IMG/VR virus record: IMGVR_UViG_3300033067_000691
Coordinates: 1-52,517 of that record
Source of the DNA: a virus
Taxonomy: Duplodnaviria; Caudoviricetes
Length of the DNA stretch: 52,517 nucleotides
Reading direction: 5' to 3' (one strand)
Part shown: positions 1 to 52,517 of the stretch, in pieces
Layout: each line of letters starts with the position of its first letter
Position numbering within the stretch: the first letter of the stretch is position 1
Program-made: the position numbers and the translations under genes
Notes under the pieces: model-generated
Databases searched by the model: none
Seen by the model: the letters and a program-made list of their open reading frames with translations, nothing else
Told to the model about the DNA's origin: nothing

Positions 1-22
1 AGTTCAATCATTGTGCCGTGGC

Positions 23-81
23 CCCTAACACGTCATTCCAGCGGACCGGCCTTCGGCCGCCCGCTGAATTCGGCGTTATAC
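23..81 (+). mobile_element. attC: integron attC site (59-base element)
   Basis: R'' CCCTAAC (23-29), inner arms TTCCAGCGGACCGGCC-TTC-GGCCGCCCGCTGAA, R' GTTATAC (75-81); 59 bp imperfect hairpin. Confidence 0.85.
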
Positions 82-140
82 GGCTTCATGCGAACATTGA
101 CGTTGGACAGCTTGGCGTTGATTTCTTTGAACTGGAACAT
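33..140 (-). pseudogene. truncated phage gene whose C-terminus is supplied by the attC (MFQFKEINAKLSNVNVRMKPYNAEFSGRPKAGPLE)
   Basis: AAGGAG RBS and ATG at 140; frame crosses the attC GTT crossover and stops inside attC. Confidence 0.5.
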
Positions 141-182
141 CGTGGACTTCTCCTTTTCTTACCGGAAATGATGGTTGGTGGA

Positions 183-614
183 TTACTCGACTACCTGCCA
201 GTCCTCGGCAAGCGCATCGGTCTGGCTGCACAGCCACGGCACGATCTGGCCGTTCGCCGTCTTCATGTCGATGTGCGCGTGGTAGTCGATCTGCGTGCCT
301 TCGGGATAGATGCCGAGCAATGGCGGGCGCGACACAAAGAACGTGGATCCGGGCACCAGAAACAGGAACATTCCTTTGCCGTTCCAGCCGGCGCGCGCAA
401 CCTTATTGCCCAGCTTCAGCATGTGCAGGGCGTCGCCGAAGGTCAGCGACTGCCCTTCGCCTTCAATGGCGCGGTAGGCTTCCTCGAAGACGGCGCGCGG
501 AGAAAAGCTCTGGTAGCCGTCTGCATAGGTAACGGCATAGCCGTCGCCGCGCGGGTCATCTGGCGTGACTGGATAGGCGGCGATGATCTTGGTTCCGATG
601 TATTTGCGGTGCAT
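183..614 (-). CDS. tad2: DUF2829 / Tad2-like cyclic-nucleotide sponge with an extra N-terminal domain
   Basis: C-half TFGDALHMLKLGNKVARAGWNGKGMFLFL...MKTANGQIVPWLCSQTDALAEDW matches the SPO1 Tad2 motif pattern; GGAGG RBS. Confidence 0.8.
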   Translation of the reverse strand: MHRKYIGTKIIAAYPVTPDDPRGDGYAVTYADGYQSFSPRAVFEEAYRAIEGEGQSLTFGDALHMLKLGNKVARAGWNGKGMFLFLVPGSTFFVSRPPLLGIYPEGTQIDYHAHIDMKTANGQIVPWLCSQTDALAEDWQVVE

Positions 615-631
615 AGTGTTTCCTCCGTGGA

Positions 632-952
632 TTAGAGCTTCAGCGTGTAGACACCAACAATTCCTGCCTGGCGCGCGTGGGTGATAAGCATCTGGGCAAT
701 GTCCATCGCCTGCTCAGGAGTGAAGCCAATCCATGCGGTAGGGGCCGCGAACTGCATCACCACCTTGCCGTTCTCGTGTCCGACCATCAGAGCAAGCGCG
801 CCCTCGTCGGATTGATTCAGCCTGCCGTCTGGAAATTCGCCTTGCAGCCTGCGCTGCGCGTCTTTCAGGGGATCGCCCGTTGCCTCGGCCTGTGCCAACA
901 ACTTCCGCAAGAGCGGGTTGTCGTCTCTCGGATCCGTTCCGTGGTGGCTCAT
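632..952 (-). CDS. hypothetical phage protein
   Basis: ORF in the early operon; AAGGA RBS before MSHHG. Confidence 0.65.
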   Translation of the reverse strand: MSHHGTDPRDDNPLLRKLLAQAEATGDPLKDAQRRLQGEFPDGRLNQSDEGALALMVGHENGKVVMQFAAPTAWIGFTPEQAMDIAQMLITHARQAGIVGVYTLKL

Positions 953-956
953 GTCC

Positions 957-1124
957 TTAATTCCCTTTCTTGAGTTCGTCATAGCGGCGCTTGAAAACCC
1001 GGCTCAGGCGCTCGCGCTGGCTGATGCAGCCGACGTGCTGGATGGTCTGTGCCGCCGCGATCAGTTCTGACCGACTCTTGGCGGCCGTCAGCAAGGTGGT
1101 AACCGCGGCGAAGGTGGCAACCAT
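957..1124 (-). CDS. small hypothetical protein
   Basis: ATG overlaps the ATPase stop (TGATG). Confidence 0.5.
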   Translation of the reverse strand: MVATFAAVTTLLTAAKSRSELIAAAQTIQHVGCISQRERLSRVFKRRYDELKKGN

Positions 1125-2884
1125 CACGCCGCCGCCTTGAGCTTTCCCACGACGCCGCCTTCGATCCAGTGCGCGCCCATCGTGGCCGGCAGATCGGCAG
1201 GCAGTGCCTTCAGCGTGCCGAAGATCAGCGCGGTGTCGATCTCGGTATTCGCGGCCAGGATGTCGAGCCACGCGATCAGGTCGGCGCGGCCCTGGATATC
1301 GAGCACGTCGAAGCGATCGAGCACCAGCAGCTTGAGGCCGGACAGATGCGATACCGCCTCGGCGATCATGGCGTCGACGCGCCACTTCTCGGACTCGGAG
1401 AGCAGCGAATAGGCGCGGCCTTCGCCATCGGCGCCGGCGGCCAGGGTGATGCCCATGTCGGACGCGATGCGCACGCTGCGCCAGCCCGTATCGGCGGCCG
1501 TCTGTTCCATCCGGGCGTTGATCGGTCCCAAGGCCTCGGCCAGCATTTCGCCGGGGATGCCATCGGGTGCCAGCGCGTCGCCGATCAGATCCCAGGCGGC
1601 GACATCGGCGTGATGCTGGGCGGCTTCGGCGGTCTTCTTGTCGGCGACATCGGCGGCGCGTGCCGCCTCGTCCAGCGCCTTGATCTGGCCCAGCAGGTTG
1701 GCGCGCTTCTGCTTCAGGTCTTCCACCAGACGCTTGGCGGCGGCGATCGCGTCGGCATCCGGGGGATCCGTCAGACCGGAATCCTCGAGCTCGCGCAGCG
1801 CCTTGGCGGCGGAATCAGCGGCGGCAAGATCCCGCCTGCCGTTGGCGACGGCGGACTCCATCAGGGCCAGCGCTTTCTCGTACTCGGGCAGCTTTTCGAC
1901 GGCCTCGGGATCCGCTTTCTGCTCTGGCGCGACGTACTCGATCAGGGCGCCGTCAGCCAGCCGATGTTCCAGCACCACGCCGCAGCATGGGCAGGTGAAG
2001 GTCTGTGCCTTGCCAGCCGTTCCGCTGGCCTTGGCGCGGGTTTCCTCGACCTTCTCCTGCCAGGACTTCAACTCGGCTTCGTCGCGGTTCAGCTTGTCCT
2101 GGATGCGGGCATAGTGGCCGGCGCGCTCGCGCAGATCCGACAGCCGACCCTTCTGCTCGGCGTAGCGTTTCTCCTGCCCGCCCAAATCGCCGACCGCGGC
2201 CGATGCTTTCTCGATCGCCTCGTCGTTGGATGCTGATTGCGCCTTTGCGGTGTCGAGCGCAGCCTTGTCAAATGCCGGCTTGTTTGCCTTCCAGCCGATC
2301 GCCTTCTTGGCGCCGTAGGTTTCGCCGGTGACCGCGCGCCATGCGCCTTTGGCAGCGGTGGCCTTGCCCTTGGCATCCTCGCAGGCGGCGGCAAAGCCGG
2401 CACGCAGGATCGGCATGATGGCCTCGATCTTCTTTGCGTCGCAGCCCTTGGCCTCCAGTCGGGCGCGCACGGCAGGACCATCCGCCGACAGGCCCATGAG
2501 CCCGAACAGAAAGGCGCGGCGCTCCTGATCGGTCATGCGCGAAAAGCGCTGGGCGTCCATAACGTAGGGAAGGGTCCGGGCGTGCTGCGTTACCGTGCCG
2601 CTGGTAATTTCATGCGCTCCGTTGGGCAACGTCATGGCGGCCTGACCGTCCTCGAGCTCGACTACAGAAAAACCGACGTCCTGCCCCTCGGTGACCAGGT
2701 TGCCGTATTCCTTTTTCAGCGCGACGCGCACCGTTTCACCGGTGAGCGCCATGCGGACGGCTTCCTGCACGCTGGATTTCCCGGCGTAGTTGTGGCCGGC
2801 AATCAGCGCTACCGGGCGGTCGATGGTGATGTCGGCGGCGCGCACGCCGAGGATGTTCTGGATCCTGATGGCGTTGAGTTTCAT
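1124..2884 (-). CDS. Rad50/SbcC-like coiled-coil ABC ATPase
   Basis: Walker A GHNYAGKSS, coiled coil with central CPCC hook, signature LSESEK, Walker B LLVLD. Confidence 0.85.
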   Translation of the reverse strand: MKLNAIRIQNILGVRAADITIDRPVALIAGHNYAGKSSVQEAVRMALTGETVRVALKKEYGNLVTEGQDVGFSVVELEDGQAAMTLPNGAHEITSGTVTQHARTLPYVMDAQRFSRMTDQERRAFLFGLMGLSADGPAVRARLEAKGCDAKKIEAIMPILRAGFAAACEDAKGKATAAKGAWRAVTGETYGAKKAIGWKANKPAFDKAALDTAKAQSASNDEAIEKASAAVGDLGGQEKRYAEQKGRLSDLRERAGHYARIQDKLNRDEAELKSWQEKVEETRAKASGTAGKAQTFTCPCCGVVLEHRLADGALIEYVAPEQKADPEAVEKLPEYEKALALMESAVANGRRDLAAADSAAKALRELEDSGLTDPPDADAIAAAKRLVEDLKQKRANLLGQIKALDEAARAADVADKKTAEAAQHHADVAAWDLIGDALAPDGIPGEMLAEALGPINARMEQTAADTGWRSVRIASDMGITLAAGADGEGRAYSLLSESEKWRVDAMIAEAVSHLSGLKLLVLDRFDVLDIQGRADLIAWLDILAANTEIDTALIFGTLKALPADLPATMGAHWIEGGVVGKLKAAA

Positions 2885-2892
2885 GGTCGCAT

Positions 2893-4125
2893 TTACTCCG
2901 GAGCCGAGGAAGAGCCGGAGCCGCGGCGGCGGCTGGCCGGTTGCGCTTGCTGGGCCTGGGCGGCAGCATTCCCCTGCGCCTGTACCTGCTCTGCCTTCTT
3001 GTTGGTGATCGCGGCATCGATCAGTTGCTGCTGCCCATCAGGTAGGCCGCGGGCGATGTCCTTGGCGGTGTCGATGTCGCCGGACTTGACGGCGGCGATA
3101 GCGTCTTCGAAGGTCGGGCCGCCACTGCCACCGATCTGGTTTCCGGCATTGGACTGCTGCTGCGCATTCGCGCTGCCGTCTTGCGTGGCGACATGGACCT
3201 CGCTCCCTGGCGGCGTCTCGATCGCAGCGCCGGCGCCCATGATGCCCCCGATTTCGCCTTCACCATGCTGTGGCGCGTCGTCGGGTTCGATCGTGAACTC
3301 GCCATCGATCGCGCCGATAGCCGCTCCGGCGTCGCCGGCTTCGTCGAGCGCAACCGCCTTCTGGAATTCCACCGAGAGCGGCAGGTACTTCGCCAGTCGG
3401 CGAATCACGGTCTTGCGCCCCATTTCGGAGTAGTGCTCTTTCCATGGCCCCTTGATCTCGATGCGGCCTTTGTCGTCGCGCTTCGCACCGTTCTTGATCG
3501 CCGAGGCGTCGCGGATCTCGTTGACCTGGGCAACGCTCATGACCTCAAACGCGGTGCCGCCATCCTTGAGCTTGGCGTAGGCGTAGAAGTGGGTAATCTG
3601 GCCGCGATCGGGGGCGGAATCCGGGCGGTGCTTCAGCGTCTCTTCGAGGCCGTAGGAGAAGTCGAATTCGTCGCGCTCGCGTACTTCATGGGCGGCAATG
3701 CTCACGATCTGACCGCTACGGCGGGCGAGATCGATCAGGCCCTTGTAGCCGATGACAACCTGGACGAGCTTGCGCTTCTTCCAGCTTCCGTCACGATCCT
3801 TTTCGTTCTTGTTGAACGGGATCATGTAGGCGTGGCCAAGCACGGTATTGGGCTCAAGGCCAAACATCGCGCACTGCCCGACGGCGGTAATCAGGCTGGG
3901 GACTTCGCATTCGAGCAGCGCCGGCGTCGTCGTAGCGGCGATCGTGGCGACCTTGAGCAGCCGGTCAGCGGACAGGTGCGAGGGCAGCATCCTGGCGATG
4001 TCGGCCTTGCGTTCGTTGAGCAGCGCCGCGATGCGCGTCTTCGGTGGCATCTTGGCGAGTGCGGCTTTACGTTCCTCGCCCTTGAGTGAGGCGAGGGACA
4101 TGGGGGCGGTAGCTGGGGCATTCAT
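2893..4125 (-). CDS. recT: RecT family ssDNA-annealing recombinase with low-complexity C-tail
   Basis: GLEPNTVLGHAYMIPF, IGYKGLIDLARRSG, PWKEHYSEMGRKTVIRRLAKYLPLS. Confidence 0.92.
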   Translation of the reverse strand: MNAPATAPMSLASLKGEERKAALAKMPPKTRIAALLNERKADIARMLPSHLSADRLLKVATIAATTTPALLECEVPSLITAVGQCAMFGLEPNTVLGHAYMIPFNKNEKDRDGSWKKRKLVQVVIGYKGLIDLARRSGQIVSIAAHEVRERDEFDFSYGLEETLKHRPDSAPDRGQITHFYAYAKLKDGGTAFEVMSVAQVNEIRDASAIKNGAKRDDKGRIEIKGPWKEHYSEMGRKTVIRRLAKYLPLSVEFQKAVALDEAGDAGAAIGAIDGEFTIEPDDAPQHGEGEIGGIMGAGAAIETPPGSEVHVATQDGSANAQQQSNAGNQIGGSGGPTFEDAIAAVKSGDIDTAKDIARGLPDGQQQLIDAAITNKKAEQVQAQGNAAAQAQQAQPASRRRGSGSSSAPE

Positions 4126-4139
4126 GGCGGTGATTCCTT

Positions 4140-4670
4140 TCAGGCGTTGGTGAATTGGCTCCAGTACGGATGCTTTCGCATCCGCGCATGAAGTTGGAGG
4201 TGGTACTTGATAGTGCAGACCAGTAGGTTTTCTGGACGGTTGTCCGTTCGATCGCAATTGATGTGATGAACAACCTCGCCGCGGCGCAGCTTTCTTCCAA
4301 TGGAGCGCTCGGCAACAATGGTGTGTTCGTATTGCCTGGATTTGCGCCCGGTGGCAACTTGGATATATCCATGGCTTGATTTCGTCTTGTTACCAATAGC
4401 GCGCTGCGTCAGGATGTCGTATCCGGCCGGCGCTCCAAGTGGGCGTATTGGTTTTGCTGGATGGTGAGACCTGCGCGCATCGGTCCATGGGCGCCCCCGG
4501 TGCGCGTCGCCCCTTGCTTGAATCTTTACCCCAGATCGCTTCAGTAAGCGATACGCCGTCGCTACCGGAATACCGGTCGCCACTGAGGTCTTTTCGATGG
4601 ACTTGCTTTCGCTGTACGAGGCTGCGCAGCGCTTCACGTCTTCCGTCGTCCATTTGAACTTTCCACTCAT
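4140..4670 (-). CDS. HNH homing endonuclease with N-terminal HTH
   Basis: YEHTIVAERSIGRKL...VVHHINCDRTDNRPENL; lower GC than neighbours. Confidence 0.85.
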   Translation of the reverse strand: MSGKFKWTTEDVKRCAASYSESKSIEKTSVATGIPVATAYRLLKRSGVKIQARGDAHRGRPWTDARRSHHPAKPIRPLGAPAGYDILTQRAIGNKTKSSHGYIQVATGRKSRQYEHTIVAERSIGRKLRRGEVVHHINCDRTDNRPENLLVCTIKYHLQLHARMRKHPYWSQFTNA

Positions 4671-4671
4671 A

Positions 4672-5493
4672 TCAACCCCTGAACGCACAGGAATTCCAGC
4701 GCACGCAATACTTCTCGCTGCAGAGCGTGGTGCTGGGATTGGGAGGAAACAGGCCGGTCTTGAACATCACGGCCGCGTACTCGATTAGGCCTTTCTGTTC
4801 GTCGGTGCCGACCATCATTCGCTTGGCATTGCTGATGGTGCCCTCGGCGATTTCGGGTTTCCCCGACGTCTTGAGGCCGATGATTCCGCCGGGTTCGGTG
4901 ATGACGTCGCCGGTGGTGTGCTCGTACAGGAGTTCATAGGTGCCGACCTGAGCCGCGAAGCCCTTGGTTTTGGCGACGCCTTTCTCGACGGCCCGGCCGC
5001 CACTCTTGACGTCCTTGATGCCGACGCCGCCGCTCTCGGCGTAGATGCGGGCGCGATCGAGCGTGCCGGTCAGGCGCACGATGATGCCGTTGCCGCAGTC
5101 GATGTCGAGCGGAGCGGTTTCCATTTCGACGGCCCGGAAGGTGAACCGCGGGCTCCAGTCGGTGCAGTAGCGCGAGTGCAGGATCAGGCCGACCTTCTCG
5201 GCCTCGTCGACGGTCATGTCTTCGTCGCGGTGCGCGATATCGTCTTCCGGGTGGCGCAGCTTGTCGACGAGCAGGCCCGCGGTATCGTCCGGCGTGAAGC
5301 CGGCGCCGTCGATGCGGCCCTGGTCAAAGGCCGCGGTGCTGGCGTGGATCGCCGTGCCAAGAACCGCGGCGATGCCAACGGGACCACGCATGCCGAGCAG
5401 GTTGCTGGCTTCCCAGCGCATTGCGCAGTCGAAGAGACTGCCCCAGCTTGAGGCGCGGACGCGGTAGGCGACCGGGGTTTCAGGTGCGTTCAT
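4672..5493 (-). CDS. PD-(D/E)XK (RecB/Cas4-like) exonuclease, RecT partner
   Basis: GTAIHA, LTGTLD, IKDVKSG, QVGTY and C-terminal LCSEKYCVRWNSC. Confidence 0.85.
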   Translation of the reverse strand: MNAPETPVAYRVRASSWGSLFDCAMRWEASNLLGMRGPVGIAAVLGTAIHASTAAFDQGRIDGAGFTPDDTAGLLVDKLRHPEDDIAHRDEDMTVDEAEKVGLILHSRYCTDWSPRFTFRAVEMETAPLDIDCGNGIIVRLTGTLDRARIYAESGGVGIKDVKSGGRAVEKGVAKTKGFAAQVGTYELLYEHTTGDVITEPGGIIGLKTSGKPEIAEGTISNAKRMMVGTDEQKGLIEYAAVMFKTGLFPPNPSTTLCSEKYCVRWNSCAFRG

Positions 5494-5643
5494 GGCGCAG
5501 TGTTCCTTTCTGCCGGCTGTGCCGGCGTGGTGGTGTTCGGTTTCGTGCAATCGGCGATGACTTGCAGGATCAACAGCGCATGGCCCGGCTTTTCTTCAGT
5601 GATGACTCCAGCCAGGAACATCGCCACCGCGCGCCAATCGGTT

Positions 5644-5835
5644 TCAAGATGCGGAACGGCGGGCCTTGCGCTTGCTGCCGTAGCGCTGGATGTTTCGCTT
5701 CTCGGCGCAGGGAGCGCATTCGTGGCGGTCCTGCATGGCGCCTCCCTTGGTCCTGACGCGGCGAGTAACGGTGGCCGGCTGGCGCTGACAGTTCTGGCAG
5801 ACAACATTCGGCGTGGTGGATGGCGCATGGCTCAT
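5644..5835 (-). CDS. small zinc-ribbon protein
   Basis: CQNC...CAPC; coupled to upstream stop. Confidence 0.5.
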   Translation of the reverse strand: MSHAPSTTPNVVCQNCQRQPATVTRRVRTKGGAMQDRHECAPCAEKRNIQRYGSKRKARRSAS

Positions 5836-6080
5836 GTCCTCGTGGCTTTCCGCTTGACGACGGCTTTGTGCGGTGGCGCGTACTCGAAAACGCAGGTAAT
5901 CGACGGCTCAGGCCTGGTGGCCTGCACCACGGCCAGCAGGCGCGACTCCCCAGGCTGCGGCAGGCACTTGACGGACAGATCGGACAGGGCGCGTTCCTCG
6001 CCAATGCCGATTCCGATCACGACCAACGCGCAGGCGATGGCACCGAAGAACACGGCGTAATCCGCTGGGCGGGTGCTCAC
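5832..6080 (-). CDS. small membrane protein
   Basis: GTG start overlapping upstream stop; hydrophobic YAVFFGAIACALVVIGIGI. Confidence 0.5.
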   Translation of the reverse strand: MSTRPADYAVFFGAIACALVVIGIGIGEERALSDLSVKCLPQPGESRLLAVVQATRPEPSITCVFEYAPPHKAVVKRKATRT

Positions 6081-6181
6081 GGGAAAGCCCTCCGTTCGGC
6101 CATTCCCCATGCAGCGCGCCAGGTGGCGTGCAGCCGACGGTAGGTACGCAGGGCGCGGATGATGCGTGCGATGGTCTTCAT
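6077..6181 (-). CDS. small basic protein
   Basis: Translationally coupled on both sides. Confidence 0.4.
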   Translation of the reverse strand: MKTIARIIRALRTYRRLHATWRAAWGMAERRAFP

Positions 6182-6468
6182 CACCAGGCTCCCGAGTTGA
6201 TGGCCCGAGCCTCGGCGCGGTCGAACAGCGCGAGTTCTTCGGAATCCCAGGCGTTGAGCTTCTGAATGCCATGGCGGATCGTCGCAACTTCCGGCGCCGG
6301 GCACAGACCGCTGCCCGGGCGATGCGGAAATTCATAGGCCGTGCATCCGCAGAGCTTCTTGTCGCGCATGACGGTGGCCTTGGCGGCAACGCGCTGGAGA
6401 GTCGCCTTGCCTTCGGCGCGGGCCAGGTTGCTGGCCAGCTTGAAATAGTCGGTGGTCACGAGTTCCAC
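6181..6468 (-). CDS. hypothetical protein (CxC...HR...C motif)
   Basis: LCGCTAYEFPHRPGSGLC; operon context. Confidence 0.55.
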   Translation of the reverse strand: MELVTTDYFKLASNLARAEGKATLQRVAAKATVMRDKKLCGCTAYEFPHRPGSGLCPAPEVATIRHGIQKLNAWDSEELALFDRAEARAINSGAW

Positions 6469-6653
6469 AGCGGAAGTCCTCCGTTCTTGTAGATCCAGGT
6501 CAGGAAGGCGACCAGAGCGGCGATGAAGGTCCAGGCAAACGCGCAGACGGCATCGCTCAATGGATCGGCATATCCGGCGCTATCCGAGATTTCGTCGTCC
6601 TGCAGATCGGCGGGCCGGGTGCCTTTGTAGGGCTTGTCGTCGTAGAACCACAT
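6456..6653 (-). CDS. small membrane protein
   Basis: C-terminal hydrophobic helix. Confidence 0.5.
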   Translation of the reverse strand: MWFYDDKPYKGTRPADLQDDEISDSAGYADPLSDAVCAFAWTFIAALVAFLTWIYKNGGLPLWNS

Positions 6654-6660
6654 GACGTCA

Positions 6661-6894
6661 TCAGCCCCGGCAGGCGGCGCGGTGCTTCGCGCGGTTCTTG
6701 GCTTTGATGGCGGCGCGCTTGGACTGTGCGACCGTACCGGGCGGGTGCTTGAGGAATCCGCCGTCAGCGTGCTGCGCCGTCGTGCGACGCGGCTTGCTGG
6801 CGTAGCGCTCCATGAAACTGCCGAGGTTGAACATCACGCCTCGAAAGCCTGCTGCGGCAGCAATGGCCAGCGAGATCAATCCACGTTTTTGCAT
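6661..6894 (-). CDS. first gene of the leftward operon, basic C-terminus
   Basis: AGGAGG RBS; KRAAIKAKNRAKHR tail. Confidence 0.55.
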   Translation of the reverse strand: MQKRGLISLAIAAAAGFRGVMFNLGSFMERYASKPRRTTAQHADGGFLKHPPGTVAQSKRAAIKAKNRAKHRAACRG

Positions 6895-7046
6895 GATTCC
6901 TCCTGAGTTCAGATTTGCTACGGGTGCTGCTGTCGTCTTCGTCGCTTGCAGGCTCAAGAGGTCGGCGGTGCCATTGCTCTGTTGCCTGGGCGTCTCCCCG
7001 CGCTCGGCGGCTTTGACTGGTCCGCGATTCGCTGCGGATTAAGGGC

Positions 7047-7087
7047 AGTCTATCCAAAAGAAACTTGGAATGCAAGAAAAATTTGGA
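7047..7087 (-). promoter_or_regulatory. pL promoter overlapped by two 17-bp operators (7053-7069, 7071-7087)
   Basis: Minus strand TTGCAT-17bp-TAGACT; operators TCCAAAAGAAACTTGGA and TGCAAGAAAAATTTGGA. Confidence 0.8.
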
Positions 7088-7129
7088 GGTACAGGCGAAA
7101 CAAATCGAAGGGCGGTCTTGCGGCCCTGA

Positions 7130-7516
7130 TCAGCGAATGGCTTTTACGTTGTCAGGCCGAGGGGATTCGTCAGCACGATATTTGACGTACTTCACGATAT
7201 CCAATTGCTCGGCTGGGCTGAGTTGCCGAAACAACTTTATCAGCTCCAGTTCTACGGCGGAAACGCCGACCCTGGTAAATCCAGACACGTCTTCCTCCTG
7301 TCCGAATAGCACTGTAATCGGGGCTACGCCGATGGCTCGGCATAGCGGGATTAAAGCAGGGAGAGGGGGGAACTGTTGCCCGGTCGAATATAGCCTGACC
7401 GTTTCTGCGCTCATATGGATTGGCTCTGCAAGCTTTCCCCAGGATGTCGGCTCATGCCGATCTTTCCATGCCTGCATAGCTTCTTTCAACCGGATTTTGG
7501 CGGCGTCTAGGTCCAT
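7130..7516 (-). CDS. cI: CI-like XRE repressor lacking an S24 autopeptidase domain
   Basis: HTH SWGKLAEPIHMSAETVRLYSTG; divergent from cro; flanked by operator pairs. Confidence 0.8.
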   Translation of the reverse strand: MDLDAAKIRLKEAMQAWKDRHEPTSWGKLAEPIHMSAETVRLYSTGQQFPPLPALIPLCRAIGVAPITVLFGQEEDVSGFTRVGVSAVELELIKLFRQLSPAEQLDIVKYVKYRADESPRPDNVKAIR

Positions 7517-7550
7517 GACGAATCCTACCTACGGCCCACCACGGCGGGAC

Positions 7551-7590
7551 ACCAAAATAAATTTGCAATCCAAAAAGAATTTGGTATCAT
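7551..7590 (+). promoter_or_regulatory. pR promoter with two 17-bp operators (7551-7567, 7569-7585)
   Basis: TTGCAA (7563-68) and extended -10 TGgTATCAT; operators ACCAAAATAAATTTGCA and TCCAAAAAGAATTTGGT. Confidence 0.8.
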
Positions 7591-7596
7591 GTGGGC

Positions 7597-7794
7597 ATGA
7601 CTGCATTCGACAAACTCGTAAAGCACTTTGGATCACAGGCCGAAATCGCCGAGCACTACAACGTTTCCGGTGAAACCGTTCGTCTGTGGAAGCACAACGG
7701 GCTGCCGGCAAATCGGGCGCTGGACTTTGAGCGAGACACGAAGGGCGCGGTAACGATTCGGGAAGTGCTGGAATCGAGCAGGGGAGCTGCTTAA
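7597..7794 (+). CDS. cro: Cro/YdaS-like repressor
   Basis: FGSQAEIAEHYNVSGETVRLW...LPANRA HTH. Confidence 0.85.
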   Translation: MTAFDKLVKHFGSQAEIAEHYNVSGETVRLWKHNGLPANRALDFERDTKGAVTIREVLESSRGAA

Positions 7795-8349
7795 ATGCCG
7801 CCAACAAAACGCCGACCATGCCAGACCTGCGGAAAGCCCAACATGCGGCACGTTCCGGATTGCTGGCATTGCGAAAGGAGCGCGGCGGACAGCAGCAAAG
7901 CCCGTAACTGCGCGATTTGTGATGGCGCTATCCCGAGGGGGCGCAGCCATTCTCAGTATTGCGGCCTTCAGTGTGCAACAGCTGTTTCCGAGGCCAGGGC
8001 AGGCGTTGGCAACAGGATTGCTCAACTCGTTAAAAGCGGAAGTTTTCTGCCAGCGAAAACCCTGCTTTGTGCTGATTGCGGAGGGCCGGCGAAGGAATAC
8101 GAGCACAGGGAATATCTGAAACCGCTCGACGTTGTACCGGTGTGTCGTTCCTGCAATCTTAGGAGGGGCCCGGCAGTCGATGTAAGACCGTTTGTTGCCA
8201 AGCACTTTGGCATTTCGATCTCGGAGATCCCGGTCTTTATTGCCCGTCGACGCGAAGAAGCCAATGAGCGGAGATACAAACTCCTTCATCCGCGCGGGAA
8301 CCTTACAGCAAAAGTCGGCGCTGGCGACACGGCGAAGGAAGCTGCCTGA
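7795..8349 (+). CDS. zinc-finger / HNH-like protein
   Basis: Multiple CxxC; CADCG...EHREYLKPLDVVPVCRSCN. Confidence 0.65.
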   Translation: MPPTKRRPCQTCGKPNMRHVPDCWHCERSAADSSKARNCAICDGAIPRGRSHSQYCGLQCATAVSEARAGVGNRIAQLVKSGSFLPAKTLLCADCGGPAKEYEHREYLKPLDVVPVCRSCNLRRGPAVDVRPFVAKHFGISISEIPVFIARRREEANERRYKLLHPRGNLTAKVGAGDTAKEAA

Positions 8350-8773
8350 AATGAGTCCCAAGCTTTGGGACAAGGAAAGGTCAATGGACGCCGCAGCGCG
8401 GCATCTTGGGATTACGTTTTCGAAGCCCGCGCTCTCACTCACGCCGGCGGCTGATCGAAAAACAGAACTCGATACGGAAATTGCGCGCCTTCGAGCTCGA
8501 ATAGCAGAGCAGCGAGCGGTGACATCCCGGCACCTAGGCTGGCAAGCAGACAGGACTCTGACAGAAGTTCTATTTCTGGGTACTTGCCTGCTACGTCGCG
8601 TACAGCCTGCCGCAGAGTCGGCCAGGTTGATCGGCTTGACCTGTCTTCGCTGGTGGCTTCGATGATGATCAGTACTGAGTTCATGGCCCATCCCTTTCTG
8701 AACGCTGGTTGTGTGGAAACTCCATCGTATCAGGATGGGGTGGGCCTCCATTCCATGACGAAAGGAAAGTGAA

Positions 8774-8971
8774 ATGACCGACAAACTCACTCCCCGGCAA
8801 AACGAGATCATCAGCGAGACGCTGGCGCGCATCGCCGAGGCCGACCAAAGAAGTGACGGGATGCCGGAACGCTTGAAGACGATCCGGCGATCCCTGGTAG
8901 CGGAACTCGAAGCCGTTACCGCCGAAACAGAGATTCCATCCTCTTTTGTCAGCGGGAGCATTGCTGGATGA
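8774..8971 (+). CDS. small hypothetical protein
   Basis: AAGGA upstream; ATGA coupling to next gene. Confidence 0.55.
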   Translation: MTDKLTPRQNEIISETLARIAEADQRSDGMPERLKTIRRSLVAELEAVTAETEIPSSFVSGSIAG

Positions 8972-9213
8972 TTTTGGAGTCCCGCGCCGCTACGCCGACA
9001 CTCGGCAAATGCACCGAGGAAATCAAGACCGCTGTTCCCGAAGAGGTCAAGGACGAGTTCTCGGCGTTGGCTGTGCTCAACGGTCAGCGGCCCGCCGATT
9101 ACCTTCGGGATCTCATCCTCGATCATCTGTACGGACGGCTCCATGCGGTCAGAGTACGCGCCCACCGTGGAATTGGAACGGCGGGTTCACGTCGGGAAGG
9201 CGGCGAGCCATGA
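8968..9213 (+). CDS. ribbon-helix-helix-like regulator in the CII position
   Basis: IKTAVPEEVKDEFSALAVLNGQRPADYLRDLI. Confidence 0.6.
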   Translation: MILESRAATPTLGKCTEEIKTAVPEEVKDEFSALAVLNGQRPADYLRDLILDHLYGRLHAVRVRAHRGIGTAGSRREGGEP

Positions 9214-9557
9214 CCGTGACCAACCGCGAAGCCGAGCAATGGAACCGCGTCGCGCATGCCGCGGCGATGCGCAAGATCGTTCAGGACCGGCAGGAAGCGG
9301 TGGCAGCCTACGTCCGGCAGCATCAATCGAATACACCCGAAGGAGCGAGCGGCTGCAGTCAGGCCGTGGTCAGTCATGAGGCCCGGGCAGTAGCTGCGAG
9401 AGGCAGCCGGGCGCAGAAAGTTGCGGGGAATTCCTCCGCTCTCGCGGCCGTCTCCACCACCGCAGCGCCCGAGAACACCGGTATCGCGTCGCCAATCCCG
9501 CATGCGGCGCGCGATGCCGGCCTTGGGTATTTCAGGCAGCGGAGGCTGTTCGGGTGA
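9210..9557 (+). CDS. hypothetical protein
   Basis: ATGA coupling to upstream gene. Confidence 0.45.
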   Translation: MTVTNREAEQWNRVAHAAAMRKIVQDRQEAVAAYVRQHQSNTPEGASGCSQAVVSHEARAVAARGSRAQKVAGNSSALAAVSTTAAPENTGIASPIPHAARDAGLGYFRQRRLFG

Positions 9558-9678
9558 TCAGTACCTCGTTCTACTGGCTGTGGCTCTGCTCGCGTGATGG
9601 CGGTCACATGGATGATCTGGATGCGTGGTGCGCTGGCCCGCGATCGATGGACAACTGCACCGAAGTGGCGCTGACGGC

Positions 9679-10458
9679 ATGAATTACTACTCTCATCACA
9701 TCGGCGACTATCTATCCGCAACAGCGCACCTGACGCTGCTTGAGCACGGCGCCTATCGTCGCCTGATTGACGTGTATTACATCCACGAATCTCCGCTACC
9801 GGCAGACAAGAAGCAGGTCTACCGCCTCGTTGGCGCTAGGACAAAGGAGGAAAAGGAGGCGGTCGACAGCGTGCTTGATGAGTTCTTCACCGTGTTGGAG
9901 GACGGATGGCATCAAGGGCGATGCGACTACGAAATTTTGGTCTGCAACAAGAACCGAGAAAACGGAAAAAAGGGCGGCAGGCCTTCCAAAAACACAAACC
10001 CAACCGATAACCCAAACGAAACCCGATCAACAACCCAAACGAAACCCAAACGAAACCCAACACAAAAGCCCCCCATCACCCCATCACCCCATCACCCCAT
10101 CACAGGGTCCACAGCACACGCTTCTACTGACTCCAACGCCCCCAGTCCAGGCGGCGCAGCAAGCGCGCGCATGAGGCAAGCCGGTCTTGCCGATGCGAAC
10201 CCATCCCACCCGAAGCTATTGGCCCTGATCGCGGCCGGCATCACGCTCGACGAACTCGGTCAGGCGGCAAGCGAAGCGGTTCAGAAAAAAAAGGGCTTCG
10301 CCTACGCCCTGGCTGTGGCGGAAGGCCGACGACGAGACGCGGAAACGGCGCCACTACCGGCGAAGGGTGAGAGCCGTCAAGCGCAGCTTGAAGCCCGAAA
10401 CGCGGCCGTAGCAGCCGCTTGGGTTCCCCCCGAAATGCGAACCAAGGATGCGGTATGA
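9679..10458 (+). CDS. DUF1376/YdaU family replication initiator
   Basis: MNYYSHHIGDY...HLTLLEHGAYRRLIDVYY and NGKKGGRP; internal iterons. Confidence 0.85.
   Translation: MNYYSHHIGDYLSATAHLTLLEHGAYRRLIDVYYIHESPLPADKKQVYRLVGARTKEEKEAVDSVLDEFFTVLEDGWHQGRCDYEILVCNKNRENGKKGGRPSKNTNPTDNPNETRSTTQTKPKRNPTQKPPITPSPHHPITGSTAHASTDSNAPSPGGAASARMRQAGLADANPSHPKLLALIAAGITLDELGQAASEAVQKKKGFAYALAVAEGRRRDAETAPLPAKGESRQAQLEARNAAVAAAWVPPEMRTKDAV
9996..10102 (+). repeat. putative replication origin iterons
   Basis: AACCCAAACGAAACCC at 10009, 10032 and 10043, then (CCCCATCA)x4 at 10071-10102. Confidence 0.75.
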
Positions 10459-11108
10459 CGCAAAGCGACTTCGAGGATTTCCGAGGCCTGATGCAGGGCG
10501 TGCATGACTTCTACGTTCGCGATCTTTCGCCCTTCGCGCTCGACGTGTGGTGGAACGCACTGCGGGCCTACGACCTTCAGGTGATCAGCCAGGCGCTGTC
10601 GTTGCACTGCCAGAACCCGGACACAGGGCAGTTCTGCCCGAAGCCGGCGGATGTGGTGCGCATGGTGGGAGGCACCACCAAGGACGCGGCAATCATGGCG
10701 TGGAACAAGGTCATGGAGGGTGTATCCAAGGCCGGCAGCTACAGCAGCGTGTGCTTCGACGATCCGATAATCAACCGCTGCTTGCTTGACATGGGCGGAT
10801 GGCCCGATCTCTGCGCGAAGCAGATGGCCGAGCTTCCGTTCGTGGAGCGCAACTTCTGCGACCGGTACCGGGCCTACCGGATTCGCGGAGAGGCACCGGG
10901 GCATCCGGCCTACCTGGTCGGCCTCAACGAGGCCATGAATGCGCAAAAAGGATTTCGGTCGTCGCCGCCAATGTTGATCGGGAACCCAGAGATTGCCCGC
11001 AGGGTTTTGACGGGCGGGTCTGACATTCCGATGATCCCCGTCACGCTCGGCGAGCATGTCGATGGCGTGACGCTGCGCCTTGTGAATCGAGGTAGCGAGG
11101 CGGCTTGA
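10455..11108 (+). CDS. DUF6475-like replication protein (lambda P position)
   Basis: GQFCPKPADVV, YSSVCFDDPII...MGGW; follows the initiator. Confidence 0.7.
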   Translation: MTQSDFEDFRGLMQGVHDFYVRDLSPFALDVWWNALRAYDLQVISQALSLHCQNPDTGQFCPKPADVVRMVGGTTKDAAIMAWNKVMEGVSKAGSYSSVCFDDPIINRCLLDMGGWPDLCAKQMAELPFVERNFCDRYRAYRIRGEAPGHPAYLVGLNEAMNAQKGFRSSPPMLIGNPEIARRVLTGGSDIPMIPVTLGEHVDGVTLRLVNRGSEAA

Positions 11109-11135
11109 CGATGAGTTACCCAGAGTCACTTTGCG

Positions 11136-11315
11136 ATGGCCATGAAGCCGATCGAGGAATCGCTGGCGGATTTCCTGCTGCTGATGCGGGATCCGCGAAT
11201 GAAGGATTACCGCCGGCGATGCCTGGAGCACTGGCGCGAGCACTACGGCCCGGTTATCGCGGCCCGGGTCGAGGCCCTTGTTCGGGAGCGCTGGAGCCCG
11301 AAGCCGAAGCGATGA
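11136..11315 (+). CDS. small hypothetical protein
   Basis: MAMKPIEESLADFLLL...; ATGA overlap with rusA. Confidence 0.45.
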   Translation: MAMKPIEESLADFLLLMRDPRMKDYRRRCLEHWREHYGPVIAARVEALVRERWSPKPKR

Positions 11316-11785
11316 GCGGCGTGCCCGAGGCGCAGGAGATCACCCTGGTGCTGCCGTGGCCGGTCTCGGCGAACCGCTACTGGCGATCGTTCGTACCGCG
11401 TGGCCACCAGCGCGCCATCGTCACGCTGTCCGACGAGGCGAAGGCGTACAAGCAGGAGGTTGGCTGGCTGGCGAAGGCTGCCGGCGTCAGAAAGCCAATC
11501 CCGGGGCGCGTGTCCGTCGATGTCCGGCTGTACCCGCTGCGGCCGGCAGACTGGGCGAAGCGCGCGGCAAAGGATCCGCTGTGCTGGGATGACACGGTGC
11601 GCTGCATTGACCTGGACAATGCGCGCAAGGTGCTCTATGACGCGCTCAAGGGTGTGGCGTTCGAGGACGACAAGTGGGTGCGCAAGGATTCCGCCGAGCG
11701 CATGGAGCCAGACGGCGAGGCCCGCGTCGTGGTTACGGTGCGCCGCCTCGGACTCCCGGAATCGCCGCAGGGGAGCTTGATCTGA
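11312..11785 (+). CDS. rusA: RusA Holliday junction resolvase
   Basis: LPWPVSANRYWR, DLDNARKVLYDALKGVAFEDD. Confidence 0.88.
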   Translation: MSGVPEAQEITLVLPWPVSANRYWRSFVPRGHQRAIVTLSDEAKAYKQEVGWLAKAAGVRKPIPGRVSVDVRLYPLRPADWAKRAAKDPLCWDDTVRCIDLDNARKVLYDALKGVAFEDDKWVRKDSAERMEPDGEARVVVTVRRLGLPESPQGSLI

Positions 11786-12150
11786 TGGCGCGAGGAACCC
11801 CAGCCGTCGAGACGTGCCCGACGTGCCGCGTCGAGTTCATCGGATCTCCGCAGCAGCGCGGTGGCCAGGGGTCGTGGCGAAAGGTCTGCCCGGCAGGACA
11901 CTGGCACACCTTGACCGCGCTTACGCGGACGCGCAATGCCGAGGCACAGGAGGCGCGCGAATCGCTGATGTCGAAGACCCGGGAAGTCGGGATCCGGACC
12001 GATATCGACGCCATGCGGTTGGCGCTGGCTGCGATGCTGGGCGGCTACGAGCGGCTGCTGGCCACGACGCCGGAGCGATCGAGGCCGGTGATTGCCGGCG
12101 CCTTCGGCAAGTCGCCGGAGGTATGCAGGCAGATCCTGGAGGCGGTGTGA
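11785..12150 (+). CDS. zinc-ribbon hypothetical protein
   Basis: CPTC...CPAGH; coupled at both ends. Confidence 0.55.
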   Translation: MARGTPAVETCPTCRVEFIGSPQQRGGQGSWRKVCPAGHWHTLTALTRTRNAEAQEARESLMSKTREVGIRTDIDAMRLALAAMLGGYERLLATTPERSRPVIAGAFGKSPEVCRQILEAV

Positions 12151-12593
12151 CGACGATCGCGTTTGACGGAGAGACGCTGGCTGCTGATCGCGGGTCGTGG
12201 TCTGGAGGATTCCATCAAGCCGCGAAGAAGGTTCATCGCGTGACGTCGCCGGACGGTCGCGTGTTCCTGGTCGGGCTGCTCGGCAATGCGGCATTTGCAA
12301 CCGACGTGCTGCGATGGATGAGGGGAGGCCCGCACCCTGGGCAATGCCTCGAGGCCGACAGAGAAATGGATTGCGCGGTCGTCATTGATGCGCGTCGCCG
12401 GGTCTGGCGACTGGCGGCGCATCGGCTTACCTACCGGGAATACCCGGGGCGATTGCATTCCGCTGGCGCCGGTCAAGAGATCGCGCTGGGCGCAATGATG
12501 GCCGGTGCAGATGCCGCCAAGGCGATCAGGATCACCATGCAGGTGTCGGACTACGCGGCGCGCGGCGTGGATTGCGTGAGGTTCCGGCCGTGA
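12147..12593 (+). CDS. HslV/proteasome-beta-like Ntn-hydrolase fold protein
   Basis: N-terminus (M)TTIAFDGETLAAD, SAGAGQEIALGAMMAGADA; GGAGG RBS. Confidence 0.7.
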   Translation: MTTIAFDGETLAADRGSWSGGFHQAAKKVHRVTSPDGRVFLVGLLGNAAFATDVLRWMRGGPHPGQCLEADREMDCAVVIDARRRVWRLAAHRLTYREYPGRLHSAGAGQEIALGAMMAGADAAKAIRITMQVSDYAARGVDCVRFRP

Positions 12594-12796
12594 ATGCCCC
12601 GCAGACGCCGCGCTGCACGCTGGCACGGTTCATCCCGAACCAGATGGACATCGAAGAGGTAAAGGCCGATGGGTGGAACGATCACAGGATTCTTGTTGTT
12701 GGCGCCGACGATACGCGCATCAACTGGATGGAGCGCCAGGTCATCGAGCAGATCGGCGAGAAGCTCTACCGCGATCGGAGATCGTCCCGTGGCTGA
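12590..12796 (+). CDS. hypothetical phage protein
   Basis: GTGA coupling. Confidence 0.55.
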   Translation: MNAPQTPRCTLARFIPNQMDIEEVKADGWNDHRILVVGADDTRINWMERQVIEQIGEKLYRDRRSSRG

Positions 12797-13187
12797 TCAT
12801 CACTTTGCCTTGGCCTGGGCAGAGTTCGAGCGGCTGCGCCGGCTGGTCCCGGAGCGCGCCGATTTCCACCTTGCGAATTGGGGGCGGTGGCGCAAGCATG
12901 ATGTGGTGACCGTCGGCTATGCCGATCATGTTCCCGGGCTCGACAAGGGCATCGGGCGATGCGTGGCGGAAGATGCCAGCGACCACGACTACGAGGCGCA
13001 CGACGCCTATGCGGCGGAAGTCTGCGACACCATCATTGACGAACTGCCGCAGCTGTACCGGATGGCGATCAGCAACGTCTATGAGGCCTCGGTGTGGCAG
13101 TTCCGCAGCACCGCGATACTGGAGCAGGCGCTGGTCGATGGCGCGGCGCTGTTCTGGCATGAGGCGCAGAAGCGCGATCTCATTTAG
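12789..13187 (+). CDS. Q-like late antiterminator candidate
   Basis: HLANWGRW motif; last early gene before a structured leader and the lysis genes. Confidence 0.55.
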   Translation: MADHHFALAWAEFERLRRLVPERADFHLANWGRWRKHDVVTVGYADHVPGLDKGIGRCVAEDASDHDYEAHDAYAAEVCDTIIDELPQLYRMAISNVYEASVWQFRSTAILEQALVDGAALFWHEAQKRDLI

Positions 13188-13281
13188 ATTCAATTGGGCG
13201 TGAAATCCACCGCTATTTGATTGCCCATGAAAAGCCGGAACGGAACACAATCACGTCCGACAAGTTGCGCCCAGAGAATAC

Positions 13282-13453
13282 GAAGCCCGCCAGGTGAAAG
13301 CCTCGCGGGCTTCAGCGTTTCTACGCAGCCAATCAGCCGGCCCTACTGCAAGCAGGGGCTTTGAACACGGCGCCGGACGCTGCAACCGGCAAGTCTCCTC
13401 CTCGGTCGCGCAAGCGATCGTTTCCGCCAGCTCCCACCACGGCTGGCTTTCTT
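13282..13453 (+). ncRNA. structured late-leader RNA ending in a terminator-like hairpin
   Basis: Hairpins 13282-13313 (GAAA loop), 13372-13390, 13403-13420 (GCAA loop) and 13426-13447 followed by TTTCTT. Confidence 0.45.
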
Positions 13454-13466
13454 ACAAAGGCGCAAG

Positions 13467-13916
13467 ATGACAACCCTGAACATCGTTGTTGATGGCGATG
13501 ATGCTTGGCGTCTTGAGCGCTTCGATTGGCAAATCGGAACGCATGGGTATGCTTATCGTCGCGAAAAAATCAACGGGAAGTGGGTATTGATCCTGCTGCA
13601 CAGGGAAATAATGGCGTGCAGCAATGACCGCGTGATTGATCACATCAACGGCAACGTGCTAGACAATCGAAGAAACAATCTTCGTGAATGCTCGCTGGCA
13701 GAAAACCTGAGAAACAGGAAGACCCACAAGAACAACAGAACGGGTCTGAAAGGCGTCTACTGCGATCAGCGTCGAAAAAACAAGCCGTGGCATGCCCAAA
13801 TTCGTGTTGATGGAAAGAAGGTGTATCTCGGTTCATTCGCCGCCAGCGCTGAAGCATTCGCCGCTTACGTGGCCGCTGCGCGCAAGTACCACGGCGAATT
13901 CGCGAGGTTTGCGTGA
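13467..13916 (+). CDS. HNH-AP2 homing endonuclease
   Basis: LLHREIM...IDHINGNVLDNRRNNLR, then TGLKGV...WHAQIRVDGKKVYLGSF...HGEFA. Confidence 0.9.
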   Translation: MTTLNIVVDGDDAWRLERFDWQIGTHGYAYRREKINGKWVLILLHREIMACSNDRVIDHINGNVLDNRRNNLRECSLAENLRNRKTHKNNRTGLKGVYCDQRRKNKPWHAQIRVDGKKVYLGSFAASAEAFAAYVAAARKYHGEFARFA

Positions 13917-14326
13917 TGTCCGCACTAATCACGGTCAAGCGCGTCGCCCGGCTGGACGAAGGCGTGTTCGGCGCCATCCTCCACCTGGGTGTGCCGTTCG
14001 CCGTGACGCTCGAGCATTCCTTCCTCGACAACCAGCCGATCATCCCGGCAGGCGTCTATACCTGCGTGGCGACGCGGTATAACCGCGGCGGTTACCCGAC
14101 GTTCGAGATTACCGGCGTTGCCGGTCACTCCCGCCTGCTGTTCCACAAGGCCAACTGGGAAACGGATCTGGAGGGCTGCGTCGGCATCGGCGAGGGATTC
14201 GCGCTGCTAGACGGCAGGCTGGCCATTTCGCAGAGCGGACAGGGCTTCGGCGAGTTCATGCAGAAGGTCGGCCATCTGCCGAGCTTCCAAGTCAAGTTCG
14301 AGGATTGCTGCGATGAAATGGTCTGA
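13916..14326 (+). CDS. DUF5675 family protein, probable endolysin
   Basis: TLE...IPAGVY...LLFHKAN...LEGCVGIG; upstream of holin-like gene. Confidence 0.7.
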   Translation: MSALITVKRVARLDEGVFGAILHLGVPFAVTLEHSFLDNQPIIPAGVYTCVATRYNRGGYPTFEITGVAGHSRLLFHKANWETDLEGCVGIGEGFALLDGRLAISQSGQGFGEFMQKVGHLPSFQVKFEDCCDEMV

Positions 14327-14849
14327 CGTCGGCGACTGGCTGACAAATAACGCCGGTCCGGGCGCGGCGCTGGTCGGGTCGCTTCTGACCGGCAACCTGC
14401 ATGGCGCCATTGCCGCCGGCGTGTCGCTGGTCAGCGGTGCCACGGGCACCACGGACCCCGACCAAGCGCTGCACGCGCTGCAAAGCAATCCCGAGGCCAT
14501 GATCAAGCTGAAGGAACTGGCCTACCGAGACGCCGACAGCATCCGCCAGCACATCCGCTTGCAGGAAGAGGCGCGGCTGAAGGATGAGCAGGAGGCCCAC
14601 CGCCAGCAACAGGAGACCATCCGTGGCGGCGACAACGCTACCGACGAGTACGTGCGGCGCACCAGGCCGACGATGGCCCGGCAAAGCTGGTACGCCGGCG
14701 CCGGTTACATCGTCGCGATGGAGATCCTGAAGGCGTTCGATGTCACAAAAACCGGCGCCGTGGTCGAGTTGGCCATGATCATCCTGGCTCCGTCGATGGC
14801 CTACATCGGCTTTCGCAGCCTCGATCGCTGGAAGGGCGGGGTGAAGTAG
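14313..14849 (+). CDS. holin-like (3TM-type) membrane protein
   Basis: YVRRTRP...hydrophobic helices...YIGFRSLDRWKG. Confidence 0.7.
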   Translation: MKWSDVGDWLTNNAGPGAALVGSLLTGNLHGAIAAGVSLVSGATGTTDPDQALHALQSNPEAMIKLKELAYRDADSIRQHIRLQEEARLKDEQEAHRQQQETIRGGDNATDEYVRRTRPTMARQSWYAGAGYIVAMEILKAFDVTKTGAVVELAMIILAPSMAYIGFRSLDRWKGGVK

Positions 14850-15211
14850 TGAACTCAGAGCAGGAAATAGCGATCCTCTCGCACCGCGTTACCGCGGTGG
14901 AGGAAACCATGCACGAGGCCATCGGCGAGATCCGCGACGGCATCCGCGAAATCGCGGCCAACACCGGAAAGCTGGCGGTGCTTGAGGAAAGGCATGCAGA
15001 AACCAGGGATGGGTTGGTTCGGGCGTTTACGTTCATCGAGACAAAATCTGACTGGGCAGCCCATCAGGCACTGGAAAGTAGAGTGCGGGAGGTCGAGGTT
15101 TCAATGCCGGCTCTCAAAGAGACTCGCAAGTGGGTCGTTGGTGGCGTGCTCGCCGTGGCATCGACTGTTGGCTTGGCTGTAATTGGCCTGGTGATGGCGG
15201 CGCCGCGATGA
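14849..15211 (+). CDS. coiled-coil protein with C-terminal TM (lysis region)
   Basis: LAVLEERH...WVVGGVLAVASTVGLAVIGLV. Confidence 0.65.
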   Translation: MNSEQEIAILSHRVTAVEETMHEAIGEIRDGIREIAANTGKLAVLEERHAETRDGLVRAFTFIETKSDWAAHQALESRVREVEVSMPALKETRKWVVGGVLAVASTVGLAVIGLVMAAPR

Positions 15212-15348
15212 GCCGCACCGTTGTTTCGGCGCCGGCCGGCGCCACGCTCTCGGCAATCAACGTCATTGCCTACCTGAAGTAACCCGATTCACGGCGATCC
15301 CGCCCGGGATCGTCCGGCTACCCGCGAGGGCGCTGAAAGGAAACCCCA

Positions 15349-15939
15349 ATGAAAGCGAAGAAGAAGGCCAATGTCGGCCGTGGTGTCGGCCGGTCGGCCG
15401 CTGCCATGGTTGAACGCGAACGTCTGTTCATCGAGGCCTACATCGCCAATGGCGGTGACGGCGCCAATGCTGCGCGCGCGGCCGGCTATGCATCGAGTGG
15501 CGCGAAAAGCAGGGCGCGCACGCTGCTGAAACGTTCGAGCGTCATTGCGGCCCTGGCCGAGCGCCGCGACAAGCTGGCGCGCAAGTTCGAGCTGACGTCG
15601 GAAGCCGTGATCGCGGAACTGTCCAAGATCGTGCACGCGGATCCGCGCCGGCTGTTCGGCGCCGACGGCAAGATGCTGCCGATGCAGGACTGGCCGGATG
15701 ACATGGCCGCCGTGGTGGCTTCGGTGGAAACCGATGAGCTGTTCGAGGGGCAGGGTAACGCCCGCAAGTTCATCGGCTACACGAAGAAGGTCCGCTTCTG
15801 GGACAAGAACAGCGCGATCGAGAAGGCCATGAAGCACCTGGGCCTGTACGAGAAGGACAATCGCCAGAAGGCGAGCGCACTGGCGGAAGTGCTGGCGGAC
15901 CTGGATGGAAAAGACACAGGGCTCCCCGGAAGAGATTGA
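15349..15939 (+). CDS. terS: terminase small subunit
   Basis: LFIEAYIANGGDGANAARAAGY...DKNSAIEKAMKHLG. Confidence 0.88.
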   Translation: MKAKKKANVGRGVGRSAAAMVERERLFIEAYIANGGDGANAARAAGYASSGAKSRARTLLKRSSVIAALAERRDKLARKFELTSEAVIAELSKIVHADPRRLFGADGKMLPMQDWPDDMAAVVASVETDELFEGQGNARKFIGYTKKVRFWDKNSAIEKAMKHLGLYEKDNRQKASALAEVLADLDGKDTGLPGRD

Positions 15940-17416
15940 GGCGGTACGGAAGAGGCTGGGCAGCGCGCGATGGCGACTGAACAATCTCTACTGGATCACC
16001 AACGAGAAGGGGCAGCGCGTCCGCTTTCGCCTGAACTGGGCGCAGTCCAAGCTGCTGGACGAAATGTGGTTCTTGAACGTGATCCTGAAGGCCCGGCAGT
16101 TGGGCATGACCACGTTCATCCAGATATTCATGCTCGACCGCTGCTTGTTCAACAGCAACGTGCGGGCCGGCGTGATCGCCCACAACAAGGAAGACGCCTA
16201 TGTGTTCTTCCGCGACAAGATCAAGTTCGCCTACGACAACCTGCCGGACTGGTTGAAGGCGGAGCGGCCGGCGATCAAGAACGACTCCGGCGAGCTGCTG
16301 CTGTCGAACAACAGCAGCATCCGGGTCGGTACGTCGATGCGGTCAGGGACGTTGCAATACCTGCATGTGTCGGAGTACGGGAAGATTTGCCGGAAGTACC
16401 CGGACAAGGCGAAGGAGATCCGTACCGGCGCATTCAATGCTGTGCATGCCGGCCAGTTCGTGTTCGTGGAGAGCACGGCCGAGGGCCGCGACGGCGACTT
16501 CTACGTGATGACGCAAGCCGCGCGCAAGCTGCTGGAGTCCGGCAGGCCGCTGACGGACATGGACTACAAGTTCCATTTCTTCCCGTGGTGGAAAGATGCG
16601 CGGTACCGCAGATCGGCAGATGGCGTGCTGATCACGGACGGCATGGCCAAGTATTTCTTCGAGTTGCTGACCAAGCATGGCATCAAGCTGGATCCGGAAC
16701 AGCGCGCCTGGTATGCGAAGAAGTCGGAAGAGCAGGGGGATGAGATGAAGCAGGAATTCCCCAGCACGCCCGACGAGGCTTTCGAAGTGGCGATCGAGGG
16801 CGCCTTCTACGGCACGCAGATGACCTACCTGCGCAGCCGCGGCCGCCTGACCGAGGTTCCATGGGAACCCAGCTTGCCGGTCAACACGTTCTGGGATCTG
16901 GGCATGAACGACTCGATGACGATCTGGTTCCACCAGCGCGTCGGGACGTCCAACCGCCTGTTCGATTACTACCAGAACAGCGGCGAGGGCTTGCAGCACT
17001 ACGCAAAGATCCTGAAGGACAAGGGCTACTTCTTCGGCACGCACTACATGCCGCACGACATCGCAGTGCGCGAGCTCGGCAACAACGGCAAGTCGCGCAA
17101 GGAGGTCGCCGAAGGGCTGGGGATCAGGCCGATTCACAAGGTCACGCGGCCGAAGAACATCGAGGAAGTGCTGGATGGCATCGAGTCGGTACGCGCGTTT
17201 CTGGCGACGTGCTGGATCGATGAGGTCAGTTGCGCCGAGGGCATCCGGGCGCTGGACAACTATCAGAAGGAATGGGACGACGGCGCCGGCACCTGGAAGA
17301 AGGGGCCGCTGCACAACTGGGCGTCCCATGGAAGCGACGCGCTGCGTACCGGCGCGACCGGCTTCACAGCGACGCAGATCGTGAATGAAGCCGACTTATA
17401 TCCGGAGGTGGCGTGA
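15905..17416 (+). CDS. terL: terminase large subunit
   Basis: LKARQLGMTT, LHVSEYG, ESTAEG, WDLG, HNWASHGSDA. Confidence 0.93.
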   Translation: MEKTQGSPEEIEAVRKRLGSARWRLNNLYWITNEKGQRVRFRLNWAQSKLLDEMWFLNVILKARQLGMTTFIQIFMLDRCLFNSNVRAGVIAHNKEDAYVFFRDKIKFAYDNLPDWLKAERPAIKNDSGELLLSNNSSIRVGTSMRSGTLQYLHVSEYGKICRKYPDKAKEIRTGAFNAVHAGQFVFVESTAEGRDGDFYVMTQAARKLLESGRPLTDMDYKFHFFPWWKDARYRRSADGVLITDGMAKYFFELLTKHGIKLDPEQRAWYAKKSEEQGDEMKQEFPSTPDEAFEVAIEGAFYGTQMTYLRSRGRLTEVPWEPSLPVNTFWDLGMNDSMTIWFHQRVGTSNRLFDYYQNSGEGLQHYAKILKDKGYFFGTHYMPHDIAVRELGNNGKSRKEVAEGLGIRPIHKVTRPKNIEEVLDGIESVRAFLATCWIDEVSCAEGIRALDNYQKEWDDGAGTWKKGPLHNWASHGSDALRTGATGFTATQIVNEADLYPEVA

Positions 17417-17586
17417 TGGCAGCAGACACATCAAGCAAGACCTACGACTGGGCGGCGCTGGTGAAGAAGTTCGAAGGCGAGAGCCTGAACGAGAAACCGA
17501 CCGAGTACCAGTTTTCGAAGGGCCGGCAGTTCAAGGCGCCGAAGTTTCCCTATCAATCCGAGATTCCACAGGATCCGACACCATGA
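17416..17586 (+). CDS. small hypothetical protein
   Basis: GGAGGT RBS; coupled to terL stop and next ATG. Confidence 0.55.
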   Translation: MAADTSSKTYDWAALVKKFEGESLNEKPTEYQFSKGRQFKAPKFPYQSEIPQDPTP

Positions 17587-17960
17587 TGAGCATCCCGGGC
17601 GTTCAGCAGATCATCACCGATCTTGTCGGTGTTCCGATCTCAGGCGCCGGCCAGACGCTGGGCCGCAACCTGATTGCCAGGCTGGAGCAGGCCTACCCTG
17701 CATTCACCGGAGTCTGGCGCGTCTGCATCAATGAGCCCGGCGGCGTGATCGAGGTCACGAACCTGGCGCTGTCTGGCCGCATGGGTTTCCTGATGCACAT
17801 TGCCAAGATCGACCCGGAAGGCCGCAAGGTCGTGCGCGCCGCCGGCGAGCTGCTGGAGCGGTACCGGATTGCGCGCAGTGGTGCGATCACCAAGGTGCTT
17901 GAAGGCGTCCTCGAACAGAAGCGGGACTTCCGCGGCGAACTGGTAGCCGAGCGTGGTTGA
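17583..17960 (+). CDS. hypothetical protein between terminase and portal
   Basis: ORF with operon-like codon usage; KVVRAAGELLERY. Confidence 0.7.
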   Translation: MMSIPGVQQIITDLVGVPISGAGQTLGRNLIARLEQAYPAFTGVWRVCINEPGGVIEVTNLALSGRMGFLMHIAKIDPEGRKVVRAAGELLERYRIARSGAITKVLEGVLEQKRDFRGELVAERG

Positions 17961-20157
17961 AGCGAACCCCAGCAACGCGGATGCCGTAGTCGCTACGGAA
18001 CCGCCGGCCGACCCGGGCCCGGATCAGTGGCTGCAGATGGCGCGCGACGCCTACGAGCAGTCGAGCGACTGGTTCGACACCAGCCTGCGGCCAACGATCG
18101 AGAAGGCCATGGCGCACTTCAACAATCGTCACGCGCCCGGTTCGAAGTACTACAGCGACGCCTACAAGTACCGGCACAAGGGTTTCCGGCCGAAGACACG
18201 GGCATCGATCCGCCGCAATGAAGCCGCCGGCGCGGTGGCGTTCTTCAGCACGCAGGACATGGTATCGATCACGGCCGAGAACGAGGCCGAGCAGCAGCAA
18301 CTGATTACGGCACGGATCCTGACCGAGCTGCTGAACTACCGCCTGGATGATTCGATTCCGTGGTTCCAGATCCTGCTGGGCGCGCTGCAGGACGCTTTGA
18401 ACGTCGGCGTCTGTATCTCGCATCAGGACTGGCATTTCCACGAAATCACTGAGAAGGTTTCGGCGGGGCCCAACGTCTTCGACCAGGCCGGGAATCCGGC
18501 CATGAAGGAAGTCACCGACACGCTGGCCGACAAGCCGCGCGTCAGCCTGGTGGCGATCGAGAATTTCCGCATTTCGCCGGCGTCGGACTGGGCCAACCCG
18601 ATCGGGTCTTCGCCCTACGTGGTCGAGTCCATCCCGATGTTCATCGGCGACATCAAGGAGCAGATGGCGTCTGGTCGGTGGATGGAATACACGGACGGCG
18701 AGATTGCCGCAGCCGCACAGACGCAGTACGACACCATCCGCCAGGCACGCGACGGCACCAAGCGCACGGACGCCAAGGACGTGAATCACGCGACAACGGC
18801 TTTCGATACAGTGTGGGTGCATCGAAACATCATCCGGCACAACGGCGATGACGTGATTTTCTACACGCTCGGGACGCATCTGCGGCTGAGTGACCCTGTT
18901 CCGCTGCGTCAGGAGTACCGCAACCTGGCCCGTGGTGAGCGACCCTATGTCATGGGCTCGGTGCTGATCGAGGCGCACAAGGCCTTTGTCGCCGGACTCA
19001 ACGAATTGACGTTCGGCCTGCAGGAAGAGACCAACGAGATTCAGAATCAGCGCCGCGATAACGTCAGCCTGGTGATGAACAAGCGCTACTTTGCACGCCG
19101 CACGGCCAACATCGATTACCGCAGTCTGACGCGCAACGTGCCGGGCTCGATCACGTTGATGGACGACATCAACAGCGATCTGAAGTGGGACAGCCCGGGC
19201 GAGGTCACCGGATCAAGCTATCAGGAGCAGGATCGCGTCAGCCTGGACTATGACGAGCTGGCCGGCACGTTCTCGCCGGGATCGGTGCAGAGCAATCGTC
19301 AGTTGAACGAGACGGTCGGCGGCATGAAGATGCTGGCCGGCGACGCCAACGTGGTCACGGAATACCAGTTGCGCGTGTTTGCCGAGACATGGGTAGAGCC
19401 GGTCCTGAAGCAGTTGGTTCTGCTAGAGCAGGCCTACGAGACCGACCAGAAGGTACTGGCGATCGCCGGGCAGAAGGCCGAGCTTTTCGACCGGTTCGGT
19501 ATCAGCGCCGTCAATGACGAACTGCTGCAAGGCCTGGTCAAGGTGCGCGTCAATGTCGGATTCGGCGCCACCAACCCGCAGCAGCGCGTCGAAAAGATCG
19601 CCATGGGTCTCGACACCATCGGCAAGTTCCTGCCGCAACTGATGATCGACCTGGATGGCAAGGAAGTGGTAACCGAGGTATTCGGCGCGCTGGGCTTCAA
19701 GGGCGCTGAACGCTTCTTCCCGAAGCTTGGCAAGGCCGAGGATCCGCAAGTCTCGCAACTGAAGCAGATGGTGCAGCAGCTCCAGCAGGCATTGCAGGGC
19801 AAGCAGGCGGAAATCGACGGCCGGATCAAGGTGGCGCAGATCACGACGTCCGGCCGCATCCAGCAGGAGCAGATTCGTCAGTTCGGGCAATCGGAGCAAG
19901 CCCAACTGCGTGCCGAGGCCGAGTTTGCGCTGGCCAAGATGGAAGCCGAGCTTGGCGCCATCGACCGCCAGTTGGAAAGCCAGCGCAACCAGATCGACGT
20001 CGCCCGCCTGCACAACGAACGCGCCGCGCTGATCGGGCAAATGCACGCCAAGCGCCGGGAACTGGACAACGCCGAGCTTCAGCCGAATCCGACCGGGGCC
20101 ATGAGTACAACGCTGGCCAATGATCGTTACAACCGGGTTCCGGGGGCTGTCGGATGA
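17953..20157 (+). CDS. portal protein (P22/N4-like, Q-rich C-terminal barrel)
   Basis: 734 aa after terL; QEETNEIQNQRRDNV, NETVGGMKML, coiled-coil tail. Confidence 0.85.
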   Translation: MVEANPSNADAVVATEPPADPGPDQWLQMARDAYEQSSDWFDTSLRPTIEKAMAHFNNRHAPGSKYYSDAYKYRHKGFRPKTRASIRRNEAAGAVAFFSTQDMVSITAENEAEQQQLITARILTELLNYRLDDSIPWFQILLGALQDALNVGVCISHQDWHFHEITEKVSAGPNVFDQAGNPAMKEVTDTLADKPRVSLVAIENFRISPASDWANPIGSSPYVVESIPMFIGDIKEQMASGRWMEYTDGEIAAAAQTQYDTIRQARDGTKRTDAKDVNHATTAFDTVWVHRNIIRHNGDDVIFYTLGTHLRLSDPVPLRQEYRNLARGERPYVMGSVLIEAHKAFVAGLNELTFGLQEETNEIQNQRRDNVSLVMNKRYFARRTANIDYRSLTRNVPGSITLMDDINSDLKWDSPGEVTGSSYQEQDRVSLDYDELAGTFSPGSVQSNRQLNETVGGMKMLAGDANVVTEYQLRVFAETWVEPVLKQLVLLEQAYETDQKVLAIAGQKAELFDRFGISAVNDELLQGLVKVRVNVGFGATNPQQRVEKIAMGLDTIGKFLPQLMIDLDGKEVVTEVFGALGFKGAERFFPKLGKAEDPQVSQLKQMVQQLQQALQGKQAEIDGRIKVAQITTSGRIQQEQIRQFGQSEQAQLRAEAEFALAKMEAELGAIDRQLESQRNQIDVARLHNERAALIGQMHAKRRELDNAELQPNPTGAMSTTLANDRYNRVPGAVG

Positions 20158-20456
20158 GCGGCGAACACGAAGAGCTTGATCAATTCGTCACGATCGCCCG
20201 GCTGGGGATCGATGCCGAAACGTTCATCCGGACGCCGCTGGGCCGCTTCCTCGAAGGCAAGGCCCGCGCCGAAGAAGCCGATGCACTGATTGCGCTGGTC
20301 GATGCCGACCCGGAGGACGCGAAGGCAAACCGGGAGCTGCGCAACCAGATTCACGTCGCGCGCATGTTCCTGTCGTGGATCAATGACGCGATCGAGGCAG
20401 GGCAGCAGGCCCATCGGCAATTGCAGGAAATGGAAGGCCTGGCCAGAGGCCAGTAG
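20154..20456 (+). CDS. hypothetical head-module protein
   Basis: ATGA coupling to portal. Confidence 0.7.
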   Translation: MSGEHEELDQFVTIARLGIDAETFIRTPLGRFLEGKARAEEADALIALVDADPEDAKANRELRNQIHVARMFLSWINDAIEAGQQAHRQLQEMEGLARGQ

Positions 20457-20480
20457 CAGCCGAACACGGTTTCACCAACC

Positions 20481-20506
20481 AAGCCCGCCGCGTGCGGGCT
20501 TTTTTA
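20481..20506 (+). terminator. rho-independent terminator
   Basis: AAGCCCGC-cgcgt-GCGGGCTT followed by a T run. Confidence 0.75.
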
Positions 20507-20545
20507 TTGCCCATCCATCACCGGACGGCAGAAGGAGCGAGCAGC

Positions 20546-21589
20546 ATGAACATGGCAACCGATGCAGTAGCCCAGGATGATCTGACCGGAACCGGCGTCG
20601 AAATGCTCGACAAGGATAAGGGGCTGGTCAATCTCGACAAGGATAACGGGGGCGCCGCAGACGATGCCCTCACCGGCGATGACGTCGGGGCAGTGGATGA
20701 CGCCCGCGCGGCGATCTATGCCAAGCATCAGGAGCGGCGCAAGGAAGAGCTGGGCGTACAGAATGCGTCGCCGGACGATGAAATCACCGTCAAGGTGAAT
20801 GGCAAAGAGCGGCAGGTTCCGCGATCGAAGATCGACGCGGCCGGCGGCATCGAGGCCTATCAGAAGAATGCAGCCGCTTCCGAGATCCTGAATCAGGCCA
20901 GCGCAGAGGCGCGGCGCGTCAAGGAGGAAGCGGAACAACTGGAGCGCCGTCGCAGGGAACTGGACGAGCGCGAACAACGACTTTCGCAGGCCGCCGCGGC
21001 AGCAACCGAGCGACCTGCAACCACCGAGCTACCGGCCGCCGCCGATGCTCAGAAAGCCCTGGTACGCCAGTACCACGACGCAATGCTCGACGGCGATGTT
21101 GATAAGGCCGGCGAGCTTCTGATCCAGATCAACGCGGCGTCAGCGACTACCGCGGTCAATCCGGACGAAATTGCGAGTCGTGCCGTGCAGCGCGCCAAGG
21201 AGGAATTGACTGCGGATCAGCGCAAGAAGAAGGCCGAGGAATTCGAGGCCGACCGACTGGCTGCCGTTGCCGATTTCAAGGCGAACCACAAAGACCTGGC
21301 CAGCAACCCGGATGCGTTCGGATTGGTCGATTCGAAGACTGTCGAAGTCCACCGCGAGCACCCCGACTGGAGTGCCAAGGCGATCATCGATGAGGCCGCG
21401 AATCGCGTCAGGAGCTTGATCAAGAGCGTTGCCACGCCGAGCACTACCGACGAAAAGTTGGAGGCAAAGCGCAATCGCACGCAAGTGAATGGCGGCTCTG
21501 CCCGGGTAGTCAATCGCCCGGCGCCGAAACCGCAATCCAATTCCGATTACGTCGCAGCACTTCGCAAGCAGCGCGGGCTCGACGTCTAA
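20546..21589 (+). CDS. scaffolding protein
   Basis: Acidic coiled coil with TVKVNGKERQV; precedes capsid. Confidence 0.75.
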   Translation: MNMATDAVAQDDLTGTGVEMLDKDKGLVNLDKDNGGAADDALTGDDVGAVDDARAAIYAKHQERRKEELGVQNASPDDEITVKVNGKERQVPRSKIDAAGGIEAYQKNAAASEILNQASAEARRVKEEAEQLERRRRELDEREQRLSQAAAAATERPATTELPAAADAQKALVRQYHDAMLDGDVDKAGELLIQINAASATTAVNPDEIASRAVQRAKEELTADQRKKKAEEFEADRLAAVADFKANHKDLASNPDAFGLVDSKTVEVHREHPDWSAKAIIDEAANRVRSLIKSVATPSTTDEKLEAKRNRTQVNGGSARVVNRPAPKPQSNSDYVAALRKQRGLDV

Positions 21590-21607
21590 CCGTCAAGGAG
21601 CAAGACC

Positions 21608-22549
21608 ATGCAAGTATGGGAAACCAATACCGCTGGCGGGTACATGTACTCCGACCAGCTTTCGAACGTCCTGCGCAACGCCCTGCAGCCGATGAGTCGC
21701 TTCCAGCAGCATTGCGATGCCGACGACTTCACCGACAAGGGCTACAACAAGGGAGATACCTTCCACTGGAACATCTACAGCGATGTGACCACCCAGGGCG
21801 GCCGTCTGGATGAAACTCAGCAGATGCCGGAAACCAGCTTCAGCATCACGCAGGGCTCGGGCACCATCTACGAGTTCGGCAACAGCGTGCCGTACTCCGG
21901 CAAGCTGGATGACTTCTCGGCCCATCCGGTGAAGCAGATCATCCACAAGGCCCTGAAGAATGACGCCAGCAAGGCGTTCGAAGCCGAGGCCCGCGCCCAG
22001 TTCGCTGCCACCAAGCTGACCGTCACGCCGGCCAGCGGCAACAGCGCGACCGCGATCACGCTGGAAACCACGGGTACGGTGACCGCGACCAACAACTTGG
22101 CGATGAACAACACCCACGTCAAGTTGATCAGCGACCAGATGAAGGAGCGGAACATTCCGGTGTACGCGGATGGAAATTACCGCTGCATCGGCCGTCCGAG
22201 CACCTTCCGGGGCTTCAAGAACGATCTGGAGGCGGTGCACAGCTACGTCAGCGAAGGCTTCCGCATGGTGCTGAACGGCGAGGTCGGGCGCTCCTACGAG
22301 GGCATCCGCTTCTTCGAACAGACCGTCGTCGCGTCGCAGGCCTGGAGCAATGCCAAGTCGGACGAGGCGTTCTTCTTTGGCGAGGACACCGTGATCGAGG
22401 CCATCGTTTGCCCGCCCGAGATCCGCGGCAAGATCCCGCAGGACTACGGGCGCGACAAGGGCGTGGCCTGGTACGCACTGGAGGGCTTTGCTCTGGTGCA
22501 TACCGTCGCCGCACAGGGCCGCATCATCAAGTGGGGCAGCGCGGCCTAA
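21608..22549 (+). CDS. major capsid protein
   Basis: 313 aa, AAGGAG RBS, GEVGRSYEGIRFFE, DYGRDKGVAWY; highly biased codons. Confidence 0.85.
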   Translation: MQVWETNTAGGYMYSDQLSNVLRNALQPMSRFQQHCDADDFTDKGYNKGDTFHWNIYSDVTTQGGRLDETQQMPETSFSITQGSGTIYEFGNSVPYSGKLDDFSAHPVKQIIHKALKNDASKAFEAEARAQFAATKLTVTPASGNSATAITLETTGTVTATNNLAMNNTHVKLISDQMKERNIPVYADGNYRCIGRPSTFRGFKNDLEAVHSYVSEGFRMVLNGEVGRSYEGIRFFEQTVVASQAWSNAKSDEAFFFGEDTVIEAIVCPPEIRGKIPQDYGRDKGVAWYALEGFALVHTVAAQGRIIKWGSAA

Positions 22550-22621
22550 TCCGGCTGATCGGCACAGCATTCCCGGGCCGGTCTGACCGGCTCCGGCCAA
22601 CCTCTTCGAAGGAGAAGCATC

Positions 22622-23002
22622 ATGAGCTACAGCAATCCCCTGACTCGCACGACCGTTCTCAAGGCCGTGGATTTCTCGTCGGCCGACTCGACGCATCCCA
22701 TCAAGGCTCCGCCTGGCTGCACTCGCGGCCGGCTGCGTGACATCCAAGTTGGCGTGACCACGACTTGCGCCGGCGCCACCACGAAGCCGAAGGTGCAGCT
22801 CGGCATCACCGGCAGTCTGACGAAGTACGCGAACCACGACTGCGGAACCACGGCAGCGGGCGCGGTCTCCCAGTTGGCTCCAGCCAGCTATACCGAAGAC
22901 TCGATCACCGACACCGACCTGCTGATCACCTGTAAGGCGGCGACGGGCGCCGGCGCGGCTGGCGTCGGCAACGTAATGGTCGTCATCGACTGGTTCGCGT
23001 AA
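22622..23002 (+). CDS. capsid decoration/cement protein candidate
   Basis: Small beta-rich T/A/G protein directly after the capsid gene. Confidence 0.6.
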   Translation: MSYSNPLTRTTVLKAVDFSSADSTHPIKAPPGCTRGRLRDIQVGVTTTCAGATTKPKVQLGITGSLTKYANHDCGTTAAGAVSQLAPASYTEDSITDTDLLITCKAATGAGAAGVGNVMVVIDWFA

Positions 23003-23072
23003 GCGAGCGAAACGCAGCGACCGCCCGGGCCCTACCGAGTTCGGGCGGAACCCCTCATCAAGGAGATCCACC

Positions 23073-23243
23073 ATGGAAAAGGAAAGCAGCCAGAAGGCAG
23101 CCGCCGAAGACCTCGGCCTGTCGGATCAGCAGAAGTTCGATGTCAAAAAGTCGCCGCGTCCCGAGACCGACGAGCAGACCCAGCGTCCGATGCTCAACAA
23201 GGAATCGATCAAGTCCGACCGCGGCACGTTCCCGACCAAGTAA
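23073..23243 (+). CDS. small hypothetical protein
   Basis: AAGGAG RBS; 56 aa. Confidence 0.55.
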   Translation: MEKESSQKAAAEDLGLSDQQKFDVKKSPRPETDEQTQRPMLNKESIKSDRGTFPTK

Positions 23244-23266
23244 TCCGGTCGGCCTGCAATGCCAAC

Positions 23267-23297
23267 AGGGGGCGGCTTCGGTCGCCCCCTTCGTTTT
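23267..23297 (+). terminator. UUCG-loop terminator hairpin
   Basis: AGGGGGCGGC-TTCG-GTCGCCCCCT-tcgtttt. Confidence 0.7.
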
Positions 23298-23309
23298 ACG
23301 GAGGCGCGC

Positions 23310-23495
23310 ATGAACTACACAGACTGCTGTGTGATCGCGGTGGATGGCGAGAAGCCACAGCCGACGAAATACACGGAAGGCCGTGACTGGTCGCTGGAGG
23401 GCAATCGCCCCGTAGTGAATCAACCGGCCGACATGAAGCAAGCCACCACGAACAAGCCCGCCGAGACCGGCCTGATTGTTCGCCAACCGCTGTAA
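23310..23495 (+). CDS. small hypothetical protein
   Basis: GGAGG RBS. Confidence 0.55.
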   Translation: MNYTDCCVIAVDGEKPQPTKYTEGRDWSLEGNRPVVNQPADMKQATTNKPAETGLIVRQPL

Positions 23496-23516
23496 CCACC
23501 ACGGGGGAACACGAAC

Positions 23517-23885
23517 ATGAACATCGACGAACTGAAGGCGCTGCACTGGCAGAAGCTGAAGAAGATGATGGAAGACGCCGGCCTGGAATACAAGAGCAAG
23601 GATCAGGCGATCGAGGAATTGGCAAAGCTGCCACCTGCTGCCACCGACACGAGCCCGCCCGCTGGAGCCAACGGCGGCGAGAACACGGGCGATGCCGGCG
23701 GCGATAAGCCGAAGGACGACACCAATGACTCGGCTACCGATGACTCCGCACCGCAGGAGCCGCGTTTCGACCGCAGCCGACCCTACGGCGAGATTTCCGG
23801 CGAGATCCCCGAGGCACCAGGCGCACGCTACCTGCAGGGCGGTCACTACTTCAACAACGCCGGCGACGCCGTAGGCAAGGCGTAA
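23517..23885 (+). CDS. hypothetical protein (Rho-N/HeH-like N-terminus)
   Basis: DELKALHWQKLKKMMEDAGL...KDQAIEEL. Confidence 0.6.
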   Translation: MNIDELKALHWQKLKKMMEDAGLEYKSKDQAIEELAKLPPAATDTSPPAGANGGENTGDAGGDKPKDDTNDSATDDSAPQEPRFDRSRPYGEISGEIPEAPGARYLQGGHYFNNAGDAVGKA

Positions 23886-23888
23886 GAC

Positions 23889-24578
23889 GTGGCCAAGTCG
23901 ACCTTCCTTCAGCTTTGCCAGAAAACCCGCAGCGAATGCGGCATCACGTCGTCTGGCCCGGCATCCGTCACCAGCCAGACCGGCGTGCTGGAGAAGGTCG
24001 TCAATTGGGTCGCGGATGCTGATGTCGAGATCCAGTCGCGCTGGTTCGACTGGAATTTCCTGCATGTCTCGATCTGGAGCCACAACACCATTGCCGGCGT
24101 CTCAACGGTGGCGGCACCCTCTGATCTGGGTGTGTGGGACCGCGAATCGTTCTATCTCGACTACAGCACGGCCAACCACAAGCAACTGAGCGTCGTCGAT
24201 TACAAGGTCTGGCGGCGGGATTACCGGCAGGGCGTGAAGACCAACCAGCGCCCGGACATCGCGATCATCCTGCCGGACCAGTCGCTGAAGCTGGAATCAC
24301 CGCCGGACGATGTTTATGCGCTGACGGCAGACTACTGGAAGCGCCCGGCCCGAATGACGGCGAACACCAACACGTCGCCGGTACCAGAAGAGTACGAGCG
24401 CATCATCGTTGCCCGGGCCAAGATCGCCTACGCGGAGAGCCAGGGGGCGCCGGAAGTACTGATGTCGGCGCAGATTGAATTCGATGATCTGCTGGACAAG
24501 CTGGAGGCCAAGTACCTGCCGAACCAAGAGGGCCGGCGCCAGGCGGATCCCGGAATGATGGTCGTCAGGCCCGAATGA
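23889..24578 (+). CDS. head-tail adaptor protein
   Basis: TFLQLCQKTRSECG...DWNFL...PVPEEYERIIV; position in the module. Confidence 0.7.
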   Translation: MAKSTFLQLCQKTRSECGITSSGPASVTSQTGVLEKVVNWVADADVEIQSRWFDWNFLHVSIWSHNTIAGVSTVAAPSDLGVWDRESFYLDYSTANHKQLSVVDYKVWRRDYRQGVKTNQRPDIAIILPDQSLKLESPPDDVYALTADYWKRPARMTANTNTSPVPEEYERIIVARAKIAYAESQGAPEVLMSAQIEFDDLLDKLEAKYLPNQEGRRQADPGMMVVRPE

Positions 24579-26683
24579 GAGCCGTTCCATCCAAGCGCCC
24601 TAAGGCGCGCACGGCGGAGCAGGTTCATACCGCCTACATCCCGCTGATGGGGGGCGAGGATCTGGTATCCCCGGCACTCAGCATCAACCCGGGCGCACTG
24701 ATGTTCTCGGAGAACTACGAGCCGGGCATCGTCTATGGGTATCGGCGCGTCGATGGGTTCGAGCGCACTGATGGCAGGCCAAGGCCATCTGATGCCTCGT
24801 ACTGGGTGCTCAACTTCGACGCCGGAAGCGCCGACTTCGCGGTGGCCGACATCATCACCGGGGGCACGTCAGGCGCCACCGGCGAGGTTCTGGTGGTCAC
24901 CGTGACCTCGGGCACATGGGGCGGAGGAAACGCAGCCGGCAAGCTGATCCTGTTCAACGTCAGCGGCACGTTTCAGGACAACGAAGCCATCACGGCAGCC
25001 GGCGGCGCGGCAGTGTCCAATGGAGCCGCCAGCGAGCGCGGCGCGACCAACGACACCGACGACAGCACCTGGTTGCAGGCGGCGATCGAGGCAACGCGAA
25101 CAGATATTCAGGCCGTGCCGGGATCTGGCCGCCTGCTGGGCGTCTGGCTCTACAACGGCGTCAAGTACGCCTTCCGCAATAACGCCGGCGGTACGGCGGG
25201 CGTCATGTTCAAGTCCTCGACATCGGGCTGGACGACGGTCGATCTGGGCAGGAAACTGAATTTCACGTCTGGCGGCGTGACGGAGATCATCGAGGGAAAC
25301 GTCATCACCGGGGCCATTTCAGGCGCCACGGCGACTGTGAAGCGAATTGTCGTGACCTCGGGCGACTGGGCATCGGGCACCGCGGCTGGATATTTCGTCT
25401 TCACCAGCCAGACAGGAACGTTCCAGGCCGAGAATCTGAACGTCGGTGCAAGCCTGAACCTGGCCACGATAGCCGGCAACAGCGCAGCCCAGACTTTGCT
25501 GCCCAGTGGGCGGTACGAATTCCTCAACAAGAACTTCTACGGATCCACGGCGACGCGGCGCATGTATGGCTGCGACGGGGTCAACAAGGGCTTCGAGTTC
25601 GACGGCACAACGTATTGCCCGATCACCACGGGAATGACCGACGACACACCGATTCACATCTTCGAACACAAGAAGCACCTGTTCTTGGCATTCCGAAAGG
25701 GCTCTGTGCAGCACTCGGCGCCTGGCGAGCCGCTGGTATGGTCGGCCGTGATCGGTGCATCGGAGATCGCCACCGGAGACGAAATCACGGGCTTCGCGCT
25801 GGTTCCGGGCGGGGTTCTGGCGGTGCTCAACCGCAACCAGACCTACCTGCTCTACGGATCGAGCATCGCGGATTGGGACTTCCGGCAGCATGCCGAGGAT
25901 TCCGGCGCCATCGAGTGGTCTGTGCAGCCCATCGGAGCGCCACGCTACATCGACGACCGGGGCATGACCAGCCTGGATGCGGTGCAGGCCTTCGGCGACT
26001 TCTCCGCCTCGACGTTCAGCCAGAAGATTCAGACGCTGCTGGATGCCAAGCTGCGGGATTCATCGGTAACCGCTTCGATTCGCGTCCGTACCAAGGACCA
26101 GTACCGGGTGTTTTTCGCCGATGGCACCGGCGTGATCGCCAAGTTCCGGCCGAAGTCCATCGAATTCACGCGCATCAACTTCGGCGTCGTAGTGCGCTGC
26201 GCGTGCTCGGTCGAAGACACCACGGGCCGCGAGGTGCTGCTGTTCGGGTCGGATGATGGCTATGTCTATGAAATGGATGCCGGCACGTCGTTTGATGGCG
26301 CCGAAGTCGTCGGCTACCTCCGGCTGCCATTCGGGCATCTGAAGTCGCCGCAGCAGAACAAACACTTCTACAAGGCCGTGCTCGACATCGATGCGCCTGG
26401 CGGCACCGATCTGGACTTCACGCACGAACTCAACTACGGCAACCCTGATACACCGCTGGGCGCGACGCAGAGTCTGAACGTGCAGAGCGGGGGCGGGCAG
26501 TGGGGCAGTGCGGTCTGGGCTGAATTCGTCTGGGGAGCCCAGGTCGTCGGCACCGCAGAAGGCTACATCGATGGCGATGGCGTGAATCTCGGCATGCTGA
26601 TCCGGTCGGCATCGACCTATGACCGGCCGCACACCATCAACGGCGTCAATCTTCACTATTCCAAGAGGGACAGGGCACGATGA
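24575..26683 (+). CDS. tail nozzle / DNA stabilization protein (P22 gp10-like)
   Basis: 702 aa beta-rich; LFGSDDGYVYEMDAGTSFDG, WGSAVWAEFVW. Confidence 0.7.
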   Translation: MRAVPSKRPKARTAEQVHTAYIPLMGGEDLVSPALSINPGALMFSENYEPGIVYGYRRVDGFERTDGRPRPSDASYWVLNFDAGSADFAVADIITGGTSGATGEVLVVTVTSGTWGGGNAAGKLILFNVSGTFQDNEAITAAGGAAVSNGAASERGATNDTDDSTWLQAAIEATRTDIQAVPGSGRLLGVWLYNGVKYAFRNNAGGTAGVMFKSSTSGWTTVDLGRKLNFTSGGVTEIIEGNVITGAISGATATVKRIVVTSGDWASGTAAGYFVFTSQTGTFQAENLNVGASLNLATIAGNSAAQTLLPSGRYEFLNKNFYGSTATRRMYGCDGVNKGFEFDGTTYCPITTGMTDDTPIHIFEHKKHLFLAFRKGSVQHSAPGEPLVWSAVIGASEIATGDEITGFALVPGGVLAVLNRNQTYLLYGSSIADWDFRQHAEDSGAIEWSVQPIGAPRYIDDRGMTSLDAVQAFGDFSASTFSQKIQTLLDAKLRDSSVTASIRVRTKDQYRVFFADGTGVIAKFRPKSIEFTRINFGVVVRCACSVEDTTGREVLLFGSDDGYVYEMDAGTSFDGAEVVGYLRLPFGHLKSPQQNKHFYKAVLDIDAPGGTDLDFTHELNYGNPDTPLGATQSLNVQSGGGQWGSAVWAEFVWGAQVVGTAEGYIDGDGVNLGMLIRSASTYDRPHTINGVNLHYSKRDRAR

Positions 26684-29600
26684 GCGACTTTTTCGACGCG
26701 AGCGGGAATCGCATCAGCGACGGCCTCACGGCGCGAGCGGCCGACGTCAATACCTTGCGTGACGAGGTAGGCGCTGGCTTCGACCTGTTGCCAGATGTGG
26801 CGAATTTGAACGCCGGGACGGTGAGTTACGCGGTCGATACCGGTACCGCAAACTCTTATCTGGTGAGCCTTCCTCAAACCCCGGCAAGCTACACCGATGG
26901 CCTGCTGGTCACGATGCGCCCGATCAACAGCAATACGGGTGCATCAACCATCAACGTCAATGGTCTCGGCGTCAAGGAAATTCGGGGCATCGACAACCTG
27001 GCGGTTGGCGCTGGCGATATCGTTTCCGGGGTTCCGATCGATCTTCGCTACAGCACCGCCACCGGGTATTTCCACCTGGCGCCGAATTCGTCGGTCGATG
27101 CTACCGCGGCCGCGGCGAGTGCGGCCGCCGCTGCTGCGTCAGCTTCGGCTGCATCAACATCTGCAAGCAATGCCTCAGCATCGGCGTCGGCAGCTTCGTC
27201 ATCGGCGACCAGCGCCGCAACATCAGCCAGCGCCGCAGCAACTTCCGCCAGTTCCGCCTCCACGTCCGCTACGAACGCCGCGAGCAGCGCCACGAATGCA
27301 GCGTCATCGCTTTCCGATGCGCTGGCAATCTATGGCAGCATTTCCGCAGTCAATACCGCCGCGACGAATGCAGCGACGTCGGCCACCAATGCCAGCAACT
27401 CGGCAACGGCCGCCGCGACATCAGCCACCAACGCCGGGAATAGCGCAACCGCAGCGGCAGCGAGTTCGGCATCGGCATCCACCTACGCCACCACGGCCAC
27501 TACGCAGGCTGCGAATGCCGCAGCGAGTGCCGCAGGCGCAACGGCCCTGTACGGGTCGCTGGGCGCGGTGCAGGCCGCAGAAGCCAGCGCAACGGCATCA
27601 GCTACCAGCGCATCGGCCAGCGCCACCACAGCCACCAATCAGGCCGCTGCTGCCGCCGCCTCCGCGCTCTCTGCCGCGTCCGTTGTGTCGCAGGACTTGA
27701 GCGCGATCGACCGCACGGTATTCGCCGCGACCATCGTAGACGCCTTCCTCTACGACACCGAGAAGGACAGCGACGGCGGCGCGTGGCGCAAGCGGTGCGC
27801 GCATACCTCGTGGGAAAACGAAACGCTCTCGGGAAACTGGCTCGGCAGCGCCGCGAACGAAACCGCAGCGCGGGCCATCAGCGGCGCGACGACCGGCAGC
27901 TTCTACTACGACACCACGGCGCTCTGGTTCTACACGCTGAACGCTGGCAGCGGCAAGACGGCGACCTATCGCGGAAACGTGCGCCAGTTCCCGGCGAAGG
28001 TGCTGATTACGGTCGAGGCGGCCCGCGTGGTGCTGTGGGACTTGACGCAGGCTGGCGTGCCGATGTGGATGGTGTTCAGTTTCCCGACTTATTCGACTGG
28101 TGCCAACTTTACGAATACTCCCTATGGTTTATGTGGCAACACATCATACGGAGCACCCGGATTAACAGCTATTTCAATGCTCAATGGTCGTGGTTTCATT
28201 GCAGCGAACGATGGCGGTACTGACTGTGGATGGGATTTTGACCTGGTAACTGAGCAGTCTTTCTGGCACTGCATGTACCCTACAAATGGGACGCTGACGC
28301 TACGGCAAAAATTACTTGGAAATATATCTCAGCGCAATTCCACGACAACAGCGGCGACGGGGGACAAGTACGGTGCGACGTCTACTAACGGTATAAGAGG
28401 GGCGAGTAACGACGTAGCCATGACCGTCCTGCCCAATGCTCCGGTCGATGTCGCAACGGGCCTTCCGATCCCGACGATTGCGGTGGCGACGGCCGGGGGC
28501 GTGAGCGTCATCAAGGACGATGGCAACGTGTGGGACATTACTGCCGTGGAGGGGGGCGCGTACTCAGTCGCAACATGCGTGGAGTTCTCTCGGGATCGGT
28601 TAAGGTTTGTGATGGATTCAGCCGGAAACTATCGGAGCTTTCTGTACTCGACAATCCCAACGGCCGACAAGACTGTCGTCATAGATAGCTCGTCTGTCAC
28701 CGATAAGTATCTGGTGAATTCCACGGCCACAGCTTCGGTTCCAAAAATACTAGGTGGTAGCTCGCTGAAAACGGACCCTGCCAGCAGGGGGTCGGCTATC
28801 GGTAGTAGCTCGGGTGTAACGATTCACGCGGAAAATCCCGCCACGCCATCGAAAGGCATGATCGCCTACATCACCAAGGACTACAACAGCGGATGGATGC
28901 CCGGCGACATTCGCGGCGCATGGCTGGCCGATACCGTGGCCGAGACGGTGACGGGCGCGGAGTTGGTGACGAATGGGACGTTTGCGACGGATACGACGGG
29001 GTGGACAATCTCAGCGACCAAGAACCACGGAACCGTAACGTGGGATGCGCTTGGAATAAAACTGACCTCCGACGGTTCCGGTAGCGGTGAAATTGCTGGG
29101 AATCAGACGCTGACTACGGTGGTCGGAAAAACTTACGTGCTGTCTATCGAGCGGGCTACCGGCACCGTCGCTGCTGGAGGCGCGGTTGTCACGGTAGGTA
29201 CTACCGTTGACGGCAATCAATACGGCAGCATAGGTGGCACGGCCACTACTGGACGGTTTTCGCTTACGTTTGTGGCAACAGGAACCGCAGTCTATATCGG
29301 CGCGGTAGCGGCTTCTGCAACACCGGGACAGTACGGGATATTCGACAACATCAGTTGCCGCCTCGCTGACGTAGACCGCTCCGTCAAAGCCAAGGGTCTG
29401 CAAGCGTTCGGCTCACTGACCAAGGCCGCCGTCGCCTCCGGTGCCGCGCTGATGGGCTACAGCGGATTCAGCGCCGCGAACCACCTTGAGCAGCCGTACA
29501 ACTCCGATCTGGATTTCGGGACGGGCGACTTCTGCATCATGGGGTGGGCCAAGTTCGCGGCCACGGCGGCAAAAGAAGTCATTTTCTGCCGCGACTCGCC

Positions 29601-30474
29601 GACGACTGGCAAGCTGATCCGGCTACAGGTCGACGTGACGACGAGCTACCTGTCGGCCAGCGCCTACGATGGGACTACCACGCGCACGGCAACGGGTGCC
29701 GCCGCGATTGACGACGCGACGTGGAAGCATGTGCTGCTGACCTACAGCGCCGGCACGCTGACGATTTACGTCAACGGCGTGAGCTACGCAACGGCGACGG
29801 GGGCGGCCCTGCTCACGCTCAACAACGCGACGGCGGTGTGCGACATCGGCGTGGATTCGCAGCATGCCAACCCGGCGACCAATGGCACGCTTGCCCTCTG
29901 GCGTGCGGGTGCGACTGTGCCTAGCGCCGAGCAGATCAAACACATCTACGAAACCGAGCGCCCCATGTTCGAGGCGAACGCACAATGCTGCCTTGCCGGC
30001 ACCAGCAACGCAGTCACGGCGCTTGCCTACGACGAGGACACCGATCTGCTGCATGTCGGCACCAGCTACGGCCGCAGCGCCTTCAAGGGTCTGGTGCGCG
30101 TATCCAGCGAGGCGACGCCGGTCGGCGCGATCACGGCGCTTGCTGCCAGTGCCGGCGTAGTCGTTCAAGGCGGCGCGAGCGGGGTCGATGTCTATGTCCC
30201 GGCCTACACTTTGCGCGAGGAACTGCTGCGCGATGCCGAGCAGATGGCGCGCTTCGGGCAGAACCTGATTGCCCACGACTTCACGGCGACGGCCTCGCAG
30301 ACGACTTTCACGCTGCCGGTCGGGTGGGAGATTGTCGCGGTCTATCAGCAGGGCAGCATCAAGCGCGAAACAACGTCATGGACGCGATCGTTCGACGGCT
30401 TCAAGTGGTCGGCCGTGCTCGGCACAGGCGCGACGGTTTCCGACTGGATTTCGATTCTGGCGAAGAGGGTTTGA
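26680..30474 (+). CDS. tail fiber / receptor-binding protein with Ala-Ser-Thr stalk, CBM-like and LamG domains
   Basis: Stf-like repeats; ELVTNGTFATDTTGW; DFGTGDFCIMGW...WKHVLLTY...IYVNG. Confidence 0.8.
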   Translation: MSDFFDASGNRISDGLTARAADVNTLRDEVGAGFDLLPDVANLNAGTVSYAVDTGTANSYLVSLPQTPASYTDGLLVTMRPINSNTGASTINVNGLGVKEIRGIDNLAVGAGDIVSGVPIDLRYSTATGYFHLAPNSSVDATAAAASAAAAAASASAASTSASNASASASAASSSATSAATSASAAATSASSASTSATNAASSATNAASSLSDALAIYGSISAVNTAATNAATSATNASNSATAAATSATNAGNSATAAAASSASASTYATTATTQAANAAASAAGATALYGSLGAVQAAEASATASATSASASATTATNQAAAAAASALSAASVVSQDLSAIDRTVFAATIVDAFLYDTEKDSDGGAWRKRCAHTSWENETLSGNWLGSAANETAARAISGATTGSFYYDTTALWFYTLNAGSGKTATYRGNVRQFPAKVLITVEAARVVLWDLTQAGVPMWMVFSFPTYSTGANFTNTPYGLCGNTSYGAPGLTAISMLNGRGFIAANDGGTDCGWDFDLVTEQSFWHCMYPTNGTLTLRQKLLGNISQRNSTTTAATGDKYGATSTNGIRGASNDVAMTVLPNAPVDVATGLPIPTIAVATAGGVSVIKDDGNVWDITAVEGGAYSVATCVEFSRDRLRFVMDSAGNYRSFLYSTIPTADKTVVIDSSSVTDKYLVNSTATASVPKILGGSSLKTDPASRGSAIGSSSGVTIHAENPATPSKGMIAYITKDYNSGWMPGDIRGAWLADTVAETVTGAELVTNGTFATDTTGWTISATKNHGTVTWDALGIKLTSDGSGSGEIAGNQTLTTVVGKTYVLSIERATGTVAAGGAVVTVGTTVDGNQYGSIGGTATTGRFSLTFVATGTAVYIGAVAASATPGQYGIFDNISCRLADVDRSVKAKGLQAFGSLTKAAVASGAALMGYSGFSAANHLEQPYNSDLDFGTGDFCIMGWAKFAATAAKEVIFCRDSPTTGKLIRLQVDVTTSYLSASAYDGTTTRTATGAAAIDDATWKHVLLTYSAGTLTIYVNGVSYATATGAALLTLNNATAVCDIGVDSQHANPATNGTLALWRAGATVPSAEQIKHIYETERPMFEANAQCCLAGTSNAVTALAYDEDTDLLHVGTSYGRSAFKGLVRVSSEATPVGAITALAASAGVVVQGGASGVDVYVPAYTLREELLRDAEQMARFGQNLIAHDFTATASQTTFTLPVGWEIVAVYQQGSIKRETTSWTRSFDGFKWSAVLGTGATVSDWISILAKRV
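27100..27680 (+). repeat. degenerate Ala/Ser/Thr/Asn coding repeats (fiber stalk)
   Basis: SATNAA-type units, with AIYGS/ALYGS repeated. Confidence 0.7.
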
Positions 30475-30476
30475 GC

Positions 30477-30914
30477 ATGAGCGCACTGACGGTTGACCTG
30501 ATGGGCAACACCCCGATGGACGAGGCGACGATACAGGCCCGAGCGCAGGACATCATCGCCTCGCAATGGCCGCAGTGGAAGCGCGAGCGGGCGCTGCGCC
30601 TGGGCGATGTGGCGGCGTTGAATGCCTACATGGACGAGATCGCCGCCGAGGTCGATCTGGCGCGCAGCAATTCGGCGCTGCTGCGCGAGGTGATGGCCTA
30701 CGAGCAGGCCGAGATCAGACTGGCGCTACCGTCCTACGATGGCCCGGAGACGGTTGAAGGCGAGGACGGCCCCGAGCCGCATCCGGAAAAGACCAAGGAC
30801 GACGCCGAGCGCACGGCGGCGCTGGATTGTATTGCTGCCGCCAGCGAGCAAGTCATGGCGCTGGTGTGGTCGAGGGTGCCGGTGCCCGAGCCCGAACCCG
30901 AGCCGCAGCCGTGA
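30477..30914 (+). CDS. tail fiber assembly/chaperone candidate
   Basis: Follows the fiber gene; PEPEPEPQP tail. Confidence 0.6.
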   Translation: MSALTVDLMGNTPMDEATIQARAQDIIASQWPQWKRERALRLGDVAALNAYMDEIAAEVDLARSNSALLREVMAYEQAEIRLALPSYDGPETVEGEDGPEPHPEKTKDDAERTAALDCIAAASEQVMALVWSRVPVPEPEPEPQP

Positions 30915-31057
30915 GAGCAATCCTGATCCTCGCTGCCTGCTTGATGCTGGCCGGCTGTCCGAAGTCCGGCACGCTGAAGGGCTCCGGAGAAGTGGCGCCG
31001 CCGCCCGTGGGATGGGATGCTCACTGCAAGACGATCCCCACGCCTGACGAGTGCTGA
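30911..31057 (+). CDS. small lipoprotein (BTLCP N-terminal-like)
   Basis: Lipobox LAGC; PVGWDAHCKTIPTPDEC. Confidence 0.65.
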   Translation: MRAILILAACLMLAGCPKSGTLKGSGEVAPPPVGWDAHCKTIPTPDEC

Positions 31058-31059
31058 AA

Positions 31060-31491
31060 ATGATCGACTACGGCGCTCTTAAAGAGGTCAATGCGCGGAT
31101 CAACGAGCTTTCATACACGGCTGGTGTTGATCCGTTGTGGGAGCCGATTGACGCCGACGGCGACGGTGGGACGTGCAGCAACTTCGCCGTTGCCAAGTAT
31201 CGGGCGCTGCGGGCTCTCGGGTGCCCCAAGGAATCGCTCGTCCTGATCTGTGCCTTCGTGGAGCCGTTCAGGCTCAAAGACCCGATGACCGGGGAATGGC
31301 GAGACGCGCTGAAGGGAGAGCGGTATCACGCCATTCTTGTCGTCACGCTCGGCGATGTGCGGTACGTGATGGACAACCGCAAGCCATTTCCCACTGAGAT
31401 CGAGTTGATGGACTACGAGTGGCACAAGCTCTGGAACTGGGATTGGGGCAAGTGGGAATGGGCCGAAAACGCTGACAGGAGCATTGCGTAA
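31060..31491 (+). CDS. transglutaminase-like cysteine peptidase (BTLCP/LapG, C93)
   Basis: EVNARIN, GTCSNFAVAKY, YHAILVV, VMDNR giving a Cys-His-Asp triad. Confidence 0.78.
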   Translation: MIDYGALKEVNARINELSYTAGVDPLWEPIDADGDGGTCSNFAVAKYRALRALGCPKESLVLICAFVEPFRLKDPMTGEWRDALKGERYHAILVVTLGDVRYVMDNRKPFPTEIELMDYEWHKLWNWDWGKWEWAENADRSIA

Positions 31492-32240
31492 TGGGACTGC
31501 TCACCGGATATCAGGATGATGCCGACCGCCTGGCACGACAGGAAAAGACGCTGAACCGCAGCTACTCCCACGACATGCGCGAAATCAAGGCCGAAGCCGC
31601 TCCGCACGAAGCGACGGTGAAGGACTACAACGCCCAGGTCGAGTCCTTCCGCAACAGTGCCGTGTCCAAGAAGAACGACAGCCAGCCCGGTGGCGTTGAG
31701 CTGTGGCAGGTGATCGGATGGGTGGCGGCGAATCCTGGTTACCCAACGGTGGTTGCGCACAATCCGCAGTGGGGAGGAAGCCAGTGGTATCACGGCGGCG
31801 CCGGCAACATGTATCTGGGCTCTTACTCCAGCGGCGACGGTGGCGGGTGGTATTGGCAGAACACCGACAAGGCCACCATCCGCCGGGGATCAGACGGCAC
31901 ACCAATTACCTCGCTTCCCAACAACTACGGCATGGACCAGTACTACGCAAGCTGGAACGACAAGCCGTTCGTCAAACCAGTGACCCAGGGACAGATCGAT
32001 ACCGCGACGGCATCGAGCAAGGCGCTCGACACGCTTTCCGACAAAGGGGATTCCGTCAATGCCGACTTCAGTAAAGCCGGCGGATTGCTCACCCGCCAGG
32101 CCGACCGGATCGCCGGCGACATCGAAATGAACGCCGGGCGGCTCCGCGAGGAACAGATGGCACCGCAACCGCAGGCGCGCTCCGTGTTTGACCAGAACAT
32201 GGCCGGCGTTTTCCAATCCATCACCGACTGGCTGAAATAA
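31491..32240 (+). CDS. putative internal virion protein
   Basis: MGLL start and GGLL motif shared with neighbouring genes. Confidence 0.55.
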   Translation: MGLLTGYQDDADRLARQEKTLNRSYSHDMREIKAEAAPHEATVKDYNAQVESFRNSAVSKKNDSQPGGVELWQVIGWVAANPGYPTVVAHNPQWGGSQWYHGGAGNMYLGSYSSGDGGGWYWQNTDKATIRRGSDGTPITSLPNNYGMDQYYASWNDKPFVKPVTQGQIDTATASSKALDTLSDKGDSVNADFSKAGGLLTRQADRIAGDIEMNAGRLREEQMAPQPQARSVFDQNMAGVFQSITDWLK

Positions 32241-32250
32241 GGGGAATCCC

Positions 32251-33231
32251 ATGGCAGACCCGCTTTACACCACGGCCGCCGCGCCGGCAGCTCCGGACCC
32301 CGCGAAAGTAGTCACCGGCGGGTTACTGACCACGCCAACGACTTTCACGCCGCAGACCGACCTGACGGGAACCGGGTACAACGCCACCGCCGGGACATCG
32401 ACCGGCTACGACCCGACGAAATGGAACGTCGATGCTGGCCAGACGGTATCCGGGCAACTGAAGGACATTCTGGATTCCGGAAGCCCACTGCTGAAGCAGG
32501 CCGAGGCCAGATCGAATATGCGCATGAACTCGCGCGGGCTCTTGAACAGCAGCCTCGCCGTAGGGGCCGGCCAGTCGGCGCTCTACGATGCCGCGCTGCC
32601 GATCGCGCAGGCCGATGCCCAGACCAATGCGCAGTCGGCCAACTTCAACGCCAACGCCAGCAACGTCGCCAGCCAGTTCGGCGCCGATGCCGCCAACAAG
32701 CAGTCGCTGGTGAATCAGGACGCCACCAATCGGGCAGCCGAATTCCAGGCCGGCGCCACCAACCAGGCGAACGCGACGAATCAGGAGGCGACGAATCGCG
32801 CCGCTGAGTTTGCCGCCGCCGCCGGCAATCGACTGATCGAGCAGAGCAACACGGTGACCGCCCAGGCGCGCACGGCCGATGCCGAGGCGGCAAACAAGGT
32901 GCTGATGCAAAACCTCGACAACCAGTTCAAGGTAAACATCAGCAACGCCGACGCCGCGAGCAAGGCGCAACTCCAGCTCATGTCCGACACGACCAAGAAG
33001 GATCTGGCCGCGATCGAATCGACCTACAAGCAGATGATTTCTTCGAACGAGCAGGCCGGAGCGCTCTACGGCAAGGTCATGCAGAACATTACTGACGTGG
33101 TGAACAATCCCGACATATCGGCCGAGGACAAGCAGGTTGCCATCGAAAATCAGAAGCAGCTATTGAAAACCGGGATGGACGTCGTATCTGCTGTCAGTGG
33201 CCTTGAACTCGGAGCAATCCTGACTTTCTGA
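32251..33231 (+). CDS. ejection/DNA-transfer protein candidate
   Basis: SRGLLNSS, A/N/Q-rich repeats. Confidence 0.65.
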   Translation: MADPLYTTAAAPAAPDPAKVVTGGLLTTPTTFTPQTDLTGTGYNATAGTSTGYDPTKWNVDAGQTVSGQLKDILDSGSPLLKQAEARSNMRMNSRGLLNSSLAVGAGQSALYDAALPIAQADAQTNAQSANFNANASNVASQFGADAANKQSLVNQDATNRAAEFQAGATNQANATNQEATNRAAEFAAAAGNRLIEQSNTVTAQARTADAEAANKVLMQNLDNQFKVNISNADAASKAQLQLMSDTTKKDLAAIESTYKQMISSNEQAGALYGKVMQNITDVVNNPDISAEDKQVAIENQKQLLKTGMDVVSAVSGLELGAILTF

Positions 33232-33833
33232 TGAAAACATGTTCGAAGTGCGGCACCTCAAAGCCGCTTTCTGAATTTGCTAAGAACAGGGCCTTGAAGG
33301 ACGGCCTTCAGGGAATGTGCCGCAAGTGCAGCAACGAGCACAGCCGGGCATGGAAGGCTGCCAATCCAGACCGCTGCAAGGTGCACGCCGTAGATCGATT
33401 CAAGAAGAATCCGGAGGCCGCCAAAGCAAAGACTGCAGCGCGCTATGCCGAGCGCAAGGAGCAGTACAGAGCGGCGTGCGCGAAATGGAGAGCCAACAAT
33501 CCGGAGAAAGCCAAGAGGGCCGTCGCTGCATGGGCGGCAAAGAATCGCCAGGCGATCCTGATCAACAACCACAATCGGCGAGTCAGGCAGCGTGATGGTG
33601 GCGGAAAGCTACCGCAAGGGACACACGAAAAGCTCTACGCGCTTCAGCGTGGAAAGTGTCCCTGTTGCGGTCAACCGCTTGGCGACGACTACCACCTGGA
33701 CCACATTATTCCGATTGCTCTTGGTGGAACCAACACCTTTGGCAACGTGCAATTGCTGCGCTCCACCTGCAACCAACAGAAGTACGCGAAGCATCCAGTC
33801 GCATTCATGCAAGAGCGCGGATTCTTGCTCTGA
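33231..33833 (+). CDS. HNH homing endonuclease
   Basis: KTCSKC...CPCCG...HLDHIIPIALGGTNTFGNVQLL...CN. Confidence 0.9.
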   Translation: MKTCSKCGTSKPLSEFAKNRALKDGLQGMCRKCSNEHSRAWKAANPDRCKVHAVDRFKKNPEAAKAKTAARYAERKEQYRAACAKWRANNPEKAKRAVAAWAAKNRQAILINNHNRRVRQRDGGGKLPQGTHEKLYALQRGKCPCCGQPLGDDYHLDHIIPIALGGTNTFGNVQLLRSTCNQQKYAKHPVAFMQERGFLL

Positions 33834-34198
33834 CCCTGATCGTGAGCGCCATCGCCGACTATCTCGGGTGCGTCCCGGTCGGCTGGGAGCTTCGCGCGAT
33901 CCGCGTCGACGGGATCTACTACGGCGACGTGATGCTCCAGGGCAATGAGATCCACGTCGCGGTGGCGCCGGAGCATCGTCGCCGCGGCTGGTCGCGGCGC
34001 ATCGCTCGCCAGTTCTTCACCGAGCTGCTGGCGGAAAAGCACTTTCTGACGACGCGCTCCGCTCCCGGCGACGGCACGGAGCCATTCATTCAGCGCCTGG
34101 GCTTCGTGCAAACCAACGAAGACGTCTTCTACCGCTACTGGTGGCTCGACCACCTTCCATTCGAGAGGAAATCCCGCCATGCACAGCAAGATTCTTGA
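33830..34198 (+). CDS. GNAT-like acetyltransferase (start uncertain: CTG 33830 or GTG 33842)
   Basis: EIHVAVAPEHRRRGW...FIQRLGF. Confidence 0.65.
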   Translation: MTLIVSAIADYLGCVPVGWELRAIRVDGIYYGDVMLQGNEIHVAVAPEHRRRGWSRRIARQFFTELLAEKHFLTTRSAPGDGTEPFIQRLGFVQTNEDVFYRYWWLDHLPFERKSRHAQQDS

Positions 34199-35216
34199 GG
34201 AACTGCGGCCGCGTCCGCTGTACTACACGACGCACCGCCGGCAGGTGGCCATGGGAGAGCCCGTGGGCGATGCCATGCGCGGGCCAGCTTTCGGCGAGCG
34301 TCGCGGACCGGCCATCGCGGTATTCGGTGCCTTCGCCAGTGTCAGCGCAGGCCTCGCCGCTGGCGGCCTGATGGGCGGGCTGATGATCGCCGGCGGCGTG
34401 ATGTCTGGGCTCGGCGCTATCACAGGCAACAAGACGCTTTCTTCGCTGGGCATGCTGGCCGGCTTGGCGGGCGGCGTCGGGCAGTTCTTCCAGCAGGGCG
34501 GCTTCGATTCCTTCAGCCAGGCGTATCAGGCCGATGGCGTCAATGGCGTGGTCGATCAATTCACGGGAAGCGCAAATTACGGCGCGTCGCCGGGGACTGA
34601 CGCTGTAATCAATCCGGTCGGTGATGCATCGGTAGCGCAGAGCATCGTTCCGCAGGTTGATACGCAGAGCATCATGGCCGGAAGCGGTAACGGTTTGCTT
34701 GGTTCTGGCGTTCCAGCGCCCAACGTGAGTCAGCTTGGGGTGGAGTTCCCGGCGGGATCGGTGGCGCCGGGTGTTGAGGTCGGAACGAATCTCAACGGTG
34801 GATTGCTGAACAGTCCGGTCGGGGCGAATCTCGGCACCAACGCGGCAACGTCGAGCGGTGGCGTAGTGGATGGCCTCAAGGGGCTGTGGAATGGCTCCGG
34901 CGACTTCACCAAGATGGCGCTGATCAATGCCGGGTCGGGGGCGCTGAAGGGCATGGCAGAGTCGGAAACCAACGACAAGCTGCTGGCACTCAAGGAAAGC
35001 CAGACCGAGGCAGGCAACAAGCTGACTGAGGCACAGACCGCGGCGATCGAGAAGAAGAATGCCGGCGTTCCGGTGACCAGTGTGGGCAGCTTCGGAGCAA
35101 ACCGGAGCGCCGCCTTCGGCACCAACGCCAATGGCCAGACGCGCAGCTACGCCGAGTACATCGCCGACCGCACGGCGGCGATGCAGCGGCTTTTTGGTCA
35201 ATCCGCACCCGCATAA
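34179..35216 (+). CDS. ejection protein with Gly-rich hydrophobic segments
   Basis: AGGLMGGLMIAGGVMSGLG; follows the GNAT gene. Confidence 0.65.
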   Translation: MHSKILEELRPRPLYYTTHRRQVAMGEPVGDAMRGPAFGERRGPAIAVFGAFASVSAGLAAGGLMGGLMIAGGVMSGLGAITGNKTLSSLGMLAGLAGGVGQFFQQGGFDSFSQAYQADGVNGVVDQFTGSANYGASPGTDAVINPVGDASVAQSIVPQVDTQSIMAGSGNGLLGSGVPAPNVSQLGVEFPAGSVAPGVEVGTNLNGGLLNSPVGANLGTNAATSSGGVVDGLKGLWNGSGDFTKMALINAGSGALKGMAESETNDKLLALKESQTEAGNKLTEAQTAAIEKKNAGVPVTSVGSFGANRSAAFGTNANGQTRSYAEYIADRTAAMQRLFGQSAPA

Positions 35217-35225
35217 GGAATCCAC

Positions 35226-35810
35226 ATGGACAAGATGAATCCGGCTACCGGCCCGGAGGGGCAAGCTCAACCTTTCGATTCGACCGAGATCCGCCAGGGC
35301 CTGCGCGAGAACGTGCCGCCGCCCATGCGCGAGGCCTACGACAAGGTGGTGACCGCCGGCATGAAGATCATGTTCGACAAGAGCACCCACCACCTGCTGC
35401 TGGAGCAGATGCAGGCCGAAGGCGAGGTATCCGACAAGCTCGCCGAGGGCGTCGCCGCCCTGATGGCGATGATGCTGAAGAACACCAAGGGCGCCTTTCC
35501 GCAACAACTGATCATCCCGGCCGGGATCGAACTGATGCTTCACGCCGCCGACTTCATCGCTCAGGGTGGCGGCGAGACTGTGACGGCCGAGGACATGGGG
35601 GCGGCCGTGCAAAAGTTCGTGTTCAAGCTGTTCGAGGGCACCGGTGTAAAGCCGGATGCGCTGATGGCTAGCGTCGGGCACATCCAGAAATTGCAGGATC
35701 AGGGTCAGGACGGGGCGCCAGCGGCCAATCCCGAGCCCGGCCAGGCGAGCACACCGGCGGCACCGGCGCAAGGCGCTGGCGGCCTTCTTTCGCAACCGAT
35801 GGGGGCGTAA
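35226..35810 (+). CDS. hypothetical virion-module protein
   Basis: AAGGA RBS; AYDKVVTAGMKIMF. Confidence 0.7.
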   Translation: MDKMNPATGPEGQAQPFDSTEIRQGLRENVPPPMREAYDKVVTAGMKIMFDKSTHHLLLEQMQAEGEVSDKLAEGVAALMAMMLKNTKGAFPQQLIIPAGIELMLHAADFIAQGGGETVTAEDMGAAVQKFVFKLFEGTGVKPDALMASVGHIQKLQDQGQDGAPAANPEPGQASTPAAPAQGAGGLLSQPMGA

Positions 35811-35813
35811 ATC

Positions 35814-36809
35814 ATGGGCCTGTTGATGGGAGCACTTGCCGGAGCGGCCGGCGCAGTCGAAGACACCACGAAATATGCGCTGCGCTCGATGATGGATGAG
35901 GAAAAGGCCAATCGCATCGCCGAGTACAGCAGCCGCCTCAAGTCCAACGAGGATCTGACGACCAGGGGCCGCAACAAGGCCGATGCAGCGGAGGAACGCG
36001 GGCGGGTTCAGACCGAAGCGCAAGCCGCTGCCGACAAGCGCGGAGGCCTGCTGTCTCAGAGTGCGACCGACGCCTACAACGCGCTGGCCAGCACGGACCC
36101 GGAAGGCGCGCAAGCCGGACTCGATGCCGTGAATCAGGCGAAGGCCGAGGGCAGATACAAGCAGGAACCGACGACCAAGGACATGCTGCTGGCCCAGGGC
36201 GACATCAAGACCATCGCGGCCATGGATGAAAAGCATTTCGCAAGCGAGATAAGGACGGCCATCGCCAATGGCAGGTTCGAGAATGCTTTGCAGATCGCTC
36301 AAATCAAGGGCGACTTCGCTATGACGCTGGGAGAACTCAAGGCGGCCTCAAAGAACGGTAGCGAGAAGGCCACCGAGCTGATGCGCAACATAACGGCGCT
36401 CAAGGGTATGGGCAAGTCAGACAAGGAGGCCATCGACCTCCTGCTGGGCGGGAAGGTCGGTGAGTACACCACCATCCATACGGAAAGCATCGACGACAAG
36501 ACTGGAGCCAAGACAACGACTACACGGAAGGTTAAGCCGCAACCCGAGTCCACAGCACCTCAGCGCTCGATGATGGACCTGTTCCCGCCAAAGCAGAATC
36601 AGCAGGCGCCGGCACAGGCGGCCAGCGCCACGGCAAGCGCCGCCCCGCGAATGACGACCGAGGATGTGCAGCCGGTTGTAGTGAAACTGGAGCCGGCGGG
36701 GCAGTCCATGTTTGGCAGAAAACAGTTCGTCGCCACGTACCAGGACGGCACGCGAAAGGTGGTCTCTGGCGACGATGCCGAGCGCCAAGCCATCCTCATG
36801 AGCAAGTAA
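35814..36809 (+). CDS. ejection protein candidate
   Basis: MGLLMGALAG start; helical; precedes the giant protein. Confidence 0.65.
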   Translation: MGLLMGALAGAAGAVEDTTKYALRSMMDEEKANRIAEYSSRLKSNEDLTTRGRNKADAAEERGRVQTEAQAAADKRGGLLSQSATDAYNALASTDPEGAQAGLDAVNQAKAEGRYKQEPTTKDMLLAQGDIKTIAAMDEKHFASEIRTAIANGRFENALQIAQIKGDFAMTLGELKAASKNGSEKATELMRNITALKGMGKSDKEAIDLLLGGKVGEYTTIHTESIDDKTGAKTTTTRKVKPQPESTAPQRSMMDLFPPKQNQQAPAQAASATASAAPRMTTEDVQPVVVKLEPAGQSMFGRKQFVATYQDGTRKVVSGDDAERQAILMSK

Positions 36810-36812
36810 GCA

Positions 36813-39800
36813 ATGGCCGACATTTCCATCATCAATGCCGCGATCGAGCGCGGCTACAGCCACGACGAGATTGCCGACATACTGGCCGCCGATGCCGGAT
36901 TCGATCCGAAGGCGATTCGCGGCAACGGATATTCAAGCGCCGAGATTCTTGGCCGGCTTGGGTATGAGTTGCCGAAGGTTTCCGAGTCCGGCGACTTCAT
37001 GCGCGGCGCGACGACGGCGGCCAAGCAGTTGCCGCAACTTGGCTATGGCCTGATCGGTGCTGCCGGGGCCGTCGCCGAATCCGCGCTTGGTGAGGGTGGC
37101 GTTTCCTCTGCCGTCAAGGAATTCGGCGTCAGGAAGTACCAAGAGGCTGGCGCCGACATCCAAAAGGACGCCAAGGAAACCGACTCGCTCACCTATTCAT
37201 GGGAGCGCGCCAAGCAAGGCGACTACGGCGCGATGGTGGATTGGCTCCAGTACGGCCTCGGCTATGGCGGCGTTCAGGCGCTGGAAGCCCTGGCATCCGG
37301 CGGCATCGGTGCCGTACTCGGGAAAGCCACGCTGAAGGGAACCGCCGAGCACCTGGCTGCCGGCATGGTGGCAAAGGAAGCCGCGCGCATCGGCGCAGCG
37401 CAGGAGGGCAAGGCACTTGCGGCCGATGTTGTGCAGCGGATGGCGGTTGCCAACGTAGCGGCGAACATCGGCGCAAAGGTCGGCATCGGTGCTCAAGCCT
37501 TCGGCATGGAGGGCGGCGAAATCATGGGCGGGCTGGCCGAACAGTCGGCAAAGCGCGGGAGTCCGCTGACTGGCGACGAGATCGCCAAGGGGCTAGGCGC
37601 AACGCTTGCCGCCGGCAGCCTGGAATTCGTCGGCGACAAGATCGGTGTCGACCTGATGTTGGGCAAGTCAGGCATGTTCAAGCCGGCGGCCGGAATGACT
37701 GGGATCGGCGGTCGCGTTGCACGCGCAGGAGTGGCCGCGGCTGGAGCGATCCCCATCGAAAGCGGGACCGAGTATTTCCAGACTGGCCTGGAAGAGTGGG
37801 GGCAGGGAAAGGAAGCCAACATCGCGCCGTGGAATCAGTCGCCAGAAGCGCAGCGTCAGGCCTTCGATGCCGCCGGCCTTGGTGCAGTTGGCGGCGGGGC
37901 GATGGCGGTCGGCGGCGGGCTGCTGACGCCGCCAAGCGCTCGACCTGCAATCCCTCGTGCCACCCCGGAAGATGTTGCCTCCGCCGAAACCCCGCAAGCC
38001 GCCGCCGCCGCCGTTGCTGATATGGGCGCTGGGATCGCTCCGCCGATTGCCGAATCGCTTGCTTCAACGCAATCGGAAATTGATGCATTGCTGGCCGACC
38101 CATTGACAGAATCCGCCGCCCTGGTGCAGCCATCGTCGATTATTCCCCCATCGGTTGGTGGAAACCCTGCGCTGGGTGCGGCGGATACCGTACCCAGCGG
38201 ACCGCAACAGCTACCTGGGCATGTGCTTGGTTCGCAGCCCGTGCTGCCTGAGAACTCTGGCAACAACACGAGTGGCGGAGTGAACCTGCTTGGCGATCTG
38301 GCGAACGGTAAGCCCGGCATCGAAAAAGGGGCGGATGTCGTTGATGGTGGCGCGCTGCGGGAAATGATGGCCCGTATGTTCAGCATTAGTCATGATCGCC
38401 AGATTCTCGATGCGGTTGTCAAGCTTATCCCCGTTGATGTGGTGAACTATCTCGCTGGATTCAAGCTTACGCCCGAGATGCTGTTCCATAACCCATCGAT
38501 GCTTGAGGGTGGGCTTCCCGTCCCCGGTAGCAATGATCAAGTACCCGTTCCTTCCAATGTAACCCGTGCGCTGATGAATGCCACGGCAGGCGTAGCTACA
38601 GAACACCAAACCGCTGCCGGGAATCCTGGACGTCTTTCGGTAAACAACGCTGCCACAATTGGCGCAGGCAACATGAACGCCGTTGCGCTGCCCGGCGCTG
38701 TAGTGCTTCCGGAAGCAGGGCAGGCTGCAAAAGTTTCCGGTAGCAACGAGCCTGGACGGCTTGATGTAAACGGGGGTACCGCAGGCGGTACAATTGACGA
38801 CAGGCATAGCGTGACTCCCAATAGTGACGTTGTGCTAGGGGCCGGTGGCGTTGACGCGTCATCGGCTCCGTCCATTATGCCACAAGCAAAAGTCGGCGCC
38901 GGCAGCACGCCGATTGTCACCCAGCAAAGTGACAATGCCGTTCCGCCAGGCCTCGCCCAAATGCGGGCGCGAGTCGCCGAACGCCAAGCCAGCGCCGATG
39001 CGCCAGTAGTCAAGGAATCCTTGATGGTTCCGCCGACCGCCCAGCCAGCGTCTACTAATTCCCTGCCAATCGATAGCGAAATTAGTACACCGCCAGCCGG
39101 TCAGCCTGACGAACCCGCCGGCACGGTTCAGGGCGTGAATCGCATCCGTGGCGGCAAGCTCGAGATCACCGGATTCGGCCGCGATGAAGTCGCCGATGTG
39201 CTGAAGACGGCCAAGATCGTCGCGACGGTGACTGCCGGCAAGGATGGCCGCGTGCTGGTCTCGGCAACCGACCGTGCTGGAAATGCGACCAAGATCAGCA
39301 TCAAGCAGCAGAACGCCATCAGCAAGGCGCTGCTGGGTGCTTCGGCCACCCCGAAGAAGGCGCGCAAGCTCTCAGGCAACCTGAAGAACGACCTCGACAT
39401 CATCGCACCGGGCCTCTATGGCGAAGTCGCGCGCGGTGGCGATGGCGAGGCCAACGACGCGGCATGGGGCGACGTTTCACTCATCGCTGAAAAGATGCGC
39501 GACGAGCAGGGCTACATGCTGCCGCACGACGCCAACGGGCAGGATCTCGCCAACGCCCTGCGCGAACTGATCCGCCAGCACGCCGGTGGCGATGTCGTGC
39601 TCAACGAGGCCCGCCAAGCGGCCGCAATGACCGAGGAAGAAACCAAGCGCCATCGCTCCGATGTGCTGCGCATGGCCGATGAGTACGGCATCGAGACGAA
39701 GCGCGGAATCATCCCGCGCCGACTCGAAGAGATCGAGGCCGAAGTAAAGGCAGCCATCGAGCAGGAGATTGGGGTCGCTGGCAAGGGTATGGCAGCAGCC

Positions 39801-42800
39801 TACGAAGCCGCGATCGAGGCAGGAATTCAAGACCAAGCCGATGCCATCCTCGACCGAATCGCCGATTTCTACCAAGGCGAAACGTCTGCCGACAGGGATG
39901 TTTTGCTGTATCGTGAACAGACAAACGCATTGCAGGAGGCCATCGATGCCCATCAAGAACGCGAAGGACGCGACACACAAGGCGAAGGTGCTGGCGACAA
40001 TCAACCGCAGGCAACGCGAGGCGAAGGCCGCCCAGTCCTCGAGCTCGCCGGCCAATCCGCCGAAGAAATCCGCGCCGACGAAGAGCGCGTAAAGTCCGCT
40101 GAGGCGCAACGCCTCAAGGAAGAACAGGCCGCCGAGAACAAGCGGCAGGCCGACGCCGAACGCGGCGCATTCAATCTGACCGGGAGCGACCGCCCCGCCG
40201 ATGTTCTGGCGGCGCAGGGGCAGCAGGACATTTTCAGCGCCCCCGTCGATGCGGCGGCACACGAAGCCTCCACCAGCCCGCACAACGACAAGCCGGAGCC
40301 GACGCCGGCGCAGATCGAGGCAGGTAACTACTCGAAAGGCCATGCAACCGTGGCCGGGCTCGACATCAGCATCGAGAACCCCGAAGGCTCGACGCGCTCG
40401 GGCACCGACGCCAACGGCAAGGCGTGGTCGGTCACCATGAAAAGCCATTACGGCTACATCAGGGGAACAGTCAGCAACGACAAGGATCACGTCGACGTCT
40501 TCATCAAACCCGGCACGCCGACCGACTATTCTGGTCCGATCTTCGTCATTGACCAGGTGAAAGCCAACGGCCGCTACGACGAATTCAAGGTGATGATCGG
40601 ATGGAAGTCCGAAGCCGAGGCTCGCGCCGGCTACCTCGCCAACTATGAGAAGGGATGGCGGGGCCTGGGAGCGATCACCAAGGTTTCCGTTGCCGACTTC
40701 AAGACGTGGTTGACCGAGGGCGACACCACGAAGGCGTTTGCCGGTGGAATGAAAGTCGGCGCTGGCGCGACGGCGAAAAAGCCAAGGAAGCCAAAAGCCG
40801 CCGACCCGATGATCGCAATCCGCGAGTTCTACACCCCCGGCAACATCATCCACGTCGACTACTGGAACCAGCAGGACAAGGTGCTGGCCTTCGAGGAAAA
40901 GGAGCCCGGCAACTGGTCCGTGACGGTGCAGCAAGTCAAGAAGCAGGGCGACGAGTGGGTGCCGGCCGGTGAAGTGCGAGAGCATCGGACGACGCCGGGC
41001 AAGGATCGGATCATTGATCGCGTTACCGATCCGGCCGCCTCCGATCCGGACAAGGTGGCGGCCGAGAAAGCCGATGCCGATTTCGATGAAGCCATGGGGG
41101 AACTGGGCGACATCATCGGCAAGAACTTCCGCGCGACATTCACGCCGGAGCAGGAACAAAAGTTGATCCCGGTCCTGACCAAGCTGTTCGATGCCGCCTT
41201 CCGCAAGGGCTACTACAAGTTCAAGGAAGCCGCGCGGTTCGTGCTCGGTGCCATTCAATCGAAGTTCGGCGCCGACGTTGCCGACCAGATCACGATTGAC
41301 CATTTGCAGGGCGCCTATATCGGCATGGCAGGACGCTACAAGGATCAGGGCGCCGACAAGCCGGCTGTGGTTGCGGCCGTAGAGAGCAAGGACGAAATAT
41401 CGGCATGGTCTACAATGGAAACAGGAGGTATCGACAATGGGCCTGAGCAGCGTAGCGGCGCCGATCTGGAACGAGATAGCGAAGACGCAGACCCTGAAGA
41501 CGGAATGGGCGAGGAAAGCATTCGCCCTGGACGATCAGGCGATGTCGGATCTCGAGAATCGGGAGTATCAGGAACTGAAGCCCAAGGTCGGGCAGGCAGT
41601 GGCAGCAGCATTTTCGGACCTGAAGCCCCTGCTGCTGGAGAACCAGGCGATCAGTCGATATATACAGGCGCAGGGCGACCCGTCATTGAGGCAGGCGCTG
41701 CCGGAAGTGGTGTCGATAGCGGAAGCGATAGCGATAGCCTCGATGGATCGCCCATTGAGCCCACTTCAACAGACCTCTTTGCAGAACTTGCTGAAAGCCG
41801 AGTATCGCTAGACGAGGCCAAGGCCAAGCAACAGGCGGCTGACCGGCTGGAGCACAAGCCGGGCATCGCAAATATCCGTGAGACGCTGCCGATCCTCACC
41901 GAAGGCCAGCAGCAGGACGTCCACATTGCAGAAACCCGGTTTGCCAAGCCCGACGGCTACGGCATGCTGTTCACCAACGGCACCGGTACCGGCAAGACAT
42001 TCACCGGCCTTGGCATCATCAAGCGCATGGCGGTTTCTGGCAAGCGCAACGTCATCATCGCCGTGCCGAACGACAAGATTGCCGACGACTGGCGCAAGTC
42101 TGGGAAGCTGCTCGGACTCGACATTTCCCTGCTGGAGAACACCAAGGACGCCGGTCGCGGGATCGTCATCACCACCTACGCCAACTTCGGACAGAACCCG
42201 GAACTAGCGCGTCGCGAGTGGGATCTGGTTGTCGCCGATGAGGCGCACAAGCTCGCCATGAATGCGAGCGGCGAGGCAACGCTGGCGCTCGATGCGCTCC
42301 AGGCGCTGACGCTGCACCCTGATGGCGCCTACACCCGGGCAAGGATGCTGCATGCCGACCTGTACGCGCGCCTCGATGAGCTTGAAGCGCTGGCCAAGTC
42401 GCAGCGCATGTCTGACGACGAGCGCAACTGGCACGCCGAGAGCGGAACTCAGACCAAGATTGATTCGCTGCGCCGCGAGATCGATGCCAAGGTGGAGGCC
42501 ATCAAGGAGGACATCGCGGCTCGCCAGGGCGAAGCCAGGCCGCGCGCCCTGTTCCTGTCGGCGACGCCGTTTGCCTATGAGAAGACTGTCGATTGGGCGA
42601 ATGGCTACCTATTCGACTACAACGAGGGACGCGGCGACGAGCGCAACGAATTCCGGGGCTACAACGAGGGCAGCAATCGCGACCAGTTCTTCATGCAGCA
42701 CTTCGGCTACCGGATGCGTTACGGCAAGCTGACCGAGCCGGACTCCAAGGTCGACCGTGGCCTGATGCAGCGCCAGTTCAATGGCTGGCTGAAGAAGCGC

Positions 42801-45800
42801 GGCGCCGTGGCGGGCCGAATGCTGGACGTCAAGGCGGACTATGATCGCCGTTTCATCCTGGTCGAATCAGCCATCGGAGCGCGCATCGATCAGGCGCTGG
42901 AGTGGTTCGAGACGCAACGCAAGGCGCAGAACAGGGGCACCGGGGAAGCCGGAGAGCGTATTGCCGCCATCATGGCCAAGGCCGACCCGCGCGCCGTGGC
43001 GCTGGGCAAACTGCGTGACAAGATCGCGGAGAAATTCGATTACCTGTCGCGGCGCTACCTGCTCGAAGCCATCAAGGCGCAGGAGGTCGTGCCGCACGTT
43101 CGCGAGCATCTGGCGCTGGGCCGCAAGGTTGTCGTCTTTCACGACTACAAGAAGGGCGGCGGATTCAACCCGTTCCGGATCTCCCCGATTTCCGGCACCG
43201 CCGAATCCAAGGAAGCGCAGGCGGAAAACGACGCCTACAACCGCGTGGTCGAGGAATTCACCACGGAATTCTCCGACCTGATCGAATCGGACCTGTGGCG
43301 TGCGTCTTCACCGATCACGACATTCCAGCAGGAATTCCCGGGCGTGCTGCTGTTCAATGGCAACGTGCCGAAAGCGCAGCGTCGCGCCGCCGTCGAGAAG
43401 TTCCAGGACGACGCCAGCGGACCGCAAGTGATCCTCGTACAGTCGGATGCCGGAAAGGAAGGCATCAGCCTGCATGACACGACCGGCGTGCATCAGCGCG
43501 TGCTATTCAACCTTGGCCAGCCCACGGCGCCGACGACGGCCATTCAGCAGGAGGGCCGCATCTACCGCACCGGCCAGGTCACGGATGCCATCTTCCGCTA
43601 CCTGAACACCGGCACCGACTGGGAGAAGTGGGCCTTTGCGACGACCATCGCCCAGCGCGCCAGCGCGGCCGAGAATCTGGGCATGGGTGAGCAGGCTCGG
43701 GCGCTGAAGGATGCGTTCATTGCCGGCTTCGAGGAATCCGACGACTACCGCGCCGGCATGGACGGCGAGGGCAAGGGCGGCAAGGAGCGCGACCGCGCGG
43801 CGAACGAGGCAATTACAGAATACGACCGCGCCCGCGCCTTCTATTTCGGCACCCAGAAGAAGACCGCCAAGACCAAGGCGCAGGAAGGTGTCGACTACTT
43901 CGCGACGCCTGAGCCGGTCGGCTTCAAGATGATGGAGTGGGCCGACATCCGGCCGGGAGAGGCCGTGCTGGAACCCAGCGCCGGCCACGGCGCCATCGCG
44001 CGCTGGATGCCGGATACGGCCGTGCGAACCGCCATCGAACCGAGCATGACGCTGCGCTCACGCCTGGCCATGGTCTTCGACGGCACGATGCTCGATCACG
44101 ATTTCGAGGATCTGAACATCGTCAACAAGTACGACGCCATCGTGATGAACCCGCCTTTCGGATCCGGAGGCAAGACGGCGATCGACCATCTGGCCAAGGC
44201 GGCGACGCACCTGCGCGATGGCGGGCGCATTGTCGCCTTGATCCCGCGCGGACCTGCGGCTGACAAGCGCTTCGACAAGTGGTTCTATGAGGAAAGTGAG
44301 AAGGCCAGCAAGCCGATCGTTCCAGCTTCAGCGCTTAATGTTGGAGAGGAAATTCATCGAGGGGACACGGTAAGGATATTCGGGTTCGGGCGGAACAGTG
44401 ACATGGTTGTTGATCGCGCCGACAAGATCAACGGGGTCTATTACATTCGGCCAGAAGGAGCGGACAAAGCCAGCAGCATCAACGTGACTGCCGTTGAAGC
44501 TGTTATCCCCGGCAAGCGCACCGAGTCCTACAAGCCGGCGGAAGGCCTGAATCTGGTTGCCGACGTGGTGATGCCGAACGTGACCTTCGAGCGCGCTGGT
44601 ACGCAGGTTGCTACGCGCATCGTGGTGATCGAAAAGTCGCCCGACGCGCCGCAACTTTTCAGCCCAAGCTTTGTGGATGTTGAGGACATCAACGAGCTAT
44701 TCGATCGCATGGAAGGAACAACGGTCGAGGGCCGCGCGAAGCCTGAAGTTGTGGAGGTCGAGGCCGCGCCGTCGAAGACCGGGAAAGCCGCCAAGCCTGT
44801 CGTTGATCAGGAAGCTGCAAAGGCGGCGGCCGAGACCATGGGCCTGAATATCATCGAGCACATCACGCAGAAGGGCAAGACGCTGCGCGGCGTGGTTCGC
44901 ACCGATCTGACGCGCGACCAGGCGAAGGAGATCGACGAATTCACGTTCAAGAAGGACGGCGGCTGGTTCATTCGCGAAAAGCATCTTGTCGCGAAGCCTG
45001 GCGAAAGCGGCGGCGCACTCGAATCCCGCTCCGATTCCATGACGCGAGAGCAGGCTGAAATGATCATCGCTGCCTCACGCGGCGGGATCCACACCGGCGA
45101 GACGGTCGGATCGATTCGCTCAGGACTTCATCAGTCGATCGGAAAGGCCGTGATCGACCGGCTGGAACAGAAGGGCTTGCTGCGCATCCTCAAGACCGCC
45201 GACGATCTGCCGTATGGCCTGACGCTTTCCGAGACAGGTACCGCCCTGTATGACGGCAATGTGGCCTACCTGATCGCCGACCGGATGCGACCTGAGACGG
45301 CCGTCCGCGAGATCCTGCACGAGATTGGCGAACACCACGGGCTTGAGGGGATGCTGGGGAAGGATGGCTATGCCGCGCTAACGAGGCGCGTTCGCGCCAT
45401 GGAGAAGTTCGGCAATCAGCGCGTGCGCGACGCCTTCGCCACGGTTCGCCAGCTCTATCCGGAATACGCAGACAACTCTGCCGAGTTCATGCATGAAGTG
45501 CTGGCCAACATCGGCCAGGATGCCGACATTCAGGCAAAGCCATGGTGGCAGGAAATGCTCGCCGCGGTCAAGCGCTGGATCGTGCAGATCGGCTACGGCG
45601 GTCTGATCAAGGCCGGCGATATTCAGGACATGGTGCTGCATAGCCTGAAGGTGGCGGCTGGAGAGGATCACTTTGCCGGCGCCGGCAATATGATCCCGGC
45701 GATGGCATCGAAGTCCGGATCTCCCGCGATGGAAGCACGCCAGACGCGCCAGCAGGCGCTACCGAACACAGGCACGCCGCCGGCACCAGCGCCGGTCCGT

Positions 45801-48527
45801 CAGACCCCGATGGGTTTGCAGGGCGGCGCCACGGGCAACAACGCCTCATGGAACGGTTATCAGGCGTCCAAGCTGGATGACGTGATCCGGACCCTTCAGG
45901 ACAAGCACATCGACAGCAAGCGCACGGTGCAGGCAATCAAGGCTGCCGGGCGCCAAGTCGCCGACAAGTGGGACGTCTACCTGCAGGAATCGCTGTTCCA
46001 TGGCCGCGCGGCAAAGCGGACGCTGGAGTTCGTTGAAACCGAGCTGACGCCGCTGGCGCAGGATTTGGCCATGCGCGGTCTCACACTTGATGAGCTCGAC
46101 CAGTACCTGCACGCGCGCCATGCGGAAGAAGCAAATGCCCTGATCGCCCAGCGCAATCCAGCGATTCCCGATGGCGGCTCCGGCATGACCAACCAGCAGG
46201 CGCACGACTACTTCACCAGCCTGGACCCGTCGAAGCGCAAGCGGCTGGAAGCCTCGGCCGCCCGGGTGGATGCCATCATTGCCAACACGCGCAAGCTCTA
46301 CGTCAGCTATGGGCTGGAATCGCAGGAAACCATCGACGGCTGGGCCGACACCTTCCAGCATTACGTGCCGCTGATGCGCGAGGACAAGGACGGCGGCATG
46401 GGCATCGGTCAAGGCTTTTCGGTCAAGGGCAAAGAGTCCAAGAGCCGCACCGGTTCGACCCGCGCCGTGGTGGATATTCTGGCCAACATCGCCATGCAGC
46501 GCGAACGCGCCGTCGTGCGCGGCGAGAAGAACCGGGTTTCCGTGTCCCTGCTGGGCCTGGCCAAGCTGAACCCGAACCCCGGCTTCTGGATGACGGACCG
46601 CATTCCGATGATCACCGGCCTGAACCCGGCAACCGGACTGGTTGAGACCTATCCGGATCCCGGCTACAAGAGCCGTGAGAATGTCGTCGTGGCCAAGGTT
46701 CCCGACGGCAAGGGTGGTATTCAGGAGCGCGCTGTCGTCTTCAACGAGGAAAACGAACAGGCCATGAACATGGCGCGCGCGCTGAAGAATCTGGACGCCG
46801 CACAGCTTGAGGGCTTGATGGGTGCGGCGTCGCGCGTGACGCGCTACTTTGCGTCGATCAATACCCAGTACAACCCGGTCTTCGGCGTGACCAACCTGGT
46901 GCGAGACGTGCAGGACGCCATGCTGAACCTGTCGTCGACGCCGATCGCCGGCCACAAGGCCGACGTGCTGAAGCACACGCTCGGGGCCCTGCGCGGGATC
47001 TACATCGATACCCGTCAAATGCGCAAGGGCCAGCCGGCGACGTCGGCCTACGCTCAACTGTGGGAGGAATTCCAGCATGAGGGCGGGCAGACTGGTTACC
47101 GCGACATGTTCCGCACCAGCGCCGACCGTGCGCGCGCCATCGAGAGGGCCATCAACCCGACGCAATGGATGGACAGCCCCCTGGGTCAGGTCTTCACTGC
47201 CGGCGGCGCGCTGCGGGTTCCCGTTGCCGTCGCGCAGCAAAAGGCGACCTGGCTATTCGACTGGTTGAGCGACTACAACGAGTCGATGGAGAACGCCGTG
47301 CGCCTGGCCGCCTACAAGGTGGGGCTGGAGCAGGGCATGAGTAAGCAGCAGGCGGCGGCGATGGCCAAGAGCTTGACGGTGAATTTCAACCGCAAGGGGC
47401 AGATCGGCATGCAGGCCGGCGCGCTCTACGCCTTCTTCAATGCTTCCATGCAGGGCACCGGCCGCATCGCGCAGACGCTGTTCACCATCCAGGGCAACGA
47501 CATCAAGACCGTCAGGCTGTCCAAGTCCGGACAGAAGATCGTCGCCGGCGGCATCCTGCTGGGAAGCCTCCAGGCGCTGATGCTGATGGCCGCCGGCTTC
47601 GGTGATGATGAGCCCCCGGAGTTCGTGCGCGAGCGCAATACCATCATCCCGATCGGCAACAAGAAGTACGTCACGATCCCCATGCCGCTCGGCTTTGCCG
47701 TCCTGCCCAACATCGGCCGCATCGCTACCGAGTTCGTCATGGGTGGATTCAAGAACCCAGCGAAGCACGTCACGCGCCTGCTTGGCATCGCCGCGGATGC
47801 CTTCAACCCGATTGGCGGCAACGGAACAGTGTTGCAGATGGTCACGCCGACCGCCTTGGATCCGCTGGCCGCGATTGCCGAGAACAAGGACTGGACCAAG
47901 AAGCCGATTGCCAAGGTGGCCTATGACAAGACCACGCCGGGGCACAAGCTCTGGAAGGATACGGCCAGCACGCCGGGAAAGCTGATCGCCGAGGCGATCA
48001 ACGCGATGTCAGGCGGCAACAAGTACGTTGCCGGCAGCCTGAGCCCGACGCCAGACCAGATTGATTACCTGTTTGGCCAGGTGACTGGCGGTGTTGGTCG
48101 CGAGCTGTCGAAGACCGAACAATCGATCATGGCCACGGTGCGCGGCGAGGATTTGCCTCCGCACAAGATTCCCTTGGTCGGCCGGTTCTATGGCGACGCC
48201 AATGCGCAAAGCAGCCAGGGTACGACCTTCTACAACAACATCAACCGCATCAAGGAGTACGAAAACACAATCAAAGGTCTTCGGGAAGACAAGAAGGGCG
48301 AGGAAGCCGCCAAGTTCATCGCCAAGAATCCCGAGGCGCGGCTGGTGATGCGTGCGAACTACACCGAACGCGTGGTGCAAAAGCTTCGCAAGGAAAAGCA
48401 TGATCTGGTCGAGAAGGATGCGCCGCGCGAGCGCATCAAGATGCTGGAAGACCGGATCAAGACGGAAATGCAGCGCTTCAACGATGCCGTGAAGGCGTCA
48501 AAGAAGCGAGAGAAGGAAGCGGCCTGA
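36813..48527 (+). CDS. giant polyvalent DarB-like injected protein: InPase-like, SF2 helicase, N6-adenine methyltransferase, zincin-like and LPD38-like domains
   Basis: PTPAQIEAGNYSKGH (~40300); NGTGTGKT and DEAH (~41980-42250); EPSAGHG and NPPF (~43970-44160); HEIGEHHG (~45320); NFNRKG...FFNASMQG (~47380-47460). Confidence 0.85.
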   Translation: MADISIINAAIERGYSHDEIADILAADAGFDPKAIRGNGYSSAEILGRLGYELPKVSESGDFMRGATTAAKQLPQLGYGLIGAAGAVAESALGEGGVSSAVKEFGVRKYQEAGADIQKDAKETDSLTYSWERAKQGDYGAMVDWLQYGLGYGGVQALEALASGGIGAVLGKATLKGTAEHLAAGMVAKEAARIGAAQEGKALAADVVQRMAVANVAANIGAKVGIGAQAFGMEGGEIMGGLAEQSAKRGSPLTGDEIAKGLGATLAAGSLEFVGDKIGVDLMLGKSGMFKPAAGMTGIGGRVARAGVAAAGAIPIESGTEYFQTGLEEWGQGKEANIAPWNQSPEAQRQAFDAAGLGAVGGGAMAVGGGLLTPPSARPAIPRATPEDVASAETPQAAAAAVADMGAGIAPPIAESLASTQSEIDALLADPLTESAALVQPSSIIPPSVGGNPALGAADTVPSGPQQLPGHVLGSQPVLPENSGNNTSGGVNLLGDLANGKPGIEKGADVVDGGALREMMARMFSISHDRQILDAVVKLIPVDVVNYLAGFKLTPEMLFHNPSMLEGGLPVPGSNDQVPVPSNVTRALMNATAGVATEHQTAAGNPGRLSVNNAATIGAGNMNAVALPGAVVLPEAGQAAKVSGSNEPGRLDVNGGTAGGTIDDRHSVTPNSDVVLGAGGVDASSAPSIMPQAKVGAGSTPIVTQQSDNAVPPGLAQMRARVAERQASADAPVVKESLMVPPTAQPASTNSLPIDSEISTPPAGQPDEPAGTVQGVNRIRGGKLEITGFGRDEVADVLKTAKIVATVTAGKDGRVLVSATDRAGNATKISIKQQNAISKALLGASATPKKARKLSGNLKNDLDIIAPGLYGEVARGGDGEANDAAWGDVSLIAEKMRDEQGYMLPHDANGQDLANALRELIRQHAGGDVVLNEARQAAAMTEEETKRHRSDVLRMADEYGIETKRGIIPRRLEEIEAEVKAAIEQEIGVAGKGMAAAYEAAIEAGIQDQADAILDRIADFYQGETSADRDVLLYREQTNALQEAIDAHQEREGRDTQGEGAGDNQPQATRGEGRPVLELAGQSAEEIRADEERVKSAEAQRLKEEQAAENKRQADAERGAFNLTGSDRPADVLAAQGQQDIFSAPVDAAAHEASTSPHNDKPEPTPAQIEAGNYSKGHATVAGLDISIENPEGSTRSGTDANGKAWSVTMKSHYGYIRGTVSNDKDHVDVFIKPGTPTDYSGPIFVIDQVKANGRYDEFKVMIGWKSEAEARAGYLANYEKGWRGLGAITKVSVADFKTWLTEGDTTKAFAGGMKVGAGATAKKPRKPKAADPMIAIREFYTPGNIIHVDYWNQQDKVLAFEEKEPGNWSVTVQQVKKQGDEWVPAGEVREHRTTPGKDRIIDRVTDPAASDPDKVAAEKADADFDEAMGELGDIIGKNFRATFTPEQEQKLIPVLTKLFDAAFRKGYYKFKEAARFVLGAIQSKFGADVADQITIDHLQGAYIGMAGRYKDQGADKPAVVAAVESKDEISAWSTMETGGIDNGPEQRSGADLERDSEDADPEDGMGEESIRPGRSGDVGSRESGVSGTEAQGRAGSGSSIFGPEAPAAGEPGDQSIYTGAGRPVIEAGAAGSGVDSGSDSDSLDGSPIEPTSTDLFAELAESRVSLDEAKAKQQAADRLEHKPGIANIRETLPILTEGQQQDVHIAETRFAKPDGYGMLFTNGTGTGKTFTGLGIIKRMAVSGKRNVIIAVPNDKIADDWRKSGKLLGLDISLLENTKDAGRGIVITTYANFGQNPELARREWDLVVADEAHKLAMNASGEATLALDALQALTLHPDGAYTRARMLHADLYARLDELEALAKSQRMSDDERNWHAESGTQTKIDSLRREIDAKVEAIKEDIAARQGEARPRALFLSATPFAYEKTVDWANGYLFDYNEGRGDERNEFRGYNEGSNRDQFFMQHFGYRMRYGKLTEPDSKVDRGLMQRQFNGWLKKRGAVAGRMLDVKADYDRRFILVESAIGARIDQALEWFETQRKAQNRGTGEAGERIAAIMAKADPRAVALGKLRDKIAEKFDYLSRRYLLEAIKAQEVVPHVREHLALGRKVVVFHDYKKGGGFNPFRISPISGTAESKEAQAENDAYNRVVEEFTTEFSDLIESDLWRASSPITTFQQEFPGVLLFNGNVPKAQRRAAVEKFQDDASGPQVILVQSDAGKEGISLHDTTGVHQRVLFNLGQPTAPTTAIQQEGRIYRTGQVTDAIFRYLNTGTDWEKWAFATTIAQRASAAENLGMGEQARALKDAFIAGFEESDDYRAGMDGEGKGGKERDRAANEAITEYDRARAFYFGTQKKTAKTKAQEGVDYFATPEPVGFKMMEWADIRPGEAVLEPSAGHGAIARWMPDTAVRTAIEPSMTLRSRLAMVFDGTMLDHDFEDLNIVNKYDAIVMNPPFGSGGKTAIDHLAKAATHLRDGGRIVALIPRGPAADKRFDKWFYEESEKASKPIVPASALNVGEEIHRGDTVRIFGFGRNSDMVVDRADKINGVYYIRPEGADKASSINVTAVEAVIPGKRTESYKPAEGLNLVADVVMPNVTFERAGTQVATRIVVIEKSPDAPQLFSPSFVDVEDINELFDRMEGTTVEGRAKPEVVEVEAAPSKTGKAAKPVVDQEAAKAAAETMGLNIIEHITQKGKTLRGVVRTDLTRDQAKEIDEFTFKKDGGWFIREKHLVAKPGESGGALESRSDSMTREQAEMIIAASRGGIHTGETVGSIRSGLHQSIGKAVIDRLEQKGLLRILKTADDLPYGLTLSETGTALYDGNVAYLIADRMRPETAVREILHEIGEHHGLEGMLGKDGYAALTRRVRAMEKFGNQRVRDAFATVRQLYPEYADNSAEFMHEVLANIGQDADIQAKPWWQEMLAAVKRWIVQIGYGGLIKAGDIQDMVLHSLKVAAGEDHFAGAGNMIPAMASKSGSPAMEARQTRQQALPNTGTPPAPAPVRQTPMGLQGGATGNNASWNGYQASKLDDVIRTLQDKHIDSKRTVQAIKAAGRQVADKWDVYLQESLFHGRAAKRTLEFVETELTPLAQDLAMRGLTLDELDQYLHARHAEEANALIAQRNPAIPDGGSGMTNQQAHDYFTSLDPSKRKRLEASAARVDAIIANTRKLYVSYGLESQETIDGWADTFQHYVPLMREDKDGGMGIGQGFSVKGKESKSRTGSTRAVVDILANIAMQRERAVVRGEKNRVSVSLLGLAKLNPNPGFWMTDRIPMITGLNPATGLVETYPDPGYKSRENVVVAKVPDGKGGIQERAVVFNEENEQAMNMARALKNLDAAQLEGLMGAASRVTRYFASINTQYNPVFGVTNLVRDVQDAMLNLSSTPIAGHKADVLKHTLGALRGIYIDTRQMRKGQPATSAYAQLWEEFQHEGGQTGYRDMFRTSADRARAIERAINPTQWMDSPLGQVFTAGGALRVPVAVAQQKATWLFDWLSDYNESMENAVRLAAYKVGLEQGMSKQQAAAMAKSLTVNFNRKGQIGMQAGALYAFFNASMQGTGRIAQTLFTIQGNDIKTVRLSKSGQKIVAGGILLGSLQALMLMAAGFGDDEPPEFVRERNTIIPIGNKKYVTIPMPLGFAVLPNIGRIATEFVMGGFKNPAKHVTRLLGIAADAFNPIGGNGTVLQMVTPTALDPLAAIAENKDWTKKPIAKVAYDKTTPGHKLWKDTASTPGKLIAEAINAMSGGNKYVAGSLSPTPDQIDYLFGQVTGGVGRELSKTEQSIMATVRGEDLPPHKIPLVGRFYGDANAQSSQGTTFYNNINRIKEYENTIKGLREDKKGEEAAKFIAKNPEARLVMRANYTERVVQKLRKEKHDLVEKDAPRERIKMLEDRIKTEMQRFNDAVKASKKREKEAA
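38211..38807 (-). CDS. HNH endonuclease with two zinc fingers and C-terminal HTH, nested antisense in the giant ORF
   Basis: CTAC...FCSLPC, CANC...FCSYAC, HRWVMEQHLGRKL...VHHINGDKLDNRIENL; GGGAG RBS. Confidence 0.85.
   Translation of the reverse strand: MPVVNCTACGTPVYIKPSRLVATGNFCSLPCFRKHYSAGQRNGVHVACANCGSVVYRKTSRIPGSGLVFCSYACRGIHQRTGYIGRNGYLIIATGDGKPTLKHRWVMEQHLGRKLESSEIVHHINGDKLDNRIENLAIMTNAEHTGHHFPQRATINDIRPFFDAGLTVRQIAKQVHSATRVVARVLRQHGLRTKHMPR
38838..38882 (-). promoter_or_regulatory. extended -10 promoter and leader hairpin for the nested HNH
   Basis: Minus strand TGgCATAAT (-10 at 38874-38879); hairpin 38838-38869. Confidence 0.5.
39946..40092 (+). CDS. possible nested out-of-frame 48-aa basic peptide
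   Basis: AGGAGG 6 nt before the ATG, within a linker of the giant ORF. Confidence 0.35.
   Translation: MPIKNAKDATHKAKVLATINRRQREAKAAQSSSSPANPPKKSAPTKSA
41437..41811 (+). CDS. nested out-of-frame 124-aa helical protein
   Basis: TACAAT (41411-16) and AGGAGGT (41423-29); giant frame here is a disordered G/S/D/E linker. Confidence 0.7.
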   Translation: MGLSSVAAPIWNEIAKTQTLKTEWARKAFALDDQAMSDLENREYQELKPKVGQAVAAAFSDLKPLLLENQAISRYIQAQGDPSLRQALPEVVSIAEAIAIASMDRPLSPLQQTSLQNLLKAEYR

Positions 48528-48662
48528 TACCCAAAGAATCTCGCCCACGATGAACAGGGCGAACAGCAGCCAGCTTCCTGCGACGGCCGCCTGCGTGACG
48601 GCTGCCGGCGCCCAGGCGATGAAGGCGAAGATCAGCGCGAAGCAGAAGATGAGCCATTCTAT
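48498..48662 (-). pseudogene. membrane-protein fragment without a canonical start
   Basis: IEWLIFCFALIFAFIAW...WLLFALFIVGEILW; no ATG/GTG/TTG upstream in frame. Confidence 0.45.
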
Positions 48663-48895
48663 GCCTGCTTTCCGACCAGCGCCAAGTAGGCGGCCCGGTT
48701 TGGCTGTGGTCGGGCCTGTTGCGCTGGTGCTTTGGGTTCAAGCTGATGACGAAAGACGATCAGGGCGCCGGAGGGCTTGCGCTTGGCCTCAATCTTGAAG
48801 GCCCGCTTCAGGTAGCGAGCCTGCGCGGCTGGCTGCGTCAGCCCTTCGCACAGATCGGCGACTTCTTCAGGGGATAGCCAGGGCGTGGTGAGCAT
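48659..48895 (-). CDS. DUF4224 family excisionase-like protein
   Basis: WLSPEEVADLCEGLTQPAAQARYL...RKPSGALIV. Confidence 0.7.
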   Translation of the reverse strand: MLTTPWLSPEEVADLCEGLTQPAAQARYLKRAFKIEAKRKPSGALIVFRHQLEPKAPAQQARPQPNRAAYLALVGKQA

Positions 48896-48898
48896 GTA

Positions 48899-49081
48899 TC
48901 AGTTCTCGCCCGGCGCTACATCAATATCTGGATCCAACGGCGCCAGCCTGCGGATCTCCGTCGCGGCCTTCCGCATGAGTGTGGCCGCGCGAGTGTGGTC
49001 AAACCATGCCTCTACGTTGGGAGCCACGGCGTCAAGCTCGTCGGCAAGTTCGGTCAGGCTTTCAGTGCCTTGGTGTGTCAT
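48899..49081 (-). CDS. small hypothetical protein
   Basis: MTHQG...MRKAATEIRRL; ATGA coupling. Confidence 0.55.
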   Translation of the reverse strand: MTHQGTESLTELADELDAVAPNVEAWFDHTRAATLMRKAATEIRRLAPLDPDIDVAPGEN

Positions 49082-49296
49082 TTTGCTTTCCTTGTTCTGG
49101 CGCCCCATGTCCATTCGAAGACCGTCCCTTCGATCGGTTCCGATTTCGGCAGGACTAGGCATTCCAAGCGCTTCCCTCGAACATCCATGATCAGATACAG
49201 CCTTCCCGACTTCGTTCGCAATCCGTCGCCCGGCACAGGCTCCTGACCGTTCCACCACAGGCGAGTGAGAATGCACCTGTCCCACTCCCGTTTCAT
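49078..49296 (-). CDS. hypothetical protein
   Basis: ATGA coupling at both ends. Confidence 0.6.
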   Translation of the reverse strand: MKREWDRCILTRLWWNGQEPVPGDGLRTKSGRLYLIMDVRGKRLECLVLPKSEPIEGTVFEWTWGARTRKAK

Positions 49297-49895
49297 ATCC
49301 GCCTGAATTCAACGCACCACACCCACGGGTTCGCGTCCCATGAGTCGCGGCCGTTGATGGATTCCCACAGGCGAGAGTACGCATAGACATTGCTTGCGCC
49401 GCGCACGTCGTCGGGGAACATTGGCAAGCAGCCCTCGGCCTCCGCATCCGCCTCGCTGATGTCCTGCAGCCGCTCGACGCGGACCGATTCAATCTTCAAT
49501 AGAATGCGAGAGACGCGGCGCGGCATGTGAATTGATGGACGGGACTTGAGCATCAGCCCATGCCCAGCCGTCGCGCCAACTATCTGGTTGTCGGCAAAAT
49601 ACTTGATGGCCACAAAGCCAGGCAGATCGCGCGGGGCGACGTTATCAAATGCCTCGCATGTTCCCCACTTCTCGCGGACATAGAGCCGGTCGCCTGGTTG
49701 GCCGTAGGGGCAATACCCTGGCATCTTGTTCAGAAGGTCGCCAAGGTCCGCGCCTATCACCGATGATCCGGGTTTCGGATACCACGCGCGGCCTTCAGGC
49801 TGTGGCTTCACCGCGCGCCGCGTCTGCGTCTTGGTGCCGGCGAGGATGGCGCGGACCATCGGAGCGGAGAACAGGATTGGGCGCTCAGTCATCAT
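49293..49895 (-). CDS. ASCH/PUA-like phage protein
   Basis: ERPILFSAPMVRAILAGTKTQTRR, PSIHMPR, VERLQDISE, NPWVW. Confidence 0.8.
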   Translation of the reverse strand: MMTERPILFSAPMVRAILAGTKTQTRRAVKPQPEGRAWYPKPGSSVIGADLGDLLNKMPGYCPYGQPGDRLYVREKWGTCEAFDNVAPRDLPGFVAIKYFADNQIVGATAGHGLMLKSRPSIHMPRRVSRILLKIESVRVERLQDISEADAEAEGCLPMFPDDVRGASNVYAYSRLWESINGRDSWDANPWVWCVEFRRI

Positions 49896-50061
49896 CGCCC
49901 CCAAGCACGCGCGCCTCAATGCCGGCCAGCACCTTCTCCTGCTTCTCCGTCAGCGTTGCGCGCTGCTTGATGCTGGGCAGGAATTCAAACTTCTCCCACG
50001 ACGACAGATCGCTACCGACTGCCTCGGCGAGGATCTTGGCGACTCGTTGAGCGGGCGTCAT
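49885..50061 (-). CDS. small hypothetical protein
   Basis: LSSWEKFEFLPSI...LTEKQ; ATGA coupling. Confidence 0.55.
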   Translation of the reverse strand: MTPAQRVAKILAEAVGSDLSSWEKFEFLPSIKQRATLTEKQEKVLAGIEARVLGGDDD

Positions 50062-50300
50062 GGCTTCATCCTTTCCATTTCATCGGCCGCCATCAGCAGG
50101 CAGTGTGCGTAGCTGCGAAGCAGGTCGGGTTCCTTGATGTCGTCGGCGCCGGCAAAGCTTGCCGTGGGGAATGACGGCATCCGGATGTTGCAAAGCGGCC
50201 CGCTGGCGGCTTTGGTTACGACGACCTCAATGCGCGCATCGTTGGCGCACTCGTAGTCTGTGAATACCACTTCGCGGCGGATTTCGTCGGCGATGCTCAT
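50058..50300 (-). CDS. hypothetical protein
   Basis: GGAGG RBS; coupled at both ends. Confidence 0.6.
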   Translation of the reverse strand: MSIADEIRREVVFTDYECANDARIEVVVTKAASGPLCNIRMPSFPTASFAGADDIKEPDLLRSYAHCLLMAADEMERMKP

Positions 50301-51313
50301 GGCTGCCTCCGCAAAAATGCAGGGATTGGGTAGGTGATGCGCTCAGGTTTGCGCGCCTCCGGGTATCCGTCGTGCAGCGTTCCAGCCAGGTCGCGCCCTG
50401 CCGCCTTCTTTCCGACTCGAACGACCGTCAAGACGTCGGCGCACTCGTCCTGAAGGGCGTCATCGCCTTCGTTCCAGAACGTGCCGTCGCTGCGAATGTG
50501 GCGCACTTCACCGGCTGCTGTCCCGAAAGCCTGCGCGCCAGCGTTCACCCATTCGCCCCACTGCTTGAACAAGAACGGTACGCCGGCCGACTCGCATTGA
50601 TCGTGCAGGTCGTATGCCCATGACCCATGCATCGGTCGCGCCTCCGGTCCGCTCTCCCCGCCGACGATGACCCAATCGAGCGGACTATGAAGGTCTTGCC
50701 AATCCGGGTCTTTTCCTGGTCTGAACTTCGGGCGAAGATAGCTGCTCAGGTCGACCAGCCCAAGCAGCGGTTCCATGCTGACGAACCGCACCGCCGCCGG
50801 TGTCGCCAGCAGCTTCGGGATGTCTCGGTCGGCCTCGGCCTGATTGACGACCGTGGCGCCAAGCCAGACGTTGTGCAGCAATTCTCGACCTGGATCGATC
50901 GCGCGCATTTCGCGAGTCGCTTCGACCATCATTCGCTCGGCGTTTCCGATCCGCTTCGTCAACAGTAACCAGTCGAGATTCGGGGTCTGAGCGATCAGGC
51001 TGAATAGATCGGCACGCCAATGCTCCGGAACCTCGTTGTCGAACACGTCGGCGAGGCTCGCGCAGAAAACTCGGCGGCGCCGGCCGTGGGCGGCAAAGAA
51101 CTCGTCATGCTGGCGATCCCATTGCAGCGGCTTCTTCCAGTTGCCCGGCGATGTGCGGCTGCGCGGATTTCCAGTACCCCATTTGACGCGGTGCTTGCGG
51201 TGGTCAAAGTCGGCCTCCGCGTAGCAGTTATCGCAGCCAGGACCCACCTTGGTGCACCCAATCCATGGATTAAAACTAGAATCGCACCAGGCAATTTCAG
51301 TGTTTTCAGCCAT
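50297..51313 (-). CDS. DUF5131 / phage Gp37-Gp68 family (radical-SAM-like)
   Basis: FNPWIGCTKVGPGCDNCYAE, LLTKR, FVSMEPLL, WVIVGGESG, FLFKQWG. Confidence 0.9.
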   Translation of the reverse strand: MAENTEIAWCDSSFNPWIGCTKVGPGCDNCYAEADFDHRKHRVKWGTGNPRSRTSPGNWKKPLQWDRQHDEFFAAHGRRRRVFCASLADVFDNEVPEHWRADLFSLIAQTPNLDWLLLTKRIGNAERMMVEATREMRAIDPGRELLHNVWLGATVVNQAEADRDIPKLLATPAAVRFVSMEPLLGLVDLSSYLRPKFRPGKDPDWQDLHSPLDWVIVGGESGPEARPMHGSWAYDLHDQCESAGVPFLFKQWGEWVNAGAQAFGTAAGEVRHIRSDGTFWNEGDDALQDECADVLTVVRVGKKAAGRDLAGTLHDGYPEARKPERITYPIPAFLRRQP

Positions 51314-52043
51314 GTTGCCTCCCTTGCGCCACAGCCAGCGCCACCGCCACCGGCCGAACCCAGATCGGCGACGCCGAGAGCATGAAGGTTTCTCCAGACC
51401 AAGCCAGCAGCAGCGTGGTCCCCATGACGCCGGCGATTGCCGCTGCGGCGTCTGGTGGTACCGCGTTGCCGATGCGTTCGCGCCAGTCGCTGTCGCTGAG
51501 TCCATCGAGTTCAAGGTATTCCTCGGGCTCAACCAGAGATTGCAGGGCAGCGAGCTCGAGCGTGGTGAATGGGCGATGCCAGGTGCCGTCGAGCAACCGC
51601 ACCACCAGCCCCGCCGTGCCGCGTGTGGCGGCCAGCAGACGTTGCGCTTCGCCCTGGGTGAGCACGACCGGGAGCCGTTTGGAGGGCTTGGCACGGGTGA
51701 TGCTGTCGAGCCAGCCGAGTTCGACGCCGAGTACTTGCCTGTAAAGGAATAGGATGGCGTGCATGGCCTGGTTCTGCGTGCCCGCGGCGACGTCGCGCAC
51801 CGTAGCCAGGTGCGACAAGAATGCTTCGACCTCGGCCGCGCCCATGTCGCGCGGGTGGCGCAGACCGTGGAAGTGAATGTAAAACTTGATCCAGTGCAGG
51901 TAGGTATTCTCGGTGGCGCGGGCATAGTGGAGCACACGAATGCGCTCGCGCACCTGGTCAAGCAGCTTGGGCGGCTTTGCCGGGGTTGGCGTGTCGCGTT
52001 TGACTGGCGCGAGTGTCGCGTCACGTTCGATGACTTCAGTCAT
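51306..52043 (-). pseudogene. intI: chimera: integron integrase N-terminal half fused to a C5-cytosine methyltransferase C-terminus
   Basis: KLLDQVRERIRVLHY...TQNQA...RAKPSKRLPVVLT, then DGTWHRPFTTLELAALQ...RERIGNAVPP; no catalytic R-H-R-H-Y residues. Confidence 0.85.
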
Positions 52044-52071
52044 GGTGCGGTTCTCCTGTGATCGGTGCCGA

Positions 52072-52131
52072 GTTATGCGACATGACAGGCGCGTTCACGC
52101 GACATCGGGTGTCGTTGAATTTAAGTTGGGG
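52072..52131 (+). mobile_element. attI: integron attI site
   Basis: Direct repeats GTTATGCGACAT / GTTCACGCGACAT, L-like GTTGAAT (52114-20) and core GTTGGGG (52125-31), just upstream of intI. Confidence 0.7.
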
Positions 52132-52391
52132 GTCTTGTTTGCCGCATTCCATGCTTCGCGGCACTTGTTGTAACACTCGGCTTCTGGCATAAAATAGTCC
52201 AGTACCACCGGGGTTGTGTCACCGCCGCAATATCCGCACTCAACAACGGCAACGTTATTCCGGTGGCCTTTGTATAGCATCTTGATTATGTAGCGTTCGC
52301 TTCCGCAGTGTTTGCATGGCGCAACCCCCAACCCGTCGTCCAACGCGGACGTGCCGCTCGATGCTTCGTTGTTGCTCGGTGCGTTCTCCAT
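52095..52391 (-). CDS. Lar-like restriction-alleviation zinc-ribbon protein (cassette 1)
   Basis: PCKHCG...VECGYCG...REAWN; AT-rich core; ends PNLNSTTPDVA inside attI. Confidence 0.65.
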   Translation of the reverse strand: MENAPSNNEASSGTSALDDGLGVAPCKHCGSERYIIKMLYKGHRNNVAVVECGYCGGDTTPVVLDYFMPEAECYNKCREAWNAANKTPNLNSTTPDVA

Positions 52392-52448
52392 GTTCAATCT
52401 CCCTTAGTGGCGTCAGTGGGCGGCACGCCGCTTACCTTGGCGTTGGGG
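52326..52448 (+). mobile_element. attC: integron attC site (123 bp)
   Basis: R'' CCCCAAC, arm GCGGACGTGCCGCTC pairs with GGGCGGCACGCCGC, R' GTTGGGG. Confidence 0.82.
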
Positions 52449-52517
52449 GTCTCGGGCCGTGGGTCGCCGTCGCCATCAAGAACGTCAGGCTCTCCATTCA
52501 TCAGCGCATCGGCGTGC
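52394..52517 (-). CDS. cassette 2 ORF, partial (...HADALMNGEPDVLDGDGDPRPETPNAKVSGVPPTDATKGD)
   Basis: Reads across the attC core as PN and stops in the attC loop; continues in frame from the ATG at position 11 if the genome is circular. Confidence 0.5.
   Translation of the reverse strand, partial: HADALMNGEPDVLDGDGDPRPETPNAKVSGVPPTDATKGD

What the first reader, a model, noticed from the sequence alone, without database searches (positions are those of the whole stretch)
38211..38882. Complete HNH endonuclease nested antisense inside the 3904-aa virion gene without breaking it
Seen: a 198-aa Zn-finger/HNH/HTH ORF with its own RBS and extended -10, aligned codon-to-codon opposite the giant ORF (38211-36813 is divisible by 3). 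The giant frame stays open, which requires the HNH to avoid TTA, CTA and TCA codons. The opposite strand reads as linker-like sequence. Inference: a homing endonuclease that invades an essential gene with no intron or intein, by being translated as filler on the other strand.
Basis: partly seen in the sequence, partly recalled or inferred. Interest (0 to 1): 0.88.

Follow-up and report, generated by a model that had tools for sequence, protein, structure and literature searches.

The report
Backwards HNH gene inside giant gene
A complete, probably selfish HNH DNA-cutting gene lies backwards, codon for codon, inside a phage's 3,904-codon injected-protein gene that stays readable across it, and its codon choice looks tuned so that the host protein can be made straight through it without intron or intein.

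Summary
Observation confirmed; first reading supported. ORF 38211-38807 (-) is an intact HNH_3 endonuclease (Pfam E 3.8e-16; AlphaFold pLDDT 87; best fold match I-HmuI). It lies codon-aligned antisense in the open 3904-aa polyvalent-protein ORF 36813-48527. The sense reading of the insert has no Pfam family and folds poorly (pLDDT 42).

In this GC-rich phage the open frame alone is weak evidence (P about 0.2). The stronger evidence:
- The HNH uses none of ACA, GCA or CCA, which would put Cys or Trp into a host protein that has 0 Cys in 3904 residues. With the stop-makers, P is about 3e-4 from this genome's own genes.
- The same layout, in the same phase, occurs in 10 other viral contigs. About 185 protein clusters carry the same sense-strand "filler", mostly inside proteins of 1000-5700 aa and at different positions.
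- Relatives lack the insert (P0004 here; two other host pairs).
- Between copies the HNH frame evolves like a coding frame (55 of 55 pairs).

No intron or intein signal was found. Expression, cleavage and homing are untested.

Closest precedent: the same-strand, out-of-frame "ShiLan" hidden HNH (PMC11855218), whose HNH is homologous. I found no paper on the antisense form. This scan had already noted the layout on at least 17 other genomes.

The parts
36813..48527 (+). Giant host gene, 3904 aa, a phage-type polyvalent protein (InPase, ResIII/Strawberry-notch helicase, LPD38; the methyltransferase hit is below cut-off). It has 0 Cys.
   Evidence: It lies after terminase, portal, major head and tail-fibre-like genes.
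38211..38807 (-). Intact HNH_3 endonuclease gene, 198 aa plus stop at 38211-38213: two zinc ribbons, HNH core, C-terminal helix-turn-helix-like helices.
   Evidence: Pfam HNH_3 E 3.8e-16. Homologues in 133 phage records. AF2 pLDDT 87.2. Best PDB fold match I-HmuI 1u3e, prob 0.98, E 0.038. Catalytic and zinc residues invariant in 11 of 11 embedded copies.
38211..38882 (+). Sense-strand 'filler', giant-protein residues 467-690: the reverse reading of the HNH gene and its 5' leader.
   Evidence: No Pfam family. AF2 pLDDT 42.4, no residue at 70 or above. GC3 falls from 0.76 to 0.55 in the + frame. 0 Cys and 0 Trp.
38815..38819 (-). Shine-Dalgarno-like GGGAG, 7 nt before the HNH ATG.
   Evidence: Read. 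GGAG-type strings stand at the same place in 4 of 6 aligned copies (window, L007, L012, L013).
38874..38882 (-). TGG+CATAAT, an extended -10-like string 66 nt upstream of the ATG. A candidate promoter only.
   Evidence: Read. Not called by the promoter scan. Not conserved in the DNA alignment of 6 copies.
38120..38907 (.). Largest estimate of the inserted segment (788 nt, residues 437-698). The block conserved across the family is narrower, about 38235-38882.
   Evidence: One contig of run X2 joins 38119 to 38908 (weak: one contig, 30 letters on the shorter side). A 15.8-kb contig of run X4 is 99% identical from 38908 onward and unlike the window upstream of it. P0004 joins residues ~452 and ~677. 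Family alignment A2.

Best explanation
A mobile HNH homing-endonuclease cassette (its own ATG and ribosome-binding site, possibly its own promoter) sits in reverse orientation, in codon register, in an inter-domain linker of the phage's giant polyvalent-protein gene. In this register the only host-frame stops would come from the HNH codons TTA, CTA and TCA, all of which have synonyms, so the nuclease can keep its protein sequence while the host frame stays open. The host ribosome then reads through about 220 extra codons as an unstructured, Cys-free and Trp-free linker, and the giant protein is made as one polypeptide with no RNA or protein splicing. The HNH is made from the opposite strand and, by analogy with I-HmuI-like enzymes, cuts or nicks insert-free alleles in co-infecting relatives and is copied in by recombinational repair.

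Shown: the anatomy, the homology, the two-strand selection pattern, the recurrence, and presence/absence among relatives. Inferred: read-through translation, HNH expression, cleavage and homing.
For: 1. The HNH is real and intact.

2. The coding signature lies on the HNH strand. GC3 is 0.70 in its frame against 0.55 in the host frame. HNH identity exceeds filler identity in 55 of 55 pairs, mean 0.38 against 0.26. Differences per site are 0.52, 0.42 and 0.61 at HNH codon positions 1, 2 and 3.

3. The sense frame is still under compositional selection. In 11 antisense-embedded HNHs: TTA+CTA 0 of 134 Leu codons, TCA 0 of 143 Ser, ACA 0 of 93 Thr, GCA 0 of 100 Ala, CCA 0 of 53 Pro. In 29 GC-matched HNHs that are not antisense-embedded the shares are 11%, 16%, 27%, 22% and 28%; Fisher p for TCA, ACA, GCA and CCA runs from 2.6e-6 down to 1.5e-9. 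Codons giving sense-frame Tyr or His (GTA, GTG) are also depleted, and some giving Asp or Gly (GTC, ACC) enriched, at p < 0.001.

4. Host proteins are Cys-free or nearly so: 0 Cys in 3904 aa here, and 0 in 7 of the 11 host ORFs. Over 149 filler-bearing proteins Cys is 0.42 per 1000 aa in the filler and 0.30 in the rest.

5. Same-genome control: the other HNH gene (4140-4688) has 13 of the six avoided codons in 183. Pooled genes give P(0 in 198) = 3.4e-4.

6. Recurrence. 4 of 4 filler-found viral loci carry an intact HNH in the same phase inside long open ORFs. In a scan made with the HNH profile, which does not depend on the sense frame, 8 of the 80 kept loci lie in antisense open frames of 1459-2181 aa, including all five best hits. 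One of them has 41% GC. 185 cluster representatives match the filler at E <= 1e-3.

7. The positions differ between hosts, and insert-free relatives exist.

8. No intron, no intein or other Pfam family, and the filler model is unstructured.
Against: There are no expression data. No listed sequencing run is on record as RNA, and there is no proteomics, so one-polypeptide read-through and HNH expression are inferences.

For this window alone the open frame is not improbable (P about 0.2).

No near-identical genome pair with and without the insert was found. The empty alleles are 45-76% identical proteins. The one DNA joint rests on a single diverged contig with 30 letters on one side.

The promoter is only a -10-like string, and 2 of 6 aligned copies lack an obvious SD.

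The HNH tree is poorly resolved: embedded copies need 7 changes against a shuffled mean of 10.1, so neither a single specialised lineage nor repeated capture is shown.

Loci found through the filler translation are biased towards open sense frames. Only the scan is free of that bias.

The comparison group contains at least 7 loci that sit in a long same-strand ORF, so it is not purely free-standing.

Only 4 of the 10 other host fragments carry polyvalent-specific Pfam domains.
Confidence: 0.8

Rival explanations
1. Chance shadow frame. An ordinary free-standing HNH inserted into the giant gene, and the host frame is open across it only because GC-rich genes rarely use TTA, CTA and TCA. The giant protein may be impaired, or the insert may be of no consequence.
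For: P(no stop-maker in 198 codons) is about 0.2 from this phage's codon use. Long antisense shadow ORFs of 464-738 aa occur elsewhere in the window and have no Pfam family.
Against: It does not explain zero ACA, GCA and CCA. It does not explain the same phase and zero stops in 10 other contigs, whose HNH genes are down to 45% GC and one of whose loci is 41% GC. The product of the five P0 values is about 5e-6, before the 1-in-3 phase is counted. It also does not explain the mostly internal position in 1000-5700-aa proteins.
Confidence: 0.05
2. The segment is removed: an unrecognised intron, intein or other bypass takes out the insert, so the filler never appears in the mature protein.
For: HEGs classically live in introns and inteins. 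Nothing here measures RNA or protein. An antisense HEG inside a group I intron is known from nuclear rDNA (PMC9548176, search listing and abstract only).
Against: No Rfam intron match at E <= 1 in 36000-41000. No Hint/intein or any other Pfam family in the sense frame at E <= 5. The sense frame has no confident fold. If RNA splicing removed it, nothing would select against stop, Cys and Trp codons in the host frame, yet they are avoided. The ShiLan authors also found no splicing signals in the related same-strand elements (PMC11855218, abstract and section 19).
Confidence: 0.05
3. Domesticated or relic element. The cassette no longer homes. Either the HNH serves the phage (for example as a nuclease against competitors, or in DNA processing), or the filler has become a useful linker and the HNH is on its way to decay.
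For: No mobility was measured. The element lies at a junction between modules of different ancestry: residues 1-461/483 resemble P0005 and P0006, while residues 741/759 onward resemble P0003, P0004 and P0007. The filler has linker-like composition.
Against: All 11 DNA copies have open HNH frames with invariant catalytic and zinc residues. The substitution pattern is that of a coding HNH frame. The distribution is patchy, at different sites in related hosts, as expected for an active selfish element. A phage-serving role cannot be excluded.
Confidence: 0.1

Closest known systems
ShiLan domain and the Pacc40 gp60 insert: 'hidden' out-of-frame HNH insertion elements in actinophage DNA methylase genes (Arsenault, Gosselin, Gogarten 2025, PMC11855218; I read the abstract and sections 6, 18, 19, plus a word search of the main text)
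   Same: An HNH ORF of about 195 aa with flanking zinc fingers lies inside a host ORF that has no stop across it. There are no intron or intein signals. The in-frame product is predicted to be disordered. The distribution among relatives is patchy. The window's HNH is a homologue of the ShiLan one (33% identity, E 1e-9).
   Different: There the HNH is on the same strand in another frame; I verified offset 2 on the + strand inside gp65. It has a GTG start and no detectable RBS, and how it is translated is open. Here it is on the opposite strand, codon-aligned, with ATG and an SD-like site. The host is a giant polyvalent protein, not a methylase. The words antisense, reverse, opposite and complement occur 0 times in that paper's main text. 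Cys and Trp avoidance is not described in the parts I read. Its supplements and repository were not seen.
I-HmuI-type HNH homing endonucleases (PDB 1u3e)
   Same: HNH core plus a C-terminal helix-turn-helix-like DNA-binding part. It is the best PDB fold match (prob 0.98).
   Different: From recall, I-HmuI is encoded in the sense direction inside a self-splicing group I intron of a phage DNA polymerase gene. Here no intron is found. The fold match is weak in E-value (0.038) and TM-score (0.29), and the N-terminal zinc ribbons are extra.
Free-standing phage HEGs (T4 seg/mob genes; review PMC2988022, search listing and abstract only)
   Same: A small nuclease gene with its own start signals, patchy among relatives, and no splicing.
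   Different: From recall, these lie between genes or split a gene into two expressed halves. Here the host gene stays one ORF and reads through the element.
Antisense HEGs inside nuclear group I introns (PMC9548176, search listing and abstract only)
   Same: The HEG is on the strand opposite to its host gene.
   Different: Those sit in a ribozyme that is spliced out of rRNA. Here the host is a protein-coding frame that must stay open and appears to be translated.

Membership tests
HNH_3 / I-HmuI-like HNH endonuclease | Profile match above the curated cut-off | tested here: met
   Pfam PF13392 E 3.8e-16, 58.9 bits against 24.8, residues 101-144
HNH_3 / I-HmuI-like HNH endonuclease | Catalytic His..Asn..His motif and zinc-binding Cys residues conserved | tested here: met
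   H122, H123, N131, N135, H144, H148 and C48, C51, C70, C74 are invariant in 11 of 11 embedded copies. Which of them is catalytic is assigned from recall.
HNH_3 / I-HmuI-like HNH endonuclease | Fold like a solved HNH homing endonuclease | tested here: inconclusive
   Model pLDDT 87.2. Top PDB match is I-HmuI 1u3e at prob 0.98, but E 0.038 and TMq 0.29. No match at E <= 0.001.
Homing endonuclease gene (selfish, mobile) | Patchy presence/absence at the same site in homologous host genes | tested here: met
   P0004 lacks the insert. P0153 against P0005 and P0147 against P0053 show gaps of about 255 aa. All at protein level with 45-76% identical flanks; no isogenic pair was found.
Homing endonuclease gene (selfish, mobile) | Site-specific cleavage of the insert-free allele and copying into it | not testable with these tools
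   Needs enzyme assays and mixed infections.
ShiLan-type hidden HNH insertion element | HNH ORF nested in a host ORF that stays open, with no intron or intein signature | tested here: met
ShiLan-type hidden HNH insertion element | HNH read from another frame of the same strand as the host gene | tested here: not met
   Here it is on the opposite strand, codon-aligned. ShiLan itself is same strand, offset 2.
ShiLan-type hidden HNH insertion element | Host gene is a phage DNA methylase or helicase-methylase | tested here: not met
   The host is a 3904-aa polyvalent protein. The insert lies between its N-terminal module and the InPase domain. The helicase and the sub-threshold MTS hit lie more than 1000 residues downstream.
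Group I/II intron-borne HEG | Ribozyme core flanking the ORF | tested here: not met
   No intron family at E <= 1 in 36000-41000.
Intein | Hint splicing domain in the host frame | tested here: not met
   No Pfam family at E <= 5 for residues 437-698. The sense-frame model is unstructured.
Phage-type polyvalent protein (the host gene) | Many enzymatic and LPD domains in one giant polypeptide, including phage-only InPase and LPD38 | tested here: met
   InPase E 6e-54, LPD38 E 3e-44, ResIII, Helicase_C_4. InPase and LPD38 are listed as phage-only in PMC5512222 (passage seen).

The most novel reading that the evidence does not exclude
The antisense HNH cassettes are not only tolerated passengers. 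They are two-strand co-adapted elements specialised on polyvalent-protein genes, and by cutting in inter-domain linkers they drive the exchange of neighbouring modules between co-infecting phages. That would make them an engine of the domain shuffling that typifies these anti-defence giants, with the filler serving as a working linker.

Hints: the element sits exactly at a junction of modules with different nearest relatives. A wastewater contig is 99% identical from position 38908, the element's edge, onward and unrelated upstream of it. Related hosts carry the cassette in different linkers.
Probability: 0.2. Interest if true: 0.88.

Novelty: new variant of a known kind. Interest (0 to 1): 0.78.

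Why it matters
It adds a route by which a selfish nuclease gene can live inside an open reading frame. Introns, inteins and gene-splitting are known, and a same-strand alternate-frame case was published in 2025. Here the gene lies reversed and in codon register, with its synonymous sites chosen so that the host frame yields a harmless linker.

The complete avoidance of Cys- and Trp-making codons is a computational sign that both strands of one DNA stretch are under selection at once. That makes these cassettes a natural test case for dual coding.

In practice, gene callers merge the cassette into the giant ORF, so these nuclease genes go unannotated in about 185 protein clusters, and the filler may be mistaken for a protein domain.

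If the cassettes also promote recombination at linkers, they would help explain the mosaic structure of polyvalent anti-defence proteins.

Tried and rejected
- Close DNA relatives: blastn of 37200-39900 against 50,697 phage records gave no match.
- Flank scans: the N-terminal 466 aa gave only two distant viral loci that share residues 52-359. Residues 699-975 gave no relative in metagenome contigs or viral contigs. So no near-isogenic empty allele was obtained as DNA.
- A single-sequence HNH scan of viral contigs gave two distant loci.
- A global alignment of P0002, P0003 and P0004 and a MAFFT local alignment were confounded by a different ~110-aa insert in P0004. I relied on the BLAST segments instead.
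- Terminal repeats: no convincing direct or inverted repeats bracket the element.
- Promoter: the scan found no minus-strand promoter, and the one terminator-like hairpin is at chance level. The upstream DNA of 6 copies shows no conserved -10.
- HNH tree: 52 rows kept and 31 dropped (4 with stops, 27 shorter than 95 aa), 108 columns. It is too poorly resolved to decide between one and several origins of embedding.
- RNA evidence: no RNA holder is listed for the stretch. All four laid runs are contigs, so nothing can be said about expression.
- The joint 38119>38908 rests on one diverged contig with 30 letters on its shorter side and is treated only as a hint.
- Literature: searches found the ShiLan papers and the polyvalent-protein paper, but nothing on an antisense, codon-aligned HNH in a coding frame. 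That is the basis for 'no paper found'. Subscription journals and supplements are not covered.
- Complex prediction, the ESM Atlas and genome contigs were not used.
Full report
WHAT IS THERE. The window is a whole IMG/VR virus record of 52.5 kb, estimated 92% complete. Terminase, portal, major head and tail-fibre-like genes lie on the + strand. They are followed by a 3904-aa ORF at 36813-48527. That ORF carries InPase, ResIII/Strawberry-notch helicase and LPD38 domains. This is the make-up of a phage-type polyvalent protein; InPase and LPD38 are listed as phage-only in PMC5512222 (passage seen).

On the opposite strand, 38211-38807 is a 198-aa ATG-started ORF. It scores Pfam HNH_3 at E 3.8e-16 and matches 133 phage records by tblastn over up to 85% of its length. 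Several of those records annotate the match as an HNH or homing endonuclease. The two frames are in exact codon register (1398 = 3 x 466). A GGGAG lies 7 nt before the ATG, and a TGG+CATAAT string lies 66 nt upstream. The promoter scan did not call that string.

WHICH STRAND CODES.
- Composition: GC by codon position in the giant gene is 0.65/0.46/0.76. Across the insert it becomes 0.70/0.46/0.55 in the host frame, which is 0.55/0.46/0.70 in the HNH frame.
- Fold: with an 11-sequence alignment, AlphaFold gives the HNH frame pLDDT 87.2, with 95 residues at 90 or above. The best PDB fold match is the HNH homing endonuclease I-HmuI, at prob 0.98 but a weak E of 0.038. The host-frame reading of the same DNA, with a 10-sequence alignment, gives pLDDT 42.4 and no residue at 70 or above.
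- Families: the host-frame reading has no Pfam family even at E <= 5.
- Evolution between copies: over 11 copies, HNH identity exceeds filler identity in 55 of 55 pairs (0.38 against 0.26). Nucleotide differences run pos3 (0.61) > pos1 (0.52) > pos2 (0.42) in the HNH frame.
The amino-acid sequence under selection is therefore the nuclease's.

IS THE OPEN HOST FRAME MORE THAN CHANCE? For this window alone, hardly. The phage uses TTA, CTA and TCA at 0.8%, so 198 codons without them has P about 0.2. Antisense shadow ORFs of 464-738 aa with no Pfam family occur elsewhere in the window. Three other lines are decisive.

(a) Cys and Trp avoidance. The HNH also uses no ACA, GCA or CCA, the codons whose complement gives Cys or Trp in the host frame. 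All six codons together stand at 3.96% in this phage's other genes, which gives P(0 in 198) = 3.4e-4. The phage's other HNH gene (4140-4688) has 13 of them in 183 codons. The giant protein itself has 0 Cys in 3904 residues.

(b) The pattern holds across copies. In 11 embedded copies the counts are TTA+CTA 0 of 134 Leu, TCA 0 of 143 Ser, ACA 0 of 93 Thr, GCA 0 of 100 Ala and CCA 0 of 53 Pro. In 29 GC-matched HNHs that are not antisense-embedded the shares are 11%, 16%, 27%, 22% and 28%. Codons that would give host-frame Tyr or His (GTA, GTG) are also depleted, and some that give Asp or Gly (GTC, ACC) are enriched.

(c) Recurrence. This is set out in the next section.

I tested it here on my own data.

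RECURRENCE.
- Searching 5.8 billion proteins with residues 467-690 found 7 other giant proteins (2439-5251 aa, with LPD domains). They carry the same filler at positions 304 to 3231. P0010 and P0015 carry it as well.
- Their alignment conserves LIPVDVVN, which is the reverse reading of HHINGD. It also conserves a block around ...DRH VVTPxSD..., where the H is the reverse of the HNH start codon and the rest is its 5' leader.
- Four viral contigs found with that alignment (4 of 100 pattern matches) all contain an intact HNH (tblastn E 4e-28 to 2e-47). In each it lies in the same codon register inside a long open ORF, with zero stop-maker codons.
- A scan with the HNH profile does not depend on the sense frame. 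It kept 80 of 472 confirmed loci. Eight of them lie in antisense open frames of 1459-2181 aa, including all five best hits, and two of the eight are contigs already seen. One locus has 41% GC.
- Host fragments carry InPase, MuF_C, LPD1/3/5 or ART-PolyVal in 4 of 10. One has a 2',5' RNA ligase domain. The other five have no Pfam family above the curated cut-off.
- A full phmmer scan of 1.84 billion cluster representatives with the filler gave 185 hits at E <= 1e-3 and 29 at <= 1e-10.
- Caveats: searches made with the filler favour open sense frames. The 72 other loci are not all free-standing. At least 7 sit in a long same-strand ORF in another frame, which is the ShiLan-like layout.

IS IT AN INSERTION?
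- P0004 (3817 aa) aligns to residues 380-~452 and then directly to 677-737, so it lacks the segment.
- P0005 and P0006 share residues 1-461 and 58-483 respectively and then diverge. P0003, P0004 and P0007 share residues from 741/759 onward. The cassette therefore sits at a junction of modules with different relatives.
- Two other host pairs show clean gaps: P0153 has 262 aa where P0005 has 9, and P0147 has 263 aa where P0053 has 7. P0225 carries the cassette in a linker where the window's own protein has none.
- In metagenome contigs, one diverged contig joins 38119 to 38908 (a weak hint). A 15.8-kb contig from another study is 99% identical from 38908 onward and unlike the window upstream of it.

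NOT AN INTRON OR INTEIN. There is no Rfam intron, no Hint domain or any other family in the sense frame, and no fold. Selection against host-frame stops would be pointless if the RNA segment were spliced out.

COMPARISON WITH WHAT IS KNOWN. The nearest published thing is the ShiLan domain (PMC11855218; abstract and sections 6, 18 and 19 read). It is a ~195-aa zinc-finger HNH hidden in another frame of the same strand of a mycobacteriophage methylase gene, which stays open across it. I confirmed that geometry on the ShiLan record (+ strand, offset 2). The window's HNH is its homologue (33% identity, E 1e-9).

That paper's main text never uses the words antisense, reverse, opposite or complement. 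The polyvalent-protein paper never mentions homing, antisense, cysteine or intein. Six further searches found no description of the antisense form. Supplements were closed and may hold more. I therefore rate it a new variant of a known kind.

Earlier agents of this scan reported the same layout on at least 17 other genomes. Their pointer to the ShiLan paper was a lead that I checked myself.

VERDICT. The mechanism is read-through of a reversed, codon-tuned HNH cassette as a linker, with the nuclease made from the other strand and presumably homing. I hold it at about 0.8. The untested steps are expression of both products, cleavage and mobility.

Noticed in passing
window 36813-48527: The 3904-aa giant protein contains no cysteine at all. 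Other genes of this phage have 0-15 Cys. This looks like a family-wide constraint on polyvalent proteins, and 'cysteine' occurs 0 times in the main text of PMC5512222.
   Followed up: partly
window 4140-4688 (-): A second HNH endonuclease gene (182 aa; PHROG HNH families; 43% identical to the embedded one over the core). It lies among same-strand early genes and has ordinary codon use (13 of the six avoided codons).
   Followed up: partly
L023, L029, L032, L036, L055, L078, L079 (HNH match at about 4001-4470 in each): These HNH relatives lie inside long ORFs (554-1973 aa) of the same strand in the +1 or +2 frame. This is the ShiLan-type layout, seen here in uncultured viral contigs.
   Followed up: no
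window 38397-38458: The HNH core motif region is held at 4 to 20 times the surrounding depth in all four metagenome runs laid, by many contigs that run on into different flanks. Many members of this HNH family appear to coexist in those communities.
   Followed up: no
window 39738-39911: Contigs of three runs from two studies replace these 174 nt of the giant gene with 177 other letters, while matching on both sides. This is another small variable cassette inside the gene.
   Followed up: no
P0124 (5185 aa, NCBI source): This filler-bearing giant protein also has a precomputed LAGLIDADG_3 Pfam hit, so a second kind of homing-endonuclease or intein element may sit in the same polyvalent gene.
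   Followed up: no
P0004 residues 637-747, against window residues ~737-741: The insert-free relative P0004 carries a different ~110-aa module at a neighbouring linker where the window has nothing. The linkers share a repeated motif (GAGSTPIVTQQSDN in the window, GTGATPIVTPQSDN in P0004) that could act as a recombination site.
   Followed up: no
window 39477-41303 (-), 45846-47240 (-), 34086-36302 (-): Antisense shadow ORFs of 608, 464 and 738 aa with no Pfam family. They show that ORF length alone means nothing on this GC-rich genome.
   Followed up: yes

What the first reader, a model, noticed from the sequence alone, without database searches (positions are those of the whole stretch)
41405..41811. 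Out-of-frame overprinted gene with its own -10 and perfect RBS inside the giant ORF
Seen: TACAAT, then AGGAGGT, then ATG opening a 124-aa amphipathic-helical ORF in the +1 frame. The giant frame over the same span is a disordered acidic linker just before the helicase domain. Inference: an independently expressed moron-like gene, possibly an inhibitor or immunity partner for the injected enzymatic domains, or a superinfection-exclusion factor.
Basis: partly seen in the sequence, partly recalled or inferred. Interest (0 to 1): 0.8.

Follow-up and report, generated by a model that had tools for sequence, protein, structure and literature searches.

The report
Hidden gene inside phage giant gene
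A small, well-folded protein is encoded in a shifted reading frame inside the floppy spacer of a phage's giant injected-enzyme gene, is conserved in every sampled relative yet left unannotated in cultured phages, and its function is still unknown.

Summary
TACAAT (41411-41416), AGGAGGT (41423-41429) and ATG 41437 open a 124-aa ORF ending at TAG 41809-41811. It lies in the +1 frame of the 3904-aa polyvalent (DarB-like) gene 36813-48527.

It is a real gene, which I call X. Among 80 viral loci picked by helicase similarity alone, 80 of 80 carry an X homologue, always in the +1 frame. All 72 unique copies have an ATG at the same place and the giant frame open across X. Six of six cultured phages with this helicase have X, and none annotates it.

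Selection acts on the X frame. Base composition and substitution periodicity follow X. X beats the giant frame in amino-acid identity in 105 of 105 pairs. Against the closest relative, 15 changes are silent in X and 2 are silent in the giant. A Shine-Dalgarno site is conserved.

AlphaFold gives X eight helices at pLDDT 89. The giant frame over the same DNA is coil at pLDDT about 30. X matches no known family or fold.

"Moron-like" is not supported, because X is a fixed companion of the helicase module. A promoter is unproven and the function is unknown.

The parts
41437..41811 (+). Gene X: 124-aa embedded coding sequence (ATG 41437, TAG 41809-41811), +1 frame relative to the giant gene
   Evidence: Homologues in 80 of 80 helicase-selected loci, always in the +1 frame. 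Selection follows the X frame. AF2 pLDDT 89.1.
41423..41429 (+). Shine-Dalgarno sequence AGGAGGT, 7 nt before the X start codon
   Evidence: Duplex energy -11.6 kcal/mol. An SD-like site (<= -5) is present in 46 of 53 and 62 of 72 unique relatives, against 16.6% of control ATGs.
41411..41416 (+). -10-like hexamer TACAAT, 26 nt before the ATG. Its function is unproven.
   Evidence: No promoter was called by the scan. A >=5/6 hexamer at -45..-18 occurs in 18 of 107 unique relatives, against 7.3 +/- 2.4 in shuffles. It is enriched but not conserved.
41380..41382 (+). Stop codon (TAG) in the X frame, 18 codons before the X ATG. It limits any frameshift entry from the giant frame.
   Evidence: In relatives this stop lies <= 5 codons before the ATG in 29 of 107.
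36813..48527 (+). Giant polyvalent (DarB-like) protein gene, 3904 aa, last gene of the structural-gene run
   Evidence: Pfam finds InPase, ResIII/SNF2/Helicase_C, MTS and LPD38. Terminase, portal and tail fibre lie upstream on the same strand.
41406..41801 (+). Giant-frame disordered linker (giant residues 1532-1663) that X overlaps
   Evidence: AF2 pLDDT 25-44 with no secondary structure. G/S/E/A/D-rich, pI 4.05. This frame is kept free of stops although P(no stop) under synonymous recoding is 0.000-0.26 per locus.
41070..41405 (+). Folded helical domain of the giant protein just upstream of the linker (giant residues 1420-1531). It travels with X and the helicase.
   Evidence: AF2 pLDDT about 90. 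In L003, L006, L023 and L060 the helicase-bearing frame opens only 171-235 codons before X. Homology to the closest relative starts near 41040.
41979..41999 (+). Helicase Walker A motif (GTGTGKT) in the giant frame, about 57 residues after the X stop
   Evidence: The motif lies 30-65 aa after the X stop in 43 of 53 unique loci.

Best explanation
X (41437-41811) is a genuine protein-coding gene. It is read in the +1 frame inside the giant polyvalent (DarB-like) gene and makes a soluble, mildly acidic, eight-helix protein of about 124 aa.

Shown:
- The DNA is dual-coding.
- Purifying selection acts mainly on X.
- The overlapped giant segment is a disordered spacer whose main detectable constraint is staying free of stop codons.
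- X has a conserved ATG and a Shine-Dalgarno site.
- X is a fixed companion of one module (helical domain, linker, SNF2-type helicase, methyltransferase), always ending about 30-65 residues before the helicase Walker A.

Inferred:
- Ribosomes start internally at the X site on the late mRNA that also carries the giant gene. No separate promoter is needed.
- The embedded arrangement is ancestral for all sampled copies. The few stand-alone copies are later escapes.
- Function: X most likely works with or for the helicase-methylase module in the producing cell, as a chaperone, assembly factor or regulator. I put this at only about 35%. A host-directed role independent of the helicase is about equally likely.
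For: Presence and frame:
- An X HMM hit occurs in 80 of 80 viral loci chosen by helicase similarity only, and all are +1 to the helicase frame.
- Those loci give 72 unique copies. All 72 have an ATG at the profile start and the giant frame open across X. Lengths are 120-141 aa.
- In an earlier set of 53 unique copies, the giant-equivalent frame has no stop across X in 51.
- 6 of 6 cultured phages with this helicase have X.
- The family is large: 561 cluster representatives at E <= 1e-3, one of them spurious, and 357 proteins.

Selection:
- GC3 periodicity follows the X frame.
- In 15 sequences, nucleotide differences at X positions 1/2/3 are 0.43/0.36/0.53. In the giant frame position 3 is the least variable. 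Amino-acid identity is 0.464 for X against 0.291 for the giant, with X higher in 105 of 105 pairs.
- Window against L003: 24 differences, 17 at X position 3, 15 silent in X against 2 silent in the giant, and 6 against 19 amino-acid changes.
- Six independent close pairs: 60/64/120 differences by X position, and 93 against 152 amino-acid changes.

Both frames are kept: P(no stop in the giant frame) under synonymous recoding is 0.000-0.26 per locus.

Start site: SD energy <= -5 in 46 of 53 against 16.6% of 4871 control ATGs, Mann-Whitney p = 4e-25.

Fold: X has pLDDT 89.1 and pTM 0.82. The giant frame over the same DNA has pLDDT below 50.

Escape of stand-alone copies:
- L016 has 1 stop in the ghost giant frame against 12.8 +/- 2.7 expected.
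- The three stand-alone copies fall in three separate supported clades among embedded ones (quick tree).
Against: - There is no direct evidence of expression. No RNA run holds the stretch, and no proteomics or ribosome profiling was found.
- For the functional link to the helicase, the only positive evidence is co-occurrence and fixed position, which physical overlap alone would produce.
- Intact stand-alone copies sit in two MAGs where this helicase was not found with my query (MAG completeness unknown). X-domain fusions to unrelated sequence also exist. Both suggest X can act without the helicase.
- The sequences are phylogenetically related, so the counts are not independent events.
- Only the best 80 of 338 helicase relatives were examined.
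Confidence: 0.88

Rival explanations
1. One reading: X is an independently transcribed moron-like accessory gene with its own -10 promoter, acting for example as an immunity or superinfection-exclusion factor.
For: - TACAAT lies 26 nt before the ATG.
- -10-like hexamers at -45..-18 are enriched: 18 of 107 unique loci against 7.3 +/- 2.4 in shuffles and 2.2% elsewhere in the loci.
- GC dips to 0.44 at -30..-20.
- Stand-alone copies show X can live as its own gene.
Against: - 89 of 107 relatives lack such a hexamer.
- The scan called no promoter or terminator on the plus strand.
- Only 7 of the 18 have even a 4/6 -35 match.
- The A+T-rich dip is also what an unstructured translation start region looks like.
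- X is universal in the clade (80 of 80) and has genome-typical composition, unlike a moron.
Confidence: 0.1
2. X is not started independently. It is reached by a programmed +1 frameshift from the giant frame, giving a truncated N-terminal giant protein ending in X. Alternatively, ribosomes leave X by a -1 shift into the helicase frame.
For: Phage structural genes do use programmed frameshifts (recalled general knowledge). The X frame is open for 18 codons before the ATG in the window.
Against: - A stop in the X frame lies <= 5 codons before the ATG in 29 of 107 loci and <= 10 codons in 44 of 107.
- An ATG at the same profile position occurs in 72 of 72, with an SD in 62 of 72.
- Gene callers' proteins start at profile positions 1-3.
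- A canonical -1 slippery heptamer in the last 45 codons occurs in only 2 of 107.
- Stand-alone copies start at the same ATG.
Confidence: 0.03
3. The 'giant' is really two genes with X between them, and the giant frame across X is open only by chance or by assembly.
For: - The linker frame is poorly conserved (amino-acid identity 0.291) and predicted disordered.
- In some relatives the helicase-bearing frame opens only 171-235 codons before X.
Against: - The giant frame is open across X in 72 of 72 and 51 of 53 unique copies.
- P(no stop) is 0.000-0.26 per locus under recoding with flanking codon usage.
- In several loci X's codon choice avoids the T-ending codons that would create stops (permutation against flank usage).
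- Even where the frame opens late, it opens upstream of X and includes the folded upstream domain.
Confidence: 0.03
4. The ORF is a non-functional by-product of a G+C-rich sequence.
For: Many long alternative-frame ORFs exist in this 62% G+C window, including a 608-aa antisense one.
Against: Everything listed for the best explanation. In addition, X is also present as a 131-aa ORF in two Vibrio phage records and in a 45% G+C stand-alone copy.
Confidence: 0.01

Closest known systems
Out-of-frame embedded phage genes such as lambda Rz1 inside Rz, and phiX174 genes E in D and B in A (recalled from general knowledge, not fetched here)
   Same: A complete small gene lies inside a larger gene in another frame on the same strand. 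It has its own ribosome-binding site, and both products are kept by selection.
   Different: The host gene here is an 11.7-kb multidomain gene, and the overlap is confined to an interdomain disordered spacer. Almost all of the selection sits on the embedded gene. X has no lipoprotein or membrane signal (maximum 19-aa hydropathy 1.07) and no similarity to those proteins.
Large polyvalent proteins of phages and conjugative elements (Iyer et al. 2017, PMC5512222; I read only passages found by term search)
   Same: The host gene has the hallmark domains InPase, SNF2-type helicase, methyltransferase and LPD38. LPD38 and InPase are listed there as phage-type polyvalent domains.
   Different: The main text of that paper has 0 occurrences of 'overlap', 'frameshift' or 'out-of-frame'. 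A second gene hidden in the linker is not described there. I could not see its supplements.
P1 DarB with its accessory proteins DarA, Hdf and DdrA (recalled)
   Same: A virion-delivered helicase-methyltransferase depends on small companion proteins. This is the working analogy for a partner role for X. GenBank annotators call the host gene 'DarB-like' in Parlo and Skulduggery.
   Different: This helicase clade is distinct. tblastn at E <= 1e-5 found only 8 records from 6 phages. X has no detectable similarity to any annotated family. The companion here is encoded inside the enzyme's own gene.
Overprinted de novo viral genes (reviewed in PMC8227390 and PMC3494269; I saw only the search listing and abstracts)
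   Same: X is an orphan family with no fold relatives. It is restricted to one locus and paired with a frame of unusual composition.
   Different: Per those abstracts and my recollection, the younger frame is usually the disordered one under weaker constraint. Here the embedded orphan is the ordered, strongly constrained one and the host frame is disordered, so the direction of origin is open.

Membership tests
Embedded out-of-frame (overlapping) phage gene | A complete ORF inside another gene, on the same strand but in a different frame | tested here: met
   X 41437-41811 lies inside 36813-48527 in the +1 frame.
Embedded out-of-frame (overlapping) phage gene | Both frames are kept open in diverged relatives, beyond chance | tested here: met
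   72 of 72 and 51 of 53. The recoding null gives 0.000-0.26 per locus.
Embedded out-of-frame (overlapping) phage gene | Protein-level purifying selection on the embedded frame | tested here: met
   The family profile gives a confident AF2 fold.
Embedded out-of-frame (overlapping) phage gene | Own translation start | tested here: met
   Conserved ATG and SD. This is sequence evidence only.
Embedded out-of-frame (overlapping) phage gene | The product is detected in infected cells | not testable with these tools
   No RNA holder is listed. No proteomics was found in the papers searched.
Moron | Own promoter and terminator flanking the gene | tested here: not met
   0 terminators and no plus-strand promoter in 40800-42400. 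A -10-like hexamer occurs in only 18 of 107 relatives.
Moron | Sporadic presence among related phages and atypical composition | tested here: not met
   Present in 80 of 80 loci and 6 of 6 phages. The GC pattern is typical of the genome in the X frame.
Programmed-frameshift product | A slippery site and an open entry path between the frames | tested here: not met
   A slippery heptamer in 2 of 107. An upstream stop <= 5 codons before the ATG in 29 of 107.
Known small anti-restriction, anti-defence or defence protein families | Sequence or fold similarity to a described family | tested here: not met
   No hits in Pfam, PHROGs (only E = 0.016-0.033 for two relatives), NCBIfam, PADLOC (one E = 0.0023 hit for L016 only) or the PDB sequence profile. 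Foldseek against PDB and BFVD gave 0 hits at E <= 0.001. The ESM Atlas gave no usable hit.
Large polyvalent protein (the host gene) | Several unrelated enzymatic domains plus LPD domains in one phage polypeptide | tested here: met
   InPase 6e-54, LPD38 3e-44, ResIII/Helicase_C and MTS.

The most novel reading that the evidence does not exclude
X was born de novo inside the permissive disordered linker of an ancestral helicase-methylase gene. It then evolved into a compact eight-helix protein with a fold unlike anything solved. It became an indispensable companion of this ejected enzyme module, for example keeping it inactive or assembly-competent in the producer cell. It later escaped at least twice to independent life in bacterial genomes, still carrying the stop-free 'ghost' of the giant frame. 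If so, this would be a rare, widely replicated natural example of a fully folded protein arising by overprinting. It would also mean that DarB-like polyvalent genes are two-gene systems.
Probability: 0.3. Interest if true: 0.85.

Novelty: new variant of a known kind. Interest (0 to 1): 0.72.

Why it matters
Giant polyvalent (DarB-like) genes are read as single genes, and standard annotation discards ORFs nested in them. All six cultured-phage records checked annotate only the giant coding sequence.

A conserved, well-folded protein of unknown fold sits in every sampled member of this helicase clade, and its family has more than 500 sequence clusters. Any genetic or structural study of these ejected enzymes may therefore be perturbing two proteins at once.

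The locus is also an unusually clean natural case of dual coding: an ordered protein written across a disordered linker. Both frames have dated 'fossils' in the escaped copies, which is useful for studying how overlapping genes arise and resolve.

It is directly testable in non-pathogen hosts, for example Skulduggery on P. fluorescens SBW25, Ruegeria phage 45A6, and Vibrio phage 1.232.O.

Tried and rejected
Function searches that gave nothing:
- Pfam, PHROGs, NCBIfam, PADLOC, the PDB sequence profile, Foldseek against PDB and BFVD, and the ESM Atlas.
- Pfam on eight longer X-containing proteins: 0 families.
- P0128 is a tandem-repeat artefact, not a relative.

Complex prediction: X was run against giant residues 1420-2290. 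The result was no verdict (runs 0.62, 0.00, 0.00; controls were not folded). This is not evidence either way.

The look-up of sequencing runs: no RNA holder is listed. I did not use read laying, because Logan contigs of metagenomes cannot show starts or expression.

Other results that added nothing:
- tblastn of X against plasmids: no match.
- The neighbours of stand-alone X in L018 show no similarity to the giant protein.
- Literature: searches and term look-ups in PMC5512222 and PMC10052179 found no description of this embedded gene. Supplements were closed and might hold proteomic tables I could not see.

Explanations considered and rejected: chance ORF, frameshift product, and two separate genes (see rivals).

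Direction of origin (X first or linker first) could not be settled. The helicase clade and X have the same sampled distribution.

The frame check printed used a wrong offset and is ignored. The giant coding sequence annotation covers those loci.

The tree is the quick tree. The careful search did not finish in the time allowed.

Rows dropped:
- L011 (identical to L010), L016 and L018.
- L059 (no ATG found; 1000-nt contig).
- L016, L018, L032 and L065 from the embedded-only analyses.
- Six short loci from alignment A3.
Full report
**The observation**

The letters are as described: TACAAT at 41411-41416, AGGAGGT at 41423-41429, a 7-nt spacer, and ATG at 41437. A 124-codon ORF follows and ends at TAG 41809-41811. 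I call it X.

X lies in the +1 frame of a 3904-aa ORF, 36813-48527. Pfam identifies that ORF as a phage-type large polyvalent protein: InPase 6e-54, ResIII/SNF2/Helicase_C, MTS and LPD38 3e-44. The giant gene closes a same-strand run that includes terminase, portal and tail fibre genes. The window is a virus record of about 62% G+C.

A 124-aa alternative-frame ORF means little at this G+C content. One search lists many, including a 608-aa antisense one. AGGAGGT occurs 5 times in the window against 3.15 expected. The case therefore rests on other evidence.

**Composition**

Across the whole giant gene, G+C at codon positions 1/2/3 is 0.65/0.46/0.76. In 41463-41762 it is 0.74/0.62/0.41 in the giant frame. 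That is the normal pattern moved into the X frame. Windows on either side return to the giant-frame pattern.

**Relatives**

- tblastn with X found full-length matches of 47-95% identity in five IMG/VR contigs.
- A profile found 14 viral loci, 3 genome loci and 43 metagenome loci.
- Together with four cultured-phage loci, this gave 64 loci with a recognisable X start and 53 unique X sequences. L059 was dropped because no ATG was found.
- The giant-equivalent frame has no stop across X in 51 of the 53.

The strongest test is independent of X. I fetched loci by helicase similarity alone, keeping the best 80 of 338 relatives, with helicase identity down to about 40%. An HMM of X hit 80 of 80, always in the +1 frame relative to the helicase. 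Among the 72 unique copies:
- all have an ATG at the profile start;
- all have the giant frame open across X;
- lengths are 120-141 aa;
- 62 have an SD-like site.

In the GenBank phage collection this helicase is found in only 8 records from 6 phages, even at E <= 1e-5. All six carry X:
- Ruegeria phage 45A6, Klebsiella phage vB_KpnP_ZX1, Serratia phage Parlo and Pseudomonas phage Skulduggery;
- Vibrio phages 1.232.O and D274, each with a 131-aa ORF.

In all six records the only annotated feature there is the giant coding sequence.

Protein databases hold many gene-caller versions of X, mostly 120-130 aa. There are 357 at E <= 1e-3 and 561 cluster representatives, 438 of them at E <= 1e-10. 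One of the 561, P0128, is a repeat artefact.

**Which frame is under selection**

- In 15 embedded sequences, mean pairwise differences at X codon positions 1/2/3 are 0.43/0.36/0.53. In the giant frame, position 3 is the least variable (0.52/0.44/0.38). In the flanks, giant position 3 is the most variable.
- Mean amino-acid identity is 0.464 for X and 0.291 for the giant frame over the same DNA. X is higher in 105 of 105 pairs.
- Against the closest relative (L003) there are 24 differences in 378 nt. Of these, 17 fall at X position 3. Fifteen are silent in X and two are silent in the giant. This gives 6 amino-acid changes in X against 19 in the giant.
- Six independent close pairs sum to 60/64/120 differences by X position, and to 93 amino-acid changes in X against 152 in the giant.

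The giant frame is nevertheless kept open. Recoding X synonymously with flanking codon usage leaves the giant frame stop-free with probability 0.000-0.26 per locus. In several loci X's own codon choice avoids the offending T-ending codons. Both frames are therefore maintained, and X carries nearly all of the residue-level constraint.

**Expression signals**

- Pairing to the anti-SD is -11.6 kcal/mol in the window. It is <= -5 in 46 of 53 unique relatives, against 16.6% of 4871 control ATGs in the same loci, p = 4e-25.
- A stop in the X frame lies <= 5 codons before the ATG in 29 of 107 unique embedded loci. Canonical slippery heptamers near the X end occur in 2 of 107. Entry or exit by frameshifting is therefore unlikely.
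- The scan tool called no plus-strand promoter and no terminator in the window.
- A >=5/6 -10-like hexamer at -45..-18 occurs in 18 of 107 unique loci, against 7.3 +/- 2.4 in shuffles and 2.2% elsewhere (the smaller set is).
- That enrichment coincides with an A+T-rich dip that any translation start region would show, and 89 of 107 loci lack the hexamer. The related sequences also inflate the contrast.

I conclude that internal initiation on the late mRNA is sufficient to express X. An extra promoter in some lineages, including this one, is possible but unproven.

**Structure**

- With a 70-sequence alignment, AlphaFold2 gives X eight helices with pLDDT 89.1 and pTM 0.82.
- The giant frame was modelled from residue 1420 to 1816 with 40 sequences. 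It shows a confident helical domain (pLDDT about 90), then residues 1532-1663 at pLDDT 25-44 without secondary structure, then a confident helicase N-terminus.
- The disordered stretch matches the X overlap almost exactly.
- X is soluble, with pI 5.1 (family median 5.4) and no hydrophobic segment. The linker is G/S/E/A/D-rich with pI 4.05.
- X has no relatives by family or fold.

**Module and history**

- X ends 30-65 residues before the helicase Walker A in 43 of 53 unique loci.
- In L003, L006, L023 and L060 the helicase-bearing frame opens only 171-235 codons before X.
- The window's closest relative shares sequence only from about 41040 onward.
- The mobile unit is therefore the upstream helical domain, the linker with X, the helicase and what follows it.

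Three stand-alone copies exist:
- L016, in a Desulfamplus MAG, sits in A+T-rich intergenic DNA.
- L018, in a Burkholderiales MAG, lies beside a Type III restriction enzyme gene, PADLOC 4.6e-221.
- L065 has X as the N-terminus of a 374-aa protein with four CRKxE-like repeats.

The helicase was not found in the genomes holding L016 and L018 with my query. These are MAGs of unknown completeness.

L016 has a single stop in the ghost giant frame, against 12.8 +/- 2.7 expected (0 of 3000 simulations as low). L018 has 0 against 2.9 expected (P = 0.046), and L065 has 1 against 3.6 expected (P = 0.10).

In a quick maximum-likelihood tree of 109 X proteins, the three stand-alone copies lie in three separate supported clades among embedded copies. 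The embedded state therefore looks ancestral for everything sampled, and the stand-alone copies look like escapes.

Whether X arose inside the linker or an older gene was overprinted cannot be decided. X and this helicase clade have the same sampled distribution.

**Function**

Nothing identifies the function. The co-fold of X with giant residues 1420-2290 returned no verdict and is not used as evidence.

Strict linkage to the helicase module suggests a partner or regulator role. Survival of intact escaped copies, and of fusions to unrelated sequence, suggests X can act alone. I put about 35% on each reading.

**Prior knowledge**

- The polyvalent-protein paper (PMC5512222) has no mention of overlap, frameshift or out-of-frame in its main text.
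- Three literature searches and a look-up in a Lastavirus paper found no description of this gene.
- Supplements were closed.
- Earlier notes of this scan cover the giant gene only.

**Verdict**

X is a real, conserved embedded gene of a new orphan family, unannotated in the six cultured-phage records checked. The 'moron' label and the promoter claim are not supported, and the function is open.

Noticed in passing
L016:115-895: The stand-alone X in a Desulfamplus MAG is bracketed by 35-nt direct repeats that contain a CCCC-ATGA-GGGG hairpin. Copies lie at 115, 180 and 861, so the spacings are 65 nt and then 681 nt. The 65-nt spacing looks CRISPR-like, but the 646-nt unit holding X does not. 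It could be a repeat-flanked cassette. The locus is at a contig end.
   Followed up: partly
L065:752-1876: X forms the N-terminal domain of a 374-aa protein. Its C-terminal part has four repeats of a motif like L..CRK.E....A. Other longer X-containing proteins exist: P0208 (557 aa, with acidic repeats), P0163 (408 aa) and P0175 (402 aa, with a hydrophobic tail). None has a Pfam match.
   Followed up: partly
L018:1292-6138: Stand-alone X sits between a 517-aa ORF with no family and a convergent Type III restriction enzyme gene, PADLOC REase_III 4.6e-221.
   Followed up: partly
window 39477-41303 (-) and 39663-40262: A 608-aa antisense ORF lies inside the giant gene. Separately, there is a stretch where giant-frame G+C at position 1 exceeds position 3 (0.71-0.83 against 0.58-0.70). 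The second probably reflects an Ala/Glu/Gly-rich segment. Neither was tested for conservation.
   Followed up: no
window ~41040; L003:2355-3000: The closest relative (92-95% identical downstream) is unalignable upstream of about 41040, and its helicase-bearing frame opens 215 codons before X. This marks a mosaic junction. The N-terminal 1400 aa of the window's giant protein is a swappable block.
   Followed up: partly
window 33231-33830 (+): A 200-aa HNH / endonuclease VII-like protein lies among the tail-region genes (PHROG 1035, 2e-35). It also gives a weaker Lar-like match in its N-terminal half.
   Followed up: no

What the first reader, a model, noticed from the sequence alone, without database searches (positions are those of the whole stretch)
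51306..52517. Phage-borne integron with inverted cassettes embedded in the early operon
Seen: an IntI-type N-terminal half, an attI-like site with direct repeats, attC sites at 52326-52448 and 23-81, and a cassette start (GTTGGGGGT) complementary to its own R'' (ACCCCCAAC). Established: integron cassette genes normally point away from intI and are driven by Pc, and integrons are mostly described on chromosomes and plasmids. Here the cassette ORFs point towards intI, and both are co-oriented with the phage pL operon. No CTGT-N8-ACAG LexA box is visible. Inference: the phage has adopted an integron as a shuffling platform for early accessory genes, with expression tied to the phage lytic switch. 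I cannot confirm novelty without a literature and database search.
Basis: partly seen in the sequence, partly recalled or inferred. Interest (0 to 1): 0.92.

Follow-up and report, generated by a model that had tools for sequence, protein, structure and literature searches.

The report
Broken integron inside a phage genome
This phage genome carries the remains of an integron, a gene-capture device normally found in bacteria, and its intact relatives sit in other phages as a separate lineage whose captured genes all face towards the integrase and often encode DNA-modifying enzymes.

Summary
ORF 51306-52043(-) starts with 150 codons of a true integron integrase, about 94% identical to full-length IntI in other viral contigs. 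It is fused in frame to the last ~100 codons of a phage C5 DNA methyltransferase. Upstream lies a conserved attI with its crossover at G52125|TT. The cassette genes lie on the intI-sense strand, opposite to a class 1 control and to 20 chromosomal integrons.

Two corrections. This copy is defective: the catalytic half of IntI is missing and the contig has no tyrosine recombinase. The contig ends are not adjacent: the assembly broke inside the array.

Relatives support the wider idea. About 45 IntI sequences, including all 25 scored as inverted, form one group on the tree. Two phages that are 99.9% identical from attI onward differ by whole cassettes cut exactly at AA|C. Their cassettes encode methyltransferases, Mom and PAPS-reductase-like proteins. 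Phage integrons were reported in 2023; I found no report of this architecture or lineage. Expression from the early operon was not tested.

The parts
51306..52043 (-). Chimeric ORF of 245 aa: IntI N-terminal DNA-binding half fused in frame to the C-terminal ~100 aa of a phage C5 DNA methyltransferase
   Evidence: aa 1-150 are ~94% identical to L017 IntI. aa 148-241 are 87% identical to the end of the 602-aa L043 ORF annotated as methylase in relatives, and ~84% identical to Pseudomonas phage methylases.
51591..52043 (-). intI' remnant: codons 1 to ~151 of an integron integrase, without the catalytic domain
   Evidence: TIGR02249 positions 1-136 of 315. The alignment with IntI1 and phage IntIs diverges after VVRLL.
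51306..51602 (-). C-terminal remnant of a C5 cytosine methyltransferase gene; no catalytic motifs, no Pfam DNA_methylase hit
51576..51593 (.). Fusion junction: overlap of the two homologies, with about 12 nt of microhomology (CTCnACGGCACC; peptide [VI]R[LA]L[YD]GT)
   Evidence: intI homology covers gene nt 1-468, methylase homology starts at nt 451. Contigs of runs X19, X18 and X2 bridge it with 0 differences.
52044..52127 (.). attI: 84-nt block conserved among relatives, with the crossover between G52125 and T52126
   Evidence: Logan contigs end at 52126-52128 in 4 of 4 runs.
52077..52105 (+). Two direct repeats GCGACAT (52077-52083 and 52099-52105), 22 nt apart, inside attI
   Evidence: Read. 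The TGTCGC boxes recur in relatives. A role as IntI-binding sites is inferred.
52126..52442 (.). Cassette 1 (317 nt), complete. Its start TTGGGGGT is complementary to its own R'' box
   Evidence: A Logan contig of X19 starts at 52441.
52095..52391 (-). Cassette 1 gene: 98-aa zinc-ribbon protein, weakly Lar-like. It starts inside the attC loop and ends in attI (tail NLNSTTPDVA)
   Evidence: Pfam Lar_restr_allev E 2.1e-4, 21.9 bits, below the 28.6 cut-off. 16 relatives, one carrying PF14354. The same attI-encoded tail occurs in L018.
52326..52448 (-). attC of cassette 1: long form, with the RBS and ATG of the gene in its loop
   Evidence: R2 34.0 bits, E 6.3e-6. 81% identical relative in L165 at 224-346. 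Depth is 10-20x that of the flanks in the metagenomes.
52443..52517 (.). Start of cassette 2, cut by the contig end. It holds the last 40 codons of a 91-aa ORF (52394-52516, -)
   Evidence: L165 ORF 1154-1429(-) is the full form. X2 loose end.
1..75 (.). End of the last cassette of the array, including its attC
   Evidence: boundary G75|TT.
23..81 (-). attC of the last cassette, 59 nt, textbook shape
   Evidence: R1 44.4 bits and R2 52.1 bits. This is as strong as attC of aadA2 in the class 1 control (44.7 bits). Fold.
76..140 (-). Outer junction: 14 nt left from a further cassette (76-89), joined to the first 17 codons (90-140) of a backbone gene that is longer in relative L022

Best explanation
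The window is a phage genome carrying a defective fragment of an integron from a phage-resident lineage.

Composition. Read on the minus strand, the fragment is: the last attC of an array, at least three cassettes (one lost in the assembly gap), attI, and the first ~150 codons of intI. Two microhomology or illegitimate joins spliced it into the leftward early gene block. At the outer end it meets codon 17 of a small backbone gene. At the inner end intI codon ~150 is fused in frame to the tail of the phage's C5 methyltransferase gene.

The intact form. Relatives have cassettes, then attI, then intI, all on one strand. attI and the attC sites have the usual orientation relative to intI, but each cassette gene lies on the strand that carries the attC bottom strand. 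IntI-directed insertion at attI therefore places a new gene just upstream of intI and co-directional with it. The array must be transcribed from upstream and read through into intI.

Shown: the parts and their orientation, cassette gain and loss at exact AA|C boundaries in relatives, and the separate IntI lineage.

Inferred: read-through expression from the early promoter; that cassette 1 (Lar-like) and cassette 2 are expressed as early accessory genes here; and that attI and the attC sites could still be recombined by an IntI supplied in trans.
For: Parts.

Orientation control: model R1 hits the class 1 attC sites on the intI1-sense strand, while aadA2 and dfrA12 are antisense.

attC strand: 67 of 67 hits, 183 of 185 hits and 92 of 92 hits lie on the intI-sense strand.

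Gene direction by homology: 5 of 10 intI-sense cassette ORFs have Pfam hits against 0 of 10 antisense ORFs. In the larger set of 99 sense ORFs, 19 family matches include N6_N4_Mtase 4, DNA_methylase 2, MT-A70, Dam and Mom. Of 85 antisense ORFs, 5 members hit, and 4 of those lie in L150, a canonical array.

ORF geometry: phage-associated loci give inverted 80, canonical 9, both 35, none 33. Twenty chromosomal loci give canonical 35, inverted 1, both 1, none 29.

Cassette turnover.

Lineage: all 25 inverted loci fall in one 45-row group, and 15 of 16 canonical loci fall outside it.

Phage context: terminase, portal, RecT and exonuclease in the window. In L098 and L099 phage integrase and SSB, plus ParB (L098) or tail protein and terminase (L099), lie around intI.

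Fusion is real: contigs from two studies bridge it with 0 differences, and the shared stretch is only ~12 nt.

Backbone synteny.
Against: No transcription data, so read-through is not shown.

The Lar assignment is below Pfam's threshold.

The 'viral' status of most IMG/VR contigs is a prediction. I checked phage genes only for the window, L098 and L099.

The geometry test leaves 68 of 157 cassettes undecided (both or none), and 9 look canonical.

The tree is a quick search with a midpoint root and no Xer outgroup. The 45-row node has SH-aLRT 85, not starred.

The size of the gap between the contig ends is unknown.

Logan contig ends at cassette boundaries may reflect other elements that share the same attI or attC, rather than variants of this phage.
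Confidence: 0.85

Rival explanations
1. The integron is still a working shuffling platform for this very phage. An IntI supplied in trans by a co-resident prophage or chromosomal integron of the same lineage exchanges cassettes at this attI.
For: attI and two attC sites are intact. In run X1 a contig shares 51689-52127 exactly but differs on both sides, so the same attI-intI 5' sequence exists with other flanks in that metagenome. Contigs end at 52126-52128 in 4 of 4 runs and one starts at 52441. One bacterial genome (G003) holds three intI genes.
Against: There is no recombinase in the contig. Contig ends in unitig-like assemblies mark any branch, including unrelated elements that share the site. 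No variant of this phage with another cassette at attI was seen.
Confidence: 0.3
2. Assembly chimera or host contamination: the integron pieces at the two contig ends come from a bacterial chromosome and were wrongly joined to a phage contig.
For: Both contig ends lie inside the array. IMG/VR classes the record as linear and 92% complete.
Against: Both joins are internal to the contig, ~90 nt and ~930 nt from the ends. The intI'::methylase join is bridged with 0 differences by Logan contigs in X19 (49500-52127), X18 (51514-52128) and X2 (51468-51845, another study). The parents share only ~12 nt there, too short for an assembler word. The backbone order small gene .. methylase - DUF5131 - orf49293 is kept in relatives. 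A simple prophage insertion into intI would leave the intI 3' half at the other flank, and it is absent.
Confidence: 0.04
3. Chance or other hairpins: the two 'attC' sites are terminators or repeat hairpins, and the integrase piece belongs to a Xer or phage integrase.
For: Both sites overlap minus-strand ORFs. The 138-nt fold around attC1 is not unusually stable (z -1.2 to -1.8). Rfam has no hit.
Against: The model scores equal those of class 1 attC sites and nothing else in 105 kb of searched strand comes close. The 9-mer chain rule holds. The attI block ends sharply at its AAC boundary. TIGR02249 scores 147.8 bits against 30.7 for XerA.
Confidence: 0.02

Closest known systems
Canonical integrons (class 1 mobile integrons; sedentary chromosomal integrons)
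   Same: IntI of the TIGR02249 family: relatives score 465-482 bits and are 54-57% identical to IntI1, with the aligned catalytic motifs and the IntI-specific segment. attI lies at the 5' end of intI with a G|TT crossover. attC sites have R''/L''/L'/R' boxes, bulged bases on the same arm, and the same orientation relative to intI. Cassettes are bounded at G|TT and chained by complementary R boxes.
   Different: Cassette genes lie on the intI-sense strand, so they point towards intI and cannot be driven by an outward Pc in attI or intI. Many end with TGA 5-6 nt before the boundary, and some start inside the attC loop. No perfect LexA box lies within -200..+30 of intI in 0 of 43 loci of the phage group, against 3 of 31 others including IntI1. 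The context is temperate-phage early regions. Cargo is DNA methyltransferases, Mom and PAPS-reductase-like proteins, not the APH and hexapeptide-transferase type seen in the canonical array L150.
Phage-associated integrons and CALINs of Qi et al. 2023 (PMC9892861; I read the abstract and all of section 3, not the supplements)
   Same: Integron parts inside phage genomes. Methyltransferase cassettes were noted, and the idea that phages gain counter-defence genes this way was raised.
   Different: They screened 10,705 NCBI phage genomes and found 3 complete integrons, 1 In0 and 17 CALINs. The complete ones are pieces of Vibrio or Shewanella chromosomal integrons or class 1 integrons on P1. In the text I read there is no IMG/VR screen, no phage-specific IntI lineage and no uniformly inverted cassette genes. 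In 50,697 deposited phage records, the 9 with an IntI-like match are all under 60% identical to L017 IntI.
'Inverted integron-integrase' integrons (Treponema type)
   Same: intI and the cassette genes are co-directional.
   Different: There intI is transcribed towards attI and lies upstream of the array, that is, intI is flipped relative to the attC sites (passages of PMC3607928 and PMC4889954). Here intI keeps the canonical orientation relative to attI and attC and lies downstream of the array; the gene inside each cassette is what is flipped. Virus Rctr41k (KX853513) may be of the Treponema type, but the hits are weak (14-18 bits).
CALIN (cluster of attC sites lacking an integron integrase; an IntegronFinder class, name recalled and also used in PMC9892861)
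   Same: The window has two or more attC sites close together and no intact intI.
   Different: It keeps attI and a 150-codon intI remnant, so it is better described as a truncated integron.

Membership tests
Integron (complete) | Intact integron integrase with catalytic residues and the IntI-specific extra segment | tested here: not met
   The window matches only TIGR02249 positions 1-136 of 315 and has no PF00589 hit. The feature is met in relatives L017, L018 and L043.
Integron (complete) | attI next to the 5' end of intI, with the cassette junction at G|TT | tested here: met
   The conserved block starts at AAC|TT in the window and in 19 of 20 relatives, and the outside letters read GTTRRRY.
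Integron (complete) | attC sites with paired R and L boxes, an unpaired spacer and bulged bases on one arm | tested here: met
   Covariance models R1 and R2. Covariation in 7 of 10 predicted pairs of the seed alignment. The same model finds the class 1 attC sites.
Integron (complete) | Cassette genes point away from intI and are expressed from Pc | tested here: not met
   The genes are on the intI-sense strand. Pc itself was not tested.
Integron (complete) | Cassettes are gained and lost as units at the crossover point | tested here: met
   Met in relatives L016 and L017. Not shown for the window's own phage. No biochemical recombination assay is possible with these tools.
CALIN | Two or more attC sites close together without an intact intI in the replicon | tested here: met
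   The contig is 92% complete, so an intI in the missing part cannot be excluded.
Inverted integron-integrase group (Treponema type) | [quoted passage not shown] | tested here: not met
   attC orientation relative to intI equals that of class 1. attI is at the intI 5' end.
C5 cytosine DNA methyltransferase (PF00145) | Full catalytic domain | tested here: not met
   No Pfam DNA_methylase hit. Only the last ~100 aa are homologous.
Lar restriction-alleviation family (PF14354) | Match above Pfam's gathering score | tested here: inconclusive
   21.9 bits against a cut-off of 28.6. No NCBIfam or PHROGs hit. One distant relative carries PF14354.

The most novel reading that the evidence does not exclude
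A separate lineage of integrons lives in temperate phages of Betaproteobacteria-type hosts (Rhodocyclaceae, Thiobacillus and Sulfuricella by record titles). It works as a counter-defence gene exchange. Its own pool of 'bottom-strand' cassettes carries DNA methyltransferases, Mom, Lar-like and nucleotide-modifying enzymes. These are inserted at attI just upstream of intI, and the whole array plus intI is transcribed as the tail of the phage early operon. Cassette shuffling would then be switched on by phage development rather than by LexA. This would be the phage mirror image of bacterial integrons that store anti-phage defence cassettes. The window would be a relic of it whose sites can still be used in trans.
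Probability: 0.5. Interest if true: 0.9.

Novelty: new variant of a known kind. Interest (0 to 1): 0.8.

Why it matters
Integrons are known as bacterial gene-capture platforms. Recent work shows that their cassettes store anti-phage defences (preprints 10.1101/2024.07.02.601686, passages read; 10.1101/2024.07.02.601719, abstract only).

A monophyletic integrase group resident in phages, with a rule-breaking cassette orientation and cargo rich in DNA-modification genes, would mean that phages run the same device for the opposite side of the arms race.

It also bears on two open questions. One is how cassette orientation and expression are coupled. The other is where cassettes come from: here the ribosome-binding site and start codon can sit inside the attC loop, and one attC-encoded leader is joined to different gene bodies.

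It offers a compact, testable system: an 84-nt attI, 59-nt attC sites and a 343-aa IntI. It also flags that attC- or IntI-based surveys that assume outward-facing genes may mis-annotate such arrays.

Tried and rejected
1. A ViennaRNA scan for AAC..GTT hairpins up to 150 nt was too noisy because it preferred long spans. A stricter version served only to pick seeds for the covariance model.

2. Codon-position G+C was tried as a way to call the coding strand. The first score was symmetric by design and called everything '+'. The corrected score mis-called aadA2 and dfrA12 in the class 1 control. Both are rejected and their counts are not used.

3. Longest stop-free frames per strand are uninformative in this G+C-rich DNA.

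4. Rfam: 0 hits at gathering threshold in the window. I found no attC family by this route.

5. Exact search for the window's last 28 nt and first 29 nt in viral contigs gave 0 hits each. The same 28-mer in metagenome contigs gave L165.

6. Promoter and terminator consensus scan of 51200-52517: one promoter-like site on the + strand at 52168-52195 and one terminator-like site. Neither is interpretable.

7. Pfam on ten ORFs at the head of the leftward block found no repressor or Cro-like gene, so the 'pL' label could not be checked.

8. X1 had no listed contig across 51586-51688. This is a part without cover and is not used as evidence.

10. Supplements are closed. Supplementary Tables S1, S2 and S4 and File S1 of PMC9892861 list the 17 CALINs and their contexts. 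They might hold orientation details that I could not see.

11. Literature searches cover only the held library, so 'not found in print' means not found there.

12. Counting caveats.
- The locus sets overlap. L096-L098 equal L015-L017. L099=L018, L103=L019, L107=L043=L004, L116=L028, L128=L030, L139=L024, L121=L036 and L134=L008 by identical IntI or spacing.
- L015 was dropped from the sum.
- For the tree, IntI matches shorter than 290 aa or with stops were dropped, and 8 identical rows were merged.
- 37 of 78 tree rows have no orientation label.
- The tally of 115 of 301 genomes with an IntI match includes the unpublished genomes G042, G299 and G144. None of the 20 regions I fetched comes from them, and no other claim rests on them.
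Full report
WHAT THE WINDOW IS. The window is a whole IMG/VR virus record of 52,517 bp. It is classed as linear and estimated 92% complete. It encodes a large terminase subunit, a portal protein, a tail-fibre-like protein, RecT and an exonuclease. It also encodes a 3,904-aa polyvalent protein. Minus-strand genes run from about 9,700 down to 1, and again from 52,517 down to about 48,650. The finding lies in this leftward block.

THE INTEGRASE PIECE. ORF 51306-52043(-) has 245 aa. Residues 27-110 match Pfam Phage_int_SAM_4. Residues 27-162 match positions 1-136 of the 315-position NCBIfam model for integron integrases, at 147.8 bits against 30.7 for XerA.

A tblastn search against deposited phages splits the protein in two. 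Residues 21-164 are 50% identical to IntI1. Residues 146-240 are about 84% identical to the C-termini of Pseudomonas phage C5 methyltransferases.

Full-length IntI genes of 341-347 aa exist in viral contigs L017, L018 and L043. They score 465-482 bits on the integron-integrase model, whose cut-off is 265. They align with IntI1 through the catalytic motifs and the IntI-specific segment. The residue names for these motifs are recalled; the alignment is the result.

The window's protein is 141/150 identical to L017 IntI up to residue 150 and unrelated after about residue 154. The methyltransferase homology starts at residue 148. At the DNA level the two homologies overlap by 18 nt, with about 12 nt shared. 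The gene is therefore an in-frame fusion made at a microhomology. It lacks the catalytic half of both parents. The contig has no PF00589 match at all.

attI. I aligned the DNA upstream of intI in the window and 20 relatives. Nineteen relatives and the window share a block that starts exactly at AAC|TTAAATTC on the intI-sense strand; L009 lacks it. The first 18 columns inside the block are 0.63-1.00 identical. Columns -36 to -9 outside it are 0.26-0.58 identical. The last letters outside the block read GTTGTGC, GTTAGCC, GTTATGC and GTTGGGG on the other strand, which is GTTRRRY. In the window the crossover falls between G52125 and T52126. Two GCGACAT repeats lie 22 nt apart inside the block.

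attC SITES. Upstream of intI the relatives carry arrays of hairpin sites of 51-130 nt. Successive sites are chained: each ends GTTxxxx, and the next cassette ends with the complementary xxxxAA|C. From 33 such sites, none from the window, I built model R1. From 67 hits of R1 I built model R2.

R2 was run over both strands of the window with filters off. It finds 81..23(-) at 52.1 bits and 52448..52326(-) at 34.0 bits. The next hit scores 10.6 bits.

The 9-mer GTTGGGGGT occurs three times in the window, all of them here. It marks the start of cassette 1, that cassette's own R'' box, and the start of cassette 2.

ORIENTATION. As a control I used an annotated class 1 integron. There R1 hits the attC sites of aadA2 (44.7 bits), of the next cassette (35.5 bits) and of dfrA12 (19.3 bits). 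All three are on the intI1-sense strand, while the resistance genes are antisense to intI1. In the phage loci the hits are also on the intI-sense strand: 67 of 67 and 183 of 185. The platform geometry is therefore canonical.

The genes are not. Of ten intI-sense cassette ORFs, five have Pfam hits; of ten antisense ORFs, none do. In a second, larger set I took the longest ORF of each strand for 113 cassettes.
- The 99 sense ORFs give 19 family matches, ten of them DNA-modification families.
- The 85 antisense ORFs give five members with hits. Four of these lie in one locus, L150, whose cassettes look like an ordinary chromosomal array with APH and a hexapeptide transferase.

An ORF-geometry test called both controls correctly (L095 2 of 2 canonical; L150 8 canonical, 3 both, 0 inverted).
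- Other phage-associated loci: 80 inverted, 9 canonical, 35 both, 33 none.
- Twenty chromosomal integrons from 19 genomes of the same class, chosen only for having 9 kb of upstream sequence: 35 canonical, 1 inverted, 1 both, 29 none.

Many phage cassettes end with TGA 5-6 nt before the AAC boundary.

In the window, cassette 1 encodes a 98-aa zinc-ribbon protein on the minus strand. It has 16 database relatives and a sub-threshold Lar match. It starts in the loop of its attC and ends inside attI.

CASSETTE TURNOVER. L016 and L017 are 99.9% identical over 4,084 nt from the attI junction onward. Cut at AA|C, L016 has ten cassettes and L017 has eight.
- Five are shared over their full length: 299/299, 397/397, 450/450, 916 nt at 99.8% and 425 nt at 99.5%.
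- One pair shares its body at 90% but has different attC sites.
- Four are unique to L016 and two to L017.

A SEPARATE LINEAGE. A scan of IMG/VR with L017 IntI returned 70 loci at 46-100% identity. I built a tree of 78 distinct IntI sequences from viral loci, prophage-like genome loci, 20 chromosomal loci, L150 and IntI1. All 25 loci scored as inverted fall in one group of 45 rows (SH-aLRT 85; the inner 44-row node 98). Fifteen of 16 canonical loci fall outside it. The exception, L126, rests on a single cassette. The tree is a quick search with a midpoint root.

One genome (G003) holds three intI genes; one falls inside this group and two outside it. No locus of the group has a perfect LexA box within -200..+30 of intI (0 of 43). 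Among the others, 3 of 31 do, including IntI1.

In L099 the order is Sak4-like gene, SSB, cassette, attI, intI and phage integrase, with tail and terminase genes beyond on the opposite strand. In L098, intI is followed by a ParB-like gene, SSB and an integrase.

HOW THE PIECE SITS IN THIS PHAGE. Backbone relatives (L021, L022, L026 and others) keep the order AAA-ATPase, small genes, methyltransferase, DUF5131, orf49293. In the window the small gene at 140..36(-) matches L022 for only its first 17 codons. Then come 14 nt and the last attC. The integron fragment therefore replaced about 3 kb between that gene and the methyltransferase tail.

THE CONTIG ENDS. Both contig ends lie in the array, but they are not adjacent. 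Metagenome contig L165 carries seven attC sites, all on one strand. It matches 52440-52517 at 100% from the GTT boundary and then continues with the rest of a 91-aa ORF and its own attC. A contig of run X2 continues in the same way. At least three cassettes are therefore present, and the assembly broke inside the array.

INDEPENDENT SUPPORT FROM PUBLIC RUNS. Twenty of the 22 listed runs, from 12 studies, hold at least part of 51200-52517; four hold half its words or more. Logan contigs bridge the fusion junction with no differences in X19, X18 and X2; X2 is from a different study. One of these runs may be the source of the window. Contigs end at 52126-52128 in all four runs laid, and one starts at 52441. 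These positions are the cassette boundaries. The attC1 bin has 10-20 times the depth of its flanks. This fits many cassettes and arrays sharing these sites in the same communities. It does not prove variation within this phage.

WHAT IS KNOWN. Qi et al. 2023 (PMC9892861; abstract and all of section 3 read) found 3 complete integrons, 1 In0 and 17 CALINs in 10,705 NCBI phage genomes, and showed that IntI1 recombines five phage attC sites. The complete ones are captured pieces of Vibrio or Shewanella chromosomal integrons, or class 1 integrons on P1. They noted methyltransferase cassettes. They did not screen IMG/VR. In the text I read they describe neither a phage-specific IntI lineage nor inverted cassette genes.

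The Treponema-type 'inverted integrase' integrons have intI flipped and upstream of the array, which is a different arrangement. Six literature searches found nothing closer. Of 50,697 deposited phage records, nine have an IntI-like match, all under 60% identical to L017 IntI.

VERDICT. The window holds a defective, mosaic fragment of a phage-type integron. Its intact relatives define a new architectural variant of the integron, with its own integrase lineage and a cargo biased to DNA modification. The mode of expression and the activity of the window's sites remain to be tested.

Noticed in passing
window 52326-52448; L165 224-346: The long attC of cassette 1 holds an RBS, an ATG and about 22 codons in its loop. 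An 81% identical attC in L165 encodes a similar leader (ME.AP...SSGTS.L..GLG) joined to an unrelated protein body. Two database proteins match only the first 24-28% of the Lar-like protein at 89-96% identity. One attC-with-leader module seems to be attached to different genes.
   Followed up: partly
window 36813-48527 (+): A 3,904-aa polyvalent protein with InPase, ResIII/Helicase_C, a small methyltransferase domain and LPD38. This is a known kind of phage or plasmid giant protein.
   Followed up: partly
window 183-614 (-): A Tad2-like (Thoeris anti-defence 2) domain protein, E 2.6e-24. It lies just upstream of the integron fragment in the same gene block.
   Followed up: no
L150 (IMG/VR contig, intI at 8001-8945): An IMG/VR 'viral' contig that ends in an ordinary, canonically oriented integron. 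Its cassettes encode APH-like, hexapeptide-transferase, AAA_33 and RraB-like proteins. It may be host DNA at a prophage edge.
   Followed up: partly
L106 9610-11038; L123 11133-11206; L003 11297-11368: attC hits on the intI-sense strand downstream of intI. This suggests a second array or a CALIN after the integrase in some elements.
   Followed up: no
L129 13033-13100 (-); L163 3755-3814 (-): These are the only two of 185 attC hits that lie on the strand opposite to intI.
   Followed up: no
G003 (C33, C23, C13): One Sulfuricella-titled genome holds three full-length intI genes. One falls in the phage-type group and two outside it on the tree.
   Followed up: partly
L225 = KX853513 Virus Rctr41k, 4595-5593 and 6556-8728: A deposited uncultured virus with an IntI-like gene annotated as xerD (47% identical to L017 IntI). 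Four weak attC-like hits (14-18 bits) lie downstream of it on the opposite strand, among co-directional genes that include methyltransferase-like ones. It may be a Treponema-type arrangement in a virus.
   Followed up: partly
The genome search, class of G001: 115 of 301 sampled genomes of the class have a match to the integron-integrase model at E <= 1e-60, 112 of them over the cut-off. The tally includes three unpublished genomes.
   Followed up: no
window 50297-51313 (-): A DUF5131 (gp37/gp68) gene whose start overlaps the stop of the chimeric ORF. It follows the methyltransferase gene directly in relative L021.
   Followed up: no

Follow-up and report, generated by a model that had tools for sequence, protein, structure and literature searches.

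A probable integron remnant in a phage genome, with bottom-strand cassette genes that end in neighbouring recombination sites

Why would genes at the end of a phage genome begin and end inside recombination sites? The textbook integron carries promoterless top-strand genes expressed from Pc, and its attC is a non-coding recombination site. The window that we analysed, a whole IMG/VR virus record (52517 nt, linear, CheckV completeness 92%), encodes a terminase large subunit, a portal protein, a RecT-like protein and other phage families, and has integron sequence at both ends of the contig. At its right end all genes lie on the minus strand, in the order open ORF (52516..52394), Lar-like ORF, 245-aa ORF and DUF5131 gene. 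This end is probably the attI-proximal end of an integron remnant, co-directional with the phage early operon. A sequence-only reading had noticed that genes stop and start within the att sites here, and that observation is real. The relevant features, the att sites being predicted ones, are as follows:

51306..51605, minus strand: phage C5 DNA methyltransferase, C-terminal remnant; in-frame fusion with the intI fragment
51606..52043, minus strand: 5' fragment of intI, residues 1 to ~146; matches PF13495 only (E 2.4e-27), no catalytic domain
52044..52125, no strand assigned: attI; crossover between 52125 (G) and 52126 (T)
52095..52391, minus strand: Lar-like zinc-ribbon ORF, 98 aa (100 aa if the start is 52397); last 9 codons and TGA (52097-52095) in attI
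52126..52442, no strand assigned: cassette 1, 317 bp, from the attI crossover to that of attC1; its coding strand is the bottom strand of attC
52324..52450, minus strand: attC1, 127 nt; R' box 52448-52442, R'' box 52332-52326; crossover between 52442 and 52443
52358..52419, minus strand: variable loop of attC1; contains the upstream ORF's stop (52396-52394), GGGAG (52403-52399) and the ATG of the Lar-like ORF (52391-52389)
52394..52517, minus strand: 3' part of the cassette-2 ORF, open at the contig end; core ending ..RPETPN, then a 15-aa tail and TGA from attC1
23..81, minus strand: distal attC (attC2 of the sequence-only reading), 59 nt; crossover between 75 and 76
37..141, minus strand: 34-aa ORF (PYNAEFSG); first ~17 codons of a phage gene, then unrelated codons and an attC-encoded tail and stop

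Where do the recombination sites lie? In alignment A1, which joins the window to 9 integron loci, conservation runs from the intI ATG as far as AAC|TTAAATTCAACGACAC, past which the loci are unrelated. Because this alignment of 10 loci ends exactly there, the attI crossover is placed at 52125|52126, the position that had been claimed for it beforehand. The site is directly upstream of the intI start, and its G|TT crossover falls where conservation among related integrons ends. Homology in blastn stops at 52127-52134, and Logan contigs terminate at 52126-52128, as expected of a branch point in the assembly graph. On these features 52044-52125 reads as a genuine attI, and it is oriented relative to intI as usual, as are both attC sites.

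An attC is defined, in the accessible part of PMC5027507, by an R' box (RYYYAAC) and an R'' box (GTTRRRY) on the bottom strand and a length of 57-141 bp. The boxes of attC1 (CCCCAAC/GTTGGGG) and of the distal site (GTATAAC/GTTAGGG) are each one position off the R/Y consensus, and the two sites have the boxes and the length of an attC. The string GTTGGGGGT has just two occurrences in the window, at 52125 and 52442, and its complement has just one, at 52324; the R'' box of attC1 is complementary to the start of its own cassette 1 at 9/9 positions, a rule that also holds in the related integron L166, while the own cassette start of the distal attC is missing from the window. Finders that relied at first on hairpin energy and R-box complementarity overlooked known attC sites, so a motif search and two-arm weight matrices were used. 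The 25 sites of the reference set, taken from arrays beside intI in bacterial and viral loci, have in common AAC-G..AG in the 5' arm and GACGG-GTT in the 3' arm. Applied to 79 loci, the weight-matrix detector placed 178 sites upstream of intI and in its sense; a single call fell on the opposite strand and none downstream. In the window the two 5' arms rank 1st and 2nd of 105000 positions and the two 3' arms 1st and 3rd of 104992, all on the minus strand, with attC1 taking rank 1 for its 5' arm and rank 3 for its 3' arm.

A covariance model, R1, was also applied; since RNAalifold on a 23-sequence MAFFT alignment gave only 5 pairs, a 15-sequence subset served as its input. The distal site (81..23) scores 34 bits (E 8.4e-7) over all 65 positions, the only significant match in the window on either strand, and by this fit it has the unpaired spacer, the L box and the extrahelical L''-arm bases of an attC hairpin. 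It folds with z of -2.7 and -2.0, with a 1x2 asymmetric loop and the extra base on the 3' arm, and is 81-85% identical over 47-48 nt to sites within the arrays of L008, L077 and L119; blastn also finds it in L098. On attC1, with inner stem arms at 52350-57 and 52420-27, R1 matches the 3' arm alone (10.3 bits), because the model does not span the 62-nt loop. Summed contig depth over 52336-52403 is 10-20x that of neighbouring bins in four runs, so that the attC loop and 3' arm, or the N-terminus encoded there, would be a common repeat in those metagenomes.

That the repeats are chance palindromes in GC-rich phage DNA, with no attC at 52324-52450, is extremely unlikely: the folding energy of 52320-52454 is modest (z -1.3 and -2.0, with single-base bulges on the 3' arm), a 9-nt inverted repeat is expected ~0.7 times by chance in 618 nt by our own estimate, and R1 gives attC1 an E of only 1.7, but both arms rank no lower than third among about 105000 positions, with strand and order as expected of an attC, the 3' arm bears the clade motif GACGG-GTT, Logan contigs branch at both boxes (at 52441 and at 52324-52330, the latter with at least 5 different left flanks), and relatives diverge exactly at the predicted crossovers. 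Judged by their motifs and surroundings, 52324-52450 and 23-81 are genuine attC sites whose bottom strand is the minus strand of the window.

How are the genes placed on these sites? Translation of the Lar-like ORF would begin from an SD-like GGGAG (52403-52399) and the ATG at 52391-52389 in the attC loop. The ORF then reads the R''/L'' arm as ..SALDDGLGV, continues through the zinc-ribbon core to ..KTPN, in which AAC is the crossover triplet, and takes nine codons and TGA from attI. The gene has no stop of its own; it passes the AA|C crossover with AAC as Asn and terminates in attI. With cassette 1 drawn as a circle, the ORF would occupy 315 of the 317 nt. Upstream, the cassette-2 ORF ends ..ETPN|AKVSGVPPTDATKGD, its TGA (52396-52394) two bases ahead of the Lar-like ATG; a Logan contig carries its reading frame on past 52516. 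The loop of attC1 had been read as holding an upstream stop, an RBS-like GGGAG and the Lar-like start, and all three are found between the inner stem arms. Every incoming frame at attC1 stops in the loop or earlier (52434, 52415 and 52396).

The Lar-like protein matches PF14354, the Lar family of restriction alleviation, at E 2e-4 and 21.9-22 bits, under the Pfam gathering threshold of 28.6; 8 of the 13 members of its family match at E <= 0.01 (best 2.2e-6), and it has no match among the PHROGs. A promoter scan of 51900-52517 found no minus-strand promoter. The only promoter-like match there (52168-52195, plus strand; TTGTAA, 16-nt spacer, TAAAAT) is inside the Lar-like ORF and directed away from intI, as a cassette promoter would be.

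The crossover triplet is read as Asn in three ORFs: TPN|LNS (52133-52116), TPN|AKVSG (52450-52427) and, at the other contig end, PYN|AEFSG (83-60). Agreement of three ORFs in one frame has a chance of 1 in 9 and is not significant alone. All three do cross the core in this way, as the sequence-only reading had it, yet the third does not belong with the others. Its full 185-aa homologue is found in the relative L171 (4851..5408), where the nucleotide alignment fades at about window position 92; its AAC frame would therefore be an accident of a phage gene cut after ~17 codons. The GC3 of this ORF (0.34) is unlike that of adjacent genes; codon-position GC did not discriminate among the short ORFs. 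Adjoining the array is a 143-aa gene (183-614, minus strand) that matches phrog_872 and phrog_1048, of unknown function.

If stops and tails come from the neighbouring site, identical cores should be found with different tails, and they are. The Lar-like set comprises 21 sequences (the 13 of the family and 8 further members of one 90% cluster). In 19/21 the common core ends at ..ANxT(P/T)N, followed by 17 distinct tails; the motif is absent from one of the remaining two sequences, and the other is a fragment of 61 aa. Seven cluster members that are identical or nearly so over residues 1-86 carry five different tails, and one tail of the cluster, seen three times, resembles that encoded by attC1 of the window. 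The second family, that of the cassette-2 protein, diverges directly after ..RPETPN in 6/6 sequences: the five relatives (105-117 aa) have a 91-aa core in common and 5 other tails. From the peptides, the tails of the relatives in both families would be att-encoded. The prediction of common cores with varying tails thus holds, although it had been framed for phage proteins in general and these are rather integron cassette proteins. The tails are unrelated to one another, and their lengths (1 to 27 aa) suggest that they themselves do nothing. A search for the Lar-like cassette elsewhere found no match in viral contigs and none in 323 loci; a search of 401 genomes of one order, also negative, was run without a positive control and hence shows nothing.

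Is the reverse orientation of the genes peculiar to this window? We took a census of 118 cassettes between consecutive attC calls, calling ORFs mechanically, and obtained 68 top-strand ORFs, 14 bottom-strand ORFs, 19 ambiguous cassettes and 17 with no ORF. By source, the counts are:

Viral contigs: bottom strand 12, top strand 1, ambiguous 12
Genomes: bottom strand 1, top strand 50, ambiguous 4
Metagenomes: bottom strand 1, top strand 17, ambiguous 3

Bottom-strand ORFs thus outnumber top-strand ones 12 to 1 in viral loci, against 2 to 67 in bacterial loci (Fisher p 1.4e-11), a comparison that, like that of frame below, is not blind because the viral loci were retrieved with a different query than the bacterial ones. 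Among the viral cassettes 12/25 are ambiguous by composition, and three of these were later assigned to the bottom strand by family matches. The ORFs of the window run in the same sense as intI, not on the top strand and away from intI as in a canonical cassette.

Could the minus-strand ORFs be shadow frames, with the real cassette genes on the top strand as in ordinary integrons? Long antisense ORFs do arise in high-GC DNA, and the composition of 19/118 cassettes leaves their strand ambiguous. Against this, no ORF on the plus strand of cassette 1 exceeds 25 aa, and the Cys pairs of the Lar-like family are kept across 13 sequences. PHROG or Pfam gives strong matches for six bottom-strand ORFs from viral loci, whereas 0/5 and 0/4 of the top-strand alternatives matched families in two scans; the bottom-strand matches are to phage families, namely an exonuclease, a DHH phosphoesterase, a PAPS reductase, DNA methyltransferases and phrog_18597, at E values from 1e-16 to 1e-107. 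The shadow-frame explanation is accordingly most improbable.

What has become of the integrase? The 245-aa ORF (52043..51306) is a chimera of IntI residues 1 to ~146 and methylase residues 147-245. The intI fragment is 94% identical to P0002, a full-length IntI of 343 aa with PF13495 and PF00589. The rest, residues 147-245, shares 83-94% identity with the C-terminal end of a phage cytosine methyltransferase; many viral contigs carry this gene, and L171 has it intact, at 635 aa. The window thus has no intact integrase with a catalytic domain and is not a complete integron; since its own intI is truncated, any shuffling in this phage would need an integrase in trans. A 1956-nt contig of run X2, from another sample, covers window 51689-52127; its protein (P0022) is identical over intI residues 1-118 and then has a different, unrelated tail. 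By this comparison the X2 fusion is a second independent truncation of the same intI. The X2 contig extends past the attI crossover into another cassette.

The closest full-length integron is L166 (9050-14402), the attI of which is nearly identical to that of the window and which is followed by ParB-like, SSB, integrase-like and Dam methylase genes. The idea that an L166-like ancestor lost the DNA separating intI from a neighbouring methylase gene is unsupported, the gene after intI in L166 (640 aa) being ParB-like. Within 8 kb, L164-L168 have no phage gene in common with the window. The term viral follows the IMG/VR label; L164-L166 carry ParB, SSB and integrase genes, and the gene context of L166 would also fit a non-phage mobile element.

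The 12 IntI from viral contigs form one group in a tree of 161 sequences (SH-aLRT 86; 0/500 shuffles as low), their retrieval by a different query than the others favouring such clustering. No relative of this IntI closer than 65% identity was found among one genome each of 185,579 species, and none closer than 57% among GenBank phages. In Virus Rctr41k (L325, KX853513.1; 1-11639) an intI-like gene 47% identical to P0002 is part of an all-plus-strand operon, with ten co-directional genes upstream and methyltransferase-like genes downstream; no attC was found in that virus by the clade-specific model R1.

Both contig ends are within integron sequence, the record is linear and 92% complete, and the ends have no direct join. 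Might an assembler have joined a bacterial chromosomal integron, or host flank, to a phage genome, so that the phage context is artefactual? Logan contigs X19 (2673 nt), X18 (615 nt) and X1 (378 nt), from runs of two studies, cover the joint of intI and methylase with no mismatch. The second joint, that of the truncated phage gene and the distal attC, is internal to the contig. Moreover, the relatives L192 and L186/L183 combine a full intI with this phage lineage's methylase or RecT-like genes on the same contigs. An assembly chimera is therefore very unlikely. The read-archive check used Logan contigs only, in which uncovered stretches carry no meaning. Direct circular joining of the contig ends, which would give a 150-bp mini-cassette, was rejected: sequence of run X1 past 52516 continues the cassette-2 frame, and the 5 relatives of the cassette-2 protein, with a core of 91 aa of which the window has only the last 25 codons, also contradict abutment of the ends.

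What would such an arrangement do? The whole is best explained, we think probably correctly, as a phage integron remnant with bottom-strand, stop-less cassette genes and translated attC linkers. Cassette genes lie on the attC bottom strand, the reverse of the textbook layout. Each starts in or just after its own attC, fills the cassette without a stop codon and exits across the AA|C junction, where AAC gives Asn. Whichever att site follows supplies the nearest stop in frame, close to the start and ribosome-binding site of the gene after it. The attC would thus double as a translated linker, encoding in turn a C-terminal tail, a stop/start junction and the N-terminus of the next protein. If the tails are translated and tolerated, as we suppose, one common frame would preserve translational coupling in any cassette order.

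A common frame is what we find. For each of 45 distinct attC sites in viral loci of this IntI clade we took the longest bottom-strand ORF with its end nearby. ORFs that pass the crossover do so in the AAC frame in 24/26 cases and in each other frame once; at the other sites, 12/45 ORFs use their own stop in or just before the R' box and 7 run on for more than 150 nt. No viral AAC-frame ORF has its own stop. In bacterial arrays, where such ORFs are mostly shadows, the three frames are used 15/17/3 times, the AAC frame in 15/35 (binomial p 1.7e-7). The bias at the AAC that the sequence-only reading had expected is thus seen well above background. Coupling is suggested by the spacing of the genes: counting as the next ORF one of at least 50 codons, 22/31 AAC-frame run-on ORFs have its start within 12 nt of the supplied stop, and 15 of those 22 are 4-nt stop/start overlaps (offset -1). 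The earlier proposal that each gene borrows its tail and stop from the neighbouring att site, in a way proof against shuffling, accordingly gains support from both the tails and the frame bias, the two tests that had been named for it; the tails would be translated, and the common frame may be selected.

The main alternative accepts the layout as real and takes it to be neutral. Tightly packed reverse genes would run on to the first stop, and the tails would be junk; the common frame would reflect not selection but cassette ends in common, for example AGACCCCCAAC on both cassettes of the window. In its favour, the tails are unrelated and range from 1 to 27 aa, the two window cassettes do begin with the same 11 nt, the viral sites include the 12/45 where the bottom-strand ORF brings its own stop, and run-on is also seen in 5/68 canonical cassettes. 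The frame bias, however, is 24/26 across differing cassette ends (THN, VPN, APN, RPN and TPN) against the 15/17/3 of the background, 15 stop/start overlaps are of exactly 4 nt, and AAC-frame ORFs with a stop of their own number 0. Neutrality is on balance unlikely, though far from negligible. Selection of the common frame would fit the reading of translated attC linkers, which we prefer.

The close relative L171 offers a similar picture. Three attC sites were found in it, in the sense of its early genes. Four consecutive ORFs have cores ending in PN or SN, three of which run into called attC sites; the fourth lacks a called attC. Each of the first two stops overlaps the start that follows by 4 nt. 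The three attC sites (12647-13574) come after an ASCH-like gene, at a genome position different from that of the array in the window, and no intI was seen within the 16 kb examined.

More broadly, the viral sites may belong to a clade of integrons on phages and similar mobile elements with the opposite coding sense, in which open-ended bottom-strand modules are joined by attC sites serving as frame-standardised translated linkers. Any order of cassettes would then be a coupled operon read towards intI, and the cargo would be shuffled as phage accessory genes that may counter host defence; the methyltransferases, exonuclease, DHH phosphoesterase, PAPS reductase and Lar-like protein would be such cargo. 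We offer this tentatively, as possible rather than probable.

Why does the layout matter? In the lineage of these viral contigs recombination sites lie within coding sequence, with the crossover inside an Asn codon. If it is selected, the layout illustrates how genes can be reordered by a recombination system and still be translated, and it points to phages employing integron machinery for their own accessory genes. It also bears on annotation: some pipelines, as the accessible text of PMC7370490 has it, discard ORFs overlapping attC by more than 50 nt, and would therefore miss or mis-call these genes.

How does this compare with known systems? Integrons in phages and crossover-spanning ORFs are already known. 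We found no description of bottom-strand, stop-less, coupled cassettes in the main texts of the open-access literature searched. According to the accessible part of PMC9892861 (Qi et al. 2023), phages with intI, attI, attC and cassettes, often with DNA methyltransferase genes, have captured fragments of chromosomal integrons; the arrays are described there as having 'the typical structure', and that part of the text does not speak of a bottom-strand, stop-less or coupled layout. Shewanella phage M16-3 has the canonical layout, with genes divergent from intI, whereas those of the window run in the same sense as intI. The canonical cassette, in the accessible portions of PMC4889954 and PMC5027507, is a promoterless top-strand ORF transcribed away from intI.

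It had been assumed that canonical cassettes keep their ORF outside attC, which is false: in our census 26/68 canonical ORFs stop inside their own attC and 5/68 read through it, so that 31/68 end inside or beyond. Exactly 6 nt of overlap with the own attC is found in 19/68 (bacterial arrays, loci L004-L163), and these ORFs probably use the TAA of the R'' box as their stop. At the R' box, TAA|C occurs in 118/176 attC sites of bacterial arrays. Canonical genes that overlap attC are on the top strand and their own stop moves along with them, whereas here the stop belongs to the neighbour. A published precedent for crossing the junction is ORF-11/ORF-18 of the class 1 attI1, an ORF that spans the crossover, takes its stop from the next cassette and aids translation of the next gene by coupling, as described in the accessible part of PMC8876359. 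The genes of the window are like ORF-11 in spanning the crossover and borrowing a stop from a neighbour. They differ in that ORF-11, so far as that text goes, is a tiny top-strand leader in attI1 that reads into a cassette, and they are full-size bottom-strand proteins that read out into attI or attC.

Reverse-oriented cassettes also occur in sedentary chromosomal integrons, for example toxin-antitoxin cassettes, which have their own promoters and stops and are exceptions within their arrays. The genes of the window resemble these in running opposite to the direction of the cassette as defined by attC. Unlike them, in the viral clade the reverse orientation is the rule (12/13 callable cassettes), and the genes would form one coupled operon with intI.
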